NCBI GenBank assembly: GCA_045592225.1
Contig: JAZNUH010000041.1
Coordinates: 1-44,729, forward strand
Direction of reading: 5' to 3'
From: Clostridia bacterium
GTDB lineage: Bacteria; Bacillota; Clostridia; UMGS1883; UMGS1540
DNA length: 44,729 nucleotides
Positions 1 to 44,729 of this stretch are shown piece after piece. The notes beneath the pieces are model-generated. The model ran no database searches. It was not told where the DNA came from and was given only the letters and a program-made list of their open reading frames with translations. The position numbers were made by a program, and so were the translations under genes. The stretch's first letter is position 1, and every line of letters starts with the position of its first letter.

Positions 1-834
1 ATAGATATAATTTCAGAAAACAGCTTGTGCGGATATACACTAAACCCGATAATAAATATAACAACCGTTTTGCTTATTATTTTGGGTGGTATTGGATTTG
101 TTGTGCTGTTTGATTTGGTTAGGTTGATAGGGAACAAAAAGCGCAAAGGATTAAAATTTTTATCGCTGCACAGTAAAATTGCACTTTCAGTTACGGGATT
201 TTTGATATTATTTGGCACAATTTTTTTCCTTGTTTTTGAATGTAACAACCCGGATACTATGGGTGGATATACATTTTTTGAAAAGATTATGGTAGCCTTG
301 TTTCAATCGGTTACTTTAAGAACGGCAGGCTTTGCGTCAATAGCTCAGGAATATATTACGGATGCATCTGCATTTATATCAATTCTTCTTATGTTTATTG
401 GTGGTTCGCCGGCAGGAACAGCCGGAGGAATAAAGACGGTTACCTTTTTCGTTTTAATTGCAGGTACATTATCGGTTATAAAGAATAAAAGAACGGTAGA
501 TGTGTTTAACAGACAGATTACAACAGAAATGCTGAAGCGCTCTGTTGCTGTCTTTGCGGTTTCGTTATTAACAGTTATTGGTTCAACCATTTTACTTATA
601 ATTTTTAACGGCGGAGAATTTATTGATATATTATATGAAGCAGTAAGTGCTACGGCAACAGTTGGATTAACCCGGAATTATACAAGCACTTTAAACACAA
701 TGGGTAAAATTATTATTACATTAACCATGTATCTTGGAAGAGTAGGTCCTATTTCTCTGGCTTTTGCATTTGGTGTAAATAAAAGCAAAGAAAATTTGAT
801 TGAAAATCCTGTTGAAGAAATAAGTGTAGGATAA
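1..834 (+). CDS. ktrB: K+ uptake transporter membrane subunit, TrkH/KtrB family (5' end lies outside the window)
   Basis: Reading frame is open from base 1. Multi-TM product carries the GGSPAGTAGGIKTVTF pore-loop-like motif. A TrkA/KtrA gene follows 11 nt downstream. Confidence 0.85.
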   Translation: MDIISENSLCGYTLNPIINITTVLLIILGGIGFVVLFDLVRLIGNKKRKGLKFLSLHSKIALSVTGFLILFGTIFFLVFECNNPDTMGGYTFFEKIMVALFQSVTLRTAGFASIAQEYITDASAFISILLMFIGGSPAGTAGGIKTVTFFVLIAGTLSVIKNKRTVDVFNRQITTEMLKRSVAVFAVSLLTVIGSTILLIIFNGGEFIDILYEAVSATATVGLTRNYTSTLNTMGKIIITLTMYLGRVGPISLAFAFGVNKSKENLIENPVEEISVG

Positions 835-845
835 GGAGGATTTTT

Positions 846-1487
846 ATGAGTAAAAGTTATGCAGTTTTTGGTCTTGGCAGATATGGAAGAGCGGTTGTAA
901 AAGAGTTGTTGAATAATGGAGCAGAGGTTTTGGCAGTAGATCAGGACAGAAGAATTGTGGATGAGCTGGTAGACGAAATCCCGGTTTGCAAATGTGCGGA
1001 TATAACCGAGCCGGGAGTAATAGAACAGCTTGGTATATCGGAGATAGATGTTGTTGTTATTTCTATGGCAAAAAGCTTTGAGGCAAGCATTATGGCAACT
1101 ATGCTTTGTAAAGAAGCTTGCGCCAAAAAGGTTATTGTAAAGTGTTCTGATGAATCACAGTGCAGAGTTCTGAAAAAAATTGGAGCAGACGAGGTTATTT
1201 TGCCTGAAACCGAATCGGGAACACGACTTGCCAAAAATATTCTTAGTTCCGGATTTATAGATATTGCTGATATAACTGACAATATTTCAATTCTGGAAAT
1301 GGATATAAAAGCTGAATGGGTAGGTAAAACACTTAGAGAGCTTGATTTAAGAAAAAAATATAACATAAATATAATTGCTTTTAAAAATAGCAACGATGTG
1401 GTTTTTGCAAATCCCGACATTATTATTGAGGAAAGTATGAAAATGATAGTAATGACTGATAAGAAAGGTGTGGATTTCCTTAAATAG
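846..1487 (+). CDS. ktrA: K+ uptake regulatory subunit, TrkA/KtrA RCK-domain protein
   Basis: N-terminal Rossmann motif AVFGLGRYGRAVVKEL, about 213 aa. RBS AAGGAGGA lies upstream and the gene is paired with ktrB. Confidence 0.85.
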   Translation: MSKSYAVFGLGRYGRAVVKELLNNGAEVLAVDQDRRIVDELVDEIPVCKCADITEPGVIEQLGISEIDVVVISMAKSFEASIMATMLCKEACAKKVIVKCSDESQCRVLKKIGADEVILPETESGTRLAKNILSSGFIDIADITDNISILEMDIKAEWVGKTLRELDLRKKYNINIIAFKNSNDVVFANPDIIIEESMKMIVMTDKKGVDFLK

Positions 1488-1766
1488 GAAATAAACAACA
1501 CAGTTCACGAGTGTGAGGCTTTTTGTTTAAAGCTTAATAAATATTAGCTTGCCGACGGCGGAATGTTTGTTGCGAGTATAAGAGATTACCATGCCTTGCT
1601 TTTGAGCAGACCGCCCTATTCGCCGCCATATATACACAAAACCGCAGAGGGGCAGAGGGTAGCCTTTCAGGCATGGGAATGGAAGAGTGAAAATTTCCAA
1701 AGCAAACAGGGTTTTATCAACCCATTATAATTGCAAAAAAATGCTGATTAACAGGAGGAGAAAATT

Positions 1767-2177
1767 ATGTATTTAGGAGAATATACAGCAGATATAATTG
1801 ACGGAAAGGTAGAGTTTCCCTGGATGGTGGAGGGTGACAAAAAACTTGTGTGGCAGATATCCGAAAGCACAGTTGAGGGAGTTAAATCTGTAAACTACAG
1901 CATAATTGACACCGAACAGGCGGGGGAATATGCGTCGGGCGGAGATGAAAGCAGCTTTAAAATTTTACACCAGGGCGAGTTTACCGTTGATGACGAGGAT
2001 ATGTGGGAAGTACCCGAAGAAATGAAGGATTACTTTGAATCGGGAGAGATTATATTTTTCGGTATGGGCTTTATGGTGGAAATGATGTCACCTGAAGAAA
2101 TGGAAAAATATAATGATATGATGGATGATATTGAAGATATTATGGATATAATCGACGGTAAGAAAAAGGAGGAATAG
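1767..2177 (+). CDS. hypothetical, very acidic Met/Asp/Glu-rich protein (136 aa)
   Basis: ORF with strong RBS (AGGAGGAG, 7 nt spacing). First of three tightly packed genes. I recognise no family. Confidence 0.5.
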   Translation: MYLGEYTADIIDGKVEFPWMVEGDKKLVWQISESTVEGVKSVNYSIIDTEQAGEYASGGDESSFKILHQGEFTVDDEDMWEVPEEMKDYFESGEIIFFGMGFMVEMMSPEEMEKYNDMMDDIEDIMDIIDGKKKEE

Positions 2178-2181
2178 GCAT

Positions 2182-2394
2182 ATGATTACAATCTTTAACA
2201 GAAAACAGCTTATACTCACTTATGACATGACAATTCAGGCAAGGGTACGAGAAATTCTGGCGGCGAATGACATAGATTACTACATAAATCCCTATAAGTT
2301 TGACAAGAGATGCGTTGCACCTGAATATAAGATATATGTTTTGAAAAAAGACTACGAGAATGCAAAATACCTTATACGCGACGTATACAGATAA
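2182..2394 (+). CDS. hypothetical small protein (70 aa)
   Basis: Starts 4 nt after the stop of the previous ORF, with RBS AAGGAGGAA upstream. I recognise no motif. Confidence 0.45.
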   Translation: MITIFNRKQLILTYDMTIQARVREILAANDIDYYINPYKFDKRCVAPEYKIYVLKKDYENAKYLIRDVYR

Positions 2395-2407
2395 AAGGAG
2401 AGGTAAT

Positions 2408-3637
2408 ATGCTACACAAGATAAATGCAAATATATCCCACGCGATGTATTTTTCTGCCGCACCGGTAGGCGGGGAAAAAGAGCTTGACAGGAAACTTAAA
2501 GCAGAATTTAAAAATACGGTGATGTACAGTTCCAAGGGAGAAGCCGGAGAGCAGTACACAAGGGATATGCAGATTGTAGAAGATTTTTTAAGGGGCGGCG
2601 CACAGACAGGTAAGGTAATAAGATATTTTTTAAAGGATTTTTATGCCGAGCCGGAGCGCAACGGTCTTGACGGCTGGTGTGTTATGCTTACATTTTTTGC
2701 AAAAACCAATATACTTGCGCTTTCCTTTCACTATTCGCTGAAGGATACAGATGCGGATACACTCATAGCACGCAGACAGTCGGGAACAGGGAAGGAATAT
2801 ATTTTCCCGGACGGCACATATTCCTGTAAGGAAATTGCAAAAAGAGTTATTTTGGGTCTTGGACTTGAGCCCAGCATAGACGGAAGCTATCTGTGTGAAA
2901 TAACCAAATTTGGTGACTATACAGATATTGATAACATAAGAAATGAACACGCAAATCTTCTATACGGTCTTTTATCGGGTGATGAAGGATACGAGTTTGT
3001 ACCCGGTTATCTTGTAGAGGAGAGATTGGGAAATTTCTGGGGCAGCCGCAGCTTTACACGCCTTTATGCGTGTCATCAGTCGTGCCTGTTTTTCAATCTG
3101 CTGAAATCACCTGACTACGACAAGTATTTAAAAAGACAGACTCAATACGGTACCGACATTTACGGCGGGCCGAATCCCTATTTCTTTATAGGAGAGTCGC
3201 CGCTTACCGTCAATCATGGGGTTTTGTTTTCGGTGGAGTTTGTAATGATGCTTAAGGCGCTTGTAAAAGAGGTGCTTGCCTTCCACACTCACTATAATGA
3301 AAAAAAGCATGCTTTTTCATATACCAAAAGAATAAATGAAACAAGAGAATTAAGACGAAAAATTATAACCGTGCTTGAAGAAGTGGAAAGCACACCCATT
3401 TCAGAGATAGGCGAGATGAGTGGAATGCTTCTTAAGAGCCAGAATATTGCACCGGTTGTTGACCAGGTAAAATACCTGCTTGAGCTTCTGGAGGGGGATT
3501 TATCCCTGGCATATTCCGAATACAACAATGCCCTTATAACCGTTCTTACCATCGGAGGTCTTATTCTGAGTGCAATTCCTTATATTCCGGCTGTGCTTGA
3601 ATTTTTCAGAAATTTATTTTTTAATTTGTTGCACTGA
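2408..3637 (+). CDS. hypothetical protein with a single C-terminal TM helix (409 aa)
   Basis: ATG at 2408 is preceded by AAAGGAGAGG, so I prefer it over the track start at 2360, which overlaps the upstream ORF. The C-terminus has a long helical segment, then a hydrophobic stretch LITVLTIGGLILSAIPYIPAVL. Confidence 0.55.
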   Translation: MLHKINANISHAMYFSAAPVGGEKELDRKLKAEFKNTVMYSSKGEAGEQYTRDMQIVEDFLRGGAQTGKVIRYFLKDFYAEPERNGLDGWCVMLTFFAKTNILALSFHYSLKDTDADTLIARRQSGTGKEYIFPDGTYSCKEIAKRVILGLGLEPSIDGSYLCEITKFGDYTDIDNIRNEHANLLYGLLSGDEGYEFVPGYLVEERLGNFWGSRSFTRLYACHQSCLFFNLLKSPDYDKYLKRQTQYGTDIYGGPNPYFFIGESPLTVNHGVLFSVEFVMMLKALVKEVLAFHTHYNEKKHAFSYTKRINETRELRRKIITVLEEVESTPISEIGEMSGMLLKSQNIAPVVDQVKYLLELLEGDLSLAYSEYNNALITVLTIGGLILSAIPYIPAVLEFFRNLFFNLLH

Positions 3638-3646
3638 ATATATCAA

Positions 3647-3675
3647 TAAAACTGTCCATATCGGGCAGTTTTATT
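3647..3675 (+). terminator. intrinsic terminator after the 3-gene cluster
   Basis: Stem ACTGTCC/GGGCAGT (one G-U pair) is followed by TTTTATT. Confidence 0.6.
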
Positions 3676-3714
3676 GAATTTTTGCATTAAAATGAATAAT
3701 AATACATTTTACAC

Positions 3715-3743
3715 TTGAAAAAGCATTTAAAATATTGTATAAT
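3715..3743 (+). promoter_or_regulatory. sigma-A-type promoter for the TAXI-TRAP operon
   Basis: TTGAAA, 17-nt spacer, then TATAAT with an upstream TG (extended -10). Confidence 0.5.
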
Positions 3744-3788
3744 AATATCGAATTTTTCGAAATGTTTATAATTTAGGAGGACAAAACC

Positions 3789-4751
3789 ATGAAAAAACTT
3801 ATTTCCATTGCTCTTGCTATGGTAATGCTGCTTGCAGTTGCAGGTTGCGGTAACACAGCAGGAACAACAACAATGACAATGGGTACAGGCGGTACCGCAG
3901 GTACATACTACGGTTACGGCGGAGTACTGGGTCAGTACATTAAAAACAATGCAGGAATCAACGTAACAGTTGTTTCTACAGACGGTTCAAAGGCTAACAT
4001 CCAGGGTATCGACGCAGGCGACTACCAGCTTGGTACAGTTCAGTCCGACGTTATGGACTATGCAGTAAAGGGAACACGTTCCTTTGAAGAAGACGGTGCG
4101 GTTACAACATTCCGTACAGTTGCAGGTCTTTATGCAGAAGCAGTTCAGCTTGTAACAATGGATCCCGCTATAAAGAGCGTTGCTGACCTTAAGGGTAAGA
4201 GCGTTTCCATCGGTGCTCCCGGCTCGGGCGTATTCTTCAATGCTATGGACGTTCTCACAGCAGCAGGTCTTACAGAAAATGATATTCAGGCTCAGTACCA
4301 GTCTTTCGCAGACAGCGCTGATGCTCTTAAAGACGGCAAAATAGATGCTGCATTTATCGTTGCAGGACCTCCCACACCCGCTATCACAGAACTGTGCACA
4401 ACAAATGATGCATACCTGGTTCCCATCGATGGCGCAATAGCAGAAAAGCTTATGGCTGACTGCCCCTTCTACACAGTACACACAATTCCTGCAGGCACAT
4501 ATCCCGGCCAGGAAGCTGATGTAAACACAGTTACAGTTAAGGCTACACTTATCGTAAGCGCAGACGCTTCTGAAGAAGATGTTTATAAGCTTACAGCAGC
4601 TATCTTTGATAACATCGAAGCCATTTCTGCAGAAAACGCAAAGGGTAATGAGCTGAGCATTGAAAACGCAACAAGCGGTCTCACAGTTCCCTTCCACGCA
4701 GGTGCTGCAAAATACTTTGCTGAAAAAGGCGTAGAGGTTGCAGTTGACTAA
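3789..4751 (+). CDS. TRAP transporter solute-binding subunit, TAXI family (lipoprotein)
   Basis: Lipobox LLAVAGC, then GTGGTAGTYYGYGGVLGQY and STDGSKANIQGIDAGDYQLGTVQSD, which are typical TAXI motifs. A fused TRAP permease gene follows. Confidence 0.85.
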   Translation: MKKLISIALAMVMLLAVAGCGNTAGTTTMTMGTGGTAGTYYGYGGVLGQYIKNNAGINVTVVSTDGSKANIQGIDAGDYQLGTVQSDVMDYAVKGTRSFEEDGAVTTFRTVAGLYAEAVQLVTMDPAIKSVADLKGKSVSIGAPGSGVFFNAMDVLTAAGLTENDIQAQYQSFADSADALKDGKIDAAFIVAGPPTPAITELCTTNDAYLVPIDGAIAEKLMADCPFYTVHTIPAGTYPGQEADVNTVTVKATLIVSADASEEDVYKLTAAIFDNIEAISAENAKGNELSIENATSGLTVPFHAGAAKYFAEKGVEVAVD

Positions 4752-4767
4752 TTAATTTACGCATTAT

Positions 4768-4795
4768 AACGGCTGCGGCGAAAGTCGCAGCCGTT
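4768..4795 (+). promoter_or_regulatory. intercistronic hairpin between the binding-protein and permease genes
   Basis: 10-bp stem AACGGCTGCG/CGCAGCCGTT with an 8-nt loop and only a weak T tract. Such hairpins commonly set the excess of binding protein over permease. Confidence 0.45.
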
Positions 4796-4815
4796 TCAGT
4801 ATATAAGGAGGCAAT

Positions 4816-6798
4816 ATGTTACTTTTTGGAAAAAAGAAAGCCGCAGAGACAAATGAACCCATGGATCTCGATGCGGTAATGAAAAAATTTGACCGTGAGT
4901 CAAATGTCCGTATATGGGAAGGCGCGCCCAAAATTGTGGTGAATTGCCTGCTTGCGGCATTTGCAATTTTTTGCGTGGTAGAAATACTGCTTTTAAAGAG
5001 ACTTGAAGAACATCGTCTTACAACATTTGTAGCATTTATTACCATGCTGGGGTACATTGTTTTCCCTGCAAGAAAAGGTGTGCAGAAGGTTAATTATATG
5101 CCTTGGTACGATGTAGTACTTATGGTTTTGGGAACAGCTGCATTCCTTTATTTTGATTTTAATGCTATGGAAATTATTCAGCAGGGCAGTAAGTTTGAAC
5201 TCTACCAGATAATAATAGGTATTGTTGGTATTATATCTGTTACAGAGGTTTGCCGCAGAAGTGTTGGTCTTCCTATTGTAATTGTTGCGGCATGCTTTGT
5301 AATTTATGCAATGGTGTTCGGACTTCAAAACCCCTCATTTATGAAAAAATTAAATTACCTTGTTCGTAATTTGTTCTATACAAAAGAAGGTATTTTGTCT
5401 ACTCCTATTAATGCTTGTTCAAAGTTTATAGTTATATTTATTATATTCGGCGCTTTTCTGGAAAGAAGCGGTATTGCTGATTTCTTTATTAAAATCTCAA
5501 ATGCCATTGTTGGCGGATTTTCAGGCGGCCCCGCAAAGGTTGCGGTTGTTGCCAGCGCACTTGAAGGTATGGTTTCGGGCTCATCTGTTGCAAATACAGT
5601 TGGTTCAGGCTCTGTTACCATTCCTCTTATGAAGAGAACAGGATATAAACCCGAGTTTGCTGCGGCGGCAGAAGCGTCTGCTTCAACAGGCGGACAGATT
5701 ATGCCTCCCATTATGGGCGCAGCAGCATTCCTTATGGCAGACTTTATCGGTGTTCCTTACAGCAATCTGGTTGTACGTGCTATTCTTCCTGCAGTTTTAT
5801 ACTTTGCAGGTATATTCATTGCGGTACATCTTGAAGCAAAAAAAGAAGGTCTTCGAGGTCTTACTAAAGAAGAACTTCCCAGAATAAAGCCTCTGCTTAA
5901 AGATACATATTTACTTATACCTTTGTTTTTACTTATTTATCTTGTAAGCTCAAGCATATTTTCTATTCAGTTTGCAGCTGCTATATCAATTGGTGCTGTT
6001 ATAATAGTGAGCATAGTAAGCAACCTGATAAACAAAAAAGGTATTACCTTTGTACAGCTTATAAAGACTTTATTTAAAAACATATTCGAATCCTTTGCAG
6101 CAGGCGGTCAGGGCACAATTACTGTTGCAGCAGCTTGCGCAGTTGCAGGTATCATTTCGGGTATTATTACAATGACAGGTCTTGCAAACATTCTGTTTAA
6201 TGGTATTGTTGCTCTTGCAAGCGGTAAGGTTATAATTGCTCTGTTCTTAACAATGATTTGCTGTATCATACTTGGTATGGGTGTTCCTACAACAGCAAAC
6301 TACTGCATTATGGCGGCAACCTGTGCACCTATCCTTATCCGTATGGGTGTTCCCCAGATTGCGGCTCACTTCTTTGTATTCTACTTTGGTATAGTTGCTG
6401 ACTTAACACCCCCTGTTGCTCTTGCTGCATATGCAGGTGCGGCTATTGCACAGGCAAATCCCATGAAGACAGCGGTAACGGCAACAAAGCTTGCAATAGG
6501 TGCATTTATAGTTCCTTACGTATTTGCTTTAAATCCTGCAATGCTGCTTATTGACACAACAGCGATTGATGTTGTTCTTATATGTATAACATCACTTATA
6601 GGTATGTTTGCGGTTTCATCAGCACTTGAAGGATACCTCCTTCACAAAATGAGCTGGTATGAACGCATAGTAAATGTTGTAGGCGGTCTGCTTCTTATAT
6701 ACCCCGGTCTTACAACCGACCTTATCGGTCTTGCGCTGGTGGTAGCAGTTATTGCAATTCAGTTTCTTACCAAAAAGAAATATGCAGCAAGCGTGTAA
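4816..6798 (+). CDS. TRAP transporter fused permease (DctQ/DctM-like, TAXI-associated)
   Basis: 660-aa polytopic membrane protein directly downstream of the TAXI gene. Size and composition are typical of fused TAXI-type permeases. Confidence 0.85.
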   Translation: MLLFGKKKAAETNEPMDLDAVMKKFDRESNVRIWEGAPKIVVNCLLAAFAIFCVVEILLLKRLEEHRLTTFVAFITMLGYIVFPARKGVQKVNYMPWYDVVLMVLGTAAFLYFDFNAMEIIQQGSKFELYQIIIGIVGIISVTEVCRRSVGLPIVIVAACFVIYAMVFGLQNPSFMKKLNYLVRNLFYTKEGILSTPINACSKFIVIFIIFGAFLERSGIADFFIKISNAIVGGFSGGPAKVAVVASALEGMVSGSSVANTVGSGSVTIPLMKRTGYKPEFAAAAEASASTGGQIMPPIMGAAAFLMADFIGVPYSNLVVRAILPAVLYFAGIFIAVHLEAKKEGLRGLTKEELPRIKPLLKDTYLLIPLFLLIYLVSSSIFSIQFAAAISIGAVIIVSIVSNLINKKGITFVQLIKTLFKNIFESFAAGGQGTITVAAACAVAGIISGIITMTGLANILFNGIVALASGKVIIALFLTMICCIILGMGVPTTANYCIMAATCAPILIRMGVPQIAAHFFVFYFGIVADLTPPVALAAYAGAAIAQANPMKTAVTATKLAIGAFIVPYVFALNPAMLLIDTTAIDVVLICITSLIGMFAVSSALEGYLLHKMSWYERIVNVVGGLLLIYPGLTTDLIGLALVVAVIAIQFLTKKKYAASV

Positions 6799-6814
6799 AT
6801 TATTTTAAAAGATA

Positions 6815-6843
6815 TTGACAAAAAAATATGTATGTGTTAGAAT
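6815..6843 (+). promoter_or_regulatory. sigma-A-type promoter of the T-box leader
   Basis: TTGACA, 17-nt spacer, then TAGAAT preceded by TGT (extended -10). Confidence 0.5.
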
Positions 6844-6849
6844 AGGTTA

Positions 6850-7128
6850 AAAGCAATGAACGGAACCAAGTAGGCTATGAGCGGAGAAGAGAGAAACGGC
6901 GGTTGGTGCGAGCCGGGGTCTTAACATAGTTCGAATACAGTCCGGGAGCTGCAGGGGAGAAATAGCAGTAACTCCTGACGGGGGCGCCCGTAGAAACGCG
7001 TGAGTAGTACGGTAGTATGGTTTTTTCGTTTACTCAATGAGGCAAACGACCGTGAGGTGTTTGTGAACTGAGGTGGTAACACGGATTTATTTTCCGTCCT
7101 CTAATAGTTTATTAGAGGACGGTTTTTT
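6850..7128 (+). promoter_or_regulatory. T-box riboswitch leader, probable Tyr (UAC) specifier
   Basis: Stem I shows K-turn halves AUGAA/GGAGC, an AGUA S-turn (6869-6872), an AGAGA bay and a GGUGCGA distal loop (6905-6911). The specifier loop reads CGAAUACAG, with UAC at 6936-6938. The T-box sequence AACUGAGGUGGUAACACGG lies at 7066-7084. The terminator CCGTCCTCTAAT/ATTAGAGGACGG plus T6 lies at 7094-7128. Confidence 0.75.
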
Positions 7129-7167
7129 ATTGCCTGCCGTTCTCGATGAAAATTAGAAAAAGAAAGG

Positions 7168-8712
7168 ATGGTAAAAATGGCAGTAAAAATTTTAATGTTG
7201 GTAGTGTTTTTTGGTATTATGGTAGGTGTCGGTTTCTATTGCAAAAAGCATACAACCGACGTATCGGGCTTTGTTCTCGGCGGTAGAAGCGTAGGTCCCT
7301 GGCTTACAGCCTTTGCTTACGGTACTTCTTATTTTTCAGCGGTAATTTTTGTAGGTTATGCAGGACAGTTTGGTTGGAAGTTTGGTGTAGCATCCACATG
7401 GATTGGTCTTGGTAATGCGTTTATCGGTTCACTTCTTGCATGGATAATTCTGGGCAGAAGAACAAGACTTCAGACACAGCATCTTGAAACTGCAACAATG
7501 CCCGAATACTTTGGCAAACGTTATCTCAGCAGTGCAATAAAGATAGTTGCATCAGCTATTGTATTTATATTCCTTATTCCTTACACAGCATCGTTGTACA
7601 ACGGTCTTTCCAGACTTTTTGAAATGGCTTTCCCCGCTGTTTCTTACGATGTTTGCGTAATTGTTATGGCAGTTCTTACCGGTGTTTATGTAATTGCCGG
7701 CGGATATATGGCAACAGCTATTAATGACTTTATTCAGGGGATTATTATGCTGGGCGGTATTGTGGCAGTAATTGCGGCAGTACTTGGCGGACACGGTGGT
7801 TTTACAGCGGCTATTACCGAGCTTGCAAAAGTTCCTCATGAAATTCCCGGTGCATACGCGTCCTTCTTCGGCCCCGACCCCTTTGGTCTTTTATGTGTTG
7901 TAATTCTCACTTCACTGGGCACATGGGGACTTCCGCAGATGGTACAGAAGTTTTATGCTATAAAGAGTGAAAAGTCAATCAGCAAGGGCACAATTATTTC
8001 TACAATCTTTGCTATTGTTGTAGCAGGCGGTTGTTACTTCCTGGGCGGATTTGCGCAGATTTCGGGTGTTGCTGTTGATGGTGGCACTCCCGTAGGCGGC
8101 TTTGATGCGGTAATTCCCGCAATGCTTGAAAATCTTCCCGATATTCTTATCGGTATTGTCATCGTACTGGTGCTTTCTGCATCAATGTCCACACTTTCAT
8201 CTTTGGTAATGGCATCAAGCTCTACGCTGACCCTGGATATGATAAAGGGACATATTGTAAAAAATATGAGTGAGAAAAAACAGGTTTTCATTATGAGAGT
8301 GTTTATAGTGGTGTTTATTGCAGTTTCTGCATTTATTGCCATTAATAAAGATAAACTTGGTTACATTGCAGATATGATGGGTATTTCCTGGGGCGCACTT
8401 GCCGGTGCATTCCTGGCACCCTTCCTCTACGGTTTATACTGCAAATGGGTTACAAAGGCATCGGTTTGGGTATGCTTTATTTACGGCGCAGGTCTTATGA
8501 TTGCCAATATGCTGTTCAGATCAAGCTTTCCTGCAGCACTGGCATCACCCATTAACTGCGGTGCAGTTGCAATGATTGGCGGACTTATTATTGTTCCCAT
8601 TGTTAGCCTTGTAACCCCCAAACTTAAAAAACAGGTTGTAGATGAAATGTTCACCTGCTATGACGAGCAGGTTACAGTATCTGCCAAGCAGTCACTTGGC
8701 GAAATAAAATAA
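7168..8712 (+). CDS. sodium:solute symporter family (SSF, PutP/PanF-like) transporter
   Basis: About 13-TM product with SSF-like N-terminus GFVLGGRSVGPWLTAFAYGTSYFSA. ATG 7177 has better RBS spacing than 7168, so the start is uncertain by 9 nt. Confidence 0.85.
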   Translation: MVKMAVKILMLVVFFGIMVGVGFYCKKHTTDVSGFVLGGRSVGPWLTAFAYGTSYFSAVIFVGYAGQFGWKFGVASTWIGLGNAFIGSLLAWIILGRRTRLQTQHLETATMPEYFGKRYLSSAIKIVASAIVFIFLIPYTASLYNGLSRLFEMAFPAVSYDVCVIVMAVLTGVYVIAGGYMATAINDFIQGIIMLGGIVAVIAAVLGGHGGFTAAITELAKVPHEIPGAYASFFGPDPFGLLCVVILTSLGTWGLPQMVQKFYAIKSEKSISKGTIISTIFAIVVAGGCYFLGGFAQISGVAVDGGTPVGGFDAVIPAMLENLPDILIGIVIVLVLSASMSTLSSLVMASSSTLTLDMIKGHIVKNMSEKKQVFIMRVFIVVFIAVSAFIAINKDKLGYIADMMGISWGALAGAFLAPFLYGLYCKWVTKASVWVCFIYGAGLMIANMLFRSSFPAALASPINCGAVAMIGGLIIVPIVSLVTPKLKKQVVDEMFTCYDEQVTVSAKQSLGEIK

Positions 8713-8737
8713 AGTGCAAATGAGAGGAAAATGAAAA

Positions 8738-10372
8738 ATGCCTATTACAGATTTTTTGGAAAGAAACGCGAGATTTTATCCTAATGATGTGAGCCTTGTA
8801 GAGGTTAACCCCGAAAATCAGCCGGGTGAAAATGTTTCGTGGCACGAATACAGCCTTATTGAAGCATCAAAAGGCGGACAGTACAGACGTGAGCTTACCT
8901 GGAAGGAGTTTGACATTGCGGCAAACCGATTTGCCAACCTTCTTTTAACACGCGGAGTTAAAAAGGGCGACAAGGTGGCAATTCTTATGATGAACTGCAT
9001 TGACTGGTTACCCATTTATTTTGGTATACTCAAATCAGGTGCGCTTGCTGTTCCTATGAACTTTCGCTTTTCTGCTGAGGAGATAGAATATTGTTCAGAT
9101 CTTGCAGATATATCTGTATTGGTATTTGGTCCCGAATTTACAGGCAGAATTGAAAGTGTTTTACCAAAGCTTCGTATAAAACACTACTTCTTTGTTGGTG
9201 AAAATGCTCCGGACTTTGCTGACGACTACAGTGAGATGATAACATACTGTTCGTCAGTTGCTCCTGCCATAGAAATCAGTGACGAGGACGATGGTGCTAT
9301 CTACTTTTCGTCCGGTACAACCGGATTTCCCAAGGCCATACTTCACAGACACAGGGCACTTGTTGCATCATGTGAGGTTGAGCAGAAGCATCACTCACAA
9401 AGTCGTGATGATGTATTCCTTTGTATTCCTCCTCTCTACCATACAGGTGCAAAAATGCATTGGTTCGGCTCGCTTATCGCAGGCTCCAAGGCGGTTATCC
9501 TTCGCGGCATAAAGCCTGAGTGGATAATGCAGACCGTATCCGATGAAAAGGCAACAATTGTATGGCTGCTTGTTCCGTGGGCACAGGACATTCTTGATGC
9601 TATTGAACGCGGGGACATAAAGCTTTCGGATTACAGACTCTCACAGTGGCGACTTATGCATATAGGTGCACAGCCTGTACCTCCCTCACTTATCAAGAGA
9701 TGGAAAGAAATTTTCCCCAACCATGATTATGACACAAACTACGGTTTGAGTGAATCTATCGGACCTGGTGCGGTGCATCTGGGTGTTGAAAATATCCACA
9801 AGGTTGGAGCTATCGGTATTCCCGGTTACAAATGGGAAGTTAAGATTGTAAACGGTGAAGGCAACGAGGTTGAAAAGGGTGATGTAGGTGAGCTTTGCCT
9901 TAAGGGTGACGGCGTTATGAAGTGCTACTACAAAAACCCCGAGGCAACACGTGAAGTTCTGACACCAGACGGATGGCTTTATACAGGCGATGTTGCAAAG
10001 CAGGACGAGGACGGATTTATTTACCTTGTAGACCGTAAAAAGGATGTTATTATAACAGGCGGTGAAAACCTTTATCCTGTACAGATAGAAGACTTTTTAA
10101 GAGCAAATGAAAAGGTAAACGATGTAGGCGTAATCGGTCTGCCTGATGAAAGACTTGGCGAAATTGCCGCAGCTATTATTCAGCTTAAAGAAGGTGTGAG
10201 CGCAACAGAAGAGGAAATGCACGAATACTGCATGGCTCTGCCCCGCTACAAACGTCCCAAGAAAATTATTCTTGCCGACATTCCAAGAAATGCAACAGGT
10301 AAAATACAGAAAAACGCCCTTCGTGAGCGTTATGGTGCATCAAGACTTGTAGAGGCAGAAACAACAAAATAA
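8738..10372 (+). CDS. AMP-forming acyl-CoA synthetase/ligase (class I adenylate-forming enzyme), substrate unknown
   Basis: Core motifs YFSSGTTGFPKA, YGLSE, YTGD and GKIQK are present. Confidence 0.85.
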   Translation: MPITDFLERNARFYPNDVSLVEVNPENQPGENVSWHEYSLIEASKGGQYRRELTWKEFDIAANRFANLLLTRGVKKGDKVAILMMNCIDWLPIYFGILKSGALAVPMNFRFSAEEIEYCSDLADISVLVFGPEFTGRIESVLPKLRIKHYFFVGENAPDFADDYSEMITYCSSVAPAIEISDEDDGAIYFSSGTTGFPKAILHRHRALVASCEVEQKHHSQSRDDVFLCIPPLYHTGAKMHWFGSLIAGSKAVILRGIKPEWIMQTVSDEKATIVWLLVPWAQDILDAIERGDIKLSDYRLSQWRLMHIGAQPVPPSLIKRWKEIFPNHDYDTNYGLSESIGPGAVHLGVENIHKVGAIGIPGYKWEVKIVNGEGNEVEKGDVGELCLKGDGVMKCYYKNPEATREVLTPDGWLYTGDVAKQDEDGFIYLVDRKKDVIITGGENLYPVQIEDFLRANEKVNDVGVIGLPDERLGEIAAAIIQLKEGVSATEEEMHEYCMALPRYKRPKKIILADIPRNATGKIQKNALRERYGASRLVEAETTK

Positions 10373-10380
10373 ATATAAAT

Positions 10381-10403
10381 GGGCTGTAAAGGTTTTACAG
10401 CCC
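10381..10403 (+). terminator. hairpin after the ligase gene (weak terminator)
   Basis: Perfect 10-bp stem GGGCTGTAAA/TTTACAGCCC, but no T tract follows. Confidence 0.35.
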
Positions 10404-10439
10404 ATAATTAATTCAGCAGTACATAAAAGGGGATTCATC

Positions 10440-11303
10440 ATGAAAAAAGGGATTTTATATGCCGCTATAACGGCGGCGTTATTTGTTACGCTTGAGCCGG
10501 TATGCAAGCTTATTGCAGACAGAGTTAACCCTTATACAATAACCTTCTGGCGATTCTTTTTAGGGGCGTTTATGCTTGTTCCGCCGGCACTTATAAAAAT
10601 GAAGAAAGAAAAAATACGCATTACGGCAAAGGAACTGGGGCTTATGACCGCCCTTGGTATATTGTTTGTATGTGTAAGTATGATACTCATACAGATTGCA
10701 ATAAAGGAGGGGGAGGCACCCTCGCTTATTGCTATAACCTTTTCGTCAAACTCAATTTTTACAATTATGTTTGCGGTATTGCTCATCAAGGATGAAAGGC
10801 TTACAAAAAATAAAATTATTGCCCTTATAGTCGGAGTAATCGGTGTGCTTGCCTGTGCCGATTTCGGAGAAAAAACCAACCTGAGACCTATTATTTTTGC
10901 TGTACTTTCGGCAATTTCGTTCAGTCTGTACACGGTGCTGAGCAGAAAATATATGGGCAGAGTGGGCGGAATTATCCAGTCGGCAGGAGCTTTTCTTTCC
11001 GGCAGTATAATTCTCCTGATTATTTTGCTGATAAGCGGAGAAAGTGTGGCTTTGCCGCTTGTGGGAAATGACCTTATGATTCTTTTGTTTATTGCGCTTG
11101 TAACAGGTGTAGGTTATGCCTGCTACTTTATGGCGATGGACAGGGGCGGTGCTATGATGGCATCTCTTGCTTTTTTTATAAAGCCGGTGCTTACACCCTT
11201 TGTAACATTGGTTATAAACGGAATTGCTCCGGATATTAAGGTGTTCTTCGCAGTAGCGTGTATAGTGGCGGCATCATATTTTGCAGTGTATAGGAAGGCA
11301 TAA
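10440..11303 (+). CDS. EamA/DMT-family transporter
   Basis: 287 aa, about 10 TM helices, arranged as two EamA-like halves. Confidence 0.8.
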   Translation: MKKGILYAAITAALFVTLEPVCKLIADRVNPYTITFWRFFLGAFMLVPPALIKMKKEKIRITAKELGLMTALGILFVCVSMILIQIAIKEGEAPSLIAITFSSNSIFTIMFAVLLIKDERLTKNKIIALIVGVIGVLACADFGEKTNLRPIIFAVLSAISFSLYTVLSRKYMGRVGGIIQSAGAFLSGSIILLIILLISGESVALPLVGNDLMILLFIALVTGVGYACYFMAMDRGGAMMASLAFFIKPVLTPFVTLVINGIAPDIKVFFAVACIVAASYFAVYRKA

Positions 11304-11332
11304 AAAAAGACATTCATATGAATGTCTTTTTC
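11303..11332. terminator. bidirectional terminator between convergent genes
   Basis: AAAAAAAGACATTCATATGAATGTCTTTTTC: a perfect palindromic stem flanked by an A tract and a T tract. Confidence 0.75.
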
Positions 11333-11748
11333 TATGCCTTTTTAATCATTTTTGCTTTGCAAACCTTACAGGTGATTTCAATTTTGCCGACTCCTTTTGG
11401 TACACGAAGCAATGCATGACATTTATTACATTTAAAATAGCGGTGAGTTTTACGTTCCTTCCACATTTTTTTGCGGAAAGAAAAGGTATTAATAAGCTTT
11501 GACTTGACTTTTCGGTATGTGTTAAGCTCGGATGTGCGCGAATAAATGTTTTTGGAAAACATACGCACATAGCAAAGCACCAGCAGAATAAGTGCAAGTA
11601 TATACAAGGGGTAAAATCCAAATACTGCCGAAACAAAAAAGAGTATCAGTGACAGAATGGACATAGCTCTTGAAAGCTCGTCATTCCCGTACCTGCCCTG
11701 CATAAAAACAGCAAGACGGTATTTTAAACTGTAAAAGAATTTTTGCAT
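11332..11748 (-). CDS. membrane protein with C-terminal zinc ribbon (138 aa)
   Basis: Two hydrophobic helices, then CNKC...x17...CKVC. The ATG abuts the TAA stop of the upstream alarmone-synthetase gene (TAAATG). Confidence 0.6.
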   Translation of the reverse strand: MQKFFYSLKYRLAVFMQGRYGNDELSRAMSILSLILFFVSAVFGFYPLYILALILLVLCYVRMFSKNIYSRTSELNTYRKVKSKLINTFSFRKKMWKERKTHRYFKCNKCHALLRVPKGVGKIEITCKVCKAKMIKKA

Positions 11749-12393
11749 TTATTTACCTCCGTCAGCATTGTCAATCTTTTTGCGCAAAGCCTCCATACGC
11801 AGGTCGAGCTGTGCGCTTATCTGTGCGCACTCAAAAAGCTCTGTCGCCATTTCCTTTGTAATTTCAACCTCTTTTTTGTACCTGAGCTGATGCTCGAGCG
11901 ATGCCCAGAAATCCATAGCGATGGTGCGAAGCTGAATTTCCACCTTCATATGCCTTTTTTCGTGGAGAAGGAAAATGGGTATGGAAACTATTATATGCAG
12001 GCTTCTGTATCCGTTGGGCTTTGGATTTTGTATGTAATCCTTTTTTTCAATAAGTGTAATATCATCCTGCGAAAGTAGTGCCTGCGCAAGGGCATATACA
12101 TCGGCAGGGGAGTTACACACAACTCTTATACCGGCAACATCATTTATGTTTTCTTCTATTGCATCCAGTGTAAAGGGCAGATTTTTGCGTAAAAGCTTTT
12201 CCTTTATACTGTCGGGAGATTTAAGCCTGGTTTTTATTGCGCTTATGGGGTTGCGGTCATGCTCTAAAGAATACTCCACATTGAGCACGTTAAACTTGGT
12301 TTCAATCTCCATCATGGCGCATTTGTAGTAGCTCATAAGGTCAACGTATGACTTTGTTATTTCGTATGTGTACTTTTTATCGTCTATATTCAT
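11749..12393 (-). CDS. small alarmone synthetase, RelP/RelQ (YjbM/YwaC) type GTP pyrophosphokinase
   Basis: RelA/SpoT synthetase-domain motifs DVAGIRVVC, NGYRSLHIIV and EIQLRTIAMDFWASLEH. At 214 aa it has no hydrolase or regulatory domains. Confidence 0.85.
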   Translation of the reverse strand: MNIDDKKYTYEITKSYVDLMSYYKCAMMEIETKFNVLNVEYSLEHDRNPISAIKTRLKSPDSIKEKLLRKNLPFTLDAIEENINDVAGIRVVCNSPADVYALAQALLSQDDITLIEKKDYIQNPKPNGYRSLHIIVSIPIFLLHEKRHMKVEIQLRTIAMDFWASLEHQLRYKKEVEITKEMATELFECAQISAQLDLRMEALRKKIDNADGGK

Positions 12394-12408
12394 TAAAGCC
12401 TCCTGATA

Positions 12409-13098
12409 TCAGCAGCATCTGCAAAAGGGACAACAAAACTGTGCAAGACAAAGTCCCATACATATTTTATCAAGACCTGATGAATTCATATTAAATCCAT
12501 GGGCATTTTGCGTATATGTCTGCCCTGAGCGGTATATCTGCTGATAAAGCATTCTGTATGCCCTGTTATCCGGCTCCATTTGTATGGCGCGGGTAATATG
12601 CTCGGTGGCGGTAACTGTATTTCCAAGACCGTGATGGGCAAGGGCAGAAAGATAATACCAACGACCGTTACGGTTTTGTGCAGGTACAGAGTTGAGTATG
12701 CTTGCGGCATCGCTGTATTTACCTGCGTTTATAGCATATATTGCCTGCTTTACCGCGTCACTGTCATTCGGATTAGCCTGTGGACGGTGTGCGCCACCAA
12801 AGCCAAAGCCGAAAAGGTCTTCAAAGTCGACAGTGGTGTAATAATAACCGTTGCCTGCATACCCTCCGTAGCCACCTGTCTGACCGTTGTACTGACCGCT
12901 TTGGCGGGTAGTATATTTTTCAGGGTTCATAAGCATATCGTATGCTTCGTTTACCTCGTTCATTTTTTTTGCTGCCTCGGGGTCATCGGGGTGCAGGTCG
13001 GGATGGTATTTTTTAGCGCATTGTCTGTATGCTTTTTTTATTTCGTCCTTTGTTGCACCTTTCTGTATACCAAGGACTTCATACGGATTGCTTATCAT
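12409..13098 (-). CDS. J-domain protein with Gly/Tyr-rich linker, TPR-like region and Cys-rich C-terminal tail
   Basis: N-terminal J domain NPYEVLGI...YHPDLHPDD (HPD motif). The C-terminus ends in [13 protein letters not shown]. The start overlaps the upstream gene by 4 nt (ATGA). Confidence 0.8.
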
Positions 13099-13910
13099 CC
13101 GATAGCTCCTTTCGTGTGTGCATTGTATTTAAGCCAAAGACCTGAATACAAAATGTTCTTAAGTATGTCCTCATCGCGGACAAGGGGCAGTATTTCAAAG
13201 CTTTTTGACACTTCACCCAAAATACCTGTGAGATGGGGACGGATGTTTTGCGGAGTCTGGTTCATAAGTAGAAGGGGGTTATATCCTCCGCTTTTTTTGT
13301 CCTTATCAAAATCACAGGCGGCATCGGCAAGATAAATAAATTTGCCAAGACCATAGCCTATGGCTTTAAGGTAGCCTGTCCAGTTGTCTGAATACGGAGC
13401 AAAAATCTCGCTCATAAACCTGCCGCAGCAGTTTGCAGCTGTGTCTGGATTTGCTTCGCCCTCGCGCTCAAGCTTTGTCAAAAGCTGAAGACTTTGCTCA
13501 ATGGCGGTGCACTGTGCAGGCCATTTTCCCTTCACCTTTGTGTAATGGCGGTGAAGAGTGGCGGCATAGAGGCGCTTTGCAAGATTTTTATCGTCATTCC
13601 AGTCATCAATACATTTAAAGTAGGTAAGTGCTACCGTCATATCGGCAGCATATTCGGTAAATATATCAACCGAGTATTGATGCTTTGACATAGGGTGTGG
13701 GGCACAACGCCCTGTACCTTGTTCCTGCTCGGGCTCATATAAAGAGGATAAAAGTAAAATCAAAAATGTAAAATCATAAGATAATGCAAGGCGGCTGCTT
13801 AAACCGTATTTTTGACCGAGGGTACGGCAAAGACCGCAGTAAACAGAACGATAACGTGTTTTGTCCGCATCGGAGAGTGCCTGTACATTTACCTGAATGT
13901 GTCCGAACAT
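13095..13910 (-). CDS. hypothetical protein, DUF5685-like (assignment from memory)
   Basis: ATG at 13910 is preceded by GGAGAA, so I prefer it over the track start at 14021. The N-terminus MFGHIQ...[13 protein letters not shown] resembles the clostridial family usually found next to a J-protein. Confidence 0.55.
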
Positions 13911-14040
13911 AGTTGTTCTCCTTTTGGTATGAAGATAACAATTGCAACCTGAAGTTAAAACAGACTTATAATATTCTCTTCCGTAGGGATTATAGCATGT
14001 TCTATTTAAAATGTAAATCACTTTATTGTAAGAATTAACA

Positions 14041-14073
14041 TTTTATTCACAAAGCCCCGTATTACACGGGGCT
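14041..14073 (-). terminator. intrinsic terminator overlapping the dpaB stop codon
   Basis: On the minus strand: AGCCCCG-UGUAAUA-CGGGGCU followed by UUGUGAAUAAAAU. Confidence 0.6.
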
Positions 14074-14646
14074 TAAAAGAGGCTGTATTTGTCTGCCCAT
14101 CAGCGCTGACTGTGCGGCAGGCATAATTTTTTCCATATCTGCTACAAGAGATGTGGGTTTTTTGTAGGCATCATCCTGACTAAAGGGCACAAAGAATATG
14201 TTTTTGGTATTTAAAAGTGCACCTATGTTTTTTGAGTTTGCTCCAAGACCGTCATTTGTTGAAACGGCAATAAGAACAGGCCGTCCGTTTCGCATATGTG
14301 ATTTTGCGGCAAGGGCAACAGGCGAATCGGTTATTCCGTTTGCCACTTTGCTTATAGTATTGCCCGTGCAGGGGGCAATTATTAAAAGGTCAAGTAATTT
14401 CTTCGGACCTATGGGCTCAACCTCGGGAATTGTATGCCATATTCTTTTTTGTGTTATGTTTTCAACCTCGGCAATAAAATCCTCGGCTTTGCCGAAACGT
14501 GTATCGGTGGAATAGGCAATATTGCTCATAATGGGGTATATGTCTGCTCCGTTTTCACGCAGGTTTTTTATTTCGGGAATAACTTTTGCAAAGGTACAAA
14601 ATGAACCTGTAATTGCAAACCCGATTTTTGTACTTGTAAAATCCAT
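14062..14646 (-). CDS. spoVFB: dipicolinate synthase subunit B
   Basis: FAITGSFCTF, APCTGNTISKVANGITDSPV and FFVPFSQDD are collinear with B. subtilis SpoVFB. The start is ATG 14646, 4 nt after the spoVFA stop. Confidence 0.85.
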   Translation of the reverse strand: MDFTSTKIGFAITGSFCTFAKVIPEIKNLRENGADIYPIMSNIAYSTDTRFGKAEDFIAEVENITQKRIWHTIPEVEPIGPKKLLDLLIIAPCTGNTISKVANGITDSPVALAAKSHMRNGRPVLIAVSTNDGLGANSKNIGALLNTKNIFFVPFSQDDAYKKPTSLVADMEKIMPAAQSALMGRQIQPLLSPV

Positions 14647-14650
14647 AAAA

Positions 14651-15550
14651 TCAGTCCTTTCTGTCCCCCTCCGGACAGAAACCAAGCTCGTCAGCGGCAT
14701 AAAGCACCGAATCACACACAATTTTACCCGCAGAAACAGGCGCAACCTTGCCCGGCAAAGAAAGTGCGGAAACCACCTTTACAGAATGGTTGTGTGCGTA
14801 TTCAAAATCCACTCCGCCGGGAGCAGATGCAAGGTCTAAAACAAATACGTCGGGCTTTACCTTTGATAAAACGGCTGAGTCTATTACCGGATGGGGAATA
14901 GTGTTTATAATAACATCATACATACCTGCTGTATCGGGAATTGACGAGGTATGTACCGGAGTAAAGCCGTTTGCCTGTATCCATGCAAAATGCTCGGCGC
15001 GTCTCGCCGAAACGGTAACCCGTGCGCCCAACCCCTGCAGAATTTTTGCAAGGTATTTACCAATTCTGCCATAGCCTGCAATAAGAATATTACTGCCAAA
15101 AACAGTTATGGGCAGCTCCTGCATTATTATCTGCACAGCACCTTCGGCGGTAGGAATTGCATTTGAAACAGCAAGCTCTTCACGCCGCAGGTAATCAATG
15201 CACGATATTCCCCTGCGCTCAAAAGCAAGACGGTGCTCACCGCTTATTTTACCTGCCATAAGGGTGTGGCGGACACACATTTTTGATGCAAGGGCATCTA
15301 CATAAATTTTTTGCCCGGGAATATCTGTGGCAACAGTTTCGCCGTCTTGTGACATGGGCAACCCAAGTACAACAATGTCTGCAGAAGAAAGACCTTCTTC
15401 AAGGCTTACATCACCCAAAATAAGCACCCGCTCGCCACGCCTTTTCATTTCCTCTGCCATAACTCTGCTGCGTGCATCAGAGCATATAACAAAAAAAGTT
15501 CGCTTAATAAAAATCACCTCCACGTAAATATAATATGTGGAGGTGAGCAA
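14651..15550 (-). CDS. spoVFA: dipicolinate synthase subunit A (start codon uncertain)
   Basis: VICSDARSR and ILIAGYGRIGKYLA (NAD-binding fold) are collinear with SpoVFA. There is no in-frame ATG near the N-terminus. Candidate starts are TTG 15550, GTG 15517 and ATT 15508, and the ATT lies 6-8 nt after GGAGGTG. Confidence 0.8.
   Translation of the reverse strand: MLTSTYYIYVEVIFIKRTFFVICSDARSRVMAEEMKRRGERVLILGDVSLEEGLSSADIVVLGLPMSQDGETVATDIPGQKIYVDALASKMCVRHTLMAGKISGEHRLAFERRGISCIDYLRREELAVSNAIPTAEGAVQIIMQELPITVFGSNILIAGYGRIGKYLAKILQGLGARVTVSARRAEHFAWIQANGFTPVHTSSIPDTAGMYDVIINTIPHPVIDSAVLSKVKPDVFVLDLASAPGGVDFEYAHNHSVKVVSALSLPGKVAPVSAGKIVCDSVLYAADELGFCPEGDRKD
15514..15546 (-). promoter_or_regulatory. 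perfect 10-bp inverted repeat pairing the spoVFA Shine-Dalgarno with an anti-SD
   Basis: TCACCTCCAC, 13-nt spacer, GTGGAGGTGA. On the minus strand the 3' arm contains GGAGGUGA and is followed by UUUUUAUU. Confidence 0.5.
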
Positions 15551-15701
15551 TATGGTGCGGTGGGAATGCTTTTTATATGGGCTATTGACAAAATATATAC
15601 CGGATGATAAACTGAACTTAATAAATTACAGGAGAAATTTCCTGCTACAAAGGGACAGTTCTATTGTGTCATTGTCACCTATCAGGGGAAGGAGAAACGA
15701 A

Positions 15702-15872
15702 ATGAAACAAAAACTATTATTACTTTTATCAGCTCTTTTGGTCACTTTGGGCTTTTTTATGAATTGTTTTCAATATGAATATTTCGGTATTGTTGGGAAA
15801 GTGGCAACCGTAATTATGGGGATTGGTGCTATAACTATATGGGCTTGTTGTATACTACAATGGCGTAAGTAA
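15702..15872 (+). CDS. small membrane protein (56 aa)
   Basis: ATG 15702 is preceded by GGAAGGAGAAA. The product has two hydrophobic helices. The track start at 15537 has no RBS. Confidence 0.4.
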   Translation: MKQKLLLLLSALLVTLGFFMNCFQYEYFGIVGKVATVIMGIGAITIWACCILQWRK

Positions 15873-15958
15873 CAAGAGCCTTTGATACACATGGAAAGAC
15901 ATACGTTAAAGTGTGGAACAGCTGCAGATGGTAAAAGAGGCAAAAAGGGGGACTATGC

Positions 15959-16270
15959 ATGAGTAAGAAAATAATAGCTTTGGTGCTAATTATTATCTTT
16001 GGGGTGATGCTTATATCGGCGTGCAGTGGTGATGGTGTAACCCAAGTTAAAGAAATACCCGATGGATTTGTTCGTTTGCCCGATGGAGGAGAATGTGAAA
16101 AGCTGAGTTGGATGGGATGGGAAACCCAGATTGTATTTATGGATAAAGAGGAAAATTGCATTTATCAGACAGGGTTTAATAACAGTGAGTTTATTGTTTG
16201 GTACAAGGATGCATATTATGTCAACGAGGAAAAGTTCAATGAACTGTTGGATATGGCAGAACAGAGGTAA
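15959..16270 (+). CDS. small lipoprotein (103 aa)
   Basis: Signal peptide with lipobox MLISAC. RBS GGGGGA lies upstream. Confidence 0.55.
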   Translation: MSKKIIALVLIIIFGVMLISACSGDGVTQVKEIPDGFVRLPDGGECEKLSWMGWETQIVFMDKEENCIYQTGFNNSEFIVWYKDAYYVNEEKFNELLDMAEQR

Positions 16271-16274
16271 AGCG

Positions 16275-16311
16275 AAAAAATGGAGTGTAACTGGTGTTAC
16301 ACTCCATTTTT
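16275..16311. terminator. bidirectional terminator
   Basis: AAAAAATGGAGTGTAAC-TGGT-GTTACACTCCATTTTT: an 11-bp stem flanked by an A tract and a T tract, between convergent genes. Confidence 0.8.
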
Positions 16312-16315
16312 AATA

Positions 16316-17071
16316 TTAAATATTAAATAATCTCTTTGTATTATCGAGGGTTATACGTGCCAGCTCTTCTACCGTCATACCCTTTATTTCAGCAATTTTT
16401 TCTGCGGTGGCGTGGATATACAGCGAACTGTTACGCTTACCGCGGTAGGGCACAGGGGCGAGATAGGGGCAGTCGGTTTCGATAAGCAGCTTATCAATGG
16501 GCACAAAGGCTGCAACCTCTACGGTTTTTACCGCATTTTTATAGGTTACAGGGCCGCCTAAAGAAATATACATTCCCATATCCAGCACTGTTTTTGCCGT
16601 TTCAACACTGCCTGAGAAACAATGCACCACACCCTTTGGGGTAAACTCTTTGAGAATTGAAAGAGTATCCTCTGTTGCCTCGCGGCTATGGATTATTACA
16701 GGCATATCCAATTCTTTTGCAAGGCAAAGCTGTTTTTTAAAAACTTCTTTTTGTGCTTCACGGGGCGAATTATCATAGTGATAGTCAAGACCTATTTCGC
16801 CAATGGCAACAGCCTTGGGATGGGCGGACATGACTTTAAGCTCATCTAAATCGCTATCGGTAAAGTTTTTTGCATCGTGAGGGTGAACGCCTACAGCCGC
16901 ATACGCAAAGGGGTATTTTTCCGCAATTTCAATAGAGTGGCGGCTTGAGGGCATATCGGCACCTATATTAATTATGTTTGACACATTGTTTTGCAAAAGG
17001 GAGGACAAAAGCTGGTCCCTGTCTGCATCAAATGCTTCATCATCGTAGTGCGCGTGTGAATCAAAAAACAT
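16316..17071 (-). CDS. tatD: TatD-family metal-dependent hydrolase/DNase
   Basis: MFFDSHAHYD start motif, plus IGEIGLDYHY and IETDCPYLAP. The ATG lies 1 nt after the metG stop. Confidence 0.85.
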   Translation of the reverse strand: MFFDSHAHYDDEAFDADRDQLLSSLLQNNVSNIINIGADMPSSRHSIEIAEKYPFAYAAVGVHPHDAKNFTDSDLDELKVMSAHPKAVAIGEIGLDYHYDNSPREAQKEVFKKQLCLAKELDMPVIIHSREATEDTLSILKEFTPKGVVHCFSGSVETAKTVLDMGMYISLGGPVTYKNAVKTVEVAAFVPIDKLLIETDCPYLAPVPYRGKRNSSLYIHATAEKIAEIKGMTVEELARITLDNTKRLFNI

Positions 17072-17072
17072 A

Positions 17073-19004
17073 TCAGCTAATCTGTACTCCTGTGGGAATT
17101 TCATCGTCAACGCTTAAAACCTTTAAGGTATCATCGGTTGCAACTGCTAAAATCATACCATTGCTCATAATGCCGCGGAGCTTTACAGGCTTTAAGTTTG
17201 CAATCATAACCACGTTTTTGCCGACAATTTCTTCGGGCTTATAGTATTTTGCAATACCCGATACAACTGTGCGTTCTTCGCTGCCAAGCTTAACTGTAAG
17301 CTTTAAAAGCTTATCTGCCTTTTCTACCTTTTCGGCGGCAATAACCTTTGCTGTGCGAAGGTCAAGCTTTGCAAAATCATCTATTGTAACCTCGGGCTTT
17401 ATGGGTTCGATTTCGGGTTCTTTTTCCATATTTGCCTCAATTTCTGCATAGATTTCGGCAAGCTTCTTTTCCTCGTCAAGACGTGCAAACATAGGTGATG
17501 CCTCGCCTACGCTGCTGCCTGCGGGGATTTTGCCAAACTCGGAAATGGATTCCCAGCAGCGGTAATCGGTGTTCAGCGATGCGAAAATCTTTTCAGATGT
17601 TTCGGGCATCATGGGCTGGAGCATTACTGCGATAAAACGGATGGATTCAAGCAGATTATAAAGAACTGTTGCAAGCCTGCCCTTTTGTGCTTCGTCCTTG
17701 GCAAGTGCCCAGGGCATTGTTTCATCAATGTATTTATTACTTCTGCGAACTATTGTCCAAAGCTCATCCATTGCGTCGGCAATTCTGAACTTGTTCATAA
17801 GGTCAAAATAATTTTCCTTGGACTTTTTGCAGGTTTCAATTAAATCCGCATCAAATTCGCCGGGGGTGTCGGGGTTTTCTATTTTACCGCCAAAATACTT
17901 GTTGGTCATGGCGATTGTTCTGTTTACAAGATTACCGAGAGTGTTTGCAAGCTCGGAATTGTAGCGGCTGATAATTGTTTCGTATGTGATTGTACCGTCT
18001 GCTGCGAAGGGCATTTCATGCAGAACGTAGTAGCGGATTGCATCAACACCGAAGTGTCTTACAAGATCATCTGCATACATAACATTACCGCGGGATTTAC
18101 TCATTTTATCGGCGCCGTTTAAAAGCCAGGGATGACCGAAAATCTGCTTGGGCAAAGGTTCGCCTAAAGCCATAAGCATAATGGGCCAGTAAATTGTGTG
18201 GAAGCGGAGAATATCCTTGCCTATGATATGTGCATCCGCCGGCCAGTATTTGTTATAAAGCTCGCCCTTATTGTCGGGTGAGTAGCCAAGTGCGGTGATA
18301 TAGTTGGAAAGTGCATCAATCCACACGTAGATAACGTGTTTTGTATCTGTAACCACGGGAACACCCCACGTAAATGATGTACGGGACACGCACAAATCCT
18401 GCAGACCGGGCTTTAAGAAGTTATTAACCATTTCCTTTTTGCGGGATTCGGGCTGAATAAAGTCGGGGTTATCTTCTATATACTGCATCAGTCTGTCCTG
18501 ATATTTGCTCATTTTAAAGAAGTAAGCTTCTTCCTTTGCTCTTTCGACGGGACGTCCGCAATCGGGGCAAACGTTACCCTCTGCAACCTGTGTGTCTGTA
18601 AAAAAGCTTTCGCAGGGAACACAGTACCAGCCTTCGTATTCGCCTTTATAAATATCCCCCTGGTCATAGAGCTTCTGGAATATTTTCTGCACTGCGTCAA
18701 CGTGGTAATCGTCGGTTGTTCTTATAAACTTATCATAGCTTGTGTTCATAAGGTTCCATATCTGTCTTACTTCGCCGGCAACACCGTCAACGTAAGTTTT
18801 GGGGTCAACACCTGCTTCTTCTGCAAGCTGCTGAATTTTCTGACCGTGTTCATCTGTACCGGTAAGGAAGAAAACATCGTTACCGATAAGTCTTTTGAAT
18901 CTTGCCAGTGCATCTGTAAGAACGATTTCATAAGTGTTACCTATATGAGGTTTTCTTGAAGTATAGGCAATGGCAGTGGTTATATAAAACTTTTCTTTTT
19001 CCAT
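17073..19004 (-). CDS. metG: methionine--tRNA ligase with C-terminal tRNA-binding (EMAP/Trbp111-like) domain
   Basis: HIGN (HIGH-type) and KMSKS motifs, a Zn knuckle CVPCE...CPDCG, and a C-terminal OB-fold segment DLRTAKVIAAEKVEKADKLLKL. Confidence 0.95.
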   Translation of the reverse strand: MEKEKFYITTAIAYTSRKPHIGNTYEIVLTDALARFKRLIGNDVFFLTGTDEHGQKIQQLAEEAGVDPKTYVDGVAGEVRQIWNLMNTSYDKFIRTTDDYHVDAVQKIFQKLYDQGDIYKGEYEGWYCVPCESFFTDTQVAEGNVCPDCGRPVERAKEEAYFFKMSKYQDRLMQYIEDNPDFIQPESRKKEMVNNFLKPGLQDLCVSRTSFTWGVPVVTDTKHVIYVWIDALSNYITALGYSPDNKGELYNKYWPADAHIIGKDILRFHTIYWPIMLMALGEPLPKQIFGHPWLLNGADKMSKSRGNVMYADDLVRHFGVDAIRYYVLHEMPFAADGTITYETIISRYNSELANTLGNLVNRTIAMTNKYFGGKIENPDTPGEFDADLIETCKKSKENYFDLMNKFRIADAMDELWTIVRRSNKYIDETMPWALAKDEAQKGRLATVLYNLLESIRFIAVMLQPMMPETSEKIFASLNTDYRCWESISEFGKIPAGSSVGEASPMFARLDEEKKLAEIYAEIEANMEKEPEIEPIKPEVTIDDFAKLDLRTAKVIAAEKVEKADKLLKLTVKLGSEERTVVSGIAKYYKPEEIVGKNVVMIANLKPVKLRGIMSNGMILAVATDDTLKVLSVDDEIPTGVQIS

Positions 19005-19119
19005 TTAAATCAAATCCTTTATATAAATTTTAAAGGGCATAATACGCCTTATATTATAATACCACTTTTTTGAGATTTTTCAAGTGTTTTTACATATTTT
19101 AGGGTGAAAACAGGCCTGC

Positions 19120-19148
19120 TTGACAAAAAATATACCATGTGGTAAATT
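19120..19148 (+). promoter_or_regulatory. sigma-A-type promoter
   Basis: TTGACA, 17-nt spacer, TAAATT with an upstream TG. Confidence 0.45.
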
Positions 19149-19197
19149 AAAATAGGACAGATAACACACGACATACAAGCCTTGAGGAGGTATTCTT

Positions 19198-19635
19198 ATG
19201 AAAAAAACAATAATCTGGGTTATATGTATTGTTCTTGTACTGGCGGGGATATGGTGGCTGTTTAGTGAAAGAAGTATTCTGCAAGGGAATGTACAGGATA
19301 TCGTAAAAATAACTGTTACAAAATATTCCGGTGGGAACGGATATGACTATAATTTTACCGATAAGGATGATATAGGACAGATTGCCGGTAATTTGCAGCA
19401 GACAAAGATACTCCTGGTTGAAAGATTCCCCGGACACACAGAAAGTATACAAAATGACACACCCTATCAGGTATGTGTTATATACAATAATGGCACAAAA
19501 GATGAAATATGCTTTTCGGAAAACAAGGAAATTGTATTTCGCATGTTAAACACAAAAGGCAATAGCGGAGACAGAGGTTGGGTCAAGGGAGAAAACAAGA
19601 GCCTGTTTGCGTTTTTTAATGAGTTTATAAAGTAA
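19198..19635 (+). CDS. hypothetical membrane-anchored protein (145 aa)
   Basis: An N-terminal TM anchor followed by a soluble domain. RBS GAGGAGG lies upstream. I recognise no family. Confidence 0.55.
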   Translation: MKKTIIWVICIVLVLAGIWWLFSERSILQGNVQDIVKITVTKYSGGNGYDYNFTDKDDIGQIAGNLQQTKILLVERFPGHTESIQNDTPYQVCVIYNNGTKDEICFSENKEIVFRMLNTKGNSGDRGWVKGENKSLFAFFNEFIK

Positions 19636-19637
19636 TA

Positions 19638-19666
19638 TTGACACCTATTTTAAAAAGTGTTAAAAT
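19638..19666 (+). promoter_or_regulatory. sigma-A-type promoter of mscL
   Basis: TTGACA, 17-nt spacer, TAAAAT. Confidence 0.5.
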
Positions 19667-19690
19667 TATCTGCGAAAAGGAGAGATACAT

Positions 19691-20122
19691 ATGAAAAAGT
19701 TTTTTAAAGAATTTCAGCAGTTTATTCAGCGCGGTAATGTAATTGACCTGGCAGTCGGCGTTATTATAGGTGCCGCTTTTCAGGCAATAGTTAAATCACT
19801 TACAGATGATATTCTGTCACCCCTTATCGGCCTTATAGGTAAAACCGATTTCAGTGCTATGGTATGGACAGTGCGCGGCGTAGAGGTAAAATACGGTGCT
19901 TTTATTACAGCAGTAATAAACTTTTTAATTATGGCGTTTGTTGTATTCCTTATTGTTAAGGCAATAAACAAAATAAGTGAACTCACAAAGAAGAAGGAAG
20001 AGGTAATTGAAAAGGTTACAACAAAAAAATGCCCTTTCTGCTGCAGTGAAATTGCAATTGAAGCAACACGCTGCCCTCACTGCACATCTGAAGTGCCGGA
20101 GGAAGAAGAAAAAGAAGAATAA
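19691..20122 (+). CDS. mscL: large-conductance mechanosensitive channel with C-terminal CxxC...CxxC tail
   Basis: Canonical N-terminus FKEFQQFIQRGNVIDLAVGVIIGAAF. The tail is CPFCCSEIAIEATRCPHC. Confidence 0.9.
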   Translation: MKKFFKEFQQFIQRGNVIDLAVGVIIGAAFQAIVKSLTDDILSPLIGLIGKTDFSAMVWTVRGVEVKYGAFITAVINFLIMAFVVFLIVKAINKISELTKKKEEVIEKVTTKKCPFCCSEIAIEATRCPHCTSEVPEEEEKEE

Positions 20123-20126
20123 TACC

Positions 20127-20153
20127 GAAAACCGCCTATGGGCGGTTTTCTTG
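20127..20153 (+). terminator. intrinsic terminator after mscL
   Basis: GAAAACCGCC-TATG-GGCGGTTTTC followed by TT. Confidence 0.75.
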
Positions 20154-20178
20154 CAGGCACATTAAAAGGAGAAAACAT

Positions 20179-20850
20179 ATGCACAAAGGCCATAGAAAGC
20201 GTATGCGTGACAGATATCTTACTGACGGAATAAACGGTTTTGCGCCTCACGAGATATTTGAAATGCTTTTGTTTTACACCTATACAAGAAAAAATACAAA
20301 TCCCATAGGTCACGCCCTGGTTGATGCCTTGGGCCCTGTGGGTGCATTTGATGCGGACAAGGAAACACTTATGAGTGTGCCCGGTGTGGGTGAGAAAACG
20401 GCAGACTTTTTAATGCTGGTTTCAGAATGCATAAGAGCATACAAAAGAGAAAAACAGGTTCTGGGTGAACGGCTTACCGATTATAAGGATGCGGGAGAAA
20501 TGCTTTTACGCCACACAAACGGATGTAATGAAGAAGCATTTTATGTAATGTGCCTTAATATAAATAACCATATAACAGGTATTCAAAAGCTGTCAACAGG
20601 GACTACGGCAGGCAAGGTGATACAGAGCAGAGAGGTTATAGAATGTGTGCTCCGCGGTAAGGCTCACAAGGTTATACTGGCGCACAGCCATATTGACAGG
20701 GAGCTTTTTGTGTCACAGGAGGATATTGAATTTAACAACCGCCTGTGTGATGCATTAAAAGCGCTGGGTGTACAGGTGGTTGACCATTTTGTTTTAAATG
20801 ATAAGGATTATATAAGCATGGAACAGCAAGGCTTTTTCAGGAAAGGATAA
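20179..20850 (+). CDS. radC: RadC-family JAB/MPN-domain protein, paralogue 1
   Basis: N-terminus HKGHRKRMRDRYL plus an HhH-like SVPGVGEKTADF. The JAMM layout SREV...HSHIDRELFVSQED keeps Glu and HxHx7Sx2D, but has IDR where the family has PSG. Confidence 0.8.
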   Translation: MHKGHRKRMRDRYLTDGINGFAPHEIFEMLLFYTYTRKNTNPIGHALVDALGPVGAFDADKETLMSVPGVGEKTADFLMLVSECIRAYKREKQVLGERLTDYKDAGEMLLRHTNGCNEEAFYVMCLNINNHITGIQKLSTGTTAGKVIQSREVIECVLRGKAHKVILAHSHIDRELFVSQEDIEFNNRLCDALKALGVQVVDHFVLNDKDYISMEQQGFFRKG

Positions 20851-20856
20851 GAGAGA

Positions 20857-21471
20857 ATGGCAGGTTACAGTAGCGCAGAGCTTTTGAGCGAATTACTCAA
20901 ATTCGGCGGAGTTGAAAATTATAAAAGCGTTGCAAAAGAGCTTTTGGAAAGCTTTGGCGGAAGACTTGACGGCGTGTTTGACAGCAGCAGCGAAAGACTG
21001 GCAAAATTCCGCGGAATGACTCCCGGTGCAGTGACACTTATTAAACTCATTCCCGACTGTGCCAATTTTTATGGAAGGCATATGTGGGATAAAAACGCTT
21101 GCCTTAAAACAACAAGCGAAAAGGGATATTATATTGCCGATATTATAGGCTCGCCGCCGGTGGAAAATTTTTATGTAATGTGTCTTGACAAGGACGGACG
21201 GGTTATAAAGGTTAAAAAACTCAATGAAGGCAGCATAGCTAAGGCGGAAATAGATATACGAAAGGTGGTTGAAATTGCCATTGACTGCGGCGCGGCAGAG
21301 GTTATAGCAGCACACAACCACCCGTCGGGCAATCTTGGCTGGTCGGAGCAGGATGTTTTGGTTACCTGTCAGCTGAAAAAAGCACTTTTGCATATTGGAA
21401 TTGAGAATACTGACCATTTTATTGTGGCAAATAGTGAATACAAAAGTATGAAGGAGGCAGGTGTGATATAG
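20857..21471 (+). CDS. radC: RadC-family JAB/MPN-domain protein, paralogue 2
   Basis: AAHNHPSGNLGWSEQD is the canonical HNHPSG form. It has RK at the position aligned to the RE (catalytic Glu) of paralogue 1 and E. coli YicR. It lacks the GHRKR N-terminal motif. Confidence 0.8.
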   Translation: MAGYSSAELLSELLKFGGVENYKSVAKELLESFGGRLDGVFDSSSERLAKFRGMTPGAVTLIKLIPDCANFYGRHMWDKNACLKTTSEKGYYIADIIGSPPVENFYVMCLDKDGRVIKVKKLNEGSIAKAEIDIRKVVEIAIDCGAAEVIAAHNHPSGNLGWSEQDVLVTCQLKKALLHIGIENTDHFIVANSEYKSMKEAGVI

Positions 21472-21574
21472 AGCCCTGCTTTTTTGTTCATAAATTATTT
21501 ATAATTAGGTAATAAAAAACACATATTGAAGATATAAAATAATAGCGAAAAATAAACGGAGGCGGTTTAAACCT

Positions 21575-23503
21575 ATGAGCAACAAAAAAACAAAGGTTGT
21601 GACTTTTTTTAAGGAATTTAAAAATAAGACTGTCACAGGCTTTAAAAACAAATCACCAAAGAAAAAGCTAATTATAATAACAGCTGCATTACTTGTGGCG
21701 GTGCTTATTGCCTGTATTATTGTTTCGCAGATTTTTTCTGGTAGGCATACGGCTGATCAGGTATACATAGAGAGCAGGGTTACAAGAGGAAATATCGAGG
21801 TGAAAATTGAGGGGACAGGCTCGGTAGAGCCTATTGACCGTTATGATATTATGCCCCTTGTAAGAGGAACCATCCTTGAATCTGTGCCCGAGGAGGGTGA
21901 CGAAGTAAAGGAAGGGGATGTGCTTTATGTAATAGATCATACCGATATGGACACCAATATCGAAAAGACAATGAACTCCTATTCCAAATTGCAGAAAACC
22001 GAAAAGGATTTGAGAGAAAAAATATCAAACCTTACATATTACGCAACCGCATCGGGCGTGTTGTCGGGTTTTTCGCTTAAGGAAGGAGAAACTTTTTCTT
22101 CAAACGGCGGAAAGATAGGGGAGGTTACAGATACCTCGGTTATAATTGCCACCGTTCCCTTTAACAGAACACAGCTTGATAAAATACAGACAGGACAGAC
22201 GGCAACGGTTAATATTGAAAAATATATGCAGTCTGTACAGGGGAGGGTTACCGATAAAAGCTATGTTGCAAAGGCAACAGGAAGCGGTTCGGTGCTTTAT
22301 GATGTAACAATACAGATAGACGGTAAGAACATTGCCGGAATTCCTGAAAACACCAAGGTGACGGCAAGCATTTCAGTTGGCGGAGAAACTCTTATTTCAC
22401 CTGCAGTAGGTACAACCGCTTATCCCGACAGCAAAATTCTTGCAGCCAGGGCGGGAGGCACTGTTGCACAGGTGCTTGTCAAAAACGGACAATGGGTTAC
22501 AAAGGGTCAAAAGCTTGTGGTGTTTGAAAATGACGACCTTGTAACCTCTCTGGAGAATAATCTTCTTGACCAGAAGGATATCAAGGCAACCTTGAAATCG
22601 CAAAACGATGTGCTTGAAGATTATACAATAACTTCTCCTATAAACGGCAAGGTTATAACAAAGAACTATAAAAAAGGTGACAACCTGCAGGACAGCGCCG
22701 GTACAACCATAATGACTGTTGCCGATATGAGTAAAATGAAGTTTTACATATCTGCAGATGAACTGGATATTGCAAAAATAAAAATAGGACAGAGTGTATC
22801 GGTAAGTGCCGATGCTCTTGCCGGAGTTGAGTTTGATGCTGAAGTAACGCAGATTGCAACCGAAGGTGTCAGCAACAACGGTGTAACCACATACCAGGTA
22901 GAGGTTACAATAAATAATCCCGAAGGTCTTATGCCGGGAATGAATGTAACCGGTGAAATTGTTGTAGAGAGCGCAGAAAATGTGCTTATGATACCTGTAT
23001 CAGCGGTAACAGCGCGTGACGGCAGATACTTTGTATTTGTAAAACAGGGAAAAGCCGACCCGACGGCAGTTTCAGCAGCACCTGCACAGGAAGGAGAGGG
23101 CGCGCAGAACAGAGAAATGCCGCCAATGGGTGAAAGACCTGAAGGTGCTCCGACTGAAGGAGAAAGACCCGAAGAAACATCAGAGCCCGGGCAGAGCGCA
23201 ACTCCCACACCATCGGCGCAGCCTGTCGACAGGGGTGAGATAAGTGAAAGAGTTTTAAGACAGCTTGAAGCGGCAAAACCCGATGGAACAGAAATAGCGG
23301 AAATAACTGTTGGTCTTAGTAACGATGAATTTATTGAGGTTACAAGCGGGCTTAGTGAGGGACAGACAGTGGTTATAACCGGGGTAGTATCAGAAACCAA
23401 TGATATGCAGAAAATGATGATGGGCGGAATGCCCGGCGGTGGAATGCCGTCAGGCGGAATGCCCGGTGGTGGCGGCGATGCGCCCGGAGGCGGTACGAGA
23501 TGA
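21575..23503 (+). CDS. efflux periplasmic adaptor (HlyD/MacA-like) with a long Pro/Glu/Gly-rich C-terminal tail
   Basis: An N-terminal TM anchor, then barrel-sandwich/lipoyl-like segments (GDEVKEGDVLY, GQWVTKGQKLV). The gene overlaps the downstream ABC ATPase gene by ATGA. Confidence 0.8.
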   Translation: MSNKKTKVVTFFKEFKNKTVTGFKNKSPKKKLIIITAALLVAVLIACIIVSQIFSGRHTADQVYIESRVTRGNIEVKIEGTGSVEPIDRYDIMPLVRGTILESVPEEGDEVKEGDVLYVIDHTDMDTNIEKTMNSYSKLQKTEKDLREKISNLTYYATASGVLSGFSLKEGETFSSNGGKIGEVTDTSVIIATVPFNRTQLDKIQTGQTATVNIEKYMQSVQGRVTDKSYVAKATGSGSVLYDVTIQIDGKNIAGIPENTKVTASISVGGETLISPAVGTTAYPDSKILAARAGGTVAQVLVKNGQWVTKGQKLVVFENDDLVTSLENNLLDQKDIKATLKSQNDVLEDYTITSPINGKVITKNYKKGDNLQDSAGTTIMTVADMSKMKFYISADELDIAKIKIGQSVSVSADALAGVEFDAEVTQIATEGVSNNGVTTYQVEVTINNPEGLMPGMNVTGEIVVESAENVLMIPVSAVTARDGRYFVFVKQGKADPTAVSAAPAQEGEGAQNREMPPMGERPEGAPTEGERPEETSEPGQSATPTPSAQPVDRGEISERVLRQLEAAKPDGTEIAEITVGLSNDEFIEVTSGLSEGQTVVITGVVSETNDMQKMMMGGMPGGGMPSGGMPGGGGDAPGGGTR

Positions 23504-24195
23504 TAAGAATAAAGGATATGTATAAAATATACAAGATGGGTGATAACGAGGTACACGCGCTGGCAGGAGTTTCAATGCATATAAAGCCCCACGAGTTTGT
23601 GTCTATTATAGGTCCCAGCGGCTCGGGCAAAAGTACACTTATGAATATGATAGGCTGTCTGGATGTTCCTACAAGCGGCACATATTACATAGAGGGTGTG
23701 GAGGTAAGCACATTAAATGAAAGCCAGCTTGCAAGACTTCGCAACGAAAAAATTGGCTTTATATTTCAGGGGTTTAATTTGTTACCCCGCCTCAGTGCCA
23801 TTGAAAATGTGGAGCTACCGCTTATATATATGGGAGTGCCGAGAAGCCGCAGGCGTGAGCTTGCAGAGGAGGCTCTGCGCCGTGTAAGTCTGCTTGAAAG
23901 AATGCACCATAAACCAAAAGAGCTTTCAGGCGGTCAGCAGCAGCGTGTGGCGATAGCCAGGGCGCTTGCAAGCAGTCCGCCGCTGATTTTAGCCGATGAG
24001 CCCACAGGTAATCTTGACTCACAGTCGGGCAGAGAGGTTATGGAAATGCTGCATGAACTGCATAGCGAAGGCAATACCATTGTTCTTATCACTCACGACA
24101 GCGGTGTGGCATCGCAAGCTGAACGCATAATAAGAATTGCAGACGGAAAAATAACTCACGACGGTGAGAACAAAGGCGAGGTGAGATGCGAATGA
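23500..24195 (+). CDS. ABC transporter ATP-binding protein, MacB/LolD type
   Basis: Walker A GPSGSGKST, signature LSGGQQQRVAIARA, Walker B LILADEPT. Confidence 0.9.
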   Translation: MIRIKDMYKIYKMGDNEVHALAGVSMHIKPHEFVSIIGPSGSGKSTLMNMIGCLDVPTSGTYYIEGVEVSTLNESQLARLRNEKIGFIFQGFNLLPRLSAIENVELPLIYMGVPRSRRRELAEEALRRVSLLERMHHKPKELSGGQQQRVAIARALASSPPLILADEPTGNLDSQSGREVMEMLHELHSEGNTIVLITHDSGVASQAERIIRIADGKITHDGENKGEVRCE

Positions 24196-25367
24196 ACCTT
24201 GGTATGGCATTTAGTATGGCTATGAAAAGTGTTCGCGCAAACAAGGGCAGGAGCTTTCTCACCATGCTTGGAATTATAATAGGTGTATGCTCGGTTATTA
24301 TTCTTGTAAGTATTGTAAACGGTGCCACCGCCGACATTAAAAGTCAGGTTGAGAGTATGGGCACAAACCTTATCAACGTAACTGTTATGCCCCGTGGTAC
24401 AACAAGGCGGGTGGAAATGAGCGATATGGAAGAAATGGTGGAAAAGAATGCCGAATATATTGATGCTGTTTCGCCCATTGTGTCAGGACAGGTTACAGTG
24501 AAATACGGAAACTCAAGCATTGTATCTACACTTACAGGAACAAATGAATATTACAAAAGCATTCGTAATACGAGTGTACAAAGCGGAAGATTTATAAGCG
24601 AGCTGGACGTTATTAAAAGGCAAAAGGTTGCAGTTATAGGTATGTATCAGGTGAACGAGCTTTTTGACGGAGTAAGTCCTGTTAATGAAAAAATAAAGCT
24701 TAACGGTGAACTTTATACGGTTATAGGGGTGCTGGAGGAAAAGGCAAACGGTAAGGAAGGGACAGATGATGACAAAATTATGATACCCTACACTGCTGCC
24801 ATGCGACTGGTACGAAATGCAACCATAACAAGCTATGCAGTATCAGCTGCAGACAGTGAAACGGTTGATATGGCAGAAATAATCATAGAAAACTTTTTGT
24901 TTAATATCCTGGAAAACGAGGATGCCTATATGGTGCTGAGCCAGGCTACAATTATAGATGTTATGGACGAAATGCTTGGTATACTGTCCACAATGCTGGG
25001 CGGTATTGCCGGAATATCACTTCTGGTAGGCGGTATAGGAATAATGAATATAATGATTGTTTCTGTTACCGAGCGAACAAGAGAAATAGGTATAAGAAAA
25101 TCAATAGGAGCGCAAAAGCGCAGTATACTAATTCAATTCCTGATAGAATCAATGGTGCTCAGTTGTATGGGCGGAGTCATCGGAATTATAGTGGGTATAT
25201 TTGGTGCGCAGCTTGTGGGAAAGGCACTTGGTATAACAGCGGTTACGTCCTTTGGTGTAATACTCTTATCCTTTGGCTTTTCCGCGGCAGTGGGTGTATT
25301 TTTTGGCTGGTATCCTGCAAACAAGGCGGCAAAGCTTAATCCTATAGAAGCATTAAGACACGAATAA
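24186..25367 (+). CDS. ABC transporter permease, FtsX/MacB type
   Basis: A MacB-like periplasmic domain followed by a C-terminal FtsX 3-TM bundle. ATG 24192 has better RBS spacing than 24186. Confidence 0.85.
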   Translation: MRMNLGMAFSMAMKSVRANKGRSFLTMLGIIIGVCSVIILVSIVNGATADIKSQVESMGTNLINVTVMPRGTTRRVEMSDMEEMVEKNAEYIDAVSPIVSGQVTVKYGNSSIVSTLTGTNEYYKSIRNTSVQSGRFISELDVIKRQKVAVIGMYQVNELFDGVSPVNEKIKLNGELYTVIGVLEEKANGKEGTDDDKIMIPYTAAMRLVRNATITSYAVSAADSETVDMAEIIIENFLFNILENEDAYMVLSQATIIDVMDEMLGILSTMLGGIAGISLLVGGIGIMNIMIVSVTERTREIGIRKSIGAQKRSILIQFLIESMVLSCMGGVIGIIVGIFGAQLVGKALGITAVTSFGVILLSFGFSAAVGVFFGWYPANKAAKLNPIEALRHE

Positions 25368-25390
25368 TAGTGAAAGGAAAGAATGTAATA

Positions 25391-27664
25391 ATGAAAAAGA
25401 CGGCATCAATATTGCTTATAATTCTTTTGCTTACCCAGTCGGTTTCGGCGGCATTTACCGATGTGACGGCTGAAAGCGGTGAATATACGGCGATTGCAAG
25501 CGTAAGTCAGCTTGGAATTATGACAGGCTATGAAGACAACACGTTCCGCAGCGAAGAAAAAGTAACCCGTGCGCAGTTTGCTAAAATTGTAACTGTCGTA
25601 AGCGGTGGTGAGGAAAACGCCGTATTGCGTATGGATGCGGGGCAGTTTGCCGACGTAACCTATAATCACTGGGCAAGCGGATACATAAGTTATGCAGTTG
25701 CAAACGGAATTTTAATGGGTTACGGTGACGGAAGCTTCCGACCCGAGCAGAATATAACCTATGCAGAGGCATTGACGGTTATCCTCCGTGCTATGGGTTA
25801 CAGCGCAGAGGACGTAGGCTATTACTGGCCTGCGGGATACATAGAAAAGGCGTATGCCCTGGGACTTATAAGCGATTATTCGTTTGACCCGTATGCACCC
25901 ATAAGCAGAGGGGAAATAGCCATTTTAATTGACAAGGCTTTATATATGGAAGGCAAGGGCGGAGTAAAGCTTATAACCGCATTTGATATGAAGGAATACG
26001 AGGACGCGGTTATAATAGCAACCAAGAAGACAGATTCATCACTTGCGGGAGATCAGGTAAGCACCTCGGCAGGAGTGTTCAAAAAGGGAAGCCTGACAGA
26101 GGTGGATGAGTATATAGGCATAAAAGCCGATATTGTTGTTGACAAGAACAATAATCTTGTTCAGATTCTGCCTGCCGAACAAACTGTTGAAAGGGCAGTT
26201 ATTGAAGGCGCTGTCGGAAAGGATATAACGGTAAGTGTAAACGGCAGAACAAAAACCATTCAGCTTGATGATAATATGGTGGTATATTACAAGGGAAGCA
26301 AATCCTCTGCCGCACAGCAGAAGGCTAACCTGACCGAAGGAAACGAGCTTTATATGTACAGTACAGGCGGAGAGGTGGATTATATTTTCCTTTATGCCTA
26401 TGACATTATGGGACCCTATACCGTCGCAAGCGGTGGCGCAGAGCTGATAAACTATTTTGGTATTGAGGACAGCAGCAAGGTTTCGGTTATCCGTGATGGG
26501 CTTTCATCAAGTTTTGCGCAGGCGGAAAGGTATGATGTGGCATACTATGCTGCAGGCAGTAACACATTGTATTTATACTGTGACAAGGTAAGCGGTACTT
26601 ATGATGAAGCTTACCCCATGAAGGCAAATGTTACCGAGGTAACAGTATCGGGCAGGACATACGAGCTTGAAGGCAGCCTTGCAAAGAGCAAGCTGGGAGA
26701 GGGAGCCGGTGCCTTTAAAATCGGAGACAGGGTGACATTGCTTTTAGGTCGTGACGGACTTGTTGCTGATGCAGTTGTGCTCGGGGAGGATGACCCTTCA
26801 AATTACGGTGTAATAATAAGCACAAGAATGACAGTTTCGGATGATAATGATACAAAGGGACAAAGCGAATATTACACTACCATACTCAAGGGAGACGGTA
26901 TGGAGGTAGAGCAGAAGAGTGTAAAGGATTATTCTGACTACAAAGGCAGATTTGTAAGCATTGACTATGAAGACGGTAAAATGAAGTTTACAACGGTAAC
27001 CTACACACCTGTTTACGGTGCTCTTGACAAGGCTGCTCCTTCTCTTGGCGGAGTTCAGTTTGCACGAAACTACAAAATAATTGAGCTTGTAAAGCAGGAG
27101 GGTAACAGCACACCCGTGGTACAGTGTGTAGAGCTTTCTGATATAAAGCTTAAATCGCTTACCAAAAATCAGGTAATTCATGCCCAGAAATCAAACGATT
27201 TTGGCGACATAACGGTACTTTATATAAATAATGTAACAAACAGTAACTATCAGTACGGAATACTGACTCACGCCGCAATGTCAGGTATGGGAATGAGTAT
27301 TTCGGGCAGCTATACCGTTATGAAGGATGGTGTGGAAACCGACTACCGAACCTCGGGCGTTGCATACAGTGCAAGCGCAGGTCAGGCTGTGGGAATAGAA
27401 ACAAACGGCGGTGCGCTTACAGGAATTAAGGTTTTGTCTCCGGTTATATCATCATCAAAGGTTGAGGCGGTAAGCGTTGGAAGAATTAAGGTCGACGGTG
27501 AAATATATGAACTGGACGATAATGTGCAGATATTCAAAGAAAAAGACAGACTCAATACATTTACCCAGATATCAATAAATGACCTTGCGGGTATGAAAGA
27601 TGGGTATGTAACACTTTACTCGGATAAACCGGCAGGAATAATAAGGGTAATAAAGGTACAGTAA
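25391..27664 (+). CDS. secreted S-layer-homology (SLH) domain protein
   Basis: Signal peptide MKKTASILLIILLLTQSVSA, then three SLH-like repeats (FTDV..., FADV...GYGDGSFRP). The remainder is unassigned. The start is moved from 25370 to ATG 25391. Confidence 0.75.
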   Translation: MKKTASILLIILLLTQSVSAAFTDVTAESGEYTAIASVSQLGIMTGYEDNTFRSEEKVTRAQFAKIVTVVSGGEENAVLRMDAGQFADVTYNHWASGYISYAVANGILMGYGDGSFRPEQNITYAEALTVILRAMGYSAEDVGYYWPAGYIEKAYALGLISDYSFDPYAPISRGEIAILIDKALYMEGKGGVKLITAFDMKEYEDAVIIATKKTDSSLAGDQVSTSAGVFKKGSLTEVDEYIGIKADIVVDKNNNLVQILPAEQTVERAVIEGAVGKDITVSVNGRTKTIQLDDNMVVYYKGSKSSAAQQKANLTEGNELYMYSTGGEVDYIFLYAYDIMGPYTVASGGAELINYFGIEDSSKVSVIRDGLSSSFAQAERYDVAYYAAGSNTLYLYCDKVSGTYDEAYPMKANVTEVTVSGRTYELEGSLAKSKLGEGAGAFKIGDRVTLLLGRDGLVADAVVLGEDDPSNYGVIISTRMTVSDDNDTKGQSEYYTTILKGDGMEVEQKSVKDYSDYKGRFVSIDYEDGKMKFTTVTYTPVYGALDKAAPSLGGVQFARNYKIIELVKQEGNSTPVVQCVELSDIKLKSLTKNQVIHAQKSNDFGDITVLYINNVTNSNYQYGILTHAAMSGMGMSISGSYTVMKDGVETDYRTSGVAYSASAGQAVGIETNGGALTGIKVLSPVISSSKVEAVSVGRIKVDGEIYELDDNVQIFKEKDRLNTFTQISINDLAGMKDGYVTLYSDKPAGIIRVIKVQ

Positions 27665-27698
27665 AAAAAGCCGCAGAGAAATTTCTCTGCGGTTTTTT
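27664..27698. terminator. bidirectional terminator
   Basis: AAAAAAGCCGCAGAGAAATTTCTCTGCGGTTTTTT. It abuts the stop codon of the spo0A remnant. Confidence 0.8.
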
Positions 27699-27909
27699 AG
27701 ATTGCTGCAAGCTCCAGCCTTAATTTATCTGCTATAAGCGCAATGAATTCAGAGTTTGTAGGTTTACATTTAGAGTTGTTCATAGTATAACCAAAGATAT
27801 TGAACAGCTGCTCCTCGTTACCGCGTATGCAGGCGGTTTCGATTGCATGTCTTATTGCTCGCTCTACGCGGGATGATGCAGTACCGAACATTGATGCCAC
27901 AAGGGGATA
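27697..27909 (-). pseudogene. spo0A: remnant of the spo0A 3' end (last 70 codons plus stop)
   Basis: 205 of 213 nt are identical to 31922-32134. It encodes ...[30 protein letters not shown]...LRLELAAI. There is no receiver domain and no RBS. Confidence 0.85.
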
Positions 27910-28025
27910 TTGAATTTAACAACCGCCTGTGTGATGCATTAAAGGCGCTGGGTGTACAGGTGGTTGACCATTTTATTGTAGCTAATAATGAATACAAAAG
28001 TATGAAAGAGGCAGGTGTTATATAA
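27905..28025 (+). pseudogene. radC: radC 3' fragment (hybrid of the paralogue-1 and paralogue-2 types)
   Basis: 27905-27974 matches 20721-20790 at 69/70 nt. 27975-28025 matches 21421-21471 at 45/51 nt. The gene body is missing. Confidence 0.8.
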
Positions 28026-28155
28026 CATCTGTCTGATTTTATAAAAAATACAACCAATATAGTATTAACACTTTGTTTTTTTAAAATTATAATATGATTA
28101 TAGAAATTATATTGTAAGGCGCATAGCGAACAAAATACAAACAGGTGAAAATACA

Positions 28156-28992
28156 ATGAACTCTATTTACGTTGGAAAGAAAACAAATAATCTGGTAAAC
28201 ATAAGTGCCATTTCAAACAGCAGTTACTGCGTGCTTTTGGTAGGACAGGAGCTGGAGTGCCGCAACAGCGATGTATGGGAAATGGTTTATGTGGACTGGG
28301 GTGAAGCGGAGATTTGCACCGATGAAAGGAGAGTAATACTCGAGCAGGGGGAAACGGTTTTTTTAAAACCAGGCGAATTTCACACTGTGCGGGTATGCGG
28401 AACAACGGTAGCAAATATAATTACCATTTCGTTTGTATGCTTATCAAAGATTATGAACTTTTTTAAAGGAAAAAAGCTTAAGGTAACAGCTGCATTGAGG
28501 AAGAATATTTTTAGTATCATGGAAGAGTATGAAAATATGGAAGAAGAAAAGTACATAGGCGGAAAGCAGCTTATACAGACATACCTTAAGCAGATTATAA
28601 TATTTCTTATACGGGGAGAGCACACTGCGGATGAGGAGATTGTTTTTTTCTCAAAGGAGGATGCCGAAAAGAAACTTGTTTCGCAGATGCAGAAAATGGT
28701 GGAGGATAACATATACTGCCAGATTACTACAGAAAGCATTTGCAACAGGATTGAATATTCAAGAACCTACCTTTCAAAGCTTTTTAAAGAGCATATGGGT
28801 TGCACAATTCTGAAATATATACAAAAAAGAAAGATTGAAGAAGCAAAGACTCTTATACGTAAAGGCGAGGATAATTTTATACAAATTTCGGAGAAACTGT
28901 GCTTTGATAATTCCCACTACTTTTCACAGGTGTTTAAAAGGGTGTCGGGTATGACTCCAAGTGAATACAAAAAAATAAACAAGAGTATATAA
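28156..28992 (+). CDS. AraC-family transcriptional regulator (cupin N-domain plus HTH)
   Basis: The C-terminal AraC HTH includes FDNSHYFSQVFKRVSGMTPSEYKK. Confidence 0.85.
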   Translation: MNSIYVGKKTNNLVNISAISNSSYCVLLVGQELECRNSDVWEMVYVDWGEAEICTDERRVILEQGETVFLKPGEFHTVRVCGTTVANIITISFVCLSKIMNFFKGKKLKVTAALRKNIFSIMEEYENMEEEKYIGGKQLIQTYLKQIIIFLIRGEHTADEEIVFFSKEDAEKKLVSQMQKMVEDNIYCQITTESICNRIEYSRTYLSKLFKEHMGCTILKYIQKRKIEEAKTLIRKGEDNFIQISEKLCFDNSHYFSQVFKRVSGMTPSEYKKINKSI

Positions 28993-29010
28993 TATAAAAA
29001 AGTAAGAGGG

Positions 29011-29288
29011 TAAGCAGTTGCGTTAGTATCTGAACCCGCCTAAACCAAGTAAAATAGCCGTTTTTCTTTGTTGTCGGTCTCAAAATACGCCGGTATTACT
29101 TCGACCTTCCGCCTTGAAAAAGCGACAATTTTATCTTGTTTTAGGTTCTATGAATTTTCGGTGCAGTGTTTTTGCGTCAATGCGAGGCAAAAACACAGCT
29201 AATGCTGACGCATTTGCGAGTATTTTAACGATGCAGTGGCGTAAAAACACGCACCCAAAACGGGTTCGGATACTAACGCAACTGCTTA
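29011..29288. repeat. 278-nt element E1 closed by a 28-bp inverted repeat (family shared with 39206-39484)
   Basis: TAAGCAGTTGCGTTAGTATCTGAACCCG pairs with CGGGTTCGGATACTAACGCAACTGCTTA, with one T/G position. The internal blocks CGCCTAAA, GTTTTAGGTTCT, AGGCAAAAACACAG and ATTTTAACGATG sit at the same offsets as in E2. Confidence 0.6.
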
Positions 29289-29323
29289 TGCAAAATGAAT
29301 TTTATTTTGCATACCCTCTTGTA

Positions 29324-30925
29324 TTAAATTCGCTCGAAATAGGGCAATACATCAATGGGGGCGGGGAGTGTAACGGTTTGCCCGCCTTTATAAAGTTCAC
29401 CATTAACATACTTCCACATACAGTTTTTCGGAAGCCTTATGCTACGAACATAAGAGCCTTTTGTTATAACCGGTGCAACAAGGTATTTTTCGCCAAGCAT
29501 AAAGCAATCGTTTGTATTTTCGTACCCCTCATCGGGAAACTCGTATGCCATATGCCGTATAATGGGTTGACCGTCGGCACGGGTGCGGTTTACAAGCTCT
29601 AAAATATAGGGGGAAAACTTTTTGTGCAGCTGTGCCATATTGCGGCAAATATCGGTTTGCTCACGGCTGAGATATTCCCAGGGCAGCATTGAAAACTGCA
29701 TCATTGGGAACAGGGTGGACAACTGACACATTCTTATAAACAGCTCGCTGTCAAATTCTGCTTTGCCGTTTTTATATGCGTGAACAAAGGTCCATTCTCC
29801 GCCGCCTATCATATCGGGGCAGATAAATGGGCTGCCGATAAGCCCCTGCATAAGGCAGTAGGGGATAATGGTGTTTATACCCTCATTCGTCCATGAATGG
29901 TTTCTGTCGCGCAGGCGCTGGATACCGCACTTGCCGCCGCCTTTATATGTATCTTTAAACTCGTTATGCAAATATTGCCTGCCAAATTCGTTCCATGCAA
30001 TATTGCGTTCATAGTGCGGGTGTATTTCGTTTATATGCCCGTTTATGCACATATAATCCGAGTAATGGTATATATGGCCGCCGTCAAATTTAAAGCCGTC
30101 TATACCGTATTCGGATATGAGGGTATCAAGCTGGGTTTTAAGAAAGTCCCTGTCGGCTTTTTGTGTAAAATCTAAAATGGCACACACGCCGTTCCACCAG
30201 CGTATAAGAGCAACCTCGCCGTTATCAAGGCGAAGATACAGCTTTTCGTCGTTTTGTTCCTGCATACCAAACTCTGCCGCCATGCGAAGGCTTTTAACAT
30301 ATTTTTCGCCCGAGCAGGTAACAAACGGGCAAATCCACACCAGAACGGTAAAGCCCATTTTATGCAGCTTATCTGTCATTGCTTTTGGGTCGGGGAATTT
30401 GACAGGGTCGAACTCCCAGGTGCCGTAGGGCTTGTGCCAGCCCTCATCTATGATTAAAACGCCGGGTTCAAAGCCGTTATCTTTTATGCTTTGGGCATAG
30501 GCGAGAACTGAATCCTGCGTTTGGTTGTAGGTACAGTGCATCCAAGTATTATACTGGGGGGTTATAAAACAATCATCGGGTAGGGGTTTACCGTCAAAGG
30601 GGAAATGCTGCTTTGAAGCCGCGAGATACGCATCCTTTAGGGTGTTGCCTGCGTGGTATAACTTAATGCTCATATCCCCCGTTACATAAATTTTACCGTT
30701 TTTAAACTCAAGCGCGAAAGCCTGCTCGCTCCATATATATCTACCCTTGCTTGAAAGCAGAAAGGGCATACCCTGGTTAAGACATTCTATGGAATTTGTA
30801 CCGGTAAGGTCCATACTTATATTGCTTTCGGCCGAGTAGGGCGCCTTGTCACCAAAGCAGATGCCACCACCCCACCAGTATTCATTTTCTAAAATATCAA
30901 ACACGTATTTCATAAGTTCCTCCAT
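29324..30925 (-). CDS. glycoside hydrolase, GH31-like (clan GH-D), specificity unknown
   Basis: LIIDEGW and GIDGFKFDGG resemble the GH31 catalytic-region motifs (compare YicI G.DCFKTDFGE). There is no signal peptide. It is divergent from an AraC gene. Confidence 0.65.
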   Translation of the reverse strand: MEELMKYVFDILENEYWWGGGICFGDKAPYSAESNISMDLTGTNSIECLNQGMPFLLSSKGRYIWSEQAFALEFKNGKIYVTGDMSIKLYHAGNTLKDAYLAASKQHFPFDGKPLPDDCFITPQYNTWMHCTYNQTQDSVLAYAQSIKDNGFEPGVLIIDEGWHKPYGTWEFDPVKFPDPKAMTDKLHKMGFTVLVWICPFVTCSGEKYVKSLRMAAEFGMQEQNDEKLYLRLDNGEVALIRWWNGVCAILDFTQKADRDFLKTQLDTLISEYGIDGFKFDGGHIYHYSDYMCINGHINEIHPHYERNIAWNEFGRQYLHNEFKDTYKGGGKCGIQRLRDRNHSWTNEGINTIIPYCLMQGLIGSPFICPDMIGGGEWTFVHAYKNGKAEFDSELFIRMCQLSTLFPMMQFSMLPWEYLSREQTDICRNMAQLHKKFSPYILELVNRTRADGQPIIRHMAYEFPDEGYENTNDCFMLGEKYLVAPVITKGSYVRSIRLPKNCMWKYVNGELYKGGQTVTLPAPIDVLPYFERI

Positions 30926-31053
30926 TGTTATCTGCTGTAAAAAACACGTTTATTGCTATTGCTTGTACGCACAAGATATATTATAATTATAAAAAAGGCG
31001 TGTGTAAATACAAAATCAGGTGGTTTTTTTATAAAAAAGGGCGTGAGGTAAGT

Positions 31054-31851
31054 ATGAGTCATCCTGTATACATAAACAATTTTTTAAGATATTACAGAAA
31101 CCGCCGCGATTGCGGGTATTTTTTCGGCGGGCACACTCATCCCGCATGGGAGGTTAATGTGGTAACAAGTGGTGCTATGGAAATAACATATGATAACACC
31201 ATTTCGATTGTAAGGAAAAATATGCTGATGTTAATTGAGAGTGATGTTTTTCATAGAAACAGGGTGCTCTCTCCCGAGGGTGCTGATATGTATGTGTATC
31301 AGTTTGTGTCGGACAATATGCCCCGCGGCAAGGCAGGGGTGTATGAACTCAGTGACAATAATTTTGCGCTTATAAAGCTGATTGAAGAAGAAGCGGAAAA
31401 AAATATAACCGAAAAAATAGAACGCTCGGTAAAAGTAGAAAAATTCAGCTATCAGGCGGAAAAACTACTGGAAGTTTTATTGACAAGGCTTGTAAGTGAC
31501 GAAAATACAGTAGGGTATGAAACAAACCCTGATGAGGAAATATACGGAAAAGCTGTAACCTATATGAAAGAAAATATTGCACGCAACCTTTGTATAGACG
31601 AAATTGCAAGAGAGTGCTGCGTAAGTAACACAAGGCTTAAAAATGTTTTTAACAGGTATACCGGCAACGGCGTTATAGCCCATTTTTCGAATATGAAAAT
31701 AAATGAGGCAAAAAAGCTTTTGGACAAGGGAATGCCGGTAGGGGAGGTAAGTGAGCAGCTGGGCTATTCATCGCAGGGGTATATGTCGCTGTGCTTTAAA
31801 AGGGCTACGGGAATATCGCCGCTTAAGTATAAAAAAGAAAAAGGGATGTAA
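31054..31851 (+). CDS. AraC-family transcriptional regulator
   Basis: A cupin-like N-domain and the HTH GYSSQGYMSLCFKRATGISPLKYKK. The start is ATG 31054, preceded by GTGAGG. Confidence 0.85.
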   Translation: MSHPVYINNFLRYYRNRRDCGYFFGGHTHPAWEVNVVTSGAMEITYDNTISIVRKNMLMLIESDVFHRNRVLSPEGADMYVYQFVSDNMPRGKAGVYELSDNNFALIKLIEEEAEKNITEKIERSVKVEKFSYQAEKLLEVLLTRLVSDENTVGYETNPDEEIYGKAVTYMKENIARNLCIDEIARECCVSNTRLKNVFNRYTGNGVIAHFSNMKINEAKKLLDKGMPVGEVSEQLGYSSQGYMSLCFKRATGISPLKYKKEKGM

Positions 31852-31905
31852 AAAAAAGTTCATACCACACGGGACGGGAATGTTTTGTGGTTATGAACTT
31901 TTTTA
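31851..31905. terminator. bidirectional terminator between the AraC gene and spo0A
   Basis: An A tract, the stem AGTTCATACCACA/TGTGGTTATGAACT (one bulge), then T6. Confidence 0.7.
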
Positions 31906-31921
31906 CATCCCCCACCCGTTA

Positions 31922-32134
31922 TTAGATTGCTGCAAGCTCCAGCCTTAATTTATCTGCTATAAGCGCAATAAATTCAGAGTTTGTAGGTTTACATTTGGAG
32001 TTGTTCATAGTATAACCGAAGATATTGAACAGCTGCTCCTCGTTGCCGCGTATGCAGGCGGTTTCGATTGCATGTCTTATTGATCTCTCCACGCGGGATG
32101 ATGCAGTACCGAACTTTGATGCCACAAGGGGATA
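31922..32134. repeat. direct-repeat partner of 27697-27909 (inside the intact spo0A)
   Basis: 8 mismatches over 213 nt, counted by eye. Six are synonymous and two are non-synonymous. Confidence 0.85.
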
Positions 32135-32716
32135 AAGCTGTTTTGTAACTGCATTTATAAGCCCGGGATTTTCAATGGATGAGATAATTGCTTCTCTTAC
32201 ATAATTGTAACCCTTTATGTTGGCGGGTACGCCAAGTGTAAGAAGCATATTTGTTGTGGCTACCTCCAAAGTATAACGGTGTGAAGTTTCGTTGACCTTT
32301 GAAGGGGTGTTTGGAAGATTTATCTGAAGAGTTCTGCTGAGTGAGGCAACCAGTTCAATTCTATCCTTTATAACCGACATTTCGGTGGGCTTTACCATAT
32401 AGTAGTCGGCACCGTGTTGCAGGCACATTCCCAGAATGTTTTCATTTGAAAAGGCTGTAATCATAATAACGTGGGGACGGTTGTCGGGCGAAATATCGCG
32501 CATACCCATTAAAACGGCTATTCCGTCAATGCCGGGGAGCAAGATATCAAGCGCTACAACATCAGGGCTTGTCTTATGTATCAGGTCAAGAGCTTCTTTA
32601 CCGTTGGAGGATGTACCAACAACCGATATATTTCCCTGCTTTTCGAGATATTCCTTTAAATCCTGAGTAAATTCTGCATTACTGTCTGCAATAAAAACCT
32701 TTATGTTTTGTTCCAT
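31922..32716 (-). CDS. spo0A: sporulation master response regulator Spo0A
   Basis: A receiver domain (VFIADSN...DVVALDILLPGIDG) plus the Spo0A-specific C-domain SRVERSIRHAIE...[18 protein letters not shown]. Confidence 0.95.
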   Translation of the reverse strand: MEQNIKVFIADSNAEFTQDLKEYLEKQGNISVVGTSSNGKEALDLIHKTSPDVVALDILLPGIDGIAVLMGMRDISPDNRPHVIMITAFSNENILGMCLQHGADYYMVKPTEMSVIKDRIELVASLSRTLQINLPNTPSKVNETSHRYTLEVATTNMLLTLGVPANIKGYNYVREAIISSIENPGLINAVTKQLYPLVASKFGTASSRVERSIRHAIETACIRGNEEQLFNIFGYTMNNSKCKPTNSEFIALIADKLRLELAAI

Positions 32717-32845
32717 AACTGTTCCTCCTTAATAAAATTTATTTTTCGAACATTATTTTACAATAAATTCCAATTAATTGCAAGAGATTTTTAGAAATTT
32801 TTTCCAATTATTTTTATATTACTCCCAAAAAGTGTTTTTACAACA

Positions 32846-32878
32846 TAAAAACAGAGGCAGAATTCTGCCTCTGTTTTA
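32846..32878 (-). terminator. intrinsic terminator after the GH127 gene
   Basis: CAGAGGCAG-AATT-CTGCCTCTG flanked by A4 and T4. Confidence 0.75.
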
Positions 32879-32926
32879 TAAATTTTACCTCACGGAAAAA
32901 TAACTGCTGTCATTTGAGATGGCAAA

Positions 32927-34708
32927 TTATTTTACCATTGTCCATACAAGCATATCTGTAGCTTCGCGGTTTGCAAAAGCAAAATATGGTATGAGTCGTG
33001 AGGCGAATGGAGTGCGCTCGTTACTTTTAACAGAGTAAAGCTTAGTACTGTCGGGGCGACGCTGGGCGTCAATATAAATTACCGGTGCAGGGATACCGTC
33101 TTCTTTAGCAATACGGATATTGCCATTTTCCAGTAAAGTAATATCGCGAAGGTTTTCGCCATTATCTATTCCCTCCATACAATAAACAATAGGACCACGC
33201 TGTACTGCGTATCTTCCCGAATTATCCTGCGCGTAAGGGTTTGCCTCGATAAAGTGGACAGCCATGGGAAGGTCAATGACAATACTGTCACCGTCGGTAA
33301 GTTTAAAGTGTGCAAATCCCTTTTCTGTTTCGCCTTTGTATTCTACGCACCATTCGGGTATTCTTACGCACAGTGTTACAGGTTCACCCTTGTAATCAAA
33401 CTTTATTTTACCGCTGTAGGGATAATCGGTGGTCTGTGTCAAAACGGCATCCTTACCGTCTACTTCAAATTTTGTTTCACTCTCTGCAAATTGGTTGCAG
33501 TAGATTGCAGAGCCGTCAACTGTGTACATATAGCGGGGTACAGATGCAAGCATCCTTACAACATTGGGCGGGCAACAGGAACAGTCAAATACCTTTACTC
33601 TCTCACATATAGGCTGGAACGTGCTTCTCTGATACTTTTTGCGGTCAATTTCCAACGGATTTGTATAGAAGAATTTATCACCGCTTAATGACACGCCTGA
33701 AATAAATCCGTTGTAGTATATGCGTTCTATCACATCGGCATAGCGTGAATTAACCTCTGTTTCCTGCATAGCTCCCGCAAACATTGCAAGGGCAATGGCA
33801 GCGCAGGTTTCGTTATAGGTGTCGCTGCTGGGCAGGTCATAATCATAAGAAAATCTTTCCAACACGTGCTCTGCACCTATTCCGCCGGTAATGCTCATTT
33901 TTTTGTTTGTAATGCTGTCAAATAATCTGTCACAGGCAGCCTTTAATGTTTCATCATTATCCTGTTTTGCAAGCATAGCCATGGCAGTATAAAGATAGCA
34001 GGCTCTTACAGCATGCCCCACAGGCTCGGAGGCTTCGCGTACAGGGAGATTTGACTGAATTTGTATGTGCTTTTCTTCTTGTTCATTATTACCTCTTTGG
34101 TCAATGAAAAATCTCGCAAGCTGCAGGTGCTTTTCATTTCCGAGATATTCATACAGCTTGAGCAAGGCAAGCTCTATTTCCTCGTGCCCGGGTGTTACAA
34201 AGTTGGCACTTTTTTCTTCAATAAAGGTGCGGTATATCATATCGGTATATTTAAGGAGGCAATTTAAAAATTTATCCTTACCTGTTGCTTTATGATAAGC
34301 GATTGCCGCCTCAATAGCATGGCCCGCACAGTAAAGCTCGTGCCAGTCGCGGTTTGTAAATATTTTTGAAGGTTCAACTGTCAGAAAGTATGAATTGAAA
34401 TATCCGTCCTCACGCTGATTTTTTGCAATATCATCTATCATTTCATCAACCAGGACTTCAAGCTCGGGCATGGGGGATACCTGGATAAGATATGCAACCC
34501 CTTCCATCCACTTTACAACATCAGAATCCCAGTATATATGCGGCTTACCCGGCATTCCTTCGCGCCAGTTACATTTTAAGGCATCAAATCTGCTGGTTTC
34601 TTTAAATCGGTCATACACGGCTTTTGCGGTAACGTTTCTGTCTAATTTTTCATAAAACTCCCAAAATCCGCCTTTTATTTTTGTGTTTTCAAAATTAAGG
34701 TTCTTCAT
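32927..34708 (-). CDS. glycoside hydrolase family 127 (beta-L-arabinofuranosidase-like, DUF1680)
   Basis: GHAVRACYLY, and the Cys-cluster region FDCSCCPPNVVR that is typical of GH127. The start is ATG 34708. Confidence 0.85.
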   Translation of the reverse strand: MKNLNFENTKIKGGFWEFYEKLDRNVTAKAVYDRFKETSRFDALKCNWREGMPGKPHIYWDSDVVKWMEGVAYLIQVSPMPELEVLVDEMIDDIAKNQREDGYFNSYFLTVEPSKIFTNRDWHELYCAGHAIEAAIAYHKATGKDKFLNCLLKYTDMIYRTFIEEKSANFVTPGHEEIELALLKLYEYLGNEKHLQLARFFIDQRGNNEQEEKHIQIQSNLPVREASEPVGHAVRACYLYTAMAMLAKQDNDETLKAACDRLFDSITNKKMSITGGIGAEHVLERFSYDYDLPSSDTYNETCAAIALAMFAGAMQETEVNSRYADVIERIYYNGFISGVSLSGDKFFYTNPLEIDRKKYQRSTFQPICERVKVFDCSCCPPNVVRMLASVPRYMYTVDGSAIYCNQFAESETKFEVDGKDAVLTQTTDYPYSGKIKFDYKGEPVTLCVRIPEWCVEYKGETEKGFAHFKLTDGDSIVIDLPMAVHFIEANPYAQDNSGRYAVQRGPIVYCMEGIDNGENLRDITLLENGNIRIAKEDGIPAPVIYIDAQRRPDSTKLYSVKSNERTPFASRLIPYFAFANREATDMLVWTMVK

Positions 34709-34829
34709 AACAGATGTTCCTTTCGCAAAGGGTAATTGACACAAAACAGTCTTCGTGTTAAAATTATAATAACCAATATAAAGATTAAATGCAACCTCAA
34801 AATACACATATTAGGAGCAAAAATACGAC

Positions 34830-35591
34830 ATGTTTGAAAATGTAAAATACATAAGTTGCGGAAACTTTATTTCAGACGGGGAGTGGATACACCCTGACCG
34901 ATGTATAGATTCTTACGAAATTATATATGTTACCAGAGGCAGTATATATATAAATGAAAATGGTACAGACTATGTAATAGGAAAACAGGAATTTTTAATT
35001 CTGGAGCCGGGTGTCCGTCATTACGGGTATAAGCACAGCTCGAATGTTGAATTTATGTGGCTGCATTGGTCGGGCAAGGTAAACACATCACAGCAGGTTA
35101 AGCATTCTAAAGTTATAAATAACTATGAATTTATGCTTTTTTTCAAACAACTGTTACACAACCGCCTGAAAAAAAGTCTTGATGAAAGCTTTGATTATTT
35201 GACAAGACTTGTTCTGGGTGAAGTTTATTCGGGTAATACCGGCTTTGAAACAAATACCCTTGCAGAAAATGTTGCCTTGTGGATAAGTGCAAATAACAGT
35301 AAGGCTCTTTCTGCCAAAAAGGTTTCAGACCATTTCGGATATAATGCAGATTACCTGTGCAGAGTGTTCAGCAGGTGCTATAACAAGAGCATAAAACAAT
35401 ATATTGATGAAGAAAGAATTAAATTTATTAAAAAGCTTATGCTCAACGAAAAGCTGACATTGAGAGAAATTGCCAAAACAGCGGGCTTTGAAGAATATAA
35501 GTATTTCCTGAAATTTTTTAAATACCACGAGGGCTTTACCCCGACAGAGTTTAAAAAACTGTATGCCAATGTATATATAAATACGCGTTAA
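34830..35591 (+). CDS. AraC-family transcriptional regulator
   Basis: A cupin-like N-domain and the HTH FEEYKYFLKFFKYHEGFTPTEFKK. It is divergent from the GH127 gene. Confidence 0.85.
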   Translation: MFENVKYISCGNFISDGEWIHPDRCIDSYEIIYVTRGSIYINENGTDYVIGKQEFLILEPGVRHYGYKHSSNVEFMWLHWSGKVNTSQQVKHSKVINNYEFMLFFKQLLHNRLKKSLDESFDYLTRLVLGEVYSGNTGFETNTLAENVALWISANNSKALSAKKVSDHFGYNADYLCRVFSRCYNKSIKQYIDEERIKFIKKLMLNEKLTLREIAKTAGFEEYKYFLKFFKYHEGFTPTEFKKLYANVYINTR

Positions 35592-35745
35592 TTATCAAAA
35601 TGCCTGTTTGTAAATTATTACCTTATAGATCATATATTTGACAAGTAATTTTAAACATGCTACAATTCATTTGGTTGTATGGAGAGGTTAAAACTGAATT
35701 GACTATAAAACACATTATAAGTAAAAAGGAGAATATGAATACATT

Positions 35746-38028
35746 ATGAAATTTTCGAAGGGTTTACTTATTATTCTATTAATATTTTTAAGTCTATTAT
35801 ATTGCATCACCATATATGCATATTCGCCTAGAATTGATGAGTCTACTGATTCTCCAGCATCATCTAATTTATATTATATACATACAAGTTATGGCGGTTT
35901 AAATGAATGCATACCGATTTCGGGGTCCTCTGTCCTGCCTAATTGTGTAGGATATGCATGGGGACGAGCATATGAGATGTTAGGATCGCGTCCAAACCTA
36001 TGCAAACAAAACGCAGAATTATGGTTTGATTACAATAAAAATAATGGTTTCTACGAATATGGTACAATACCAGCACTAGGAGCAATCGCTGTTTGGAGTG
36101 ACGGTGTAATAGGAAATGCAAATGATGGTGCAGGTCACGTTGCAGTTGTAGAAGAAATAAACGGAGACACCGTCATTACTTCTGAATCTGCATATGGAGG
36201 CAAACGTTTTTTTACTACAACAAGAAATACTACTCACACAAGATTTAGTGAAAGTGAGTATTATGATGCATATGATTCAAATGAAAACAAAATTAAATGT
36301 GGTCCTCGAAAATTTTTGGGATTTATATATGTTTGTGGTAAAGTAACATCGTCTGTGCCGTCTGCCCCAAGCAATGTCAAAACCGAAGTATCAGGGTCTA
36401 AAGTGACTGTCACATGGTCAATAGCAGAAAATGCATCAAGTTATGATGTTTATATTGTTGAATCTCCGTGGGGGTGGGAAAATATAATCTCGAGTACAAG
36501 CACCACTGCATTGCAGCATACTTTTACTTTAAACAAAGGTGGAAGCTTTTCAGCTTTTGTAATTGCTAAAAACGGCCGTATTCAAAGTTCCCAAAGCAAA
36601 TGGTCCCCTTTTAGTATCAATTCAACAGTTCCGGAGAAACCAATCATAAATGGCACATTCCCAAGATATTCTACCGTTGACAAAAGTATAAAAATTTCAT
36701 GGGATGAGGTTGCCAACACAGAACAATATGAATACTTTTTATGCAGATATCCTGTAGGATATGCTTATTCGTCTAATGACAGACATGGTACAACCAAGAA
36801 AAATTCTATCACTTTCTCCAATTTACCTGCTGGAGAATATACTTTTTTCCTACACGCAGTAAATGGCTTTGGCAGAAGTCATAAAAGTTCATATAAAACT
36901 ATAATTATAGATGATATTGATTATGTTCCAATAAACACCACTATATGGAACAAACATATTTATGTATTATATGATAATGTTTTAGAATGGAAGTATGCTG
37001 AGAAATTATCAAAAAAAATAGGTGGACACCTCGTAACAATTGAGTCGAGTCAAGAAAATCAAGTAGTTAAAGAGCTGATTCAAAAAGGCAACCATGCTTA
37101 TTATTGGATTGGTATGCGTTCAAAAGATCCTTATAATAACGATAATACTTTCTATTGGAGTAATCAAGAGACAGTATCATATACAAATTGGGCGAACAAC
37201 GAACCGAGTAGTTCTGGGGAAAAAAGAAGCAAAGAGGGATTTGCACATATGTACAAAAATTCTGGAAAATGGAATGATGTTGCAAATGTATGCTCCTATA
37301 ACATTGGATTTGTTGTAGAAATAGACATGGATAACATTAAACCATCTACAGAAATACATATTGGAAACAAACGATATATAAAATATGATTATTCTCTCAC
37401 TTGGACAGAAGCAAATAGCTTTTGCAATGCAATAGGTGGACAATTAGCAGTAATTAATACCGAAGAAGAATACCAGGCTCTTTGCGAATTGTTAGATTCT
37501 ACCGATGATACAGAAAAAACTTGGTTTTTTGTGGGAGCAAAAAGAGATGACAATAAGCCATTTTATTGGATAGATGGAAGTAACATATCTAATGTTATAA
37601 CCGAAGAACGGCGAGCAAGCTATGGTTTGAATTACGAATCTACTTACAACTATATGATGATGTATAAATCGGATAAAAAATTTGCTAATCTTGCAAATTA
37701 CTACAAAGTTGATGATGACATGAATAATTTGGGATTCATATGTGAAATTCAAAAACCTTACACTCAAAGTGAGGTGTTAAAAAATGGTAATAATTATATT
37801 GTAAATACTACGGCATACAACATTAATCAAGGAGATATTATAGTTTCTGCATTCCGTAATGAAAGGCTCATTGGTATAAAGAAGCAAAAATCAAATCAAT
37901 TTCCATTAACTTTTACTTTCGAAGGAAATATTGATACAATAAAAGTAATGACGTGGAAAAAATTAGGGTCTATTTCTCCTATCACAAAATGTGAAACAAT
38001 AACTTTTGAACAATTTATTACCCGATAG
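35746..38028 (+). CDS. secreted CHAP-domain protein with two Fn3-like and two C-type-lectin-like domains
   Basis: A signal/TM segment, then CHAP motifs NCVGYAWGRAYE and GHVAVVEEINGDTVITSES. Two roughly 90-aa Fn3-like repeats follow (PSAPSNV..., VPEKPII...). There are two CTLD signatures (W..AE......GGHLV/LAVI..EE......WIG......F.W......Y.NW...EP...........WND..C...GF.CEI). Confidence 0.75.
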   Translation: MKFSKGLLIILLIFLSLLYCITIYAYSPRIDESTDSPASSNLYYIHTSYGGLNECIPISGSSVLPNCVGYAWGRAYEMLGSRPNLCKQNAELWFDYNKNNGFYEYGTIPALGAIAVWSDGVIGNANDGAGHVAVVEEINGDTVITSESAYGGKRFFTTTRNTTHTRFSESEYYDAYDSNENKIKCGPRKFLGFIYVCGKVTSSVPSAPSNVKTEVSGSKVTVTWSIAENASSYDVYIVESPWGWENIISSTSTTALQHTFTLNKGGSFSAFVIAKNGRIQSSQSKWSPFSINSTVPEKPIINGTFPRYSTVDKSIKISWDEVANTEQYEYFLCRYPVGYAYSSNDRHGTTKKNSITFSNLPAGEYTFFLHAVNGFGRSHKSSYKTIIIDDIDYVPINTTIWNKHIYVLYDNVLEWKYAEKLSKKIGGHLVTIESSQENQVVKELIQKGNHAYYWIGMRSKDPYNNDNTFYWSNQETVSYTNWANNEPSSSGEKRSKEGFAHMYKNSGKWNDVANVCSYNIGFVVEIDMDNIKPSTEIHIGNKRYIKYDYSLTWTEANSFCNAIGGQLAVINTEEEYQALCELLDSTDDTEKTWFFVGAKRDDNKPFYWIDGSNISNVITEERRASYGLNYESTYNYMMMYKSDKKFANLANYYKVDDDMNNLGFICEIQKPYTQSEVLKNGNNYIVNTTAYNINQGDIIVSAFRNERLIGIKKQKSNQFPLTFTFEGNIDTIKVMTWKKLGSISPITKCETITFEQFITR

Positions 38029-38086
38029 AAAAAGTGTAAATGGAGACGTGCCTGATTTTGCACACTATTTGTACAGTTTGGGGACA

Positions 38087-38120
38087 GGGCAGTTTTTGTT
38101 ATTAAAACTGCCCTCCTTGT
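38087..38120. terminator. bidirectional terminator between the CHAP-lectin gene and spoIVB
   Basis: GGGCAGTTTT-TGTTATT-AAAACTGCCC: a 10-bp stem with T-rich flanks. Confidence 0.7.
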
Positions 38121-38121
38121 T

Positions 38122-39147
38122 TTAATTTATTTTCTCTGCTTCAGCTAGCATATTCTCGATGAATATTCCATAACCCCTCGTAGGGTCATTGACAAATACA
38201 TGTGTAACAGCACCAACAAGCTTTCCATTTTGTAAAATCGGCGAACCGCTCATCCCCTGCACAATACCGCCTGTTTTTTGAAGCAGGCGCGGGTCGGTGA
38301 TTTTTATGACAAGTCCTTTTGAATTTTTAATGTTTGATTTTATAATTCTTTGTATTTGTGCTTTATATGCTGTTACCTTGCCGTTGAGTGCATCCGAATA
38401 AATTAGAGCCTCACCCTCGCGGACTTCACCGGATAGGGCGACAGGCACGGCTTTACCTTGTGGAACTACGTTAAGCTTGCCGTAAATTCCGCTTGAAAGG
38501 TTTTTGCTTATATTGCCCGTATTATCCCCTGAAAAAGCACCCTGAAGCTCGCCCGGATATCCTCGTTTGCCCGAAACAACAGAGGAAATGGTGCAGTCGG
38601 TCACATAGCCTTCCTTTACACGAAGCAGGGAACCGGTATCGCTGTCCGACACACCGTGACCCAGGGCGCCGAATGCACCTGTTTTGGGGTCGGTAAAGGT
38701 GACGGTACCGATACCGGCGGCACTCTCTTTTACCCACACACCTATTTTGTAAAGGCAGGCATCATTATAATATACGGGTGTTATTTTTTTGGTAAGCTTT
38801 TGACCGCTTCGCATTATTTCCAGAGAAACAGGCTGACCTTTTGTGCTCTGGATATGCTCTGCCAGTTCATCCCCGCTTGAAAGCGGTTTTCCGTCAACGG
38901 CAGTTATTATATCCCCCTCATAAATACCGTTGTTTTTGCCGGGTGAATAATATTTACCGAAGGAAGAAATTTCGGAAAAGCCTACCACTAAAAGTCCGTC
39001 CGTATATAGCTTTATGCCCACTGTGTTACCGCCCGGGATGACCTTGTCAGCAAGTGCAGCTACCGACAGGGACAAGGTAAAGGACAGTATGGTGACAAGT
39101 AATAAGGAGATAAGAGTTTTAGTAAATTTTGAAAATTTAAAATTCAA
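38122..39147 (-). CDS. spoIVB: SpoIVB signalling serine peptidase (S55) with PDZ domain
   Basis: GTVTFTDPKTGAFGALGHGV and GMSGSPILQNGKLVGAVTHVFVNDPTRGYGIFIE. The start is TTG, preceded by AGGAG. Confidence 0.85.
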   Translation of the reverse strand: MNFKFSKFTKTLISLLLVTILSFTLSLSVAALADKVIPGGNTVGIKLYTDGLLVVGFSEISSFGKYYSPGKNNGIYEGDIITAVDGKPLSSGDELAEHIQSTKGQPVSLEIMRSGQKLTKKITPVYYNDACLYKIGVWVKESAAGIGTVTFTDPKTGAFGALGHGVSDSDTGSLLRVKEGYVTDCTISSVVSGKRGYPGELQGAFSGDNTGNISKNLSSGIYGKLNVVPQGKAVPVALSGEVREGEALIYSDALNGKVTAYKAQIQRIIKSNIKNSKGLVIKITDPRLLQKTGGIVQGMSGSPILQNGKLVGAVTHVFVNDPTRGYGIFIENMLAEAEKIN

Positions 39148-39205
39148 TATTGCTCACTCCTCTGAAATACTTTTTCCGCAAAGGAGTATATCTATACTGT
39201 AAGCT

Positions 39206-39484
39206 ATAGCCTTAACAACCAATACTTAAGACGCCTAAAATGGCGAATTTTAGGAATATTTCGGCTTGTCGTCCTTGAAAGGCGATTAGCCTTCCTGCGT
39301 CCTCCGCACCAAACTCTCCTCAAAAATTTATCCGTTTTAGGTCCTGTGGAGTTTTAAAATAATAAATTTTGTTTCAATCAAGGCAAAAACGCAGGGAATA
39401 TGGTAATATTTCCGAGGATTTTAACGATGAGTGAGGCGAAATTTACATTTCAAAACCGCCTTTAGTGTTGGTGGTTAAGGCTAT
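39206..39484. repeat. 279-nt element E2, closed by a 21-bp inverted repeat (same family as E1)
   Basis: ATAGCCTTAACAACCAATACT pairs with AGTGTTGGTGGTTAAGGCTAT (one mismatch, one T/G position). The blocks CGCCTAAA, GTTTTAGGTCCT, AGGCAAAAACGCAG and ATTTTAACGATG lie at offsets 26, 128, 175 and 212, against 26, 127, 174 and 211 in E1. Confidence 0.55.
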
Positions 39485-40246
39485 GTACTCGGACAATGAT
39501 TTAAAAATAAAGCCTTTGTTTTGAATTTCTGTAATTATTTTATAAAGTGCGGCGGCGTTATCCTTTGACACGGCATGCAAAAGAATAACTGCACCATTGT
39601 GCACCTTTGATGTAACCTGCTCAAAGGCATAATCAGCGCCCTTTTGATTATCGGTTTCCCAGTCCTTATAGGCAAAGCTCCAGAATACATTTGTATAGCC
39701 GAGATTATTTGCAATTGAAAGTGTTCTTTCGCTGTACTCACCCATGGGCGGGCGGAAAAATTTCATATTAACACCGAATTTTTCAAAAACCTCTTTGTGC
39801 AGCCCCATAATTTCATTTTGGACATCGGCATCATTTTTCGATGGCATAGACGGGTGATTTACGCTGTGATTGCCTACTGTGTGACCCTCGTCAATCATAC
39901 GCTTTACAAGGTCGGGATTTTTGTTTAAATAATCCGAGGTGATAAAAAATGCTGCCGTTACGTTACACTTTTTAAGTGTGTCCAGAATATCGGCGGTGTA
40001 TCCGTTTTCGTAGCCCTCGTCAAAGGTGAGATATACATAGGGTTGATTTTCACTGCCCATATAGATACAGTTGTACTTTTCCATTGTCTGAATTTGTCCT
40101 GTGGTAAATTCGGGACGTGCGCCTGCGACAGGACGAAAACCCCAGCCTGTGGCTGTATCGCCTGAAGTGCTTGTGGGAATTACAGTATCACTTTTTGAAC
40201 AAGCGGTAAGAAAAATGCAGATGAGAATAATAAAAAATTTTCGCAT
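39443..40246 (-). CDS. pdaA: delta-lactam-biosynthetic de-N-acetylase (polysaccharide deacetylase, PdaA-like lipoprotein)
   Basis: LTFDEGYENGYT, EGHTVGNHSVNHP and FWSFAYKDW..QKG are collinear with B. subtilis PdaA. Lipobox FLTAC. The start is ATG 40246. Confidence 0.85.
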   Translation of the reverse strand: MRKFFIILICIFLTACSKSDTVIPTSTSGDTATGWGFRPVAGARPEFTTGQIQTMEKYNCIYMGSENQPYVYLTFDEGYENGYTADILDTLKKCNVTAAFFITSDYLNKNPDLVKRMIDEGHTVGNHSVNHPSMPSKNDADVQNEIMGLHKEVFEKFGVNMKFFRPPMGEYSERTLSIANNLGYTNVFWSFAYKDWETDNQKGADYAFEQVTSKVHNGAVILLHAVSKDNAAALYKIITEIQNKGFIFKSLSEYIALTTNTKGGFEM

Positions 40247-40364
40247 ATAATTGTTCCTTTCATAATAATTACAAAACAAATATATGCAGTTTGATAAAAT
40301 AATTGACAAAAAAAGATAGCGGTGGTAAAATTACAGAACAAAACTAAAAAGACGGGATGAATTT

Positions 40365-40928
40365 ATGAGTTATTGGGAAATTGTCTTACTTGCGCTGGGT
40401 CTTTCTATGGATGCTTTTGCCGTGTCTATATGCAAGGGTCTGGCGGTTAAAAGAGCAGGAATTCGCGAAAGCGCGCTGACAGGACTATGGTTTGGCGGCT
40501 TTCAGGCGCTTATGCCTACAATAGGTTTTTTTCTCGGCACAACCTTCAGCAGTTACATAACAAAGTTTGACCATTGGGTTGCATTTATATTGCTGGGAAT
40601 TATAGGCGCAAATATGATAAAAGAATCTTTTTCGAAGGAAGAAAATGAAGAGGATGCCTCCTTTGCCTTTAAAACAATGCTTATGATGGCAATTGCAACG
40701 AGCATAGATGCTCTTGCGGTGGGTGTTACTTTTGCATTTTTGAATGTTAATTTGTGGCTGGCAGTGGCTACAATAGGCACAGTTACCTTTGCACTTTCAG
40801 CCATAGGCATAAAAGCCGGACACATATTCGGCACAAAATACAAAACAGGCGCAGAGCGCCTGGGTGGTATTATACTTATATGTATAGGAATAAAAATTTT
40901 AGTTGAGCATTTAATTCAGCACACCTGA
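40365..40928 (+). CDS. mntP: manganese efflux pump MntP
   Basis: LGLSMDAFAVSICKG, repeated as IATSIDALAVGVTF. 187 aa with 6 TM helices. The 3' end overlaps the recG 3' end by 18 nt (convergent genes). Confidence 0.85.
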   Translation: MSYWEIVLLALGLSMDAFAVSICKGLAVKRAGIRESALTGLWFGGFQALMPTIGFFLGTTFSSYITKFDHWVAFILLGIIGANMIKESFSKEENEEDASFAFKTMLMMAIATSIDALAVGVTFAFLNVNLWLAVATIGTVTFALSAIGIKAGHIFGTKYKTGAERLGGIILICIGIKILVEHLIQHT

Positions 40929-42935
40929 TTCGTTAAACATCTGTTCCACGCGTCTTTTAAGCGGTGCGTGAGCGGGAGCAGACAGGTCGGGGTCTGTGCT
41001 GATAAGCTTGTCCACCGCTTCACCTGCGGTTGACAGCATATTCATATCGGTAAAAATATTTGCTATTTTAAGCTCGGGAAGACCATGCTGACGTGTACCG
41101 AAAAATTCTCCGGGACCGCGCAGCTCAAGGTCTTTTTCTGCTATTTTAAAGCCGTCACAGGTTTGGGTCATGGTTTTCATACGTTCCTTTGCACTGTCTG
41201 ACTCGGAAAAAAGAATGCAGTATGACTTACCGCCGCCGCGCCCTACACGTCCGCGCAGCTGATGAAGCTGGGAAAGACCGAAGCGCTCGGCGTTTTCTAT
41301 TATCATTATACATGCGTTTTTAACGTCAACACCTACCTCAATAACGGTGGTGGACACAAGCACCTTTACCTCACCCGAGGTAAAGCGGGACATAATCTCT
41401 TCCTTTTCAGCGGCAGGCATTTTGCCGTGCAAAAAGGCAACATCACCGGGTGCAAAGTATTTGCTTTCAACTGCCTTTGCAAAATCTGTTACATTTTTAA
41501 GCTCGGTTTTATCGCTTTCTTCGACAAGGGGGCATACAATATATGCCTGCTTGCCCTCGTCGGTGTTTTTGCGGAGAAAACGGTAAACGCGGTCACGCAT
41601 ATCCTCGCCAACGGCAAAGGTATCAATTTTTTCTCTGCCGGGAGGCAGCTCGTCTATAACAGACAGGTCAAGGTCACCGTAAAGAATCAGTGAAAGGGTG
41701 CGGGGAATGGGTGTTGCGCTCATAACAAGCACATGAGGGTGCATACCCTTATCCGAAAGCGCTTTACGTTGTTTTACGCCAAAGCGGTGCTGTTCATCGG
41801 TTATAACCGCACCTAAGCGGAAAAATTCAACCTTTTTTTCTATAAGGGCGTGAGTGCCCACAATAATCTGTGCTCTTCCGTCGGCTATTTTGGCAAGTGC
41901 CTCGCGTTTTGCGGCGGTACCCAGATGAGCTGTGAGCAGAGTTACATCAAACATAGGGAAAAGCTTTTTAAGGTTTTTATAGTGCTGGGATGCCAGAATT
42001 TCGGTAGGTGCCATAATAACGCCCTGCATTTTGTTTTGCGTCGCGGCAAACAAAAGTGAAGCAGCAACGGCGGTTTTACCCGAGCCTACATCACCCTGTA
42101 AAAGGCGGTTCATAGGCACATCCCTTTTAATATCGGTATATATTTCATTTATAACTCTGCGCTGTGCACCGGTAGGTGTGAAGGGGAGCAGGGAAATAAA
42201 CTGCTCGGCTTTTGCTGAAAGCGGGATGGATGAAAGCACCTCTTTTTGTTTTTTTATAAGAGAAAGACCTGCGCGCATAAGGAAAAATTCCTCAAAGACA
42301 AGGCGACGCCTTGCAAGGGCGGCACTTTTAAAATCTTCGGGAAAATGAATGTTCTGCAGGGCATATTTTATCTCACAGAGAGAATAAGTCTTTCTTATTT
42401 CGGCAGGTATGGGGTCTTCAACCTCACAGAGAGCCGCATCAAGACAGGCACGCGCTGTTTCGGACAGTACCTTTTGCGTTACCGAAGCAGTAAGGGGGTA
42501 AACAGGCATGATTTTTCCAAGGGTATGCGCTTTGTCTGCCTGTTCAATAATGGGTGTTATTATTTCCTTTTTGCCGTATTTTACCGAAACACGCCCGAAA
42601 AGGGTGTATTCGGTTCCTGCTTTTACGGTATTCTTTATATAGGGGTTATTGTACCATACTCCTGTTATGCTGCCGGATTCATCCGAAAACACCATTGTGC
42701 TGACCGTGAGAGAGGAATTTATTCTGCGAATACTCATATGACCGCGCGCATATGCAGTAATACACACGTTATCTCCCTCGGTAAGCTCGGTTATTTTTTT
42801 GCTTTGGCTGCGGTCCTCAAAATCCCGCGGGAAATAGAAAAGCATATCGTACACCGAGTTGATACCCAGCTTTGACAATGCTTTCCGACGTGCAGGACCT
42901 ATACCTTTTATAACAGAAATATCTTCAAACAGCAT
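40911..42935 (-). CDS. recG: ATP-dependent DNA helicase RecG
   Basis: A wedge/OB N-domain, Walker A GDVGSGKT, DEQHRFG, and the TRG-region QLRGRVGRG. Confidence 0.95.
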   Translation of the reverse strand: MLFEDISVIKGIGPARRKALSKLGINSVYDMLFYFPRDFEDRSQSKKITELTEGDNVCITAYARGHMSIRRINSSLTVSTMVFSDESGSITGVWYNNPYIKNTVKAGTEYTLFGRVSVKYGKKEIITPIIEQADKAHTLGKIMPVYPLTASVTQKVLSETARACLDAALCEVEDPIPAEIRKTYSLCEIKYALQNIHFPEDFKSAALARRRLVFEEFFLMRAGLSLIKKQKEVLSSIPLSAKAEQFISLLPFTPTGAQRRVINEIYTDIKRDVPMNRLLQGDVGSGKTAVAASLLFAATQNKMQGVIMAPTEILASQHYKNLKKLFPMFDVTLLTAHLGTAAKREALAKIADGRAQIIVGTHALIEKKVEFFRLGAVITDEQHRFGVKQRKALSDKGMHPHVLVMSATPIPRTLSLILYGDLDLSVIDELPPGREKIDTFAVGEDMRDRVYRFLRKNTDEGKQAYIVCPLVEESDKTELKNVTDFAKAVESKYFAPGDVAFLHGKMPAAEKEEIMSRFTSGEVKVLVSTTVIEVGVDVKNACIMIIENAERFGLSQLHQLRGRVGRGGGKSYCILFSESDSAKERMKTMTQTCDGFKIAEKDLELRGPGEFFGTRQHGLPELKIANIFTDMNMLSTAGEAVDKLISTDPDLSAPAHAPLKRRVEQMFNESGVLN

Positions 42936-42974
42936 ATTTTATCACCTGATTTTTAATGTATCATTATTTTCGCA

Positions 42975-42998
42975 GTTTGTCAATTAGTATTGACAAAC
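42975..42998. promoter_or_regulatory. perfect 10-bp palindrome (operator-like) overlapping the rdgB -35 box
   Basis: GTTTGTCAAT-TAGT-ATTGACAAAC in the divergent recG/rdgB intergenic region. Confidence 0.45.
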
Positions 42999-43018
42999 GA
43001 CAGATATTAATTTAATAT
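42990..43018 (+). promoter_or_regulatory. sigma-A-type promoter of rdgB
   Basis: TTGACA, 17-nt spacer, TAATAT. Confidence 0.5.
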
Positions 43019-43045
43019 TAACGTATATAAAGAGGTGATTTTTTC

Positions 43046-43633
43046 TTGAAAAAAATTATAATTGCAACCAGAAACAAAGGTAAGGCGCTTGAATTTAAAA
43101 AAATTATGGAGGGTTACGAGGTAATAACCCAGGAAGAAGCAGGAATTGATGTTGAGGTTATTGAAACCGGAGCAACATTTGAAGAAAATGCACTTATAAA
43201 GGCAAGAGCTATTTCTCTGCTTTCGGGCGAGGATGTAATAGCAGACGATTCAGGGCTTGAAGTGTTTTGTCTTGACGGCAGACCCGGCATTTACTCTGCA
43301 AGATACGGCGGAGAAGATGCTGATGACAACACTAAAATGAAATTGCTGAATAATGAGATAGACGAGTCGGGCAGCGATGACAGGAGCGCAAGATTTGTAA
43401 GTGTAATTGCACTTGTACACGCTGACGGCAGTGAGCATACCTTCCGCGGTGAATGTGCGGGAAGTATAATACGCGAGCCGAAGGGTGACGGAGGCTTTGG
43501 GTATGATCCTATATTTTATGTGGAAGAATATGACCAGACCTTTGCACAGATGCCCGCAGACTTAAAAAACAAAATAAGTCACAGAGCCAATGCTCTTTGT
43601 AAGCTGAAAGAATATTTTGAAGAGAATGAGTAA
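43046..43633 (+). CDS. rdgB: non-canonical purine NTP pyrophosphatase (RdgB/HAM1 family)
   Basis: IIIATRNKGKALEF, DDSGLEV, FGYDPIF and SHRANA motifs. The TTG start lies 7 nt after AGAGGTGA. Confidence 0.9.
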   Translation: MKKIIIATRNKGKALEFKKIMEGYEVITQEEAGIDVEVIETGATFEENALIKARAISLLSGEDVIADDSGLEVFCLDGRPGIYSARYGGEDADDNTKMKLLNNEIDESGSDDRSARFVSVIALVHADGSEHTFRGECAGSIIREPKGDGGFGYDPIFYVEEYDQTFAQMPADLKNKISHRANALCKLKEYFEENE

Positions 43634-43638
43634 CAAAG

Positions 43639-43668
43639 CAGGGGTTGCCACTCGTGTGACAACCCCTG
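43639..43668. terminator. shared hairpin terminator of convergent genes
   Basis: CAGGGGTTG-12 nt-CAACCCCTG. On the minus strand it is followed by CTTTGTT. Confidence 0.55.
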
Positions 43669-43674
43669 AAACCA

Positions 43675-43794
43675 TTATCTGTTGCAGCAGAGATTAAATC
43701 CGCCACCGCCACAGCAGTTGAGGATAAAGAAGATAACAAGTATCCAGATAATCCATTCACAGCTGTTTGTAGAATTTGTGCAGCAGTTATCCAT
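43675..43794 (-). CDS. tiny Cys/Gly-rich single-TM protein (39 aa), YjcZ-like sporulation-protein type
   Basis: My own translation is MDNCCTNSTNSCEWIIWILVIFFILNCCGGGGFNLCCNR. The ATG lies 8 nt after GGAGG. It is absent from the ORF track because it is under 60 aa. Confidence 0.55.
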   Translation of the reverse strand: MDNCCTNSTNSCEWIIWILVIFFILNCCGGGGFNLCCNR

Positions 43795-43856
43795 AATATA
43801 AACCTCCTTTTTTATTTGAGTAGGAAATTTTAGCGGCAAAGCCGCTTTAACCGGTT

Positions 43857-44003
43857 TTAGTCACAGCAGGGATTGCTTACGCAGCAGCTGTTGCCGTTGT
43901 TGTTGCCGGAGCCACAGCCACAGAAGAGAATAAGAATTAAAACAATCCATAATATTGACCAGTCATTGCCGCGGCCACCGCAATTTGATGAAAATAAGCC
44001 CAC
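43857..44003 (-). CDS. tiny Cys/Gly/Asn-rich single-TM protein (48 aa), paralogue of 43675-43794
   Basis: My own translation is (V)GLFSSNCGGRGNDWSILWIVLILILFCGCGSGNNNGNSCCVSNPCCD. The GTG start lies 7 nt after AAGGAGG. Confidence 0.5.
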   Translation of the reverse strand: MGLFSSNCGGRGNDWSILWIVLILILFCGCGSGNNNGNSCCVSNPCCD

Positions 44004-44121
44004 TATGTTTCCTCCTTAATTTTAATTGGGGTTTTGGTCGGGCGGGATAAAGTCCTTTATCCGCGACCCAATATCATACTATGCGGCAACCGAAAAAGGG
44101 TTACAGAGAGGAGAAAGTTTT

Positions 44122-44729
44122 ATGAAAATATTGGTATTGACACTGTCAACCGGTCAGGGACACAACCAGACCGCGGCCTCCATTTCTGAATATTTTATAA
44201 ATAGGGGACACGAAAGTATTGTTCTGGACGTTTATAAATATATAAGTCCTTTTTTAAGTGATTCTGTGGAAAAGGGCTATCTTGTAAGTACAAGTCATAT
44301 TCCGAGAATTTACGGCAAGCTTTACCGTTTTGCGGAGATAAGCGATGAGAAGGAAATACCCAATCCGCTTTACAGGCTTTTTAACAGTGTGCTGGGTATA
44401 AAGTTTGCAAAATATGTATCCGAATACAAGCCGGATGTTATAATAACAACCCACGTTTTTGCGGCACTTATGATGCTGGCAATGGAGGACAAAATGCCCG
44501 AATCAAAAACCGTGGGTATAATTACAGACTTTACGGTGCATCCCTTCTGGGGAGATACCGACCTGGACTATTATGTGACTGCATCTCACCTTTTAAGCCA
44601 TGCATGTATAAAAAAGGGTATTGATGCAGAAAAAATTCTGCCCTTTGGTATTCCTATCCACGAAAAGTTTACCAAAAGTATGCCAAAAGCCGAGGCAAGA
44701 GAAAAGCTGGGTATGGAAAACAGGGACAC
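44122..44729 (+). CDS. diacylglycerol glycosyltransferase (MGDG-synthase/UgtP-like, GT28), 3' end outside the window
   Basis: The frame is open from ATG 44122 (RBS GAGGAG) to the window end. MKILVLTLSTGQGHNQTA...KPDVIITTH...ITDF..H..W is collinear with the B. subtilis UgtP N-domain. It is not in the ORF track because there is no stop codon inside the window. Confidence 0.75.
   Translation, partial: MKILVLTLSTGQGHNQTAASISEYFINRGHESIVLDVYKYISPFLSDSVEKGYLVSTSHIPRIYGKLYRFAEISDEKEIPNPLYRLFNSVLGIKFAKYVSEYKPDVIITTHVFAALMMLAMEDKMPESKTVGIITDFTVHPFWGDTDLDYYVTASHLLSHACIKKGIDAEKILPFGIPIHEKFTKSMPKAEAREKLGMENRD

Follow-up and report, generated by a model that had tools for sequence, protein, structure and literature searches.

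Why does a T-box, an RNA element that is turned on under amino acid starvation, stand in front of genes for a Na+/solute symporter and an acyl-CoA ligase? We addressed this question at a locus within a 44,729-nt (44.7-kb) stretch of DNA from a Clostridia bacterium (JAZNUH010000041.1 of GCA_045592225.1), referred to from here on as the window. An earlier interpretation made without database searches (the sequence-only reading) had proposed that uncharged tRNA-Tyr induces the uptake and CoA activation of an aryl acid at this locus.

A class I T-box leader precedes the symporter and ligase genes

The features of the locus are collected in Table 1. A cmscan search with Rfam 15 gave a single match in the window, to RF00230, which spans the full model (positions 1-219 of 219) and, at 104.1 bits (E = 4.6e-22), exceeds the gathering score of 93, bearing out the full T-box architecture described in the sequence-only reading; orthologous leaders score 93-119 bits against the same model. 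In the cmscan alignment, the K-turn of Stem I (UGA 6857-6859 opposite GA 6946-6947), its S-turn specifier loop (AGUA/GAA), its AG bulge (AGAGA, 6890-6894), and its distal loop (GGUUGGUGCGA, 6901-6911) all align to the RF00230 consensus. The lower helix is formed by 6861-6864 and 6941-6944, plus an A6865·G6940 mismatch, and RNAalifold analysis of 27 leaders revealed compensatory changes in 15 of the 19 Stem I pairs. In the antiterminator, one helix is formed by GAGG (7070-7073) and CCUC (7098-7101) and the other by ACGGA (7081-7085) and UCCGU (7093-7097), and the bulge between the two reads UGGUAAC (UGGU at 7074-7077). The terminator (stem 7094-7106/7110-7122, T6 at 7123-7128) lies in a region with a folding z-score of -4.2, and its 5' arm shares nucleotides with the antiterminator's 3' strand (7093-7101), so that the two structures are mutually exclusive. 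By its predicted structure, the leader is a class I T-box that acts on transcription, an RNA switch of the ordinary kind.

Table 1. Features of the T-box locus (positions in the window)
Feature	Position	Strand	Basis or remark
Promoter, sigma-70-type, TTGACA-17 nt-TAGAAT, TG before -10 hexamer	6815-6843	+	11/12 positions match
T-box leader, class I, transcriptional	6847-7104	+	RF00230, full model
Stem I	6853-6949	+	cmscan alignment; RNAalifold on 27 leaders
Specifier codon UAC (Tyr), then conserved purine A6939	6936-6938	+	Leader alignment
Antiterminator	7070-7101	+	cmscan structure line
Intrinsic terminator, 13-bp stem, 3-nt loop, T6	7094-7128	+	Fold and sequence
Na+/solute symporter, SSS family (SSF)	7168-8712	+	PF00474, 189 bits
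AMP-forming acyl-CoA ligase (LIG), ANL superfamily	8738-10372	+	PF00501 and PF13193
12-bp hairpin after LIG, no T-run on + strand	10379-10405	+	Fold
EamA/DMT transporter, unit membership doubtful	10440-11303	+	PF00892

The promoter listed in Table 1 is the best promoter-like site within 6700-11800; it starts 17 nt past the stop codon of an upstream TRAP permease gene and is constitutive in appearance. One metatranscriptome contained the locus, as assembled contigs, with a single informative piece and no quantitative read-through: this contig of 329 nt (four mismatches) covers 6872-7200 and crosses the terminator into the symporter gene, with DNA carry-over as a possible source.

The specifier codon reads tyrosine

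The specifier loop, GAA-UAC-A at 6933-6939, can be read in two registers, as UAC (Tyr), which the sequence-only reading preferred, or as ACA (Thr). The latter is the register nominally given by cmscan in the window, where GAAUACAG is kept ungapped and ACA falls, with reduced posterior probability, into the model columns occupied by UUC in the pheST leader of the same genome. We calibrated the register on the Phe, Leu, and Ile T-box leaders of this genome. In the orthologues L012, L035, and L031, cmscan places UAC-A in the same columns; a different codon under the covariance model, which would have spoken against the tyrosine assignment, thus appears nominally in the window but not in these orthologues. 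Further, UAC, including its first U, is invariant in all 27 aligned leaders and in four further leaders of LIG operons (31 orthologous leaders), which answers the question of UAC conservation raised in the sequence-only reading. The base after UAC is A in 25 of the aligned leaders and C in two, and UACC would read as the synonymous ACC in the threonine register. Against this register, the helix beginning directly after UAC-A covaries, and the base after UAC-A forms an A-U pair with alignment column 18 in 25 of 27 leaders (A·G in the window and L007).

The discriminator base points the same way. The tRNA-Tyr(GUA) of relatives carries A73 in 11 of 11 cases, and UGGU in the antiterminator bulge is complementary to its A73-C-C-A end, as had been anticipated from the sequence; a tRNA-Tyr gene was absent from this draft assembly. 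In contrast, tRNA-Thr(UGU) carries U73 in nine of nine relatives (3' end UCCA), both Thr tRNAs of this genome do so as well, and U73 of tRNA-Thr (UGU, CGU, and GGU) mismatches UGGU. Because UAC is invariant, the lower helix covaries right after UAC-A, and A73 fits UGGU, we conclude from these comparisons that the specifier is UAC (Tyr) and not ACA (Thr). The threonine register, which we reject on the covarying helix, the way orthologues align to the covariance model, and the discriminator base, retains practically no credence.

The leader of Bacillus subtilis tyrS (RF00230), known from the work of Grundy and Henkin, likewise has the Tyr specifier UAC and the UGGU/A73 pairing. Both leaders build Stem I from a K-turn, an S-turn specifier loop, an AG bulge, and a distal loop, both have an A after UAC and UGGU in the T-box bulge, and in both a terminator competes with an antiterminator. 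Unlike in tyrS, the top pair of the lower helix in the window is an A·G mismatch, and the genes controlled encode a symporter and a CoA ligase rather than an aminoacyl-tRNA synthetase, a point that the sequence-only reading had already made.

The cargo is a PutP-like symporter and a FadD13/4CL-like ligase

At the family level, SSF matches PF00474 far above the cut-off of 22.8 bits but falls below the equivalog cut-offs of PutP (189.6 versus 515.5 bits) and PanF (136.6 versus 328 bits). By these scores, it is a PutP-like SSS member; among curated models, PutP, a proline symporter, comes nearest. Its true start is probably ATG 7177, given the good spacing from AAAGGA. LIG begins 25 nt past the symporter stop; its best NCBIfam model is PRK06187 (402 bits versus a cut-off of 476), and its best PDB matches are FadD13, FadD5, feruloyl-CoA synthetase, and 4CL. 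TIGR02155 (PaaK) is not among its 25 best NCBIfam matches, and the PaaK-type protein of relatives scores 509 bits on that model. By its matches, LIG is a FadD13/4CL-like AMP-forming ligase; among the names that we found, it is called just "acyl--CoA ligase." Both proteins are conserved across gut and rumen anaerobes (62-86% identity), SSF at 64-83% in at least 80 species.

The hairpin after LIG lacks a T-run on the + strand, as noted before the present analysis, and may act as a weak terminator or stabilize the 3' end. At none of 80 loci, that of the nearest relative, L007, among them, does the module have an EamA homologue as a neighbor. We therefore reject EamA as a conserved member of the unit; of the genes that the sequence-only reading placed under T-box control, the symporter and the adenylate-forming ligase stand, whereas the tentatively included EamA transporter is not supported.

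In relatives, Tyr T-boxes head IorAB operons

The gene neighborhoods of orthologues tie SSF and LIG to IorA and IorB, the subunits of indolepyruvate:ferredoxin oxidoreductase, a 2-oxoacid:ferredoxin oxidoreductase (IOR; 736 bits versus a cut-off of 650.9 for IorA and 295 versus 230 for IorB in relatives). LIG adjoins SSF, upstream or downstream of it, in ~35 of 80 loci and adjoins IorA in nine of 20 LIG-bearing genomes; orthologues of LIG with 62-70% identity directly precede IorA-IorB in at least nine genomes. IorA lies within 4 kb of SSF at 14 loci, and a Tyr T-box directly upstream of SSF at 25. Tyr T-boxes of relatives also head SSF-LIG-IorA-IorB operons, with or without PaaK and ACT, and IorA-IorB follow LIG under a Tyr T-box at L011, L012, L016, L025, L033, L017, and L018. 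At L031 and L095-L098, the Tyr T-box stands directly upstream of LIG, in the units LIG-IorAB-PaaK-ACT (L095), LIG-PaaK-ACT (L096 and L098), and LIG-SSF (L031); at L097, it precedes LIG alone and is a pattern match only, under the Rfam gathering score. Many operons contain both ligases, LIG and PaaK.

The oxidoreductase that the sequence-only reading expected elsewhere in this genome is present, unlinked to SSF-LIG, as iorAB on contig C7 (C7:3262-5558), with IorA at G000:C7:3262-4977 (744 bits versus the TIGR03336 cut-off of 650.9) and IorB at C7:4995-5558. This iorAB has a simple promoter and a short leader of ~60 nt without a T-box, and we accordingly reject the idea that a T-box controls it here. 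Shared control of ligase and IOR is seen in relatives, where the Tyr T-box stands over IorAB operons. No PaaK orthologue was found in the genome, the sole match being a 26%-identical fragment, which leaves LIG as its only candidate arylacetate ligase. In gene content, the locus is the minimal, two-gene version of the unit (SSF-LIG) and, because PaaK is missing as well, the cleanest case for testing LIG on its own.

The unit probably serves tyrosine salvage from an arylacetate

4-Hydroxyphenylacetate is a common fermentation product of the gut and rumen and a precursor of p-cresol. The sequence analysis indicates that, when tyrosine is scarce, the anticodon of uncharged tRNA-Tyr(GUA) would pair with the UAC specifier in Stem I and its free A73-C-C-A end with UGGU; bound tRNA would favor the antiterminator over the terminator, allowing the symporter and ligase genes to be transcribed. 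SSF, a candidate arylacetate importer, would then take up an arylacetate, most likely 4-hydroxyphenylacetate, and LIG, as a candidate 4-hydroxyphenylacetate/arylacetate-CoA ligase, would turn it into the CoA thioester. IorAB, encoded on contig C7 outside T-box control, could carboxylate the thioester reductively with reduced ferredoxin to 4-hydroxyphenylpyruvate, which an aminotransferase would convert to tyrosine. We consider it likely that the Tyr T-box unit serves such arylacetate salvage induced by tyrosine starvation, for which the genomic support is strong; 4-hydroxyphenylacetate as the substrate is suggested by gene linkage, regulatory logic, and enzyme class. The linkage to IorAB under Tyr T-boxes in relatives thus lends support to the tRNA-Tyr-induced uptake and activation put forward at the outset. 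IOR also takes phenylpyruvate and indolepyruvate, and that we observed Tyr specifiers only counts against the salvage reading. So do the unlinked iorAB of this genome with its T-box-less leader, the fatty-acyl and hydroxycinnamate ligases as nearest solved relatives of LIG, the pairing of LIG with PaaK in many operons, and the loci at which SSF is the sole gene behind the T-box. Tyrosine auxotrophy was rejected as a reason for the unit: prephenate dehydrogenase (TyrA, PF02153) is encoded in 24 of 24 genomes tested, this one included, and the salvage would therefore not be essential.

The two genes may also divide their tasks, SSF importing tyrosine, 4-hydroxyphenylpyruvate, or 4-hydroxyphenyllactate and only LIG activating an arylacetate, so that the Tyr T-box would combine uptake with salvage. 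The best curated model of SSF is after all an amino acid symporter, in 15 of 26 related T-box loci no gene but that of the symporter follows the T-box, an arrangement that would also suit a plain tyrosine importer, and four genomes have the T-box and SSF but no LIG orthologue. We nevertheless think such a division unlikely, as the PutP score is far under its cut-off, SSF occurs in IorAB/PaaK/LIG clusters even where there is no T-box (L009, L023, L032, L039, and L062), and the 25-nt spacing in the window suggests a single functional unit. It is distinctly improbable that both proteins handle a different, tyrosine-related acid with no entry into IOR, for example 4-coumarate, 3-(4-hydroxyphenyl)propionate, 4-hydroxybenzoate, or an unrelated fatty acid. 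The closest solved structures would allow this, including as they do feruloyl-CoA synthetase, 4-coumarate-CoA ligase, and FadD13, and LIG is not beside iorAB in this genome; but its orthologues directly precede IorA-IorB elsewhere, an amino acid precursor arises via IOR from arylacetyl-CoA only, and Tyr-specific control is hard to square with a fatty acid.

A catabolic or product-exporting unit, running from arylpyruvate to arylacetate in aromatic amino acid fermentation, has very little to recommend it. Although IOR is reversible and serves the conversion of phenylalanine to phenylacetate in some gut bacteria (PMC13285125), induction by tyrosine shortage does not suit a degradative pathway, AMP-forming ligases favor thioester synthesis, and SSS carriers are typically importers. 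In the characterized catabolic route from tyrosine to 4-hydroxyphenylacetate (HPA), the partner of the oxidoreductase is either a phosphotransacylase plus kinase or an ADP-forming ligase (PMC13285125). The pathway of Clostridium scatologenes (HpdDEFG/HpdJ/HpdK), which leads from tyrosine to HPA, has 4-hydroxyphenylpyruvate, HPA-CoA, and HPA in common with the proposed salvage but runs in the opposite direction, conserves ATP via phosphotransacylase and kinase, uses a VOR-like oxidoreductase rather than IOR, and is induced by growth on tyrosine instead of by its shortage (PMC13285125).

Comparison with known systems and implications

For arylacetate salvage, the proposed chemistry (arylacetate to arylacetyl-CoA, arylpyruvate, and aromatic amino acid) is that of Bacteroides and methanogens, in which IOR is found with an AMP-forming arylacetate-CoA ligase, a pairing argued to be anabolic (PMC13285125), and of the rumen, where bacterial synthesis of phenylalanine from phenylacetate is long known according to references given in PMC7356843, among them Allison 1965; the physiological precedent invoked in the sequence-only reading is, in that form, on record. 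The present case differs in that LIG is FadD13/4CL-like instead of PaaK-type and that a dedicated symporter is present. It also differs in that the Tyr T-box provides regulatory evidence that IOR and an AMP-forming ligase work in the biosynthetic direction, for which we found no earlier report; our literature search returned nothing relevant linking a T-box to a CoA ligase, IOR, or arylacetate. In the T-box survey of Wels et al. 2008, T-boxes likewise act on genes for uptake and synthesis to increase the supply of their cognate amino acid, but the transporter families named are ABC, APC, DAACS, LIVCS, MFS, NHAC, and NSS, and a CoA ligase or 2-oxoacid oxidoreductase is unmentioned (PMC2494555). 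The pairing of an SSS carrier and an ANL ligase is therefore absent from the cargo types of that list.

T-box specificity acts here as a free functional label: two protein families, widespread in gut and rumen anaerobes and so far without a name, can be connected with the supply of tyrosine. We regard it as possible, at somewhat short of an even chance, that the Tyr T-box regulon provides the genes still lacking for, and the direction of, the carboxylation of arylacetates to aromatic amino acids that was observed in the rumen 60 years ago, with IOR of these Oscillospirales working in the reductive direction under tyrosine shortage. In that event, the FadD13/4CL-like ANL clade would gain, in LIG, its first dedicated 4-hydroxyphenylacetate-CoA ligase, and the PutP-like SSS carrier would be the first Na+/arylacetate importer of its clade. 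If this is confirmed, other members of the community would turn fermentation by-products such as 4-hydroxyphenylacetate back into protein, which would affect cross-feeding models, the rumen nitrogen economy, and predicted pools of host-active aromatic metabolites.

Further, three of the six T-boxes of this genome (Tyr, Leu, and Ile) control ANL ligases. For the Leu-T-box ligase fusion, a tie to an adjacent VOR was considered and rejected, as a search for conserved neighbors found none. We rejected the idea that the three ligases are recent paralogues, since they are only 24-29% identical; that unrelated ligases stand under T-boxes of three specificities suggests that acid activation under T-box control may be a general means by which fermentation acids are made into amino acids again.

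A Tyr T-box leader precedes the symporter and ligase genes

When the 44.7-kb window was scanned with cmscan (Rfam 15), the sole match above the gathering score was the RF00230 T-box, which extended over the full model. As shown in the feature table, it is preceded by a promoter that was the top site within 6700-11800 and ends in a terminator hairpin, the 5' arm of which shares bases with the antiterminator's 3' strand. All coordinates of the sequence-only reading were borne out on checking the window sequence. The locus was found in one gut metatranscriptome only (X23), as a 329-nt contig with 4 mismatches that spans 6872-7200 and includes the greater part of the leader, the terminator and the first part of the symporter gene; because this contig crosses the terminator into the gene, it hints at a read-through transcript.

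Features of the window and of related loci (window coordinates unless a contig, C, or locus, L, is named)
Feature	Location	Strand	Details
TAXI-family TRAP transporter	3789-6798	+	solute-binding subunit 3789-4751; fused permease 4816-6798
Promoter	6815-6843		TTGACA, 17 nt, TAGAAT, TG ahead; 11/12 positions match
T-box leader, RF00230	6847-7104	+	104.1 bits (gathering score 93), E 4.6e-22, model 1-219
Antiterminator	7070-7073, 7098-7101		GAGG, UGGUAAC bulge, CCUC (cmscan)
Terminator	7094-7128		13-bp hairpin and T6 run; end of leader
Symporter (SSF), SSS family	7168-8712	+	514 aa
AMP-binding ligase (LIG)	8738-10372	+	544 aa; 25 nt past symporter
EamA transporter	10440-11303	+	after 12-bp hairpin
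Small alarmone synthetase, RelA/SpoT domain	11749-12393	-	214 aa
DnaJ-TPR protein	12409-13098	-	229 aa
iorAB	C7:3262-5558
Methionine gamma-lyase-family PLP enzyme	L094:3819-4715 (C7)		PF06838; downstream of iorB
Leu T-box unit, L002	C69:10570-13339	-	GAA-CUC-A, 117 bits
Ile T-box unit, L004	C59:21060-23681	+	AUC, 98.5 bits
Amidohydro_2 protein	L017:5639-6430; L018:5601-6416		PF04909, ~280 aa

The symporter falls in PF00474 at 189 bits, far under the PutP and PanF equivalog cut-offs, and more likely starts at ATG 7177, as AAAGGA (7163-7168) overlaps the first ATG. The ligase contains PF00501 and PF13193, its top NCBIfam model being PRK06187 (402, not reaching the cut-off of 476). It is named only 'acyl--CoA ligase' in public records, and its closest solved structures are FadD13, FadD5, a feruloyl-CoA synthetase and 4-coumarate-CoA ligases; its substrate cannot be read from homology alone. 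The EamA gene had been put forward as a possible third controlled gene. The hairpin ahead of it does lack a T-run on the + strand, as had been stated, and transcription may pass into EamA; however, conservation next to the module does not extend to this gene, not even in the closest relative (L007), and we therefore left it out of the unit.

We also note that the TRAP transporter lies directly upstream, its permease ending 17 nt ahead of the T-box promoter; a 77%-identical permease homologue is found upstream in the orthologous locus L010, non-adjacent, ~2 kb off the T-box. The alarmone synthetase and DnaJ-TPR genes (11749-13098) lie just past EamA on the opposite strand.

The specifier is UAC in the window and its orthologues

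The position of the specifier was calibrated on the six T-box matches in the assembly of the window's genome (1.83 Mb, 164 contigs, 96% complete). The pheST (GAA-G-UUC-A), Leu (GAA-CUC-A) and Ile (GACCC-AUC-A) leaders reveal that the distance from GAA to the specifier varies, and we took as specifier the triplet preceding the last unpaired base before the lower helix. The sequence-only reading had assigned UAC (Tyr), with ACA (Thr) as the other register, and had named a covariance-model alignment as the check. In the window, cmscan keeps GAAUACAG ungapped and nominally aligns ACA with the UUC of the pheST leader, with lowered posterior probability at the specifier columns. Because this register, taken by itself, is the outcome that the sequence-only reading had named as refuting Tyr, it was tested by comparison with orthologues, and in L012, L035 and L031 cmscan sets UAC-A in the specifier columns.

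In a Stem I alignment of 27 sequences, UAC was invariant and was followed by A (25/27) or C (2/27). The second base after UAC forms an A-U pair with the 5' strand in 25/27 leaders and an A.G mismatch in the window and L007, and the four pairs beneath show compensatory changes. The pairing and these changes place the start of the lower helix directly after UAC-A, and in the window the A.G mismatch leads the covariance model to the wrong register. Further, every leader has UGGU in its T-box bulge, a sequence that calls for A73 in the tRNA, and the window brings a direct discriminator-base test against tRNA-Thr. Both tRNA-Thr genes of the genome have U73. Among relatives from its family and order, in which tRNA-Thr(UGU) and tRNA-Tyr(GUA) are neighbours in a Pro-Thr-Tyr cluster, the former has U73 in 9/9 and the latter A73 in 11/11; tRNA-Tyr and tRNA-Thr(UGU) were not found among the 36 tRNA genes of the draft. 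The ACA register is ruled out by the lower-helix pairing, the cmscan register in orthologues and U73 of tRNA-Thr. Overall, with UAC present in 31/31 leaders, the helix beginning after UAC-A and UGGU fitting A73 of tRNA-Tyr, we conclude, on comparative grounds, that the specifier is Tyr and that a transcriptional T-box specific for Tyr stands ahead of the symporter and ligase genes.

Relatives place an indolepyruvate:ferredoxin oxidoreductase in the same unit

Symporter orthologues (64-83% identity) occur in at least 80 species, among them gut and rumen Clostridia, Selenomonadaceae and Treponema. Among the matches listed, a T-box lies directly upstream of the symporter gene in 25 loci and of LIG-SSF in one, and SSF and LIG are adjacent, in either order, in ~35/80 loci. 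Rfam supported the 12 leaders checked among 14 loci (93-119 bits). We clustered all ORFs of the symporter loci and scored representatives against NCBIfam; the repeated neighbours were IorA (736 bits on TIGR03336, cut-off 650.9), IorB (295 bits, cut-off 230), a PaaK-type (phenylacetate-CoA) ligase (509 bits on TIGR02155, under its cut-off), an ACT-domain protein and an Amidohydro_2 protein.

Gene arrangements behind Tyr T-box leaders
Arrangement	Loci
SSF-LIG-IorA(-IorB)	L011, L012, L016, L025, L033
SSF-Amidohydro_2-LIG-IorA	L017, L018
SSF-LIG	window, L007; L010, L014 (both ended by contig or flank end)
LIG-SSF	L031
SSF alone	15 loci
Second leader, LIG-IorA-IorB-PaaK-ACT	L095
Second leader, LIG-PaaK-ACT	L096, L098
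Second leader, LIG alone	L097 (pattern match only)

IorA adjoins LIG in 9/20 T-box genomes that have LIG, and T-box-free loci show the orders SSF-LIG-IorAB, SSF-IorAB-PaaK and SSF-IorAB-LIG. In four of the genomes in which SSF stands alone, the LIG locus was retrieved and proved in each case to have a leader of its own, again with a GAAUACA loop; Rfam confirmed this second leader in L095, L096 and L098. The Amidohydro_2 gene, besides lying between symporter and ligase in two Tyr T-box loci, adjoins the symporter in Selenomonadaceae loci and was also recorded at L061, L075, L081 and L084.

The search for a 2-oxoacid:ferredoxin oxidoreductase suggested by the sequence-only reading was answered twice: relatives carry IorAB under the Tyr T-box with LIG, and the window's own genome encodes IorAB on another contig, preceded by a simple promoter and short leader with no T-box. 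An SLH-domain protein is encoded ahead of this iorAB. No PaaK orthologue was found in the genome, which leaves LIG as its sole candidate arylacetate ligase; the window is the minimal two-gene form of the unit. Prephenate dehydrogenase is encoded in this genome and in each of the 23 others tested, indicating that the unit adds to de novo synthesis rather than taking its place.

The unit may supply tyrosine from an arylacetate

We propose that the symporter brings in an arylacetate, most likely 4-hydroxyphenylacetate, that LIG would convert this putative substrate to its CoA thioester, that IorAB would reductively carboxylate the thioester to 4-hydroxyphenylpyruvate, and that a transaminase would yield tyrosine. 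T-boxes induce under shortage, and AMP-forming ligases favour thioester synthesis. Both points argue for the biosynthetic direction, as does the use of different enzymes in the catabolic route: in the characterised catabolism of tyrosine to 4-hydroxyphenylacetate, a 2-oxoacid oxidoreductase works together either with a phosphotransacylase plus a kinase or with a ligase that forms ADP (PMC13285125). For IOR paired with an arylacetate ligase of the AMP-forming type, the same authors suggest an anabolic role (PMC13285125), and rumen bacteria have been known since 1965 to make phenylalanine from phenylacetate (cited in PMC7356843).

Alternatively, the symporter could carry tyrosine itself, since it is PutP-like and is often the sole gene behind the T-box. 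For the arylacetate route, we note that IOR accepts all three arylpyruvates, although the specifiers seen were Tyr only, and that LIG and PaaK ligases occur together in some Tyr T-box operons (L095, L096 and L098). The riboswitch itself is of a well-known kind, and the point of interest is its cargo. SSS carriers, CoA ligases and 2-oxoacid oxidoreductases are all absent from the lists of a 2008 survey of T-box regulons (PMC2494555), and nothing turned up in full-text searches that paired T-boxes with a CoA ligase, with IOR or with arylacetate.

Other T-boxes of the genome

The six T-box matches precede pheST, aspS-gatCAB, ridA-leuA-leuCD and three ligase units. The Leu T-box of L002 controls one 840-aa gene, the product of which is a xylose-isomerase-like TIM barrel fused to an ANL ligase. 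Orthologues of this fusion occur in at least 80 species, with a T-box pattern upstream in 37/80 among the matches listed and the synonymous Leu codons CUC or CUG as specifiers; no conserved neighbours were found among the orthologue loci. The Ile T-box of L004 controls a 765-aa protein with XRE helix-turn-helix, cupin and ANL ligase parts, followed by a nitroreductase-like gene. ANL ligases thus stand under 3/6 T-boxes of this genome and are unrelated, being 24-29% identical to one another.

Follow-up and report, generated by a model that had tools for sequence, protein, structure and literature searches.

The window analysed here, that is, the whole stretch of 44,729 nucleotides of contig JAZNUH010000041.1 (Clostridia bacterium, assembly GCA_045592225.1), carries two resident radC genes, an ABC/SLH gene block (block A), an orphan 3' end of spo0A, a radC stub, an AraC-GH31-AraC block (block B) and an intact spo0A (Table 1). 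The longest repeat within the window is a direct repeat with 96% identity between positions 27694-27909 and 31919-32134. Over 213 nt of this repeat, the left (L) and right (R) copies of the spo0A 3' end were aligned without gaps and with 8 mismatches, of which 6 are synonymous and 2 are non-synonymous (K201M and S212A), and the final 48 nt of spo0A are identical in both. These counts reproduce those of a previous sequence-only reading, in which the right copy had been taken as the end of an intact spo0A. The gene containing the right copy encodes a receiver domain (PF00072) and a C-terminal DNA-binding domain (PF08769) and was assigned to Spo0A, with 290 bits against NCBIfam TIGR02875 (equivalog cut-off 200). 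The left copy adjoins a strong bidirectional hairpin detected by the terminator scan (27671-27692), the terminator folding at -18 and -22 kcal/mol (z-scores of -6 and -8). This orphan spo0A 3' end is a non-functional, decaying stub.

Table 1. Features of the radC-spo0A region, with the evidence used for each assignment (positions in the window).
Feature	Position	Strand	Evidence
radC1, resident, 223 aa	20179-20850	+	Pfam RadC 8e-28; NCBIfam RadC family
radC2, resident, 204 aa	20857-21471	+	Pfam RadC 6e-32
Block A, cargo of copy 1: HlyD-type membrane-fusion protein, ABC ATPase, MacB/FtsX permease, 757-aa SLH-domain protein	21575-27664	+	Pfam
Bidirectional terminator hairpin, SLH gene / ancestral spo0A end	27664-27698	.	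terminator scan; folding
Left copy (L), orphan spo0A 3' end, codons 195-264 and stop codon	27697-27909	-	repeat and alignment
Joint J1, GGATA microhomology between spo0A (y, codons 195-196) and radC1 (x)	27905-27909	.	alignment; identical in L173
radC1-derived part of stub	27905-27974	+	69/70 identical to 20721-20790
Joint J2, TGACCATTTT common to radC1 and radC2; radC1-type to radC2-type, in frame	27965-27974	.	repeats, alignment
radC2-type 3' end of stub, stop codon included	27975-28025	+	alignment
Block B, cargo of copy 2	28026-31921	.	Pfam, NCBIfam, inverted repeats, fold, L173 comparison
araC1 (block B)	28156-28992	+	Pfam, NCBIfam
272-bp element (E1 of the previous reading), terminal inverted repeats, non-coding, strain-specific	29014-29285		inverted repeats
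GH31 glycosidase (block B)	29324-30925	-	Pfam, NCBIfam
araC2 (block B)	about 31054-31851	+	Pfam, NCBIfam
Bidirectional terminator (block B)	about 31853-31913		fold
Right copy (R), 3' end of functional spo0A	31922-32134	-	repeat and alignment
spo0A, intact, 264 aa	31922-32716	-	Pfam Response_reg and Spo0A_C; TIGR02875

At J1 the left spo0A copy changes into radC sequence of the opposite strand, and the GGATA at which this occurs is also present in spo0A (32130-32134) and in radC1 (20721-20725), 12 of 15 positions matching when the flanks are included. A microhomology of at least 5 nt at this joint has a chance probability of about 0.005, and the single illegitimate 5-bp joint that had been read from the sequence was recovered. 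In radC1, the breakpoint x falls on codons E181-D182-I183, at the Asp of the JAMM motif HxHx7SxxD (from the translation), and the resident gene lies 7.2 kb upstream of its stub copy. The description of the stub as a simple radC 3' end had to be amended: it is a radC1/radC2 hybrid, made of 70 nt of radC1 (1 mismatch) followed by a radC2-type 3' end, with an overlap of 10 nt at J2, and its origin calls for one more step, which could be a 630-bp deletion or the conversion of one paralog by the other. Positions 27965-28025 of the stub differ from the 3' end of resident radC2 (21411-21471) at 6 positions, all silent or near-silent, and the stub retains the outgroup state at 5 of them. The radC2-type end differs from resident radC2 of both available strains (see below) at 4 silent sites that are fixed within its 51 nt; otherwise, the 334 nt of the neutral stubs contain no more than 1 derived change common to both strains. 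In the divergence profile, the radC2 3' end and the downstream spacer are unusually variable between strains, this region being hypervariable within the species. The second part of the stub corresponds, as a paralogous or allelic sequence, to the last 61 nt of radC2.

With x and y as limits, two successive units can be delimited (copy 1, 20721-27909; copy 2, 27905-32134), which share only 213 nt of spo0A and 121 nt of radC. Blocks A and B have no similarity to each other, so the full-length homology of both copies that characterizes a tandem duplication is absent, and no remnant of block A was found in copy 2. The composition of block B is unremarkable and not foreign-looking; no close relative of it was found elsewhere, and searches of other genomes gave no instance of its insertion at spo0A together with an integrase. 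Pfam and NCBIfam searches detected no recombinase or integrase in or beside the island, in agreement with the previous reading.

A second strain of the same species was available from a JGI contig of a different sample (L083/L173, approximately 98% identical). Its gene order from radC2 to GH127 is the same as in the window, and J1 and J2 are identical in both, with SNPs and indels around the joints; the adjacency of block B and spo0A is independently supported by a further sequence (L084). The presence of the same joints in an independently assembled contig implies that the structure is not an assembly chimera, a possibility that the previous reading had named. Divergence between the two strains is about 1.0% in block B and the stubs, and 2.3-2.5% in the flanks. 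The 272-bp inverted-repeat element is missing from L173, whose orphan spo0A stub bears a 2-nt frameshift deletion and an R->H change; the stub of the window bears the K->M change. Structure, inheritance and stub decay are established.

The ancestral gene order was likewise established, by comparison with a sister species (Spo0A 82% identical), in which MetRS-mscL-radC1-radC2 is convergent with spo0A-...-GH127-AraC, radC2 and spo0A being immediate neighbours. From these neighbours it follows that the spo0A'|radC1' joint links two residents head-to-tail. The radC2-spo0A spacer of the sister-species sequences L085-L088 contains decayed, collinear remnants of the SLH gene (best piece 93% over 60 nt, E = 1e-19), which indicates that block A is ancestral and that the left copy occupies the ancestral spo0A end, as had been proposed from its position by the terminator. 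Neither a donor with the order radC-araC-GH31-araC-spo0A nor an island-free genome, both of which had been suggested as targets for comparison, was found in the searches. For the same species, the collections searched contained neither a B-type genome (radC-B-spo0A) nor an A-type genome without the island, so that we infer, rather than observe, the two parental haplotypes discussed below.

When the differences between the L and R copies were polarised by reference to an outgroup and the second strain, 5 of the 8 were assigned to the functional copy and 3 (1 of them non-synonymous) to the orphan, a polarisation that is weak, being based on 2 strains and an outgroup diverged by about 20%. The four repeat copies from both strains lie at similar distances from one another (6-8 differences, star-like), from which the L and R copies would have been approximately 2 nt or fewer apart when the structure arose. 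Changes on the orphan lineage comprise K->M, R->H, the 2-nt frameshift and 3 silent substitutions; those on the functional lineage are 5 silent substitutions and one I->V. The dN/dS between L and R is 0.09, with P = 0.037 against a model of one neutral and one constrained copy. Synonymous change on the functional copy is expected anyway.

The 213-bp repeat is probably one end of a duplication-type rearrangement between the convergent radC1-radC2 and spo0A, in which two haplotypes were merged. A single illegitimate joint at GGATA would have linked spo0A codon 195/196 (y) to radC1 codons 181-183 (x), which would yield a head-to-tail repeat unit spanning x to y. Copy 1 would then comprise both intact radC genes, cargo A, which is the ancestral one (a MacB-type ABC exporter and the SLH protein) and the dead spo0A stub, and copy 2 the dead radC stub, cargo B and the intact spo0A. 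Two haplotypes of the slot may have existed in the population, an A-type with radC1-radC2-A-spo0A and a B-type with radC(hybrid)-B-spo0A, and one event would have united them, through a single homologous crossover at the 3' end of spo0A with a looped-out or circularised B-type x-to-y fragment, or through unequal exchange in a transient merodiploid following DNA uptake. In favour of this reading are the inheritance of the joints in a second strain, the ancestral order, the resident-type radC1 start of the stub, the microhomologies of 5 nt at J1 and 10 nt at J2, the lack of any trace of block A in copy 2, the stub decay and the lower divergence of block B and the stubs between strains. In addition, a y|x joint whose x is ancestrally upstream of y has the topology of a duplication or a single crossover (PMC9997567, PMC3240628), and the two cargoes are wholly different, which makes a two-haplotype history the most economical. 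The B-type haplotype is hypothetical, and the sequence by itself would be compatible with several molecular routes, namely a circle, unequal exchange or a process resembling homology-facilitated illegitimate recombination (HFIR).

Among the other explanations, an in-situ tandem duplication in an A-type genome is unlikely. Exchange between sister chromosomes at GGATA would have doubled a 7.2-kb unit, from radC1 nt 543 to spo0A codon 195, and the second copy would later have lost radC2 and block A and gained block B. It predicts the same joint topology and microhomology as the merging of two haplotypes, and agrees with the near-identity of L and R and of the radC1 stub to their parents at the origin (6-8 differences, star-like; 69/70). 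It needs, however, more events, as in addition to the duplication itself radC1' and radC2 must have been fused and block A precisely exchanged for block B, and copy 2 retains no trace of block A. The radC2-type end also stands apart from resident radC2, at the 4 fixed silent sites given above. This last point is compatible with canonical HFIR, which the sequence-only reading had favoured and by which a foreign radC'-B segment with a foreign spo0A 3' allele would have used spo0A as its anchor and become linked by an illegitimate joint at GGATA. Homology on one side and a single microhomology joint within the 3-10 bp range are indeed observed, and the dN/dS value with its P of 0.037 would suit two alleles that were both under purifying selection in different lineages, as had been argued. 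Yet that argument is not supported, in view of the 5 of 8 differences lying on the functional copy and of the equidistance of the copies across two strains, and the import of a foreign radC is spoken against by the resident-like radC1 part of the stub (69/70) and by radC2 being the convergent neighbour of spo0A in relatives. Moreover, spo0A has no divergent tract beside block B (the last 48 nt being the same in L and R), the composition of block B is not foreign, and HFIR experimentally deletes recipient DNA and leaves a single anchor, duplications of a homologous segment resulting from circular single crossovers (PMC3240628); at this locus the anchor is present twice, and no DNA has been lost compared with the ancestral order. 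Canonical HFIR was consequently regarded as distinctly improbable.

The direct repeats of a gene 3' end around an insert, with the gene left intact, could also recall attL/attR-like repeats of a site-specific integrative element that brought a replacement 3' end to spo0A. Such a remnant is very improbable, given that an integrase or recombinase is absent in or next to the island, that the inner end of the repeat is the chromosomal neighbour radC1 and not element DNA, and that the cargo consists of ordinary sugar-utilisation genes. Least credible of all is an assembly artefact, either a chimera or collapsed strain variants: the window is apparently a metagenome-derived contig, and assemblers can be misled by repeats, but a k-mer misjoin from a 5-bp overlap is impossible and identical J1 and J2 were recovered in an independent assembly of another sample with SNPs and indels around them.

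The radC-spo0A scar is an ordinary kind of bacterial genome rearrangement and involves no new mechanism or system. Tandem segmental duplications by illegitimate sister-chromosome exchange are known from the cat amplicons of Acinetobacter baylyi (Reams and Neidle, as summarised in PMC9997567), with which the locus shares a head-to-tail joint of downstream y to upstream x, a short identity (0-5 bp there, the 5 bp of GGATA here), the absence of a recombinase and repeats that can recombine later. Unlike these duplications, only the ends are shared here and the interiors are unrelated cassettes, so that a plain duplication is insufficient without a second haplotype or a later replacement of cargo. 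In Campbell-type integration, a circular single crossover duplicates the homologous segment, and lacZ-end duplications of 109-950 bp have been reported (PMC3240628). The direct repeats bracketing the insert, their 213 bp within that range, and the target gene left intact on one side all correspond to this process, whereas a plasmid or element backbone is absent, and the circle would be a looped-out chromosomal fragment closed at GGATA, with the closure joint J1 as the sole trace expected in the product. HFIR (de Vries and Wackernagel 2002; Prudhomme et al. 2002; Meier and Wackernagel 2003, as cited in PMC5361080) resembles the locus as a recombinase-free addition of genes with one homologous side and one joint of short microhomology; it canonically leads, however, to insertion with recipient deletion and an unduplicated anchor, and the supposedly foreign end here is a resident neighbour. 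Arrays of orphaned 3' ends at Rhs, CDI and T6SS effector loci (PMC5361080) are comparable in that a displaced 3' end persists downstream of a new module while the conserved 5' part is still used. Those loci are polymorphic toxin systems, where a new 3' end specifies another toxin; in the present case the protein encoded by either spo0A 3' end is almost the same, and the cargo has no relation to the gene.

The locus illustrates cleanly, in a natural setting, how cassettes can be added in a recombinase-free manner: a joint of short microhomology together with ordinary homology suffices, and the stubs of both flanking genes form a datable scar. The radC-spo0A spacer is a variable slot in an uncultured gut Clostridia lineage: the ABC/SLH block was kept here and deleted in sister lineages, and a sugar-utilisation block was added beside it. 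Block B could be deleted by homologous recombination between the repeats, as the previous reading had noted. A more speculative and rather doubtful extension is that the locus preserves a rare natural instance in which a single microhomology joint stacked two alternative cassettes of one slot, with AraC-GH31-AraC excisable by RecA and its loss rewriting the C-terminal DNA-binding end of Spo0A. If so, loss of the cassette would introduce K201M and/or S212A in the strain of the window and a frameshift in L173, and would be coupled to Spo0A function. For annotation, the 67-aa "Spo0A_C" ORF and the 58-60-aa "RadC" ORFs of this region are pseudogene stubs.

The longest repeat found by a repeat search of the window is a direct repeat of 216 nt with 96% identity (27694-27909 and 31919-32134), within which a base-by-base comparison of 27697-27909 with 31922-32134 gave 8 mismatches and no gaps. 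The right copy (R) forms the final 70 codons and stop codon of an intact 264-aa Spo0A (Pfam Response_reg and Spo0A_C), which passes the Spo0A family model (NCBIfam TIGR02875, 290 bits for a cut-off of 200); the left copy (L) is an orphan, directly adjoined by the strong bidirectional hairpin that closes the SLH-protein gene. Identity between L and R is limited by the stop codon at one end and by GGATA (27905-27909 and 32130-32134) at the other, past which L runs on as radC sequence on the opposite coding strand. This structure had been described in the same terms by the sequence-only reading. The 5-nt overlap at the junction (J1) has a chance probability of about 0.005, and with its flanks the match is 12/15; GATGCCACAAGGGGATATTGAATTTAACAACC would serve as a diagnostic k-mer across J1.

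Coordinates of features at and near the radC-spo0A locus
Feature	Position	Description
radC1	20179-20850	first of two tandem radC paralogs
radC2	20857-21471	second of two tandem radC paralogs
Copy 1	20721-27909	remainder of radC1, radC2, block A, spo0A stub
Block A	21575-27664	predicted HlyD-type adaptor, ABC ATPase, MacB/FtsX permease and SLH-anchored surface protein
Copy 2	27905-32134	radC stub, block B, end of live spo0A
J2	27965-27974	switch from radC1 to radC2 in the radC stub
Block B	28026-31921	predicted GH31 glycosidase between two predicted AraC-type regulators
Inverted repeat	28037-28095 / 30978-31036	59 nt, 76% match, upstream of araC1 and GH31
Element 1	29014-29285	non-coding, ~272 bp, 25-nt terminal inverted repeats GCAGTTGCGTTAGTATCYGAACCCG, within the araC1/GH31 terminator hairpin
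Element 2	~39210-39480	non-coding, ~272 bp, different 26-nt inverted ends; internal similarity to element 1 75-79%

The 121-nt radC stub beyond J1 is a hybrid of the two radC paralogs of the window, a feature that the first reading had missed. Positions 27905-27974 correspond to radC1 20721-20790 but for one silent mismatch, and from the decamer TGACCATTTT, common to both radC genes, the stub tracks the radC2 3' end including its stop codon (6 mismatches in about 60 nt). The HxH of the JAMM motif is absent from the stub. It is a pseudogene piece, despite a predicted 58-60-aa "RadC" ORF.

Related contigs amounted to a handful in the collections. A JGI contig from a second strain of the same species (L083; full read L173, 16.9 kb) matches window 21630-35618 at 97.8-98.1% identity and has the same gene order (radC2, exporter genes, SLH gene, spo0A stub, radC stub, araC1, GH31, araC2, spo0A, GH127, AraC), with J1 and J2 identical to those of the window; a second JGI contig spans AraC through spo0A into GH31. 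Because the two assemblies come from different samples, are about 2% diverged and differ by SNPs and indels near the joints, an assembly chimera, which had been considered as an explanation of J1, is ruled out by this comparison for the stub joints. The scar is confirmed as an inherited one of a known kind, namely microhomology-mediated duplication or single-crossover stacking, with two cassettes between radC and spo0A.

A sister species, with an 82% identical Spo0A, was represented by Logan/ENA contigs (L081, L082, L085-L088) and an NCBI MAG protein. Its gene order is TatD-MetRS-mscL-radC1-radC2, convergent with spo0A-transglutaminase-GH127-AraC, so that radC2 there converges directly on spo0A. 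In L085-L088 the 550-nt radC2-spo0A spacer holds decayed, collinear pieces of the SLH gene (matching window 26366-26490, 27199-27338 and 27590-27664; best 93% over 60 nt, E = 1e-19); the common ancestor therefore had block A, or as a minimum the SLH gene, in the radC2-spo0A interval. The earlier proposal that L marks the ancestral end of spo0A is upheld by these remnants. Three to five such pieces, annotated as a 38-aa ORF, were counted at L085 9687-10003 and likewise in L086-L088, and L081 and L082, which belong to this species cluster, have none left; by this comparison, block A was removed stepwise in the sister lineages. Block B remnants were found in none of the sister-species spacers. 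Protein conservation between the window (16269-21517) and L085 is uneven, with 97-98% for MetRS and MscL, 81-83% for RadC1 and RadC2, and 82, 76 and 53% for Spo0A, GH127 and AraC3, the Spo0A value being unusually low beside housekeeping neighbours. spoIVB is the immediate upstream neighbour of spo0A in about 100 relatives at greater distance; in the present lineage (window 32927-39147) AraC-GH127 and a variable block lie between them, a transglutaminase-like gene being added in the sister species, and carbohydrate-utilisation cassettes have accumulated on both spo0A flanks. The neighbourhood in a deeper outgroup (59% Spo0A identity) is unrelated.

In the spo0A frame, the L/R differences comprise six silent changes and two replacements (K201M, S212A). 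For the window pair alone dN/dS is 0.09 (P = 0.003 if both copies were neutral; a marginal P = 0.037 if one was neutral and one constrained). The window and L173 copies of L and R were then tabulated alongside two outgroup sequences. Of the eight L/R differences in the window, three occur in its functional copy alone, all silent, two are common to both functional copies (AGA and TCA, where L has the outgroup-like CGA and GCA), and only three are private to the window orphan (K->M and two silent). Silent change on a functional copy is expected under any history. Compared in pairs, the four copies differ at 6-8 positions in all six cases, which dates the L/R split to roughly the same time as the strain split and leaves about 2 nt at most between L and R at the start. 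With five of the eight differences on the functional side and near-equidistant copies, the earlier view of the repeats as alleles from different lineages, both under purifying selection, is not supported. Over both strains, the orphan lineage changed by K->M, R->H, a 2-nt frameshift and three silent sites, and the functional lineage by five silent sites and I->V, spectra that fit decay of the stub. Of the six changes found in a single functional copy, four equal the outgroup state; with two strains compared, these coincidences could be due to gene conversion between L and R.

Ancestrally, the breakpoint in radC1 (nt 543, x) lay upstream of that in spo0A (codon 195, y), and a y|x joint is what a head-to-tail duplication of x..y leaves, here as copies 1 and 2, whose interiors are unrelated. 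Such joints are made in bacteria by illegitimate exchange between sister chromosomes with 0-5 bp of identity (PMC9997567), and a single crossover with a circular molecule has been seen experimentally to duplicate the homologous segment around the inserted DNA, whereas loss of recipient DNA is the expected outcome of canonical homology-facilitated illegitimate recombination (HFIR; PMC3240628). The joint and the duplicated segment argue for a duplication or single-crossover event over canonical HFIR. The earlier HFIR label fits the two ingredients present, homology on one side and a microhomology joint on the other, but not the topology; HFIR with foreign DNA is considered quite improbable. When a donor was sought through GH31, the single close homologue was that of the same-species contig; those ranked after it (72% and 64%) have unrelated surroundings, with neither radC nor spo0A.

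We favour, as moderately probable, a merger in one event of two coexisting versions of the slot: an A-type, radC1-radC2-A-spo0A, and a B-type in which block A would have been lost, as in the sister species, block B would have lain between the stop codons, and the radC pair would have been collapsed or converted into the hybrid. We infer both these parental haplotypes and the molecular route of their merger. The intact A-type would be recognised by the SLH terminator followed by spo0A read through CCACAAGGGGATAAAGCTGTTTTG, and the B-type by radC1 upstream sequence CACAGGAGGATATTGAATTT running into GACCATTTTATTGTAGCTAATAATG and then araC1. An in-situ duplication of 7.2 kb in an A-type genome with subsequent cargo turnover would share the duplication topology, but requires three extra steps in copy 2, where no block A remnants were found, and is judged unlikely. 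Within 51 nt, the radC2-type end of the stub has 4 fixed silent differences from the resident radC2 genes of the two strains, whereas the neutral stubs otherwise have no more than one derived change in common over 334 nt, which lends the merger some weight; the argument is not strong because the resident radC2 3' end and spacer are a divergence hotspot (21400-21650; 22 mismatches in 250 nt between strains, about 2-10 elsewhere). The resident 3' ends differ between strains at 5/60, as much as from the stub, which also weakens a foreign origin of the stub end. The stub's copy of this sequence shows no strain difference over 200 nt; the peak suggests recombination imports at the block A edge.

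No island-free genome, B-type genome or donor was found in any collection searched. Spo0A scans gave nothing above 52% identity in GTDB representative genomes and at most 49% in metagenome contigs, where a degenerate radC2 3'-end pattern had 0 matches, and the 70-aa Spo0A C-terminus retrieved no same-species partial contigs. Short "Spo0A_C-only" proteins were rejected as parallels: the one examined is the second of two tandem spo0A-like genes on an unrelated gut Clostridia contig (L176 8594-10261; 76% identical in the C-terminal part), split by a scaffold gap, and the remainder start about 47 nt from a contig end. Such a split explains some of these database proteins.

Base composition does not single out block B, and no Rfam family was matched in the repeat and island region; the sole match in the window is a T-box leader (6847-7104, RF00230, 104 bits) upstream of ORF 7168-8712. 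Block B and the stubs diverge by 1.0% between strains and the flanks by 2.3-2.5%, a contrast compatible with a more recent common ancestor for the insert, or with DNA brought into the flanks by recombination at a later time. The 59-nt similarity of the araC1 and GH31 promoter regions carries near-consensus -35 and -10 boxes and is probably an operator and promoter of AraC type common to both genes. The present end of spo0A is another bidirectional terminator. If the repeats recombined, 4,225 bp would be lost; the Spo0A left in this strain would have K201M, S212A or both, according to where the crossover fell, and crossovers proximal to the 2-nt deletion in L173 would frameshift spo0A; no deletion product was seen.

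The two ~272-bp elements, neither with an Rfam match, look like a small MITE-like family; element 1 is missing in L173. Between araC3 and spoIVB, the window (35619-38132) encodes a 760-aa CHAP and C-type-lectin protein of very low GC3 (0.24), and L173 (266-2527) has an unrelated 2.3-kb block in the same place (HTH_3, a 398-aa protein, DUF4760); judged from these two strains, a second slot that varies by strain lies here, only 3 kb away from the first.

What the first reader, a model, noticed from the sequence alone, without database searches (positions are those of the whole stretch)
29011..29288. Two collinear elements of about 279 nt have conserved internal blocks at fixed spacing but closing helices of different sequence: a candidate structured RNA or atypical MITE
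E1 (29011-29288) and E2 (39206-39484) are both intergenic and almost the same length (278 and 279 nt). They share four blocks: CGCCTAAA, GTTTTAGGT(T/C)CT, AGGCAAAAAC(A/G)CAG and ATTTTAACGATG. The offsets from the 5' end are 26/127/174/211 in E1 and 26/128/175/212 in E2.

Each element is closed by a long terminal inverted repeat, 28 bp in E1 and 21 bp plus a partial extension in E2. The arm sequences are less than half identical between the two copies, yet each 5' arm still pairs with its own 3' arm.

Compensatory change with preserved length is what a conserved RNA helix looks like. It is not what transposase-recognised TIRs look like. The imperfect positions are T/G on the plus strand (a U-G wobble) and would be A/C on the minus strand, which favours a plus-strand transcript.

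E1 also contains mutually exclusive pairings: GTGTTTTTGC (29166-29175) can pair with GCAAAAACAC (29188-29197) or with CGTAAAAACAC (29240-29250).

No flanking target-site duplication is obvious. E1 sits inside the putative imported island and E2 sits directly upstream of spoIVB.
Basis: partly seen in the sequence, partly recalled or inferred. Interest (0 to 1): 0.72.

Follow-up and report, generated by a model that had tools for sequence, protein, structure and literature searches.

The report
New TA-duplicating MITE family, folded
The two 278-nt elements are copies of a previously undescribed family of small non-coding "jumping" DNA elements (MITEs) in gut and rumen Clostridia that insert at TA dinucleotides and keep a conserved three-armed fold; this is an interesting but basically familiar kind of selfish repeat, not a new class of RNA gene.

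Summary
E1 (29011-29288) and E2 (39206-39484) share length, four blocks and a 28-nt closing inverted repeat, and both fold far better than shuffles.

They are two subfamilies of a multi-copy mobile element. A pattern scan of species-representative genomes returned over 100 copies, all in Clostridia (Oscillospiraceae/Acutalibacteraceae) MAGs, with at least 26 loci in one MAG, often at contig ends.

- **Termini:** arm sequences are constant within a subfamily across many genomes, and 44 of 48 unique copies carry TA at both ends.
- **Empty sites:** an orthologous locus has a single TA where E2 sits. Removing E1 plus one TA restores a perfect 20-bp host hairpin. The same removal elsewhere restores a Rieske domain.

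The fold is also real. Of 87 consensus pairs, 59 show compensatory double changes across about 12 subfamilies, inner helices included (92.6% paired against 34-47% when slid). Strand evidence is weak (G·U:A·C 54:31). Sense-oriented copies abut downstream ribosome-binding sites (26/86 against 4/57).

No Rfam family matches and no transposase was found. The left-arm apex module also occurs in a wider family of about 160-nt TA-flanked hairpin MITEs in gut metagenomes. Whether the RNA has a function is unproven.

The parts
29011..29288 (+). E1: complete element of subfamily A (TAAGCAGTTGCGTTAGTATC.GAAC arms), including both TA copies (29011-12 and 29287-88)
   Evidence: (nhmmer E = 9.7e-74, model positions 2-277); the same arms occur in 23 full copies from many MAGs
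29012..29038 (+). E1 P1 5' arm (terminal inverted repeat / closing helix)
29040..29145 (+). E1 P2 domain (left arm). Its base GCC-YNAAA...TTTNRGG is conserved. A diverged apex module lies at 29069-29117.
29155..29260 (+). E1 P3/P4 domain (right arm), with the conserved core at 29181-29231 (AGGCAAAAAC-N-P4 hairpin-CGAGTATTTTAACGA)
29261..29287 (+). E1 P1 3' arm
28995..29326 (.). Host palindrome split by E1. AAGAGGGTA (left of E1) and TGCAAAAT...ATTTTGCATACCCTCTT (right of E1) lie between the convergent araC-like and GH31 genes. Removing E1 plus one TA gives a perfect 20-bp hairpin.
   Evidence: -27.6 kcal/mol, z = -8.5
39207..39483 (+). E2: complete element of subfamily B (TAGCCTTAACAACCAA arms), including both TA copies (39207-08 and 39482-83)
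   Evidence: (E = 1.1e-60); empty site in L120
39235..39340 (+). E2 P2 domain, with the apex module at 39264-39312 (TTGTCGTCCTTGAAAGGCGATTAGCCTTCCTGCGTCCTCCGC). This module is shared with a separate family of about 160-nt hairpin MITEs.
39351..39456 (+). E2 P3/P4 domain, with the conserved core at 39377-39427
39443..40246 (-). PdaA-like polysaccharide deacetylase ORF. Its last 12 codons (ALTTNTKGGFEM) and stop are encoded by the E2 3' arm. The closest homologue (80% identity) ends ...SEYI, exactly at the insertion point.
38122..39147 (-). spoIVB (Peptidase_S55 plus PDZ), the gene downstream of E2 on the minus strand. E2 is antisense to it.

Best explanation
E1 and E2 are two subfamily members of a previously undescribed family of about 277-bp non-autonomous DNA transposons (MITEs). 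The family is found in uncultured gut and rumen Clostridia (Oscillospiraceae / Acutalibacteraceae).

**Shown**
- The elements are multi-copy and dispersed.
- They have 26-28-bp terminal inverted repeats that are constant within a subfamily.
- They are flanked by a duplicated TA, with a weakly palindromic target preference of about CT|TA|AG.
- They have no consistent open reading frame.
- Precise removal of an element plus one TA restores host sequence.

**Inferred**
- They are moved in trans by a TA-specific DDE transposase of the IS630 / Tc1-mariner type, as proposed for RUP in pneumococcus. No such gene was found here.

**The fold**
- Unusually for a MITE, the whole element keeps a three-armed single-strand fold. 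This consists of closing helix P1, left arm P2 with a conserved apex module, and right arm P3/P4 with a conserved core.
- The fold is kept by compensatory substitutions across about 12 subfamilies, and length is held at 277 ± 2 nt.

**Most likely reason for the fold (inferred)**
- Copies land between a stop codon (TAA/TAG contains the TA target) and the next gene's Shine-Dalgarno sequence, so they are co-transcribed with host operons.
- Lineages whose transcript collapses into a compact structure, with its two ends brought together, are the ones tolerated.
- The long P1 duplex would also be a natural RNase III substrate, as in Correia elements.
- A positive RNA function is possible but not shown.
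For: **Multi-copy family**
- The genome scan gave 85 hits with exactly the 48-nt core span, all inside Clostridia-class MAG contigs by their record titles. All other spans were chance matches in coding DNA.
- nhmmer found 105 copies, 53 of them full length. One MAG (JAZNUS) has at least 26 loci, mostly at contig ends.

**Termini and target**
- Arms are identical within subfamilies across many MAGs.
- 44 of 48 unique copies have TA at both ends. Flank preferences are -2 C, -1 T/A, +1 A, +2 G.
- Neighbouring elements share a single TA (L003, L056, L055/L087).

**Empty sites**
- L120: gaatacaTAtagaatttacag. Window: gagtacaTA[E2]TAtagcttacag.
- The E1 site restores a perfect 20-bp hairpin.
- The L018 site restores a Rieske domain that spans the junction.

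**No coding capacity**
- On average 3-5 stop codons in every frame.

**Fold**
- 59 of 87 pairs show double changes. 92.6% of cells are paired against 34-47% when slid. The covariation score is 0.593 against about 0.10, and 0 of 500 shuffles reach it. The inner helices P2, P3 and P4 covary too.
- Within subfamilies, substitutions per site are 0.03 at paired positions and 0.09-0.14 at unpaired positions.

**Context**
- 26 of 86 unique 3' ends have an SD plus start codon 7-28 nt away on the same strand. Only 4 of 57 5' ends do so on the other strand (Fisher p = 7e-4).
- In co-directional gene pairs, sense:antisense is 14:5.

**Literature**
- Bacterial MITEs with TIRs, TA termini or duplication and highly base-paired transcripts are an established class (RUP/IS630-Spn1, Correia/RNase III): PMC2229807.
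Against: - No cognate transposase or full-length IS with these arms was found. None was seen in the window, in about 700 kb of family loci, or in 587 kb of metagenome loci.
- In ordinary MITE families the TIRs are the best conserved part. Here the outer about 18 bp of the arms differ completely between subfamilies while inner modules persist. That conservation is partly built in by the exact-pattern retrieval: a subfamily found by adjacency (L087) has a diverged core.
- A TA duplication cannot be formally told apart from 'insertion 3' of TA by an element that itself ends in TA'.
- The 'tolerated because compact' rationale is inference. No transcript data exist.
- Strand asymmetry is weak.
- The orientation bias could partly reflect replication direction: the element's plus strand coincides with positive GC skew 55:28.
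Confidence: 0.8

Rival explanations
1. The element is a functional structured RNA module, either a cis-regulator or insulator of the downstream gene or a trans-acting ncRNA, that spreads by transposition. On this view the RNA's function, not mere tolerance, maintains the three-way fold and the conserved unpaired motifs.
For: - Covariation occurs in every helix, with nearly invariant junction and loop motifs (GGTC..AGAATTTT, AAGGCAAAAAC, CGAGTATTTTAACGATG, AAAAYC).
- Length is constant.
- Sense-oriented copies end 0-6 nt before an SD far more often than antisense ones (26/86 against 4/57).
- G·U exceeds A·C on the plus strand, 54:31, on shared pairs.
- Where local skew and gene direction disagree, the element follows the gene in 6 of 8 cases.
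Against: - Copies also sit between convergent genes (E1), antisense to both neighbours (E2) and inside ORFs (L018, L058).
- No promoter or terminator is conserved.
- No Rfam family matches.
- Motif invariance is partly an ascertainment effect.
- The P2 interior can be deleted naturally (L091, L010).
- Recent substitutions show no strand bias.
- The related 160-nt family shows no orientation bias next to gene starts (12 against 11).
Confidence: 0.2
2. The element is a single-strand DNA hairpin transposon, moved by an HUH/Y1 enzyme in the manner of REPIN/RAYT or IS200/IS605. It would insert 3' of a TA and itself end in TA, and the fold would be needed in ssDNA at the replication fork.
For: - Structure conservation is nearly strand-symmetric: 86% Watson-Crick pairs and equal single-sequence MFE on both strands.
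- Orientation correlates with GC skew, 55:28.
- The empty-site data cannot distinguish a duplication from a terminal TA.
- No DDE partner was found.
Against: - Perfect inverted repeats run right up to the TA on both sides. That is typical of DDE elements and absent from IS200/IS605, whose ends carry separate subterminal hairpins (my own knowledge).
- The target flanks are palindromic (CT|TA|AG).
- Elements occur head-to-head as well as head-to-tail on one shared TA.
- No multi-copy ORF of any kind, so no Y1/RAYT-like gene, was seen in the loci. These loci are small samples of MAGs.
Confidence: 0.1
3. The element is a self-splicing or otherwise RNA-excised intervening sequence (group I/II-like or IStron-like), which would make insertions phenotypically silent.
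For: - Two intragenic sense-strand insertions exist. Removing exactly 276 nt would restore the reading frame.
- The ends are brought together by P1.
Against: - No intron or ribozyme model matches, even at permissive thresholds.
- The termini are TA-[A/G]...TA, not intron boundaries.
- Most copies are intergenic.
- In L018 the only in-frame stop was removed by a substitution in the arm. That suggests the insert is translated rather than spliced out.
Confidence: 0.02
4. The resemblance is chance, or these are ordinary terminator palindromes.
For: None beyond the AT-rich tracts.
Against: - More than 100 homologous copies have nhmmer E-values down to 1e-79.
- Fold z-scores are -11.4 and -6.6.
- Shuffle and slide controls fail to reach the observed values.
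Confidence: 0.01

Closest known systems
RUP (repeat unit of pneumococcus), a MITE proposed to be mobilised by IS630-Spn1
   Same: A Firmicutes host, a non-coding element with TIRs, insertion at TA, many dispersed copies, and a transcript that is a stable stem-loop (PMC2229807).
   Different: - RUP is 107 bp and a simple hairpin.
- Its TIRs match a known IS.
- Here the element is about 277 bp with three arms and many subfamilies with unrelated arm sequences.
- No matching IS has been found.
- No sequence similarity to RUP was tested.
Correia / NEMIS elements of Neisseria
   Same: - TA duplication and TIRs of about 24-26 bp.
- Frequent location next to genes and co-transcription.
- A long RNA duplex that RNase III cleaves.
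- Size variants that differ by an internal block.
- No known cognate transposase (PMC2229807; the last point is my own knowledge).
   Different: - Correia elements are in Proteobacteria and are 105-155 bp.
- They carry an IHF site and promoter elements in the TIRs.
- The present family has none of these.
- It shows deep covariation in a branched fold.
- RNase III cleavage was not tested here.
ERIC/IRU and YPAL (enterobacterial RU-1/RU-2), and REPINs
   Same: Imperfect palindromes that are kept as hairpins through compensatory changes, are transcribed within operons, and affect mRNA fate depending on orientation (PMC2229807 for ERIC/YPAL; REPINs from my own knowledge).
   Different: - Those elements are 70-170 bp single hairpins.
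- REPINs have no TIR or TSD and depend on RAYT.
- The present family has TIRs plus flanking TA and a three-way fold.
Rickettsia palindromic elements (RPE)
   Same: Palindromic repeats that can persist inside protein-coding genes as in-frame inserts (PMC2229807). Here L018 carries a stop-free 92-codon insert inside a Rieske domain.
   Different: RPEs are commonly found inside genes (my own knowledge). Here only 2 of 46 unique copies are clearly intragenic, and most copies have stops in all frames.
Stowaway-type MITEs (Tc1/mariner-mobilised, eukaryotes)
   Same: TA target duplication, a size of 70-300 bp, the potential to form a stable fold, and many subfamilies with different TIRs (my own knowledge).
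   Different: They are eukaryotic. No homology is implied or tested.
About 160-nt TA-flanked hairpin MITEs of gut, termite-gut and rumen metagenomes
   Same: - They share the apex module TTGTCGTCCT.G...GGCG..AGCC.......GTCCTCCGC with the P2 arm of E2-type elements.
- They have TA at both ends, strict length (158-170 nt) and many unrelated arm sequences.
   Different: - They are a single long hairpin with no P3/P4 core.
- None of the 65 complete-context hits is a 277-nt element.
- They show no orientation bias next to gene starts.
- This family is apparently undescribed (no Rfam match).

Membership tests
Bacterial MITE (non-autonomous TIR transposon) | Many dispersed copies within and between genomes | tested here: met
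Bacterial MITE (non-autonomous TIR transposon) | Terminal inverted repeats conserved among copies | tested here: met
   26-28-nt arms, identical within subfamily A (23 full copies) and subfamily B (8 copies)
Bacterial MITE (non-autonomous TIR transposon) | Target-site duplication shown by comparing filled and empty sites | tested here: met
   TA at both ends in 44 of 48 copies. L120 is an empty site with one TA. The E1 site restores a 20-bp palindrome. The L018 site restores a Rieske domain.
Bacterial MITE (non-autonomous TIR transposon) | No transposase or other conserved ORF; small size | tested here: met
   277 ± 2 nt; on average 3-5 stops in each of the six frames
Bacterial MITE (non-autonomous TIR transposon) | A cognate autonomous IS with matching ends | tested here: inconclusive
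   None was found in the window, in the family loci or in the metagenome loci. Only a few kb around each copy could be inspected.
IS630 / Tc1-mariner-mobilised MITE (RUP-like) | TA target and TA duplication | tested here: met
IS630 / Tc1-mariner-mobilised MITE (RUP-like) | TIRs similar to those of an IS630-family IS in the same host; a DDE transposase present | not testable with these tools
   No ISfinder-type library and no whole host genomes were available. blastn of E1 against phage and plasmid collections found nothing.
Any curated RNA family (Rfam 15: riboswitches, ribozymes, introns, 6S, OLE, ROOL, HEARO and others) | A covariance-model match at or near the gathering score | tested here: not met
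   The window at gathering threshold gives only a T-box, elsewhere. Permissive scans of E1 and of 10 other members give at best RAGATH-19 at 16.8 bits against a gathering score of 85.6, on the wrong strand.
REPIN/RAYT or IS200/IS605-type ssDNA elements | No TIR or TSD, separate subterminal hairpins, and an associated Y1 transposase | tested here: not met
   Inverted repeats extend to the termini and the flanks are TA. No multi-copy ORF was found in the loci. A Y1 gene elsewhere in the genomes was not testable.
Cis-regulatory leader / riboswitch | Consistent position in the 5' UTR of a defined gene set, sense orientation, and an expression platform | tested here: not met
   About 30% of 3' ends abut an SD. 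The downstream genes are unrelated. Copies also lie between convergent genes, antisense, or inside ORFs. The alternative pairing is not conserved.
Correia/NEMIS | RNase III processing of the transcript hairpin; an IHF site; TIR-borne promoter elements | not tested
   A 27-bp P1 duplex would suit RNase III, but this is inference. No promoter-like signal exceeds chance. There are no expression data.

The most novel reading that the evidence does not exclude
The fold and its conserved unpaired motifs are themselves the selected unit. There are two versions of this reading.

(a) The element is a mobile cis-acting RNA module. Dropped in sense orientation between a stop codon and the next Shine-Dalgarno sequence, it would control or insulate translation or mRNA stability of the downstream gene.

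(b) The transposition machinery recognises a folded single strand (apex module plus a closing helix of arbitrary sequence ending at TA) rather than a TIR sequence. That would explain why arm sequences are free to diverge while length, architecture and inner modules persist in both the 277-nt and the 160-nt families.
Probability: 0.2. Interest if true: 0.7.

Novelty: new member of a known kind. Interest (0 to 1): 0.4.

Why it matters
- It defines a new, abundant repeat family in poorly studied gut and rumen Clostridia, together with a related 160-nt family in human-gut, termite-gut and rumen metagenomes.
- The repeats fragment MAG assemblies, alter gene ends (a 12-aa tail on a sporulation deacetylase here) and split terminators. 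They can also sit inside genes.
- For annotation, recognising them avoids false 'novel ncRNA' calls and mis-called ORFs.
- For biology, the family is an unusually clean case of a MITE whose entire branched secondary structure is maintained by compensatory evolution while its terminal repeats diverge.
- Its sense-biased placement right in front of ribosome-binding sites makes it a good system for two questions. One is whether selfish repeats are selected to be 'transcriptionally harmless'. The other is whether they are co-opted as regulators.

Tried and rejected
- **Rfam.** The window at gathering threshold, E1 at permissive threshold, 10 further family loci and 12 short-family loci gave nothing relevant.
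- **blastn of E1** against phage and plasmid collections gave only short chance hits. The one viral-contig pattern hit was coding DNA.
- **Non-48-nt pattern hits**, including two in a Termitinemataceae MAG, are chance or coding matches, not family members.
- **Autonomous partner.** I searched k-mers of all arms outside known copies and clustered ORFs for multi-copy genes in family and metagenome loci. No transposase emerged.
- **Promoter and terminator scans** of both elements were at chance level.
- **Conserved ORF or in-frame design** is rejected, because stops occur in all frames.
- **Riboswitch-like alternative pairing** is rejected as subfamily-specific.
- **P2 as a recent nested insertion** is rejected. 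The TA at its base is not conserved across subfamilies.
- **Replication versus transcription as the cause of the orientation bias** stayed inconclusive.
- **Exact-protein lookup of SpoIVB** was not on record.
- **Literature.** One keyword search and one sequence-string search ran and turned up no description of this family. Three further full-text searches failed with time-outs. Prior description was therefore checked only through those two searches, one review and Rfam.

Full report
**1. The observation**

E1 (29011-29288) and E2 (39206-39484) were read directly.

- They align over their whole length, with 74% mean column identity and the four quoted blocks in register.
- The two core blocks occur nowhere else in the window.
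- Each element is closed by a 28-nt inverted repeat, 96% complementary in E1 and 86% in E2.
- Both fold into the same architecture: a long closing helix (P1) enclosing two arms. Energies are far below shuffled controls, at -124.5 kcal/mol (z = -11.4) for E1 and -96.6 kcal/mol (z = -6.6) for E2.

The description is correct and far beyond chance.

**2. More members**

Rfam has no matching family. I checked at gathering or permissive thresholds, for E1 and for ten other members. Phage and plasmid collections hold nothing similar.

I scanned one genome per species (GTDB representatives) for GGCAAAAAC-N(12-40)-ATTTTAACGATG.

- 85 hits have exactly the 48-nt span of E1 and E2. All of these are in Clostridia MAGs (Oscillospiraceae, Acutalibacteraceae, 'Clostridia bacterium'), several of them labelled sheep, goat or water-buffalo gut samples.
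- Hits with other spans are chance matches in coding DNA.

A profile built from full copies finds 105 copies in these loci, 53 of them full length. One MAG contributes at least 26 loci, most of them at true contig ends. That is the signature of a repeat that breaks assemblies.

**3. It is mobile DNA that duplicates TA**

*Subfamilies.* The copies fall into about 12 subfamilies. Within a subfamily the arms are the same in many genomes, for example TAAGCAGTTGCGTTAGTATCCGAAC in 23 full copies and TAGCCTTAACAACCAACACT in 8. E1 and E2 simply belong to different subfamilies.

*Termini.* 44 of 48 unique copies have TA at both ends. The flanks show a weakly palindromic preference, about CT|TA|AG. Adjacent elements, whether head-to-tail or head-to-head, share a single TA (L003, L056, L055/L087).

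*Empty sites.*
- The PdaA-like deacetylase next to E2 carries a 12-residue tail (ALTTNTKGGFEM) encoded by E2. Homologues align only to the part before it, and the closest one (80% identity) ends ...SEYI.
- That homologue's contig reads gaatacaTAtagaatttacag. The window reads gagtacaTA[E2]TAtagcttacag.
- Removing E1 plus one TA joins AAGAGGGTA to TGCAAAAT...ATTTTGCATACCCTCTT. The result is a perfect 20-bp hairpin between the convergent araC-like and GH31 genes (-27.6 kcal/mol, z = -8.5).
- In L018 the same operation restores CPHMGC...CPCHGS, and a Pfam Rieske match spans the junction. In L058 it rejoins a Bro-N protein ORF.

*Coding capacity.* The elements have stops in all six frames.

**4. 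The fold is nevertheless conserved**

I aligned 20 diverse members (A2) and computed the RNAalifold consensus.

- It has 87 pairs, and 59 of them show compensatory double changes.
- 92.6% of cells are standard pairs, against 34-47% when partners are slid by 1-3 columns.
- The covariation score is 0.593 against about 0.10, and no shuffle of 500 reaches the observed values.
- The inner helices covary as well as the terminal one. In P2, 10 of 14 pairs do so; in the apex hairpin 4 of 5; in P3 16 of 27; in P4 4 of 8.
- Within subfamilies, paired positions have changed three to four times less than unpaired ones.
- Length is held at 277 ± 2 nt.

Covariation of the arms alone could come from co-evolution with different transposases. 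Covariation of the internal helices needs selection on a folded single strand.

**5. Which strand, RNA or DNA?**

- The raw count of G·U 108 against A·C 32 is inflated by folding the plus strand. On the 70 pairs common to both strands' consensus folds it is 54 against 31.
- The consensus energy favours the plus strand (-97.1 against -83.9). Single-sequence energies are equal on both strands, with 26 of 53 copies more stable on plus.
- Recent within-subfamily changes show no bias: 16:12 and 9:10.

The plus strand is therefore only mildly favoured. 86% of the cells at paired positions are Watson-Crick, which serves either strand.

**6. Genomic context**

- Many copies sit in very short spacers inside operons. 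The upstream stop codon overlaps the left TA, and the first base of the element is always A or G, so TAA or TAG is recreated. The right end lies 0-6 nt before a Shine-Dalgarno sequence.
- 26 of 86 unique 3' ends have an SD plus start codon within 30 nt on the same strand, mostly at 9-16 nt. Only 4 of 57 5' ends do so on the opposite strand (p = 7e-4).
- The plus strand also coincides with positive GC skew, 55:28. Replication bias and transcription bias cannot be cleanly separated. In the few discordant loci the element follows the gene in 6 of 8 cases.
- E1 (between convergent genes) and E2 (antisense to both neighbours) show that this placement is not obligatory.
- No promoter or terminator signal exceeds chance.
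- The alternative pairing noted in E1 is strong only in subfamily A.

**7. Variants and relatives**

- Natural derivatives exist that lack the P2 interior (L091, about 190 nt; L010). Others retain only the two arms, at 42-70 nt (L042, L057, L060, L050, L052).
- A subfamily found by adjacency rather than by pattern (L087) has a diverged core. The near-invariance of the core among retrieved copies is therefore partly an ascertainment effect.
- I scanned metagenomes with the P2 apex module of E2-type elements (TTGTCGTCCT.G...GGCG..AGCC.......GTCCTCCGC).
- None of the 65 complete-context hits is a 277-nt element. Most are TA-flanked single hairpins, mostly 158-177 nt, with many unrelated arm sequences and this module at the apex. 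They come from human-gut and other metagenome assemblies and have no Rfam match.
- That family shows no orientation bias next to gene starts.

The 277-nt elements are thus a larger, branched relative within a wider superfamily.

**8. Mechanism**

*Shown.* Insertion at TA, with TA on both sides and precise restoration of the host sequence on removal.

*Inferred.* Mobilisation in trans by a TA-specific DDE transposase of the IS630 / Tc1-mariner type, by analogy with RUP and IS630-Spn1 (PMC2229807). No partner was found in the DNA available.

*Inferred.* The fold persists because copies are co-transcribed with host genes. Only lineages whose transcript packs into a compact structure, with its ends juxtaposed, are tolerated between a stop codon and the next SD. 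The 27-bp P1 duplex would be an RNase III substrate, as in Correia elements.

*Rivals.* These are a dedicated RNA function, an ssDNA-hairpin transposition mechanism, and RNA-level excision. They are listed separately with their evidence.

**9. Verdict**

This is a real feature and a new family, but of a known kind: a bacterial MITE with TA duplication and a strongly folded transcript. Its unusual points are as follows.
- A branched fold maintained by compensation.
- Divergent arms around conserved inner modules.
- Strict length.
- Sense-biased placement in front of ribosome-binding sites.

These points leave roughly a one-in-five chance that the structure has a function of its own.

Noticed in passing
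window 6847-7104 (+): A T-box leader, matching at 104.1 bits (gathering score 93). It is unrelated to the finding.
   Followed up: no
window 28995-29010 and 29289-29326: E1 is inserted in the 5' stem of a perfect 20-bp palindrome between the convergent araC-like and GH31 genes. The palindrome looks like a bidirectional terminator and is now split by the element.
   Followed up: yes
window 39443-39481 (-): The PdaA-like sporulation deacetylase has acquired a 12-aa C-terminal tail and a new stop codon from the E2 arm. Whether this affects the protein is unknown.
   Followed up: partly
L018 3938-4215: A subfamily-A copy sits in frame inside the Rieske motif (CPH|MGC) of a DAO-Rieske oxidoreductase. 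It has no stop codon over 92 codons. The single in-frame TAG of sister copies is CAG here, at the cost of a mismatch in P1. This resembles Rickettsia RPE-type in-frame inserts.
   Followed up: partly
L042 258-299; L057 155-195; L060 3020-3065; L050 about 2085-2155 (-); L052 about 3375-3428 (-): TA-flanked 'solo-arm' derivatives of 42-70 nt keep only the two P1 arms. They are internal deletions, apparently between short direct repeats such as CGCC, or possibly excision products.
   Followed up: partly
L121-L240 (metagenome loci): A separate, abundant family of TA-flanked long-hairpin MITEs, about 158-170 nt. Its members have many unrelated arm sequences (TATAGCAATCATCAG.., TATACTGAACTCCC.., TAGAGCAATT.., TAGTACTCC..) and a conserved apex module shared with E2's left arm. 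There is no Rfam match.
   Followed up: partly
L014, L100, L101, L068 (right flank of the subfamily-C copy): Four copies from different MAGs share about 35 nt of identical right flank (TTACGATTT.AGAAAAAAGTAAAAACCGCTGAAACC) before diverging. This subfamily may be embedded in a larger repeat unit, or may carry an extra 3' module.
   Followed up: no
L016 vs L023; L005 vs L013; L073 vs L105: Copies lie next to homologous genes in different species-level MAGs. This suggests some insertions are old and inherited rather than recent.
   Followed up: no
window 11295-11340 and 27665-27698: Two further strong palindromes: arms of 23 nt with no spacer, and an overlapping 21-nt palindrome just after the SLH-protein gene. 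They are probably terminators and are not related to the element family.
   Followed up: no
window 26114-26133 / 26382-26401: A 20-nt inverted repeat, 80% complementary and 248 nt apart, lies inside the SLH-domain ORF. The spacing resembles the elements, but there is no profile match, so it is probably chance.
   Followed up: no
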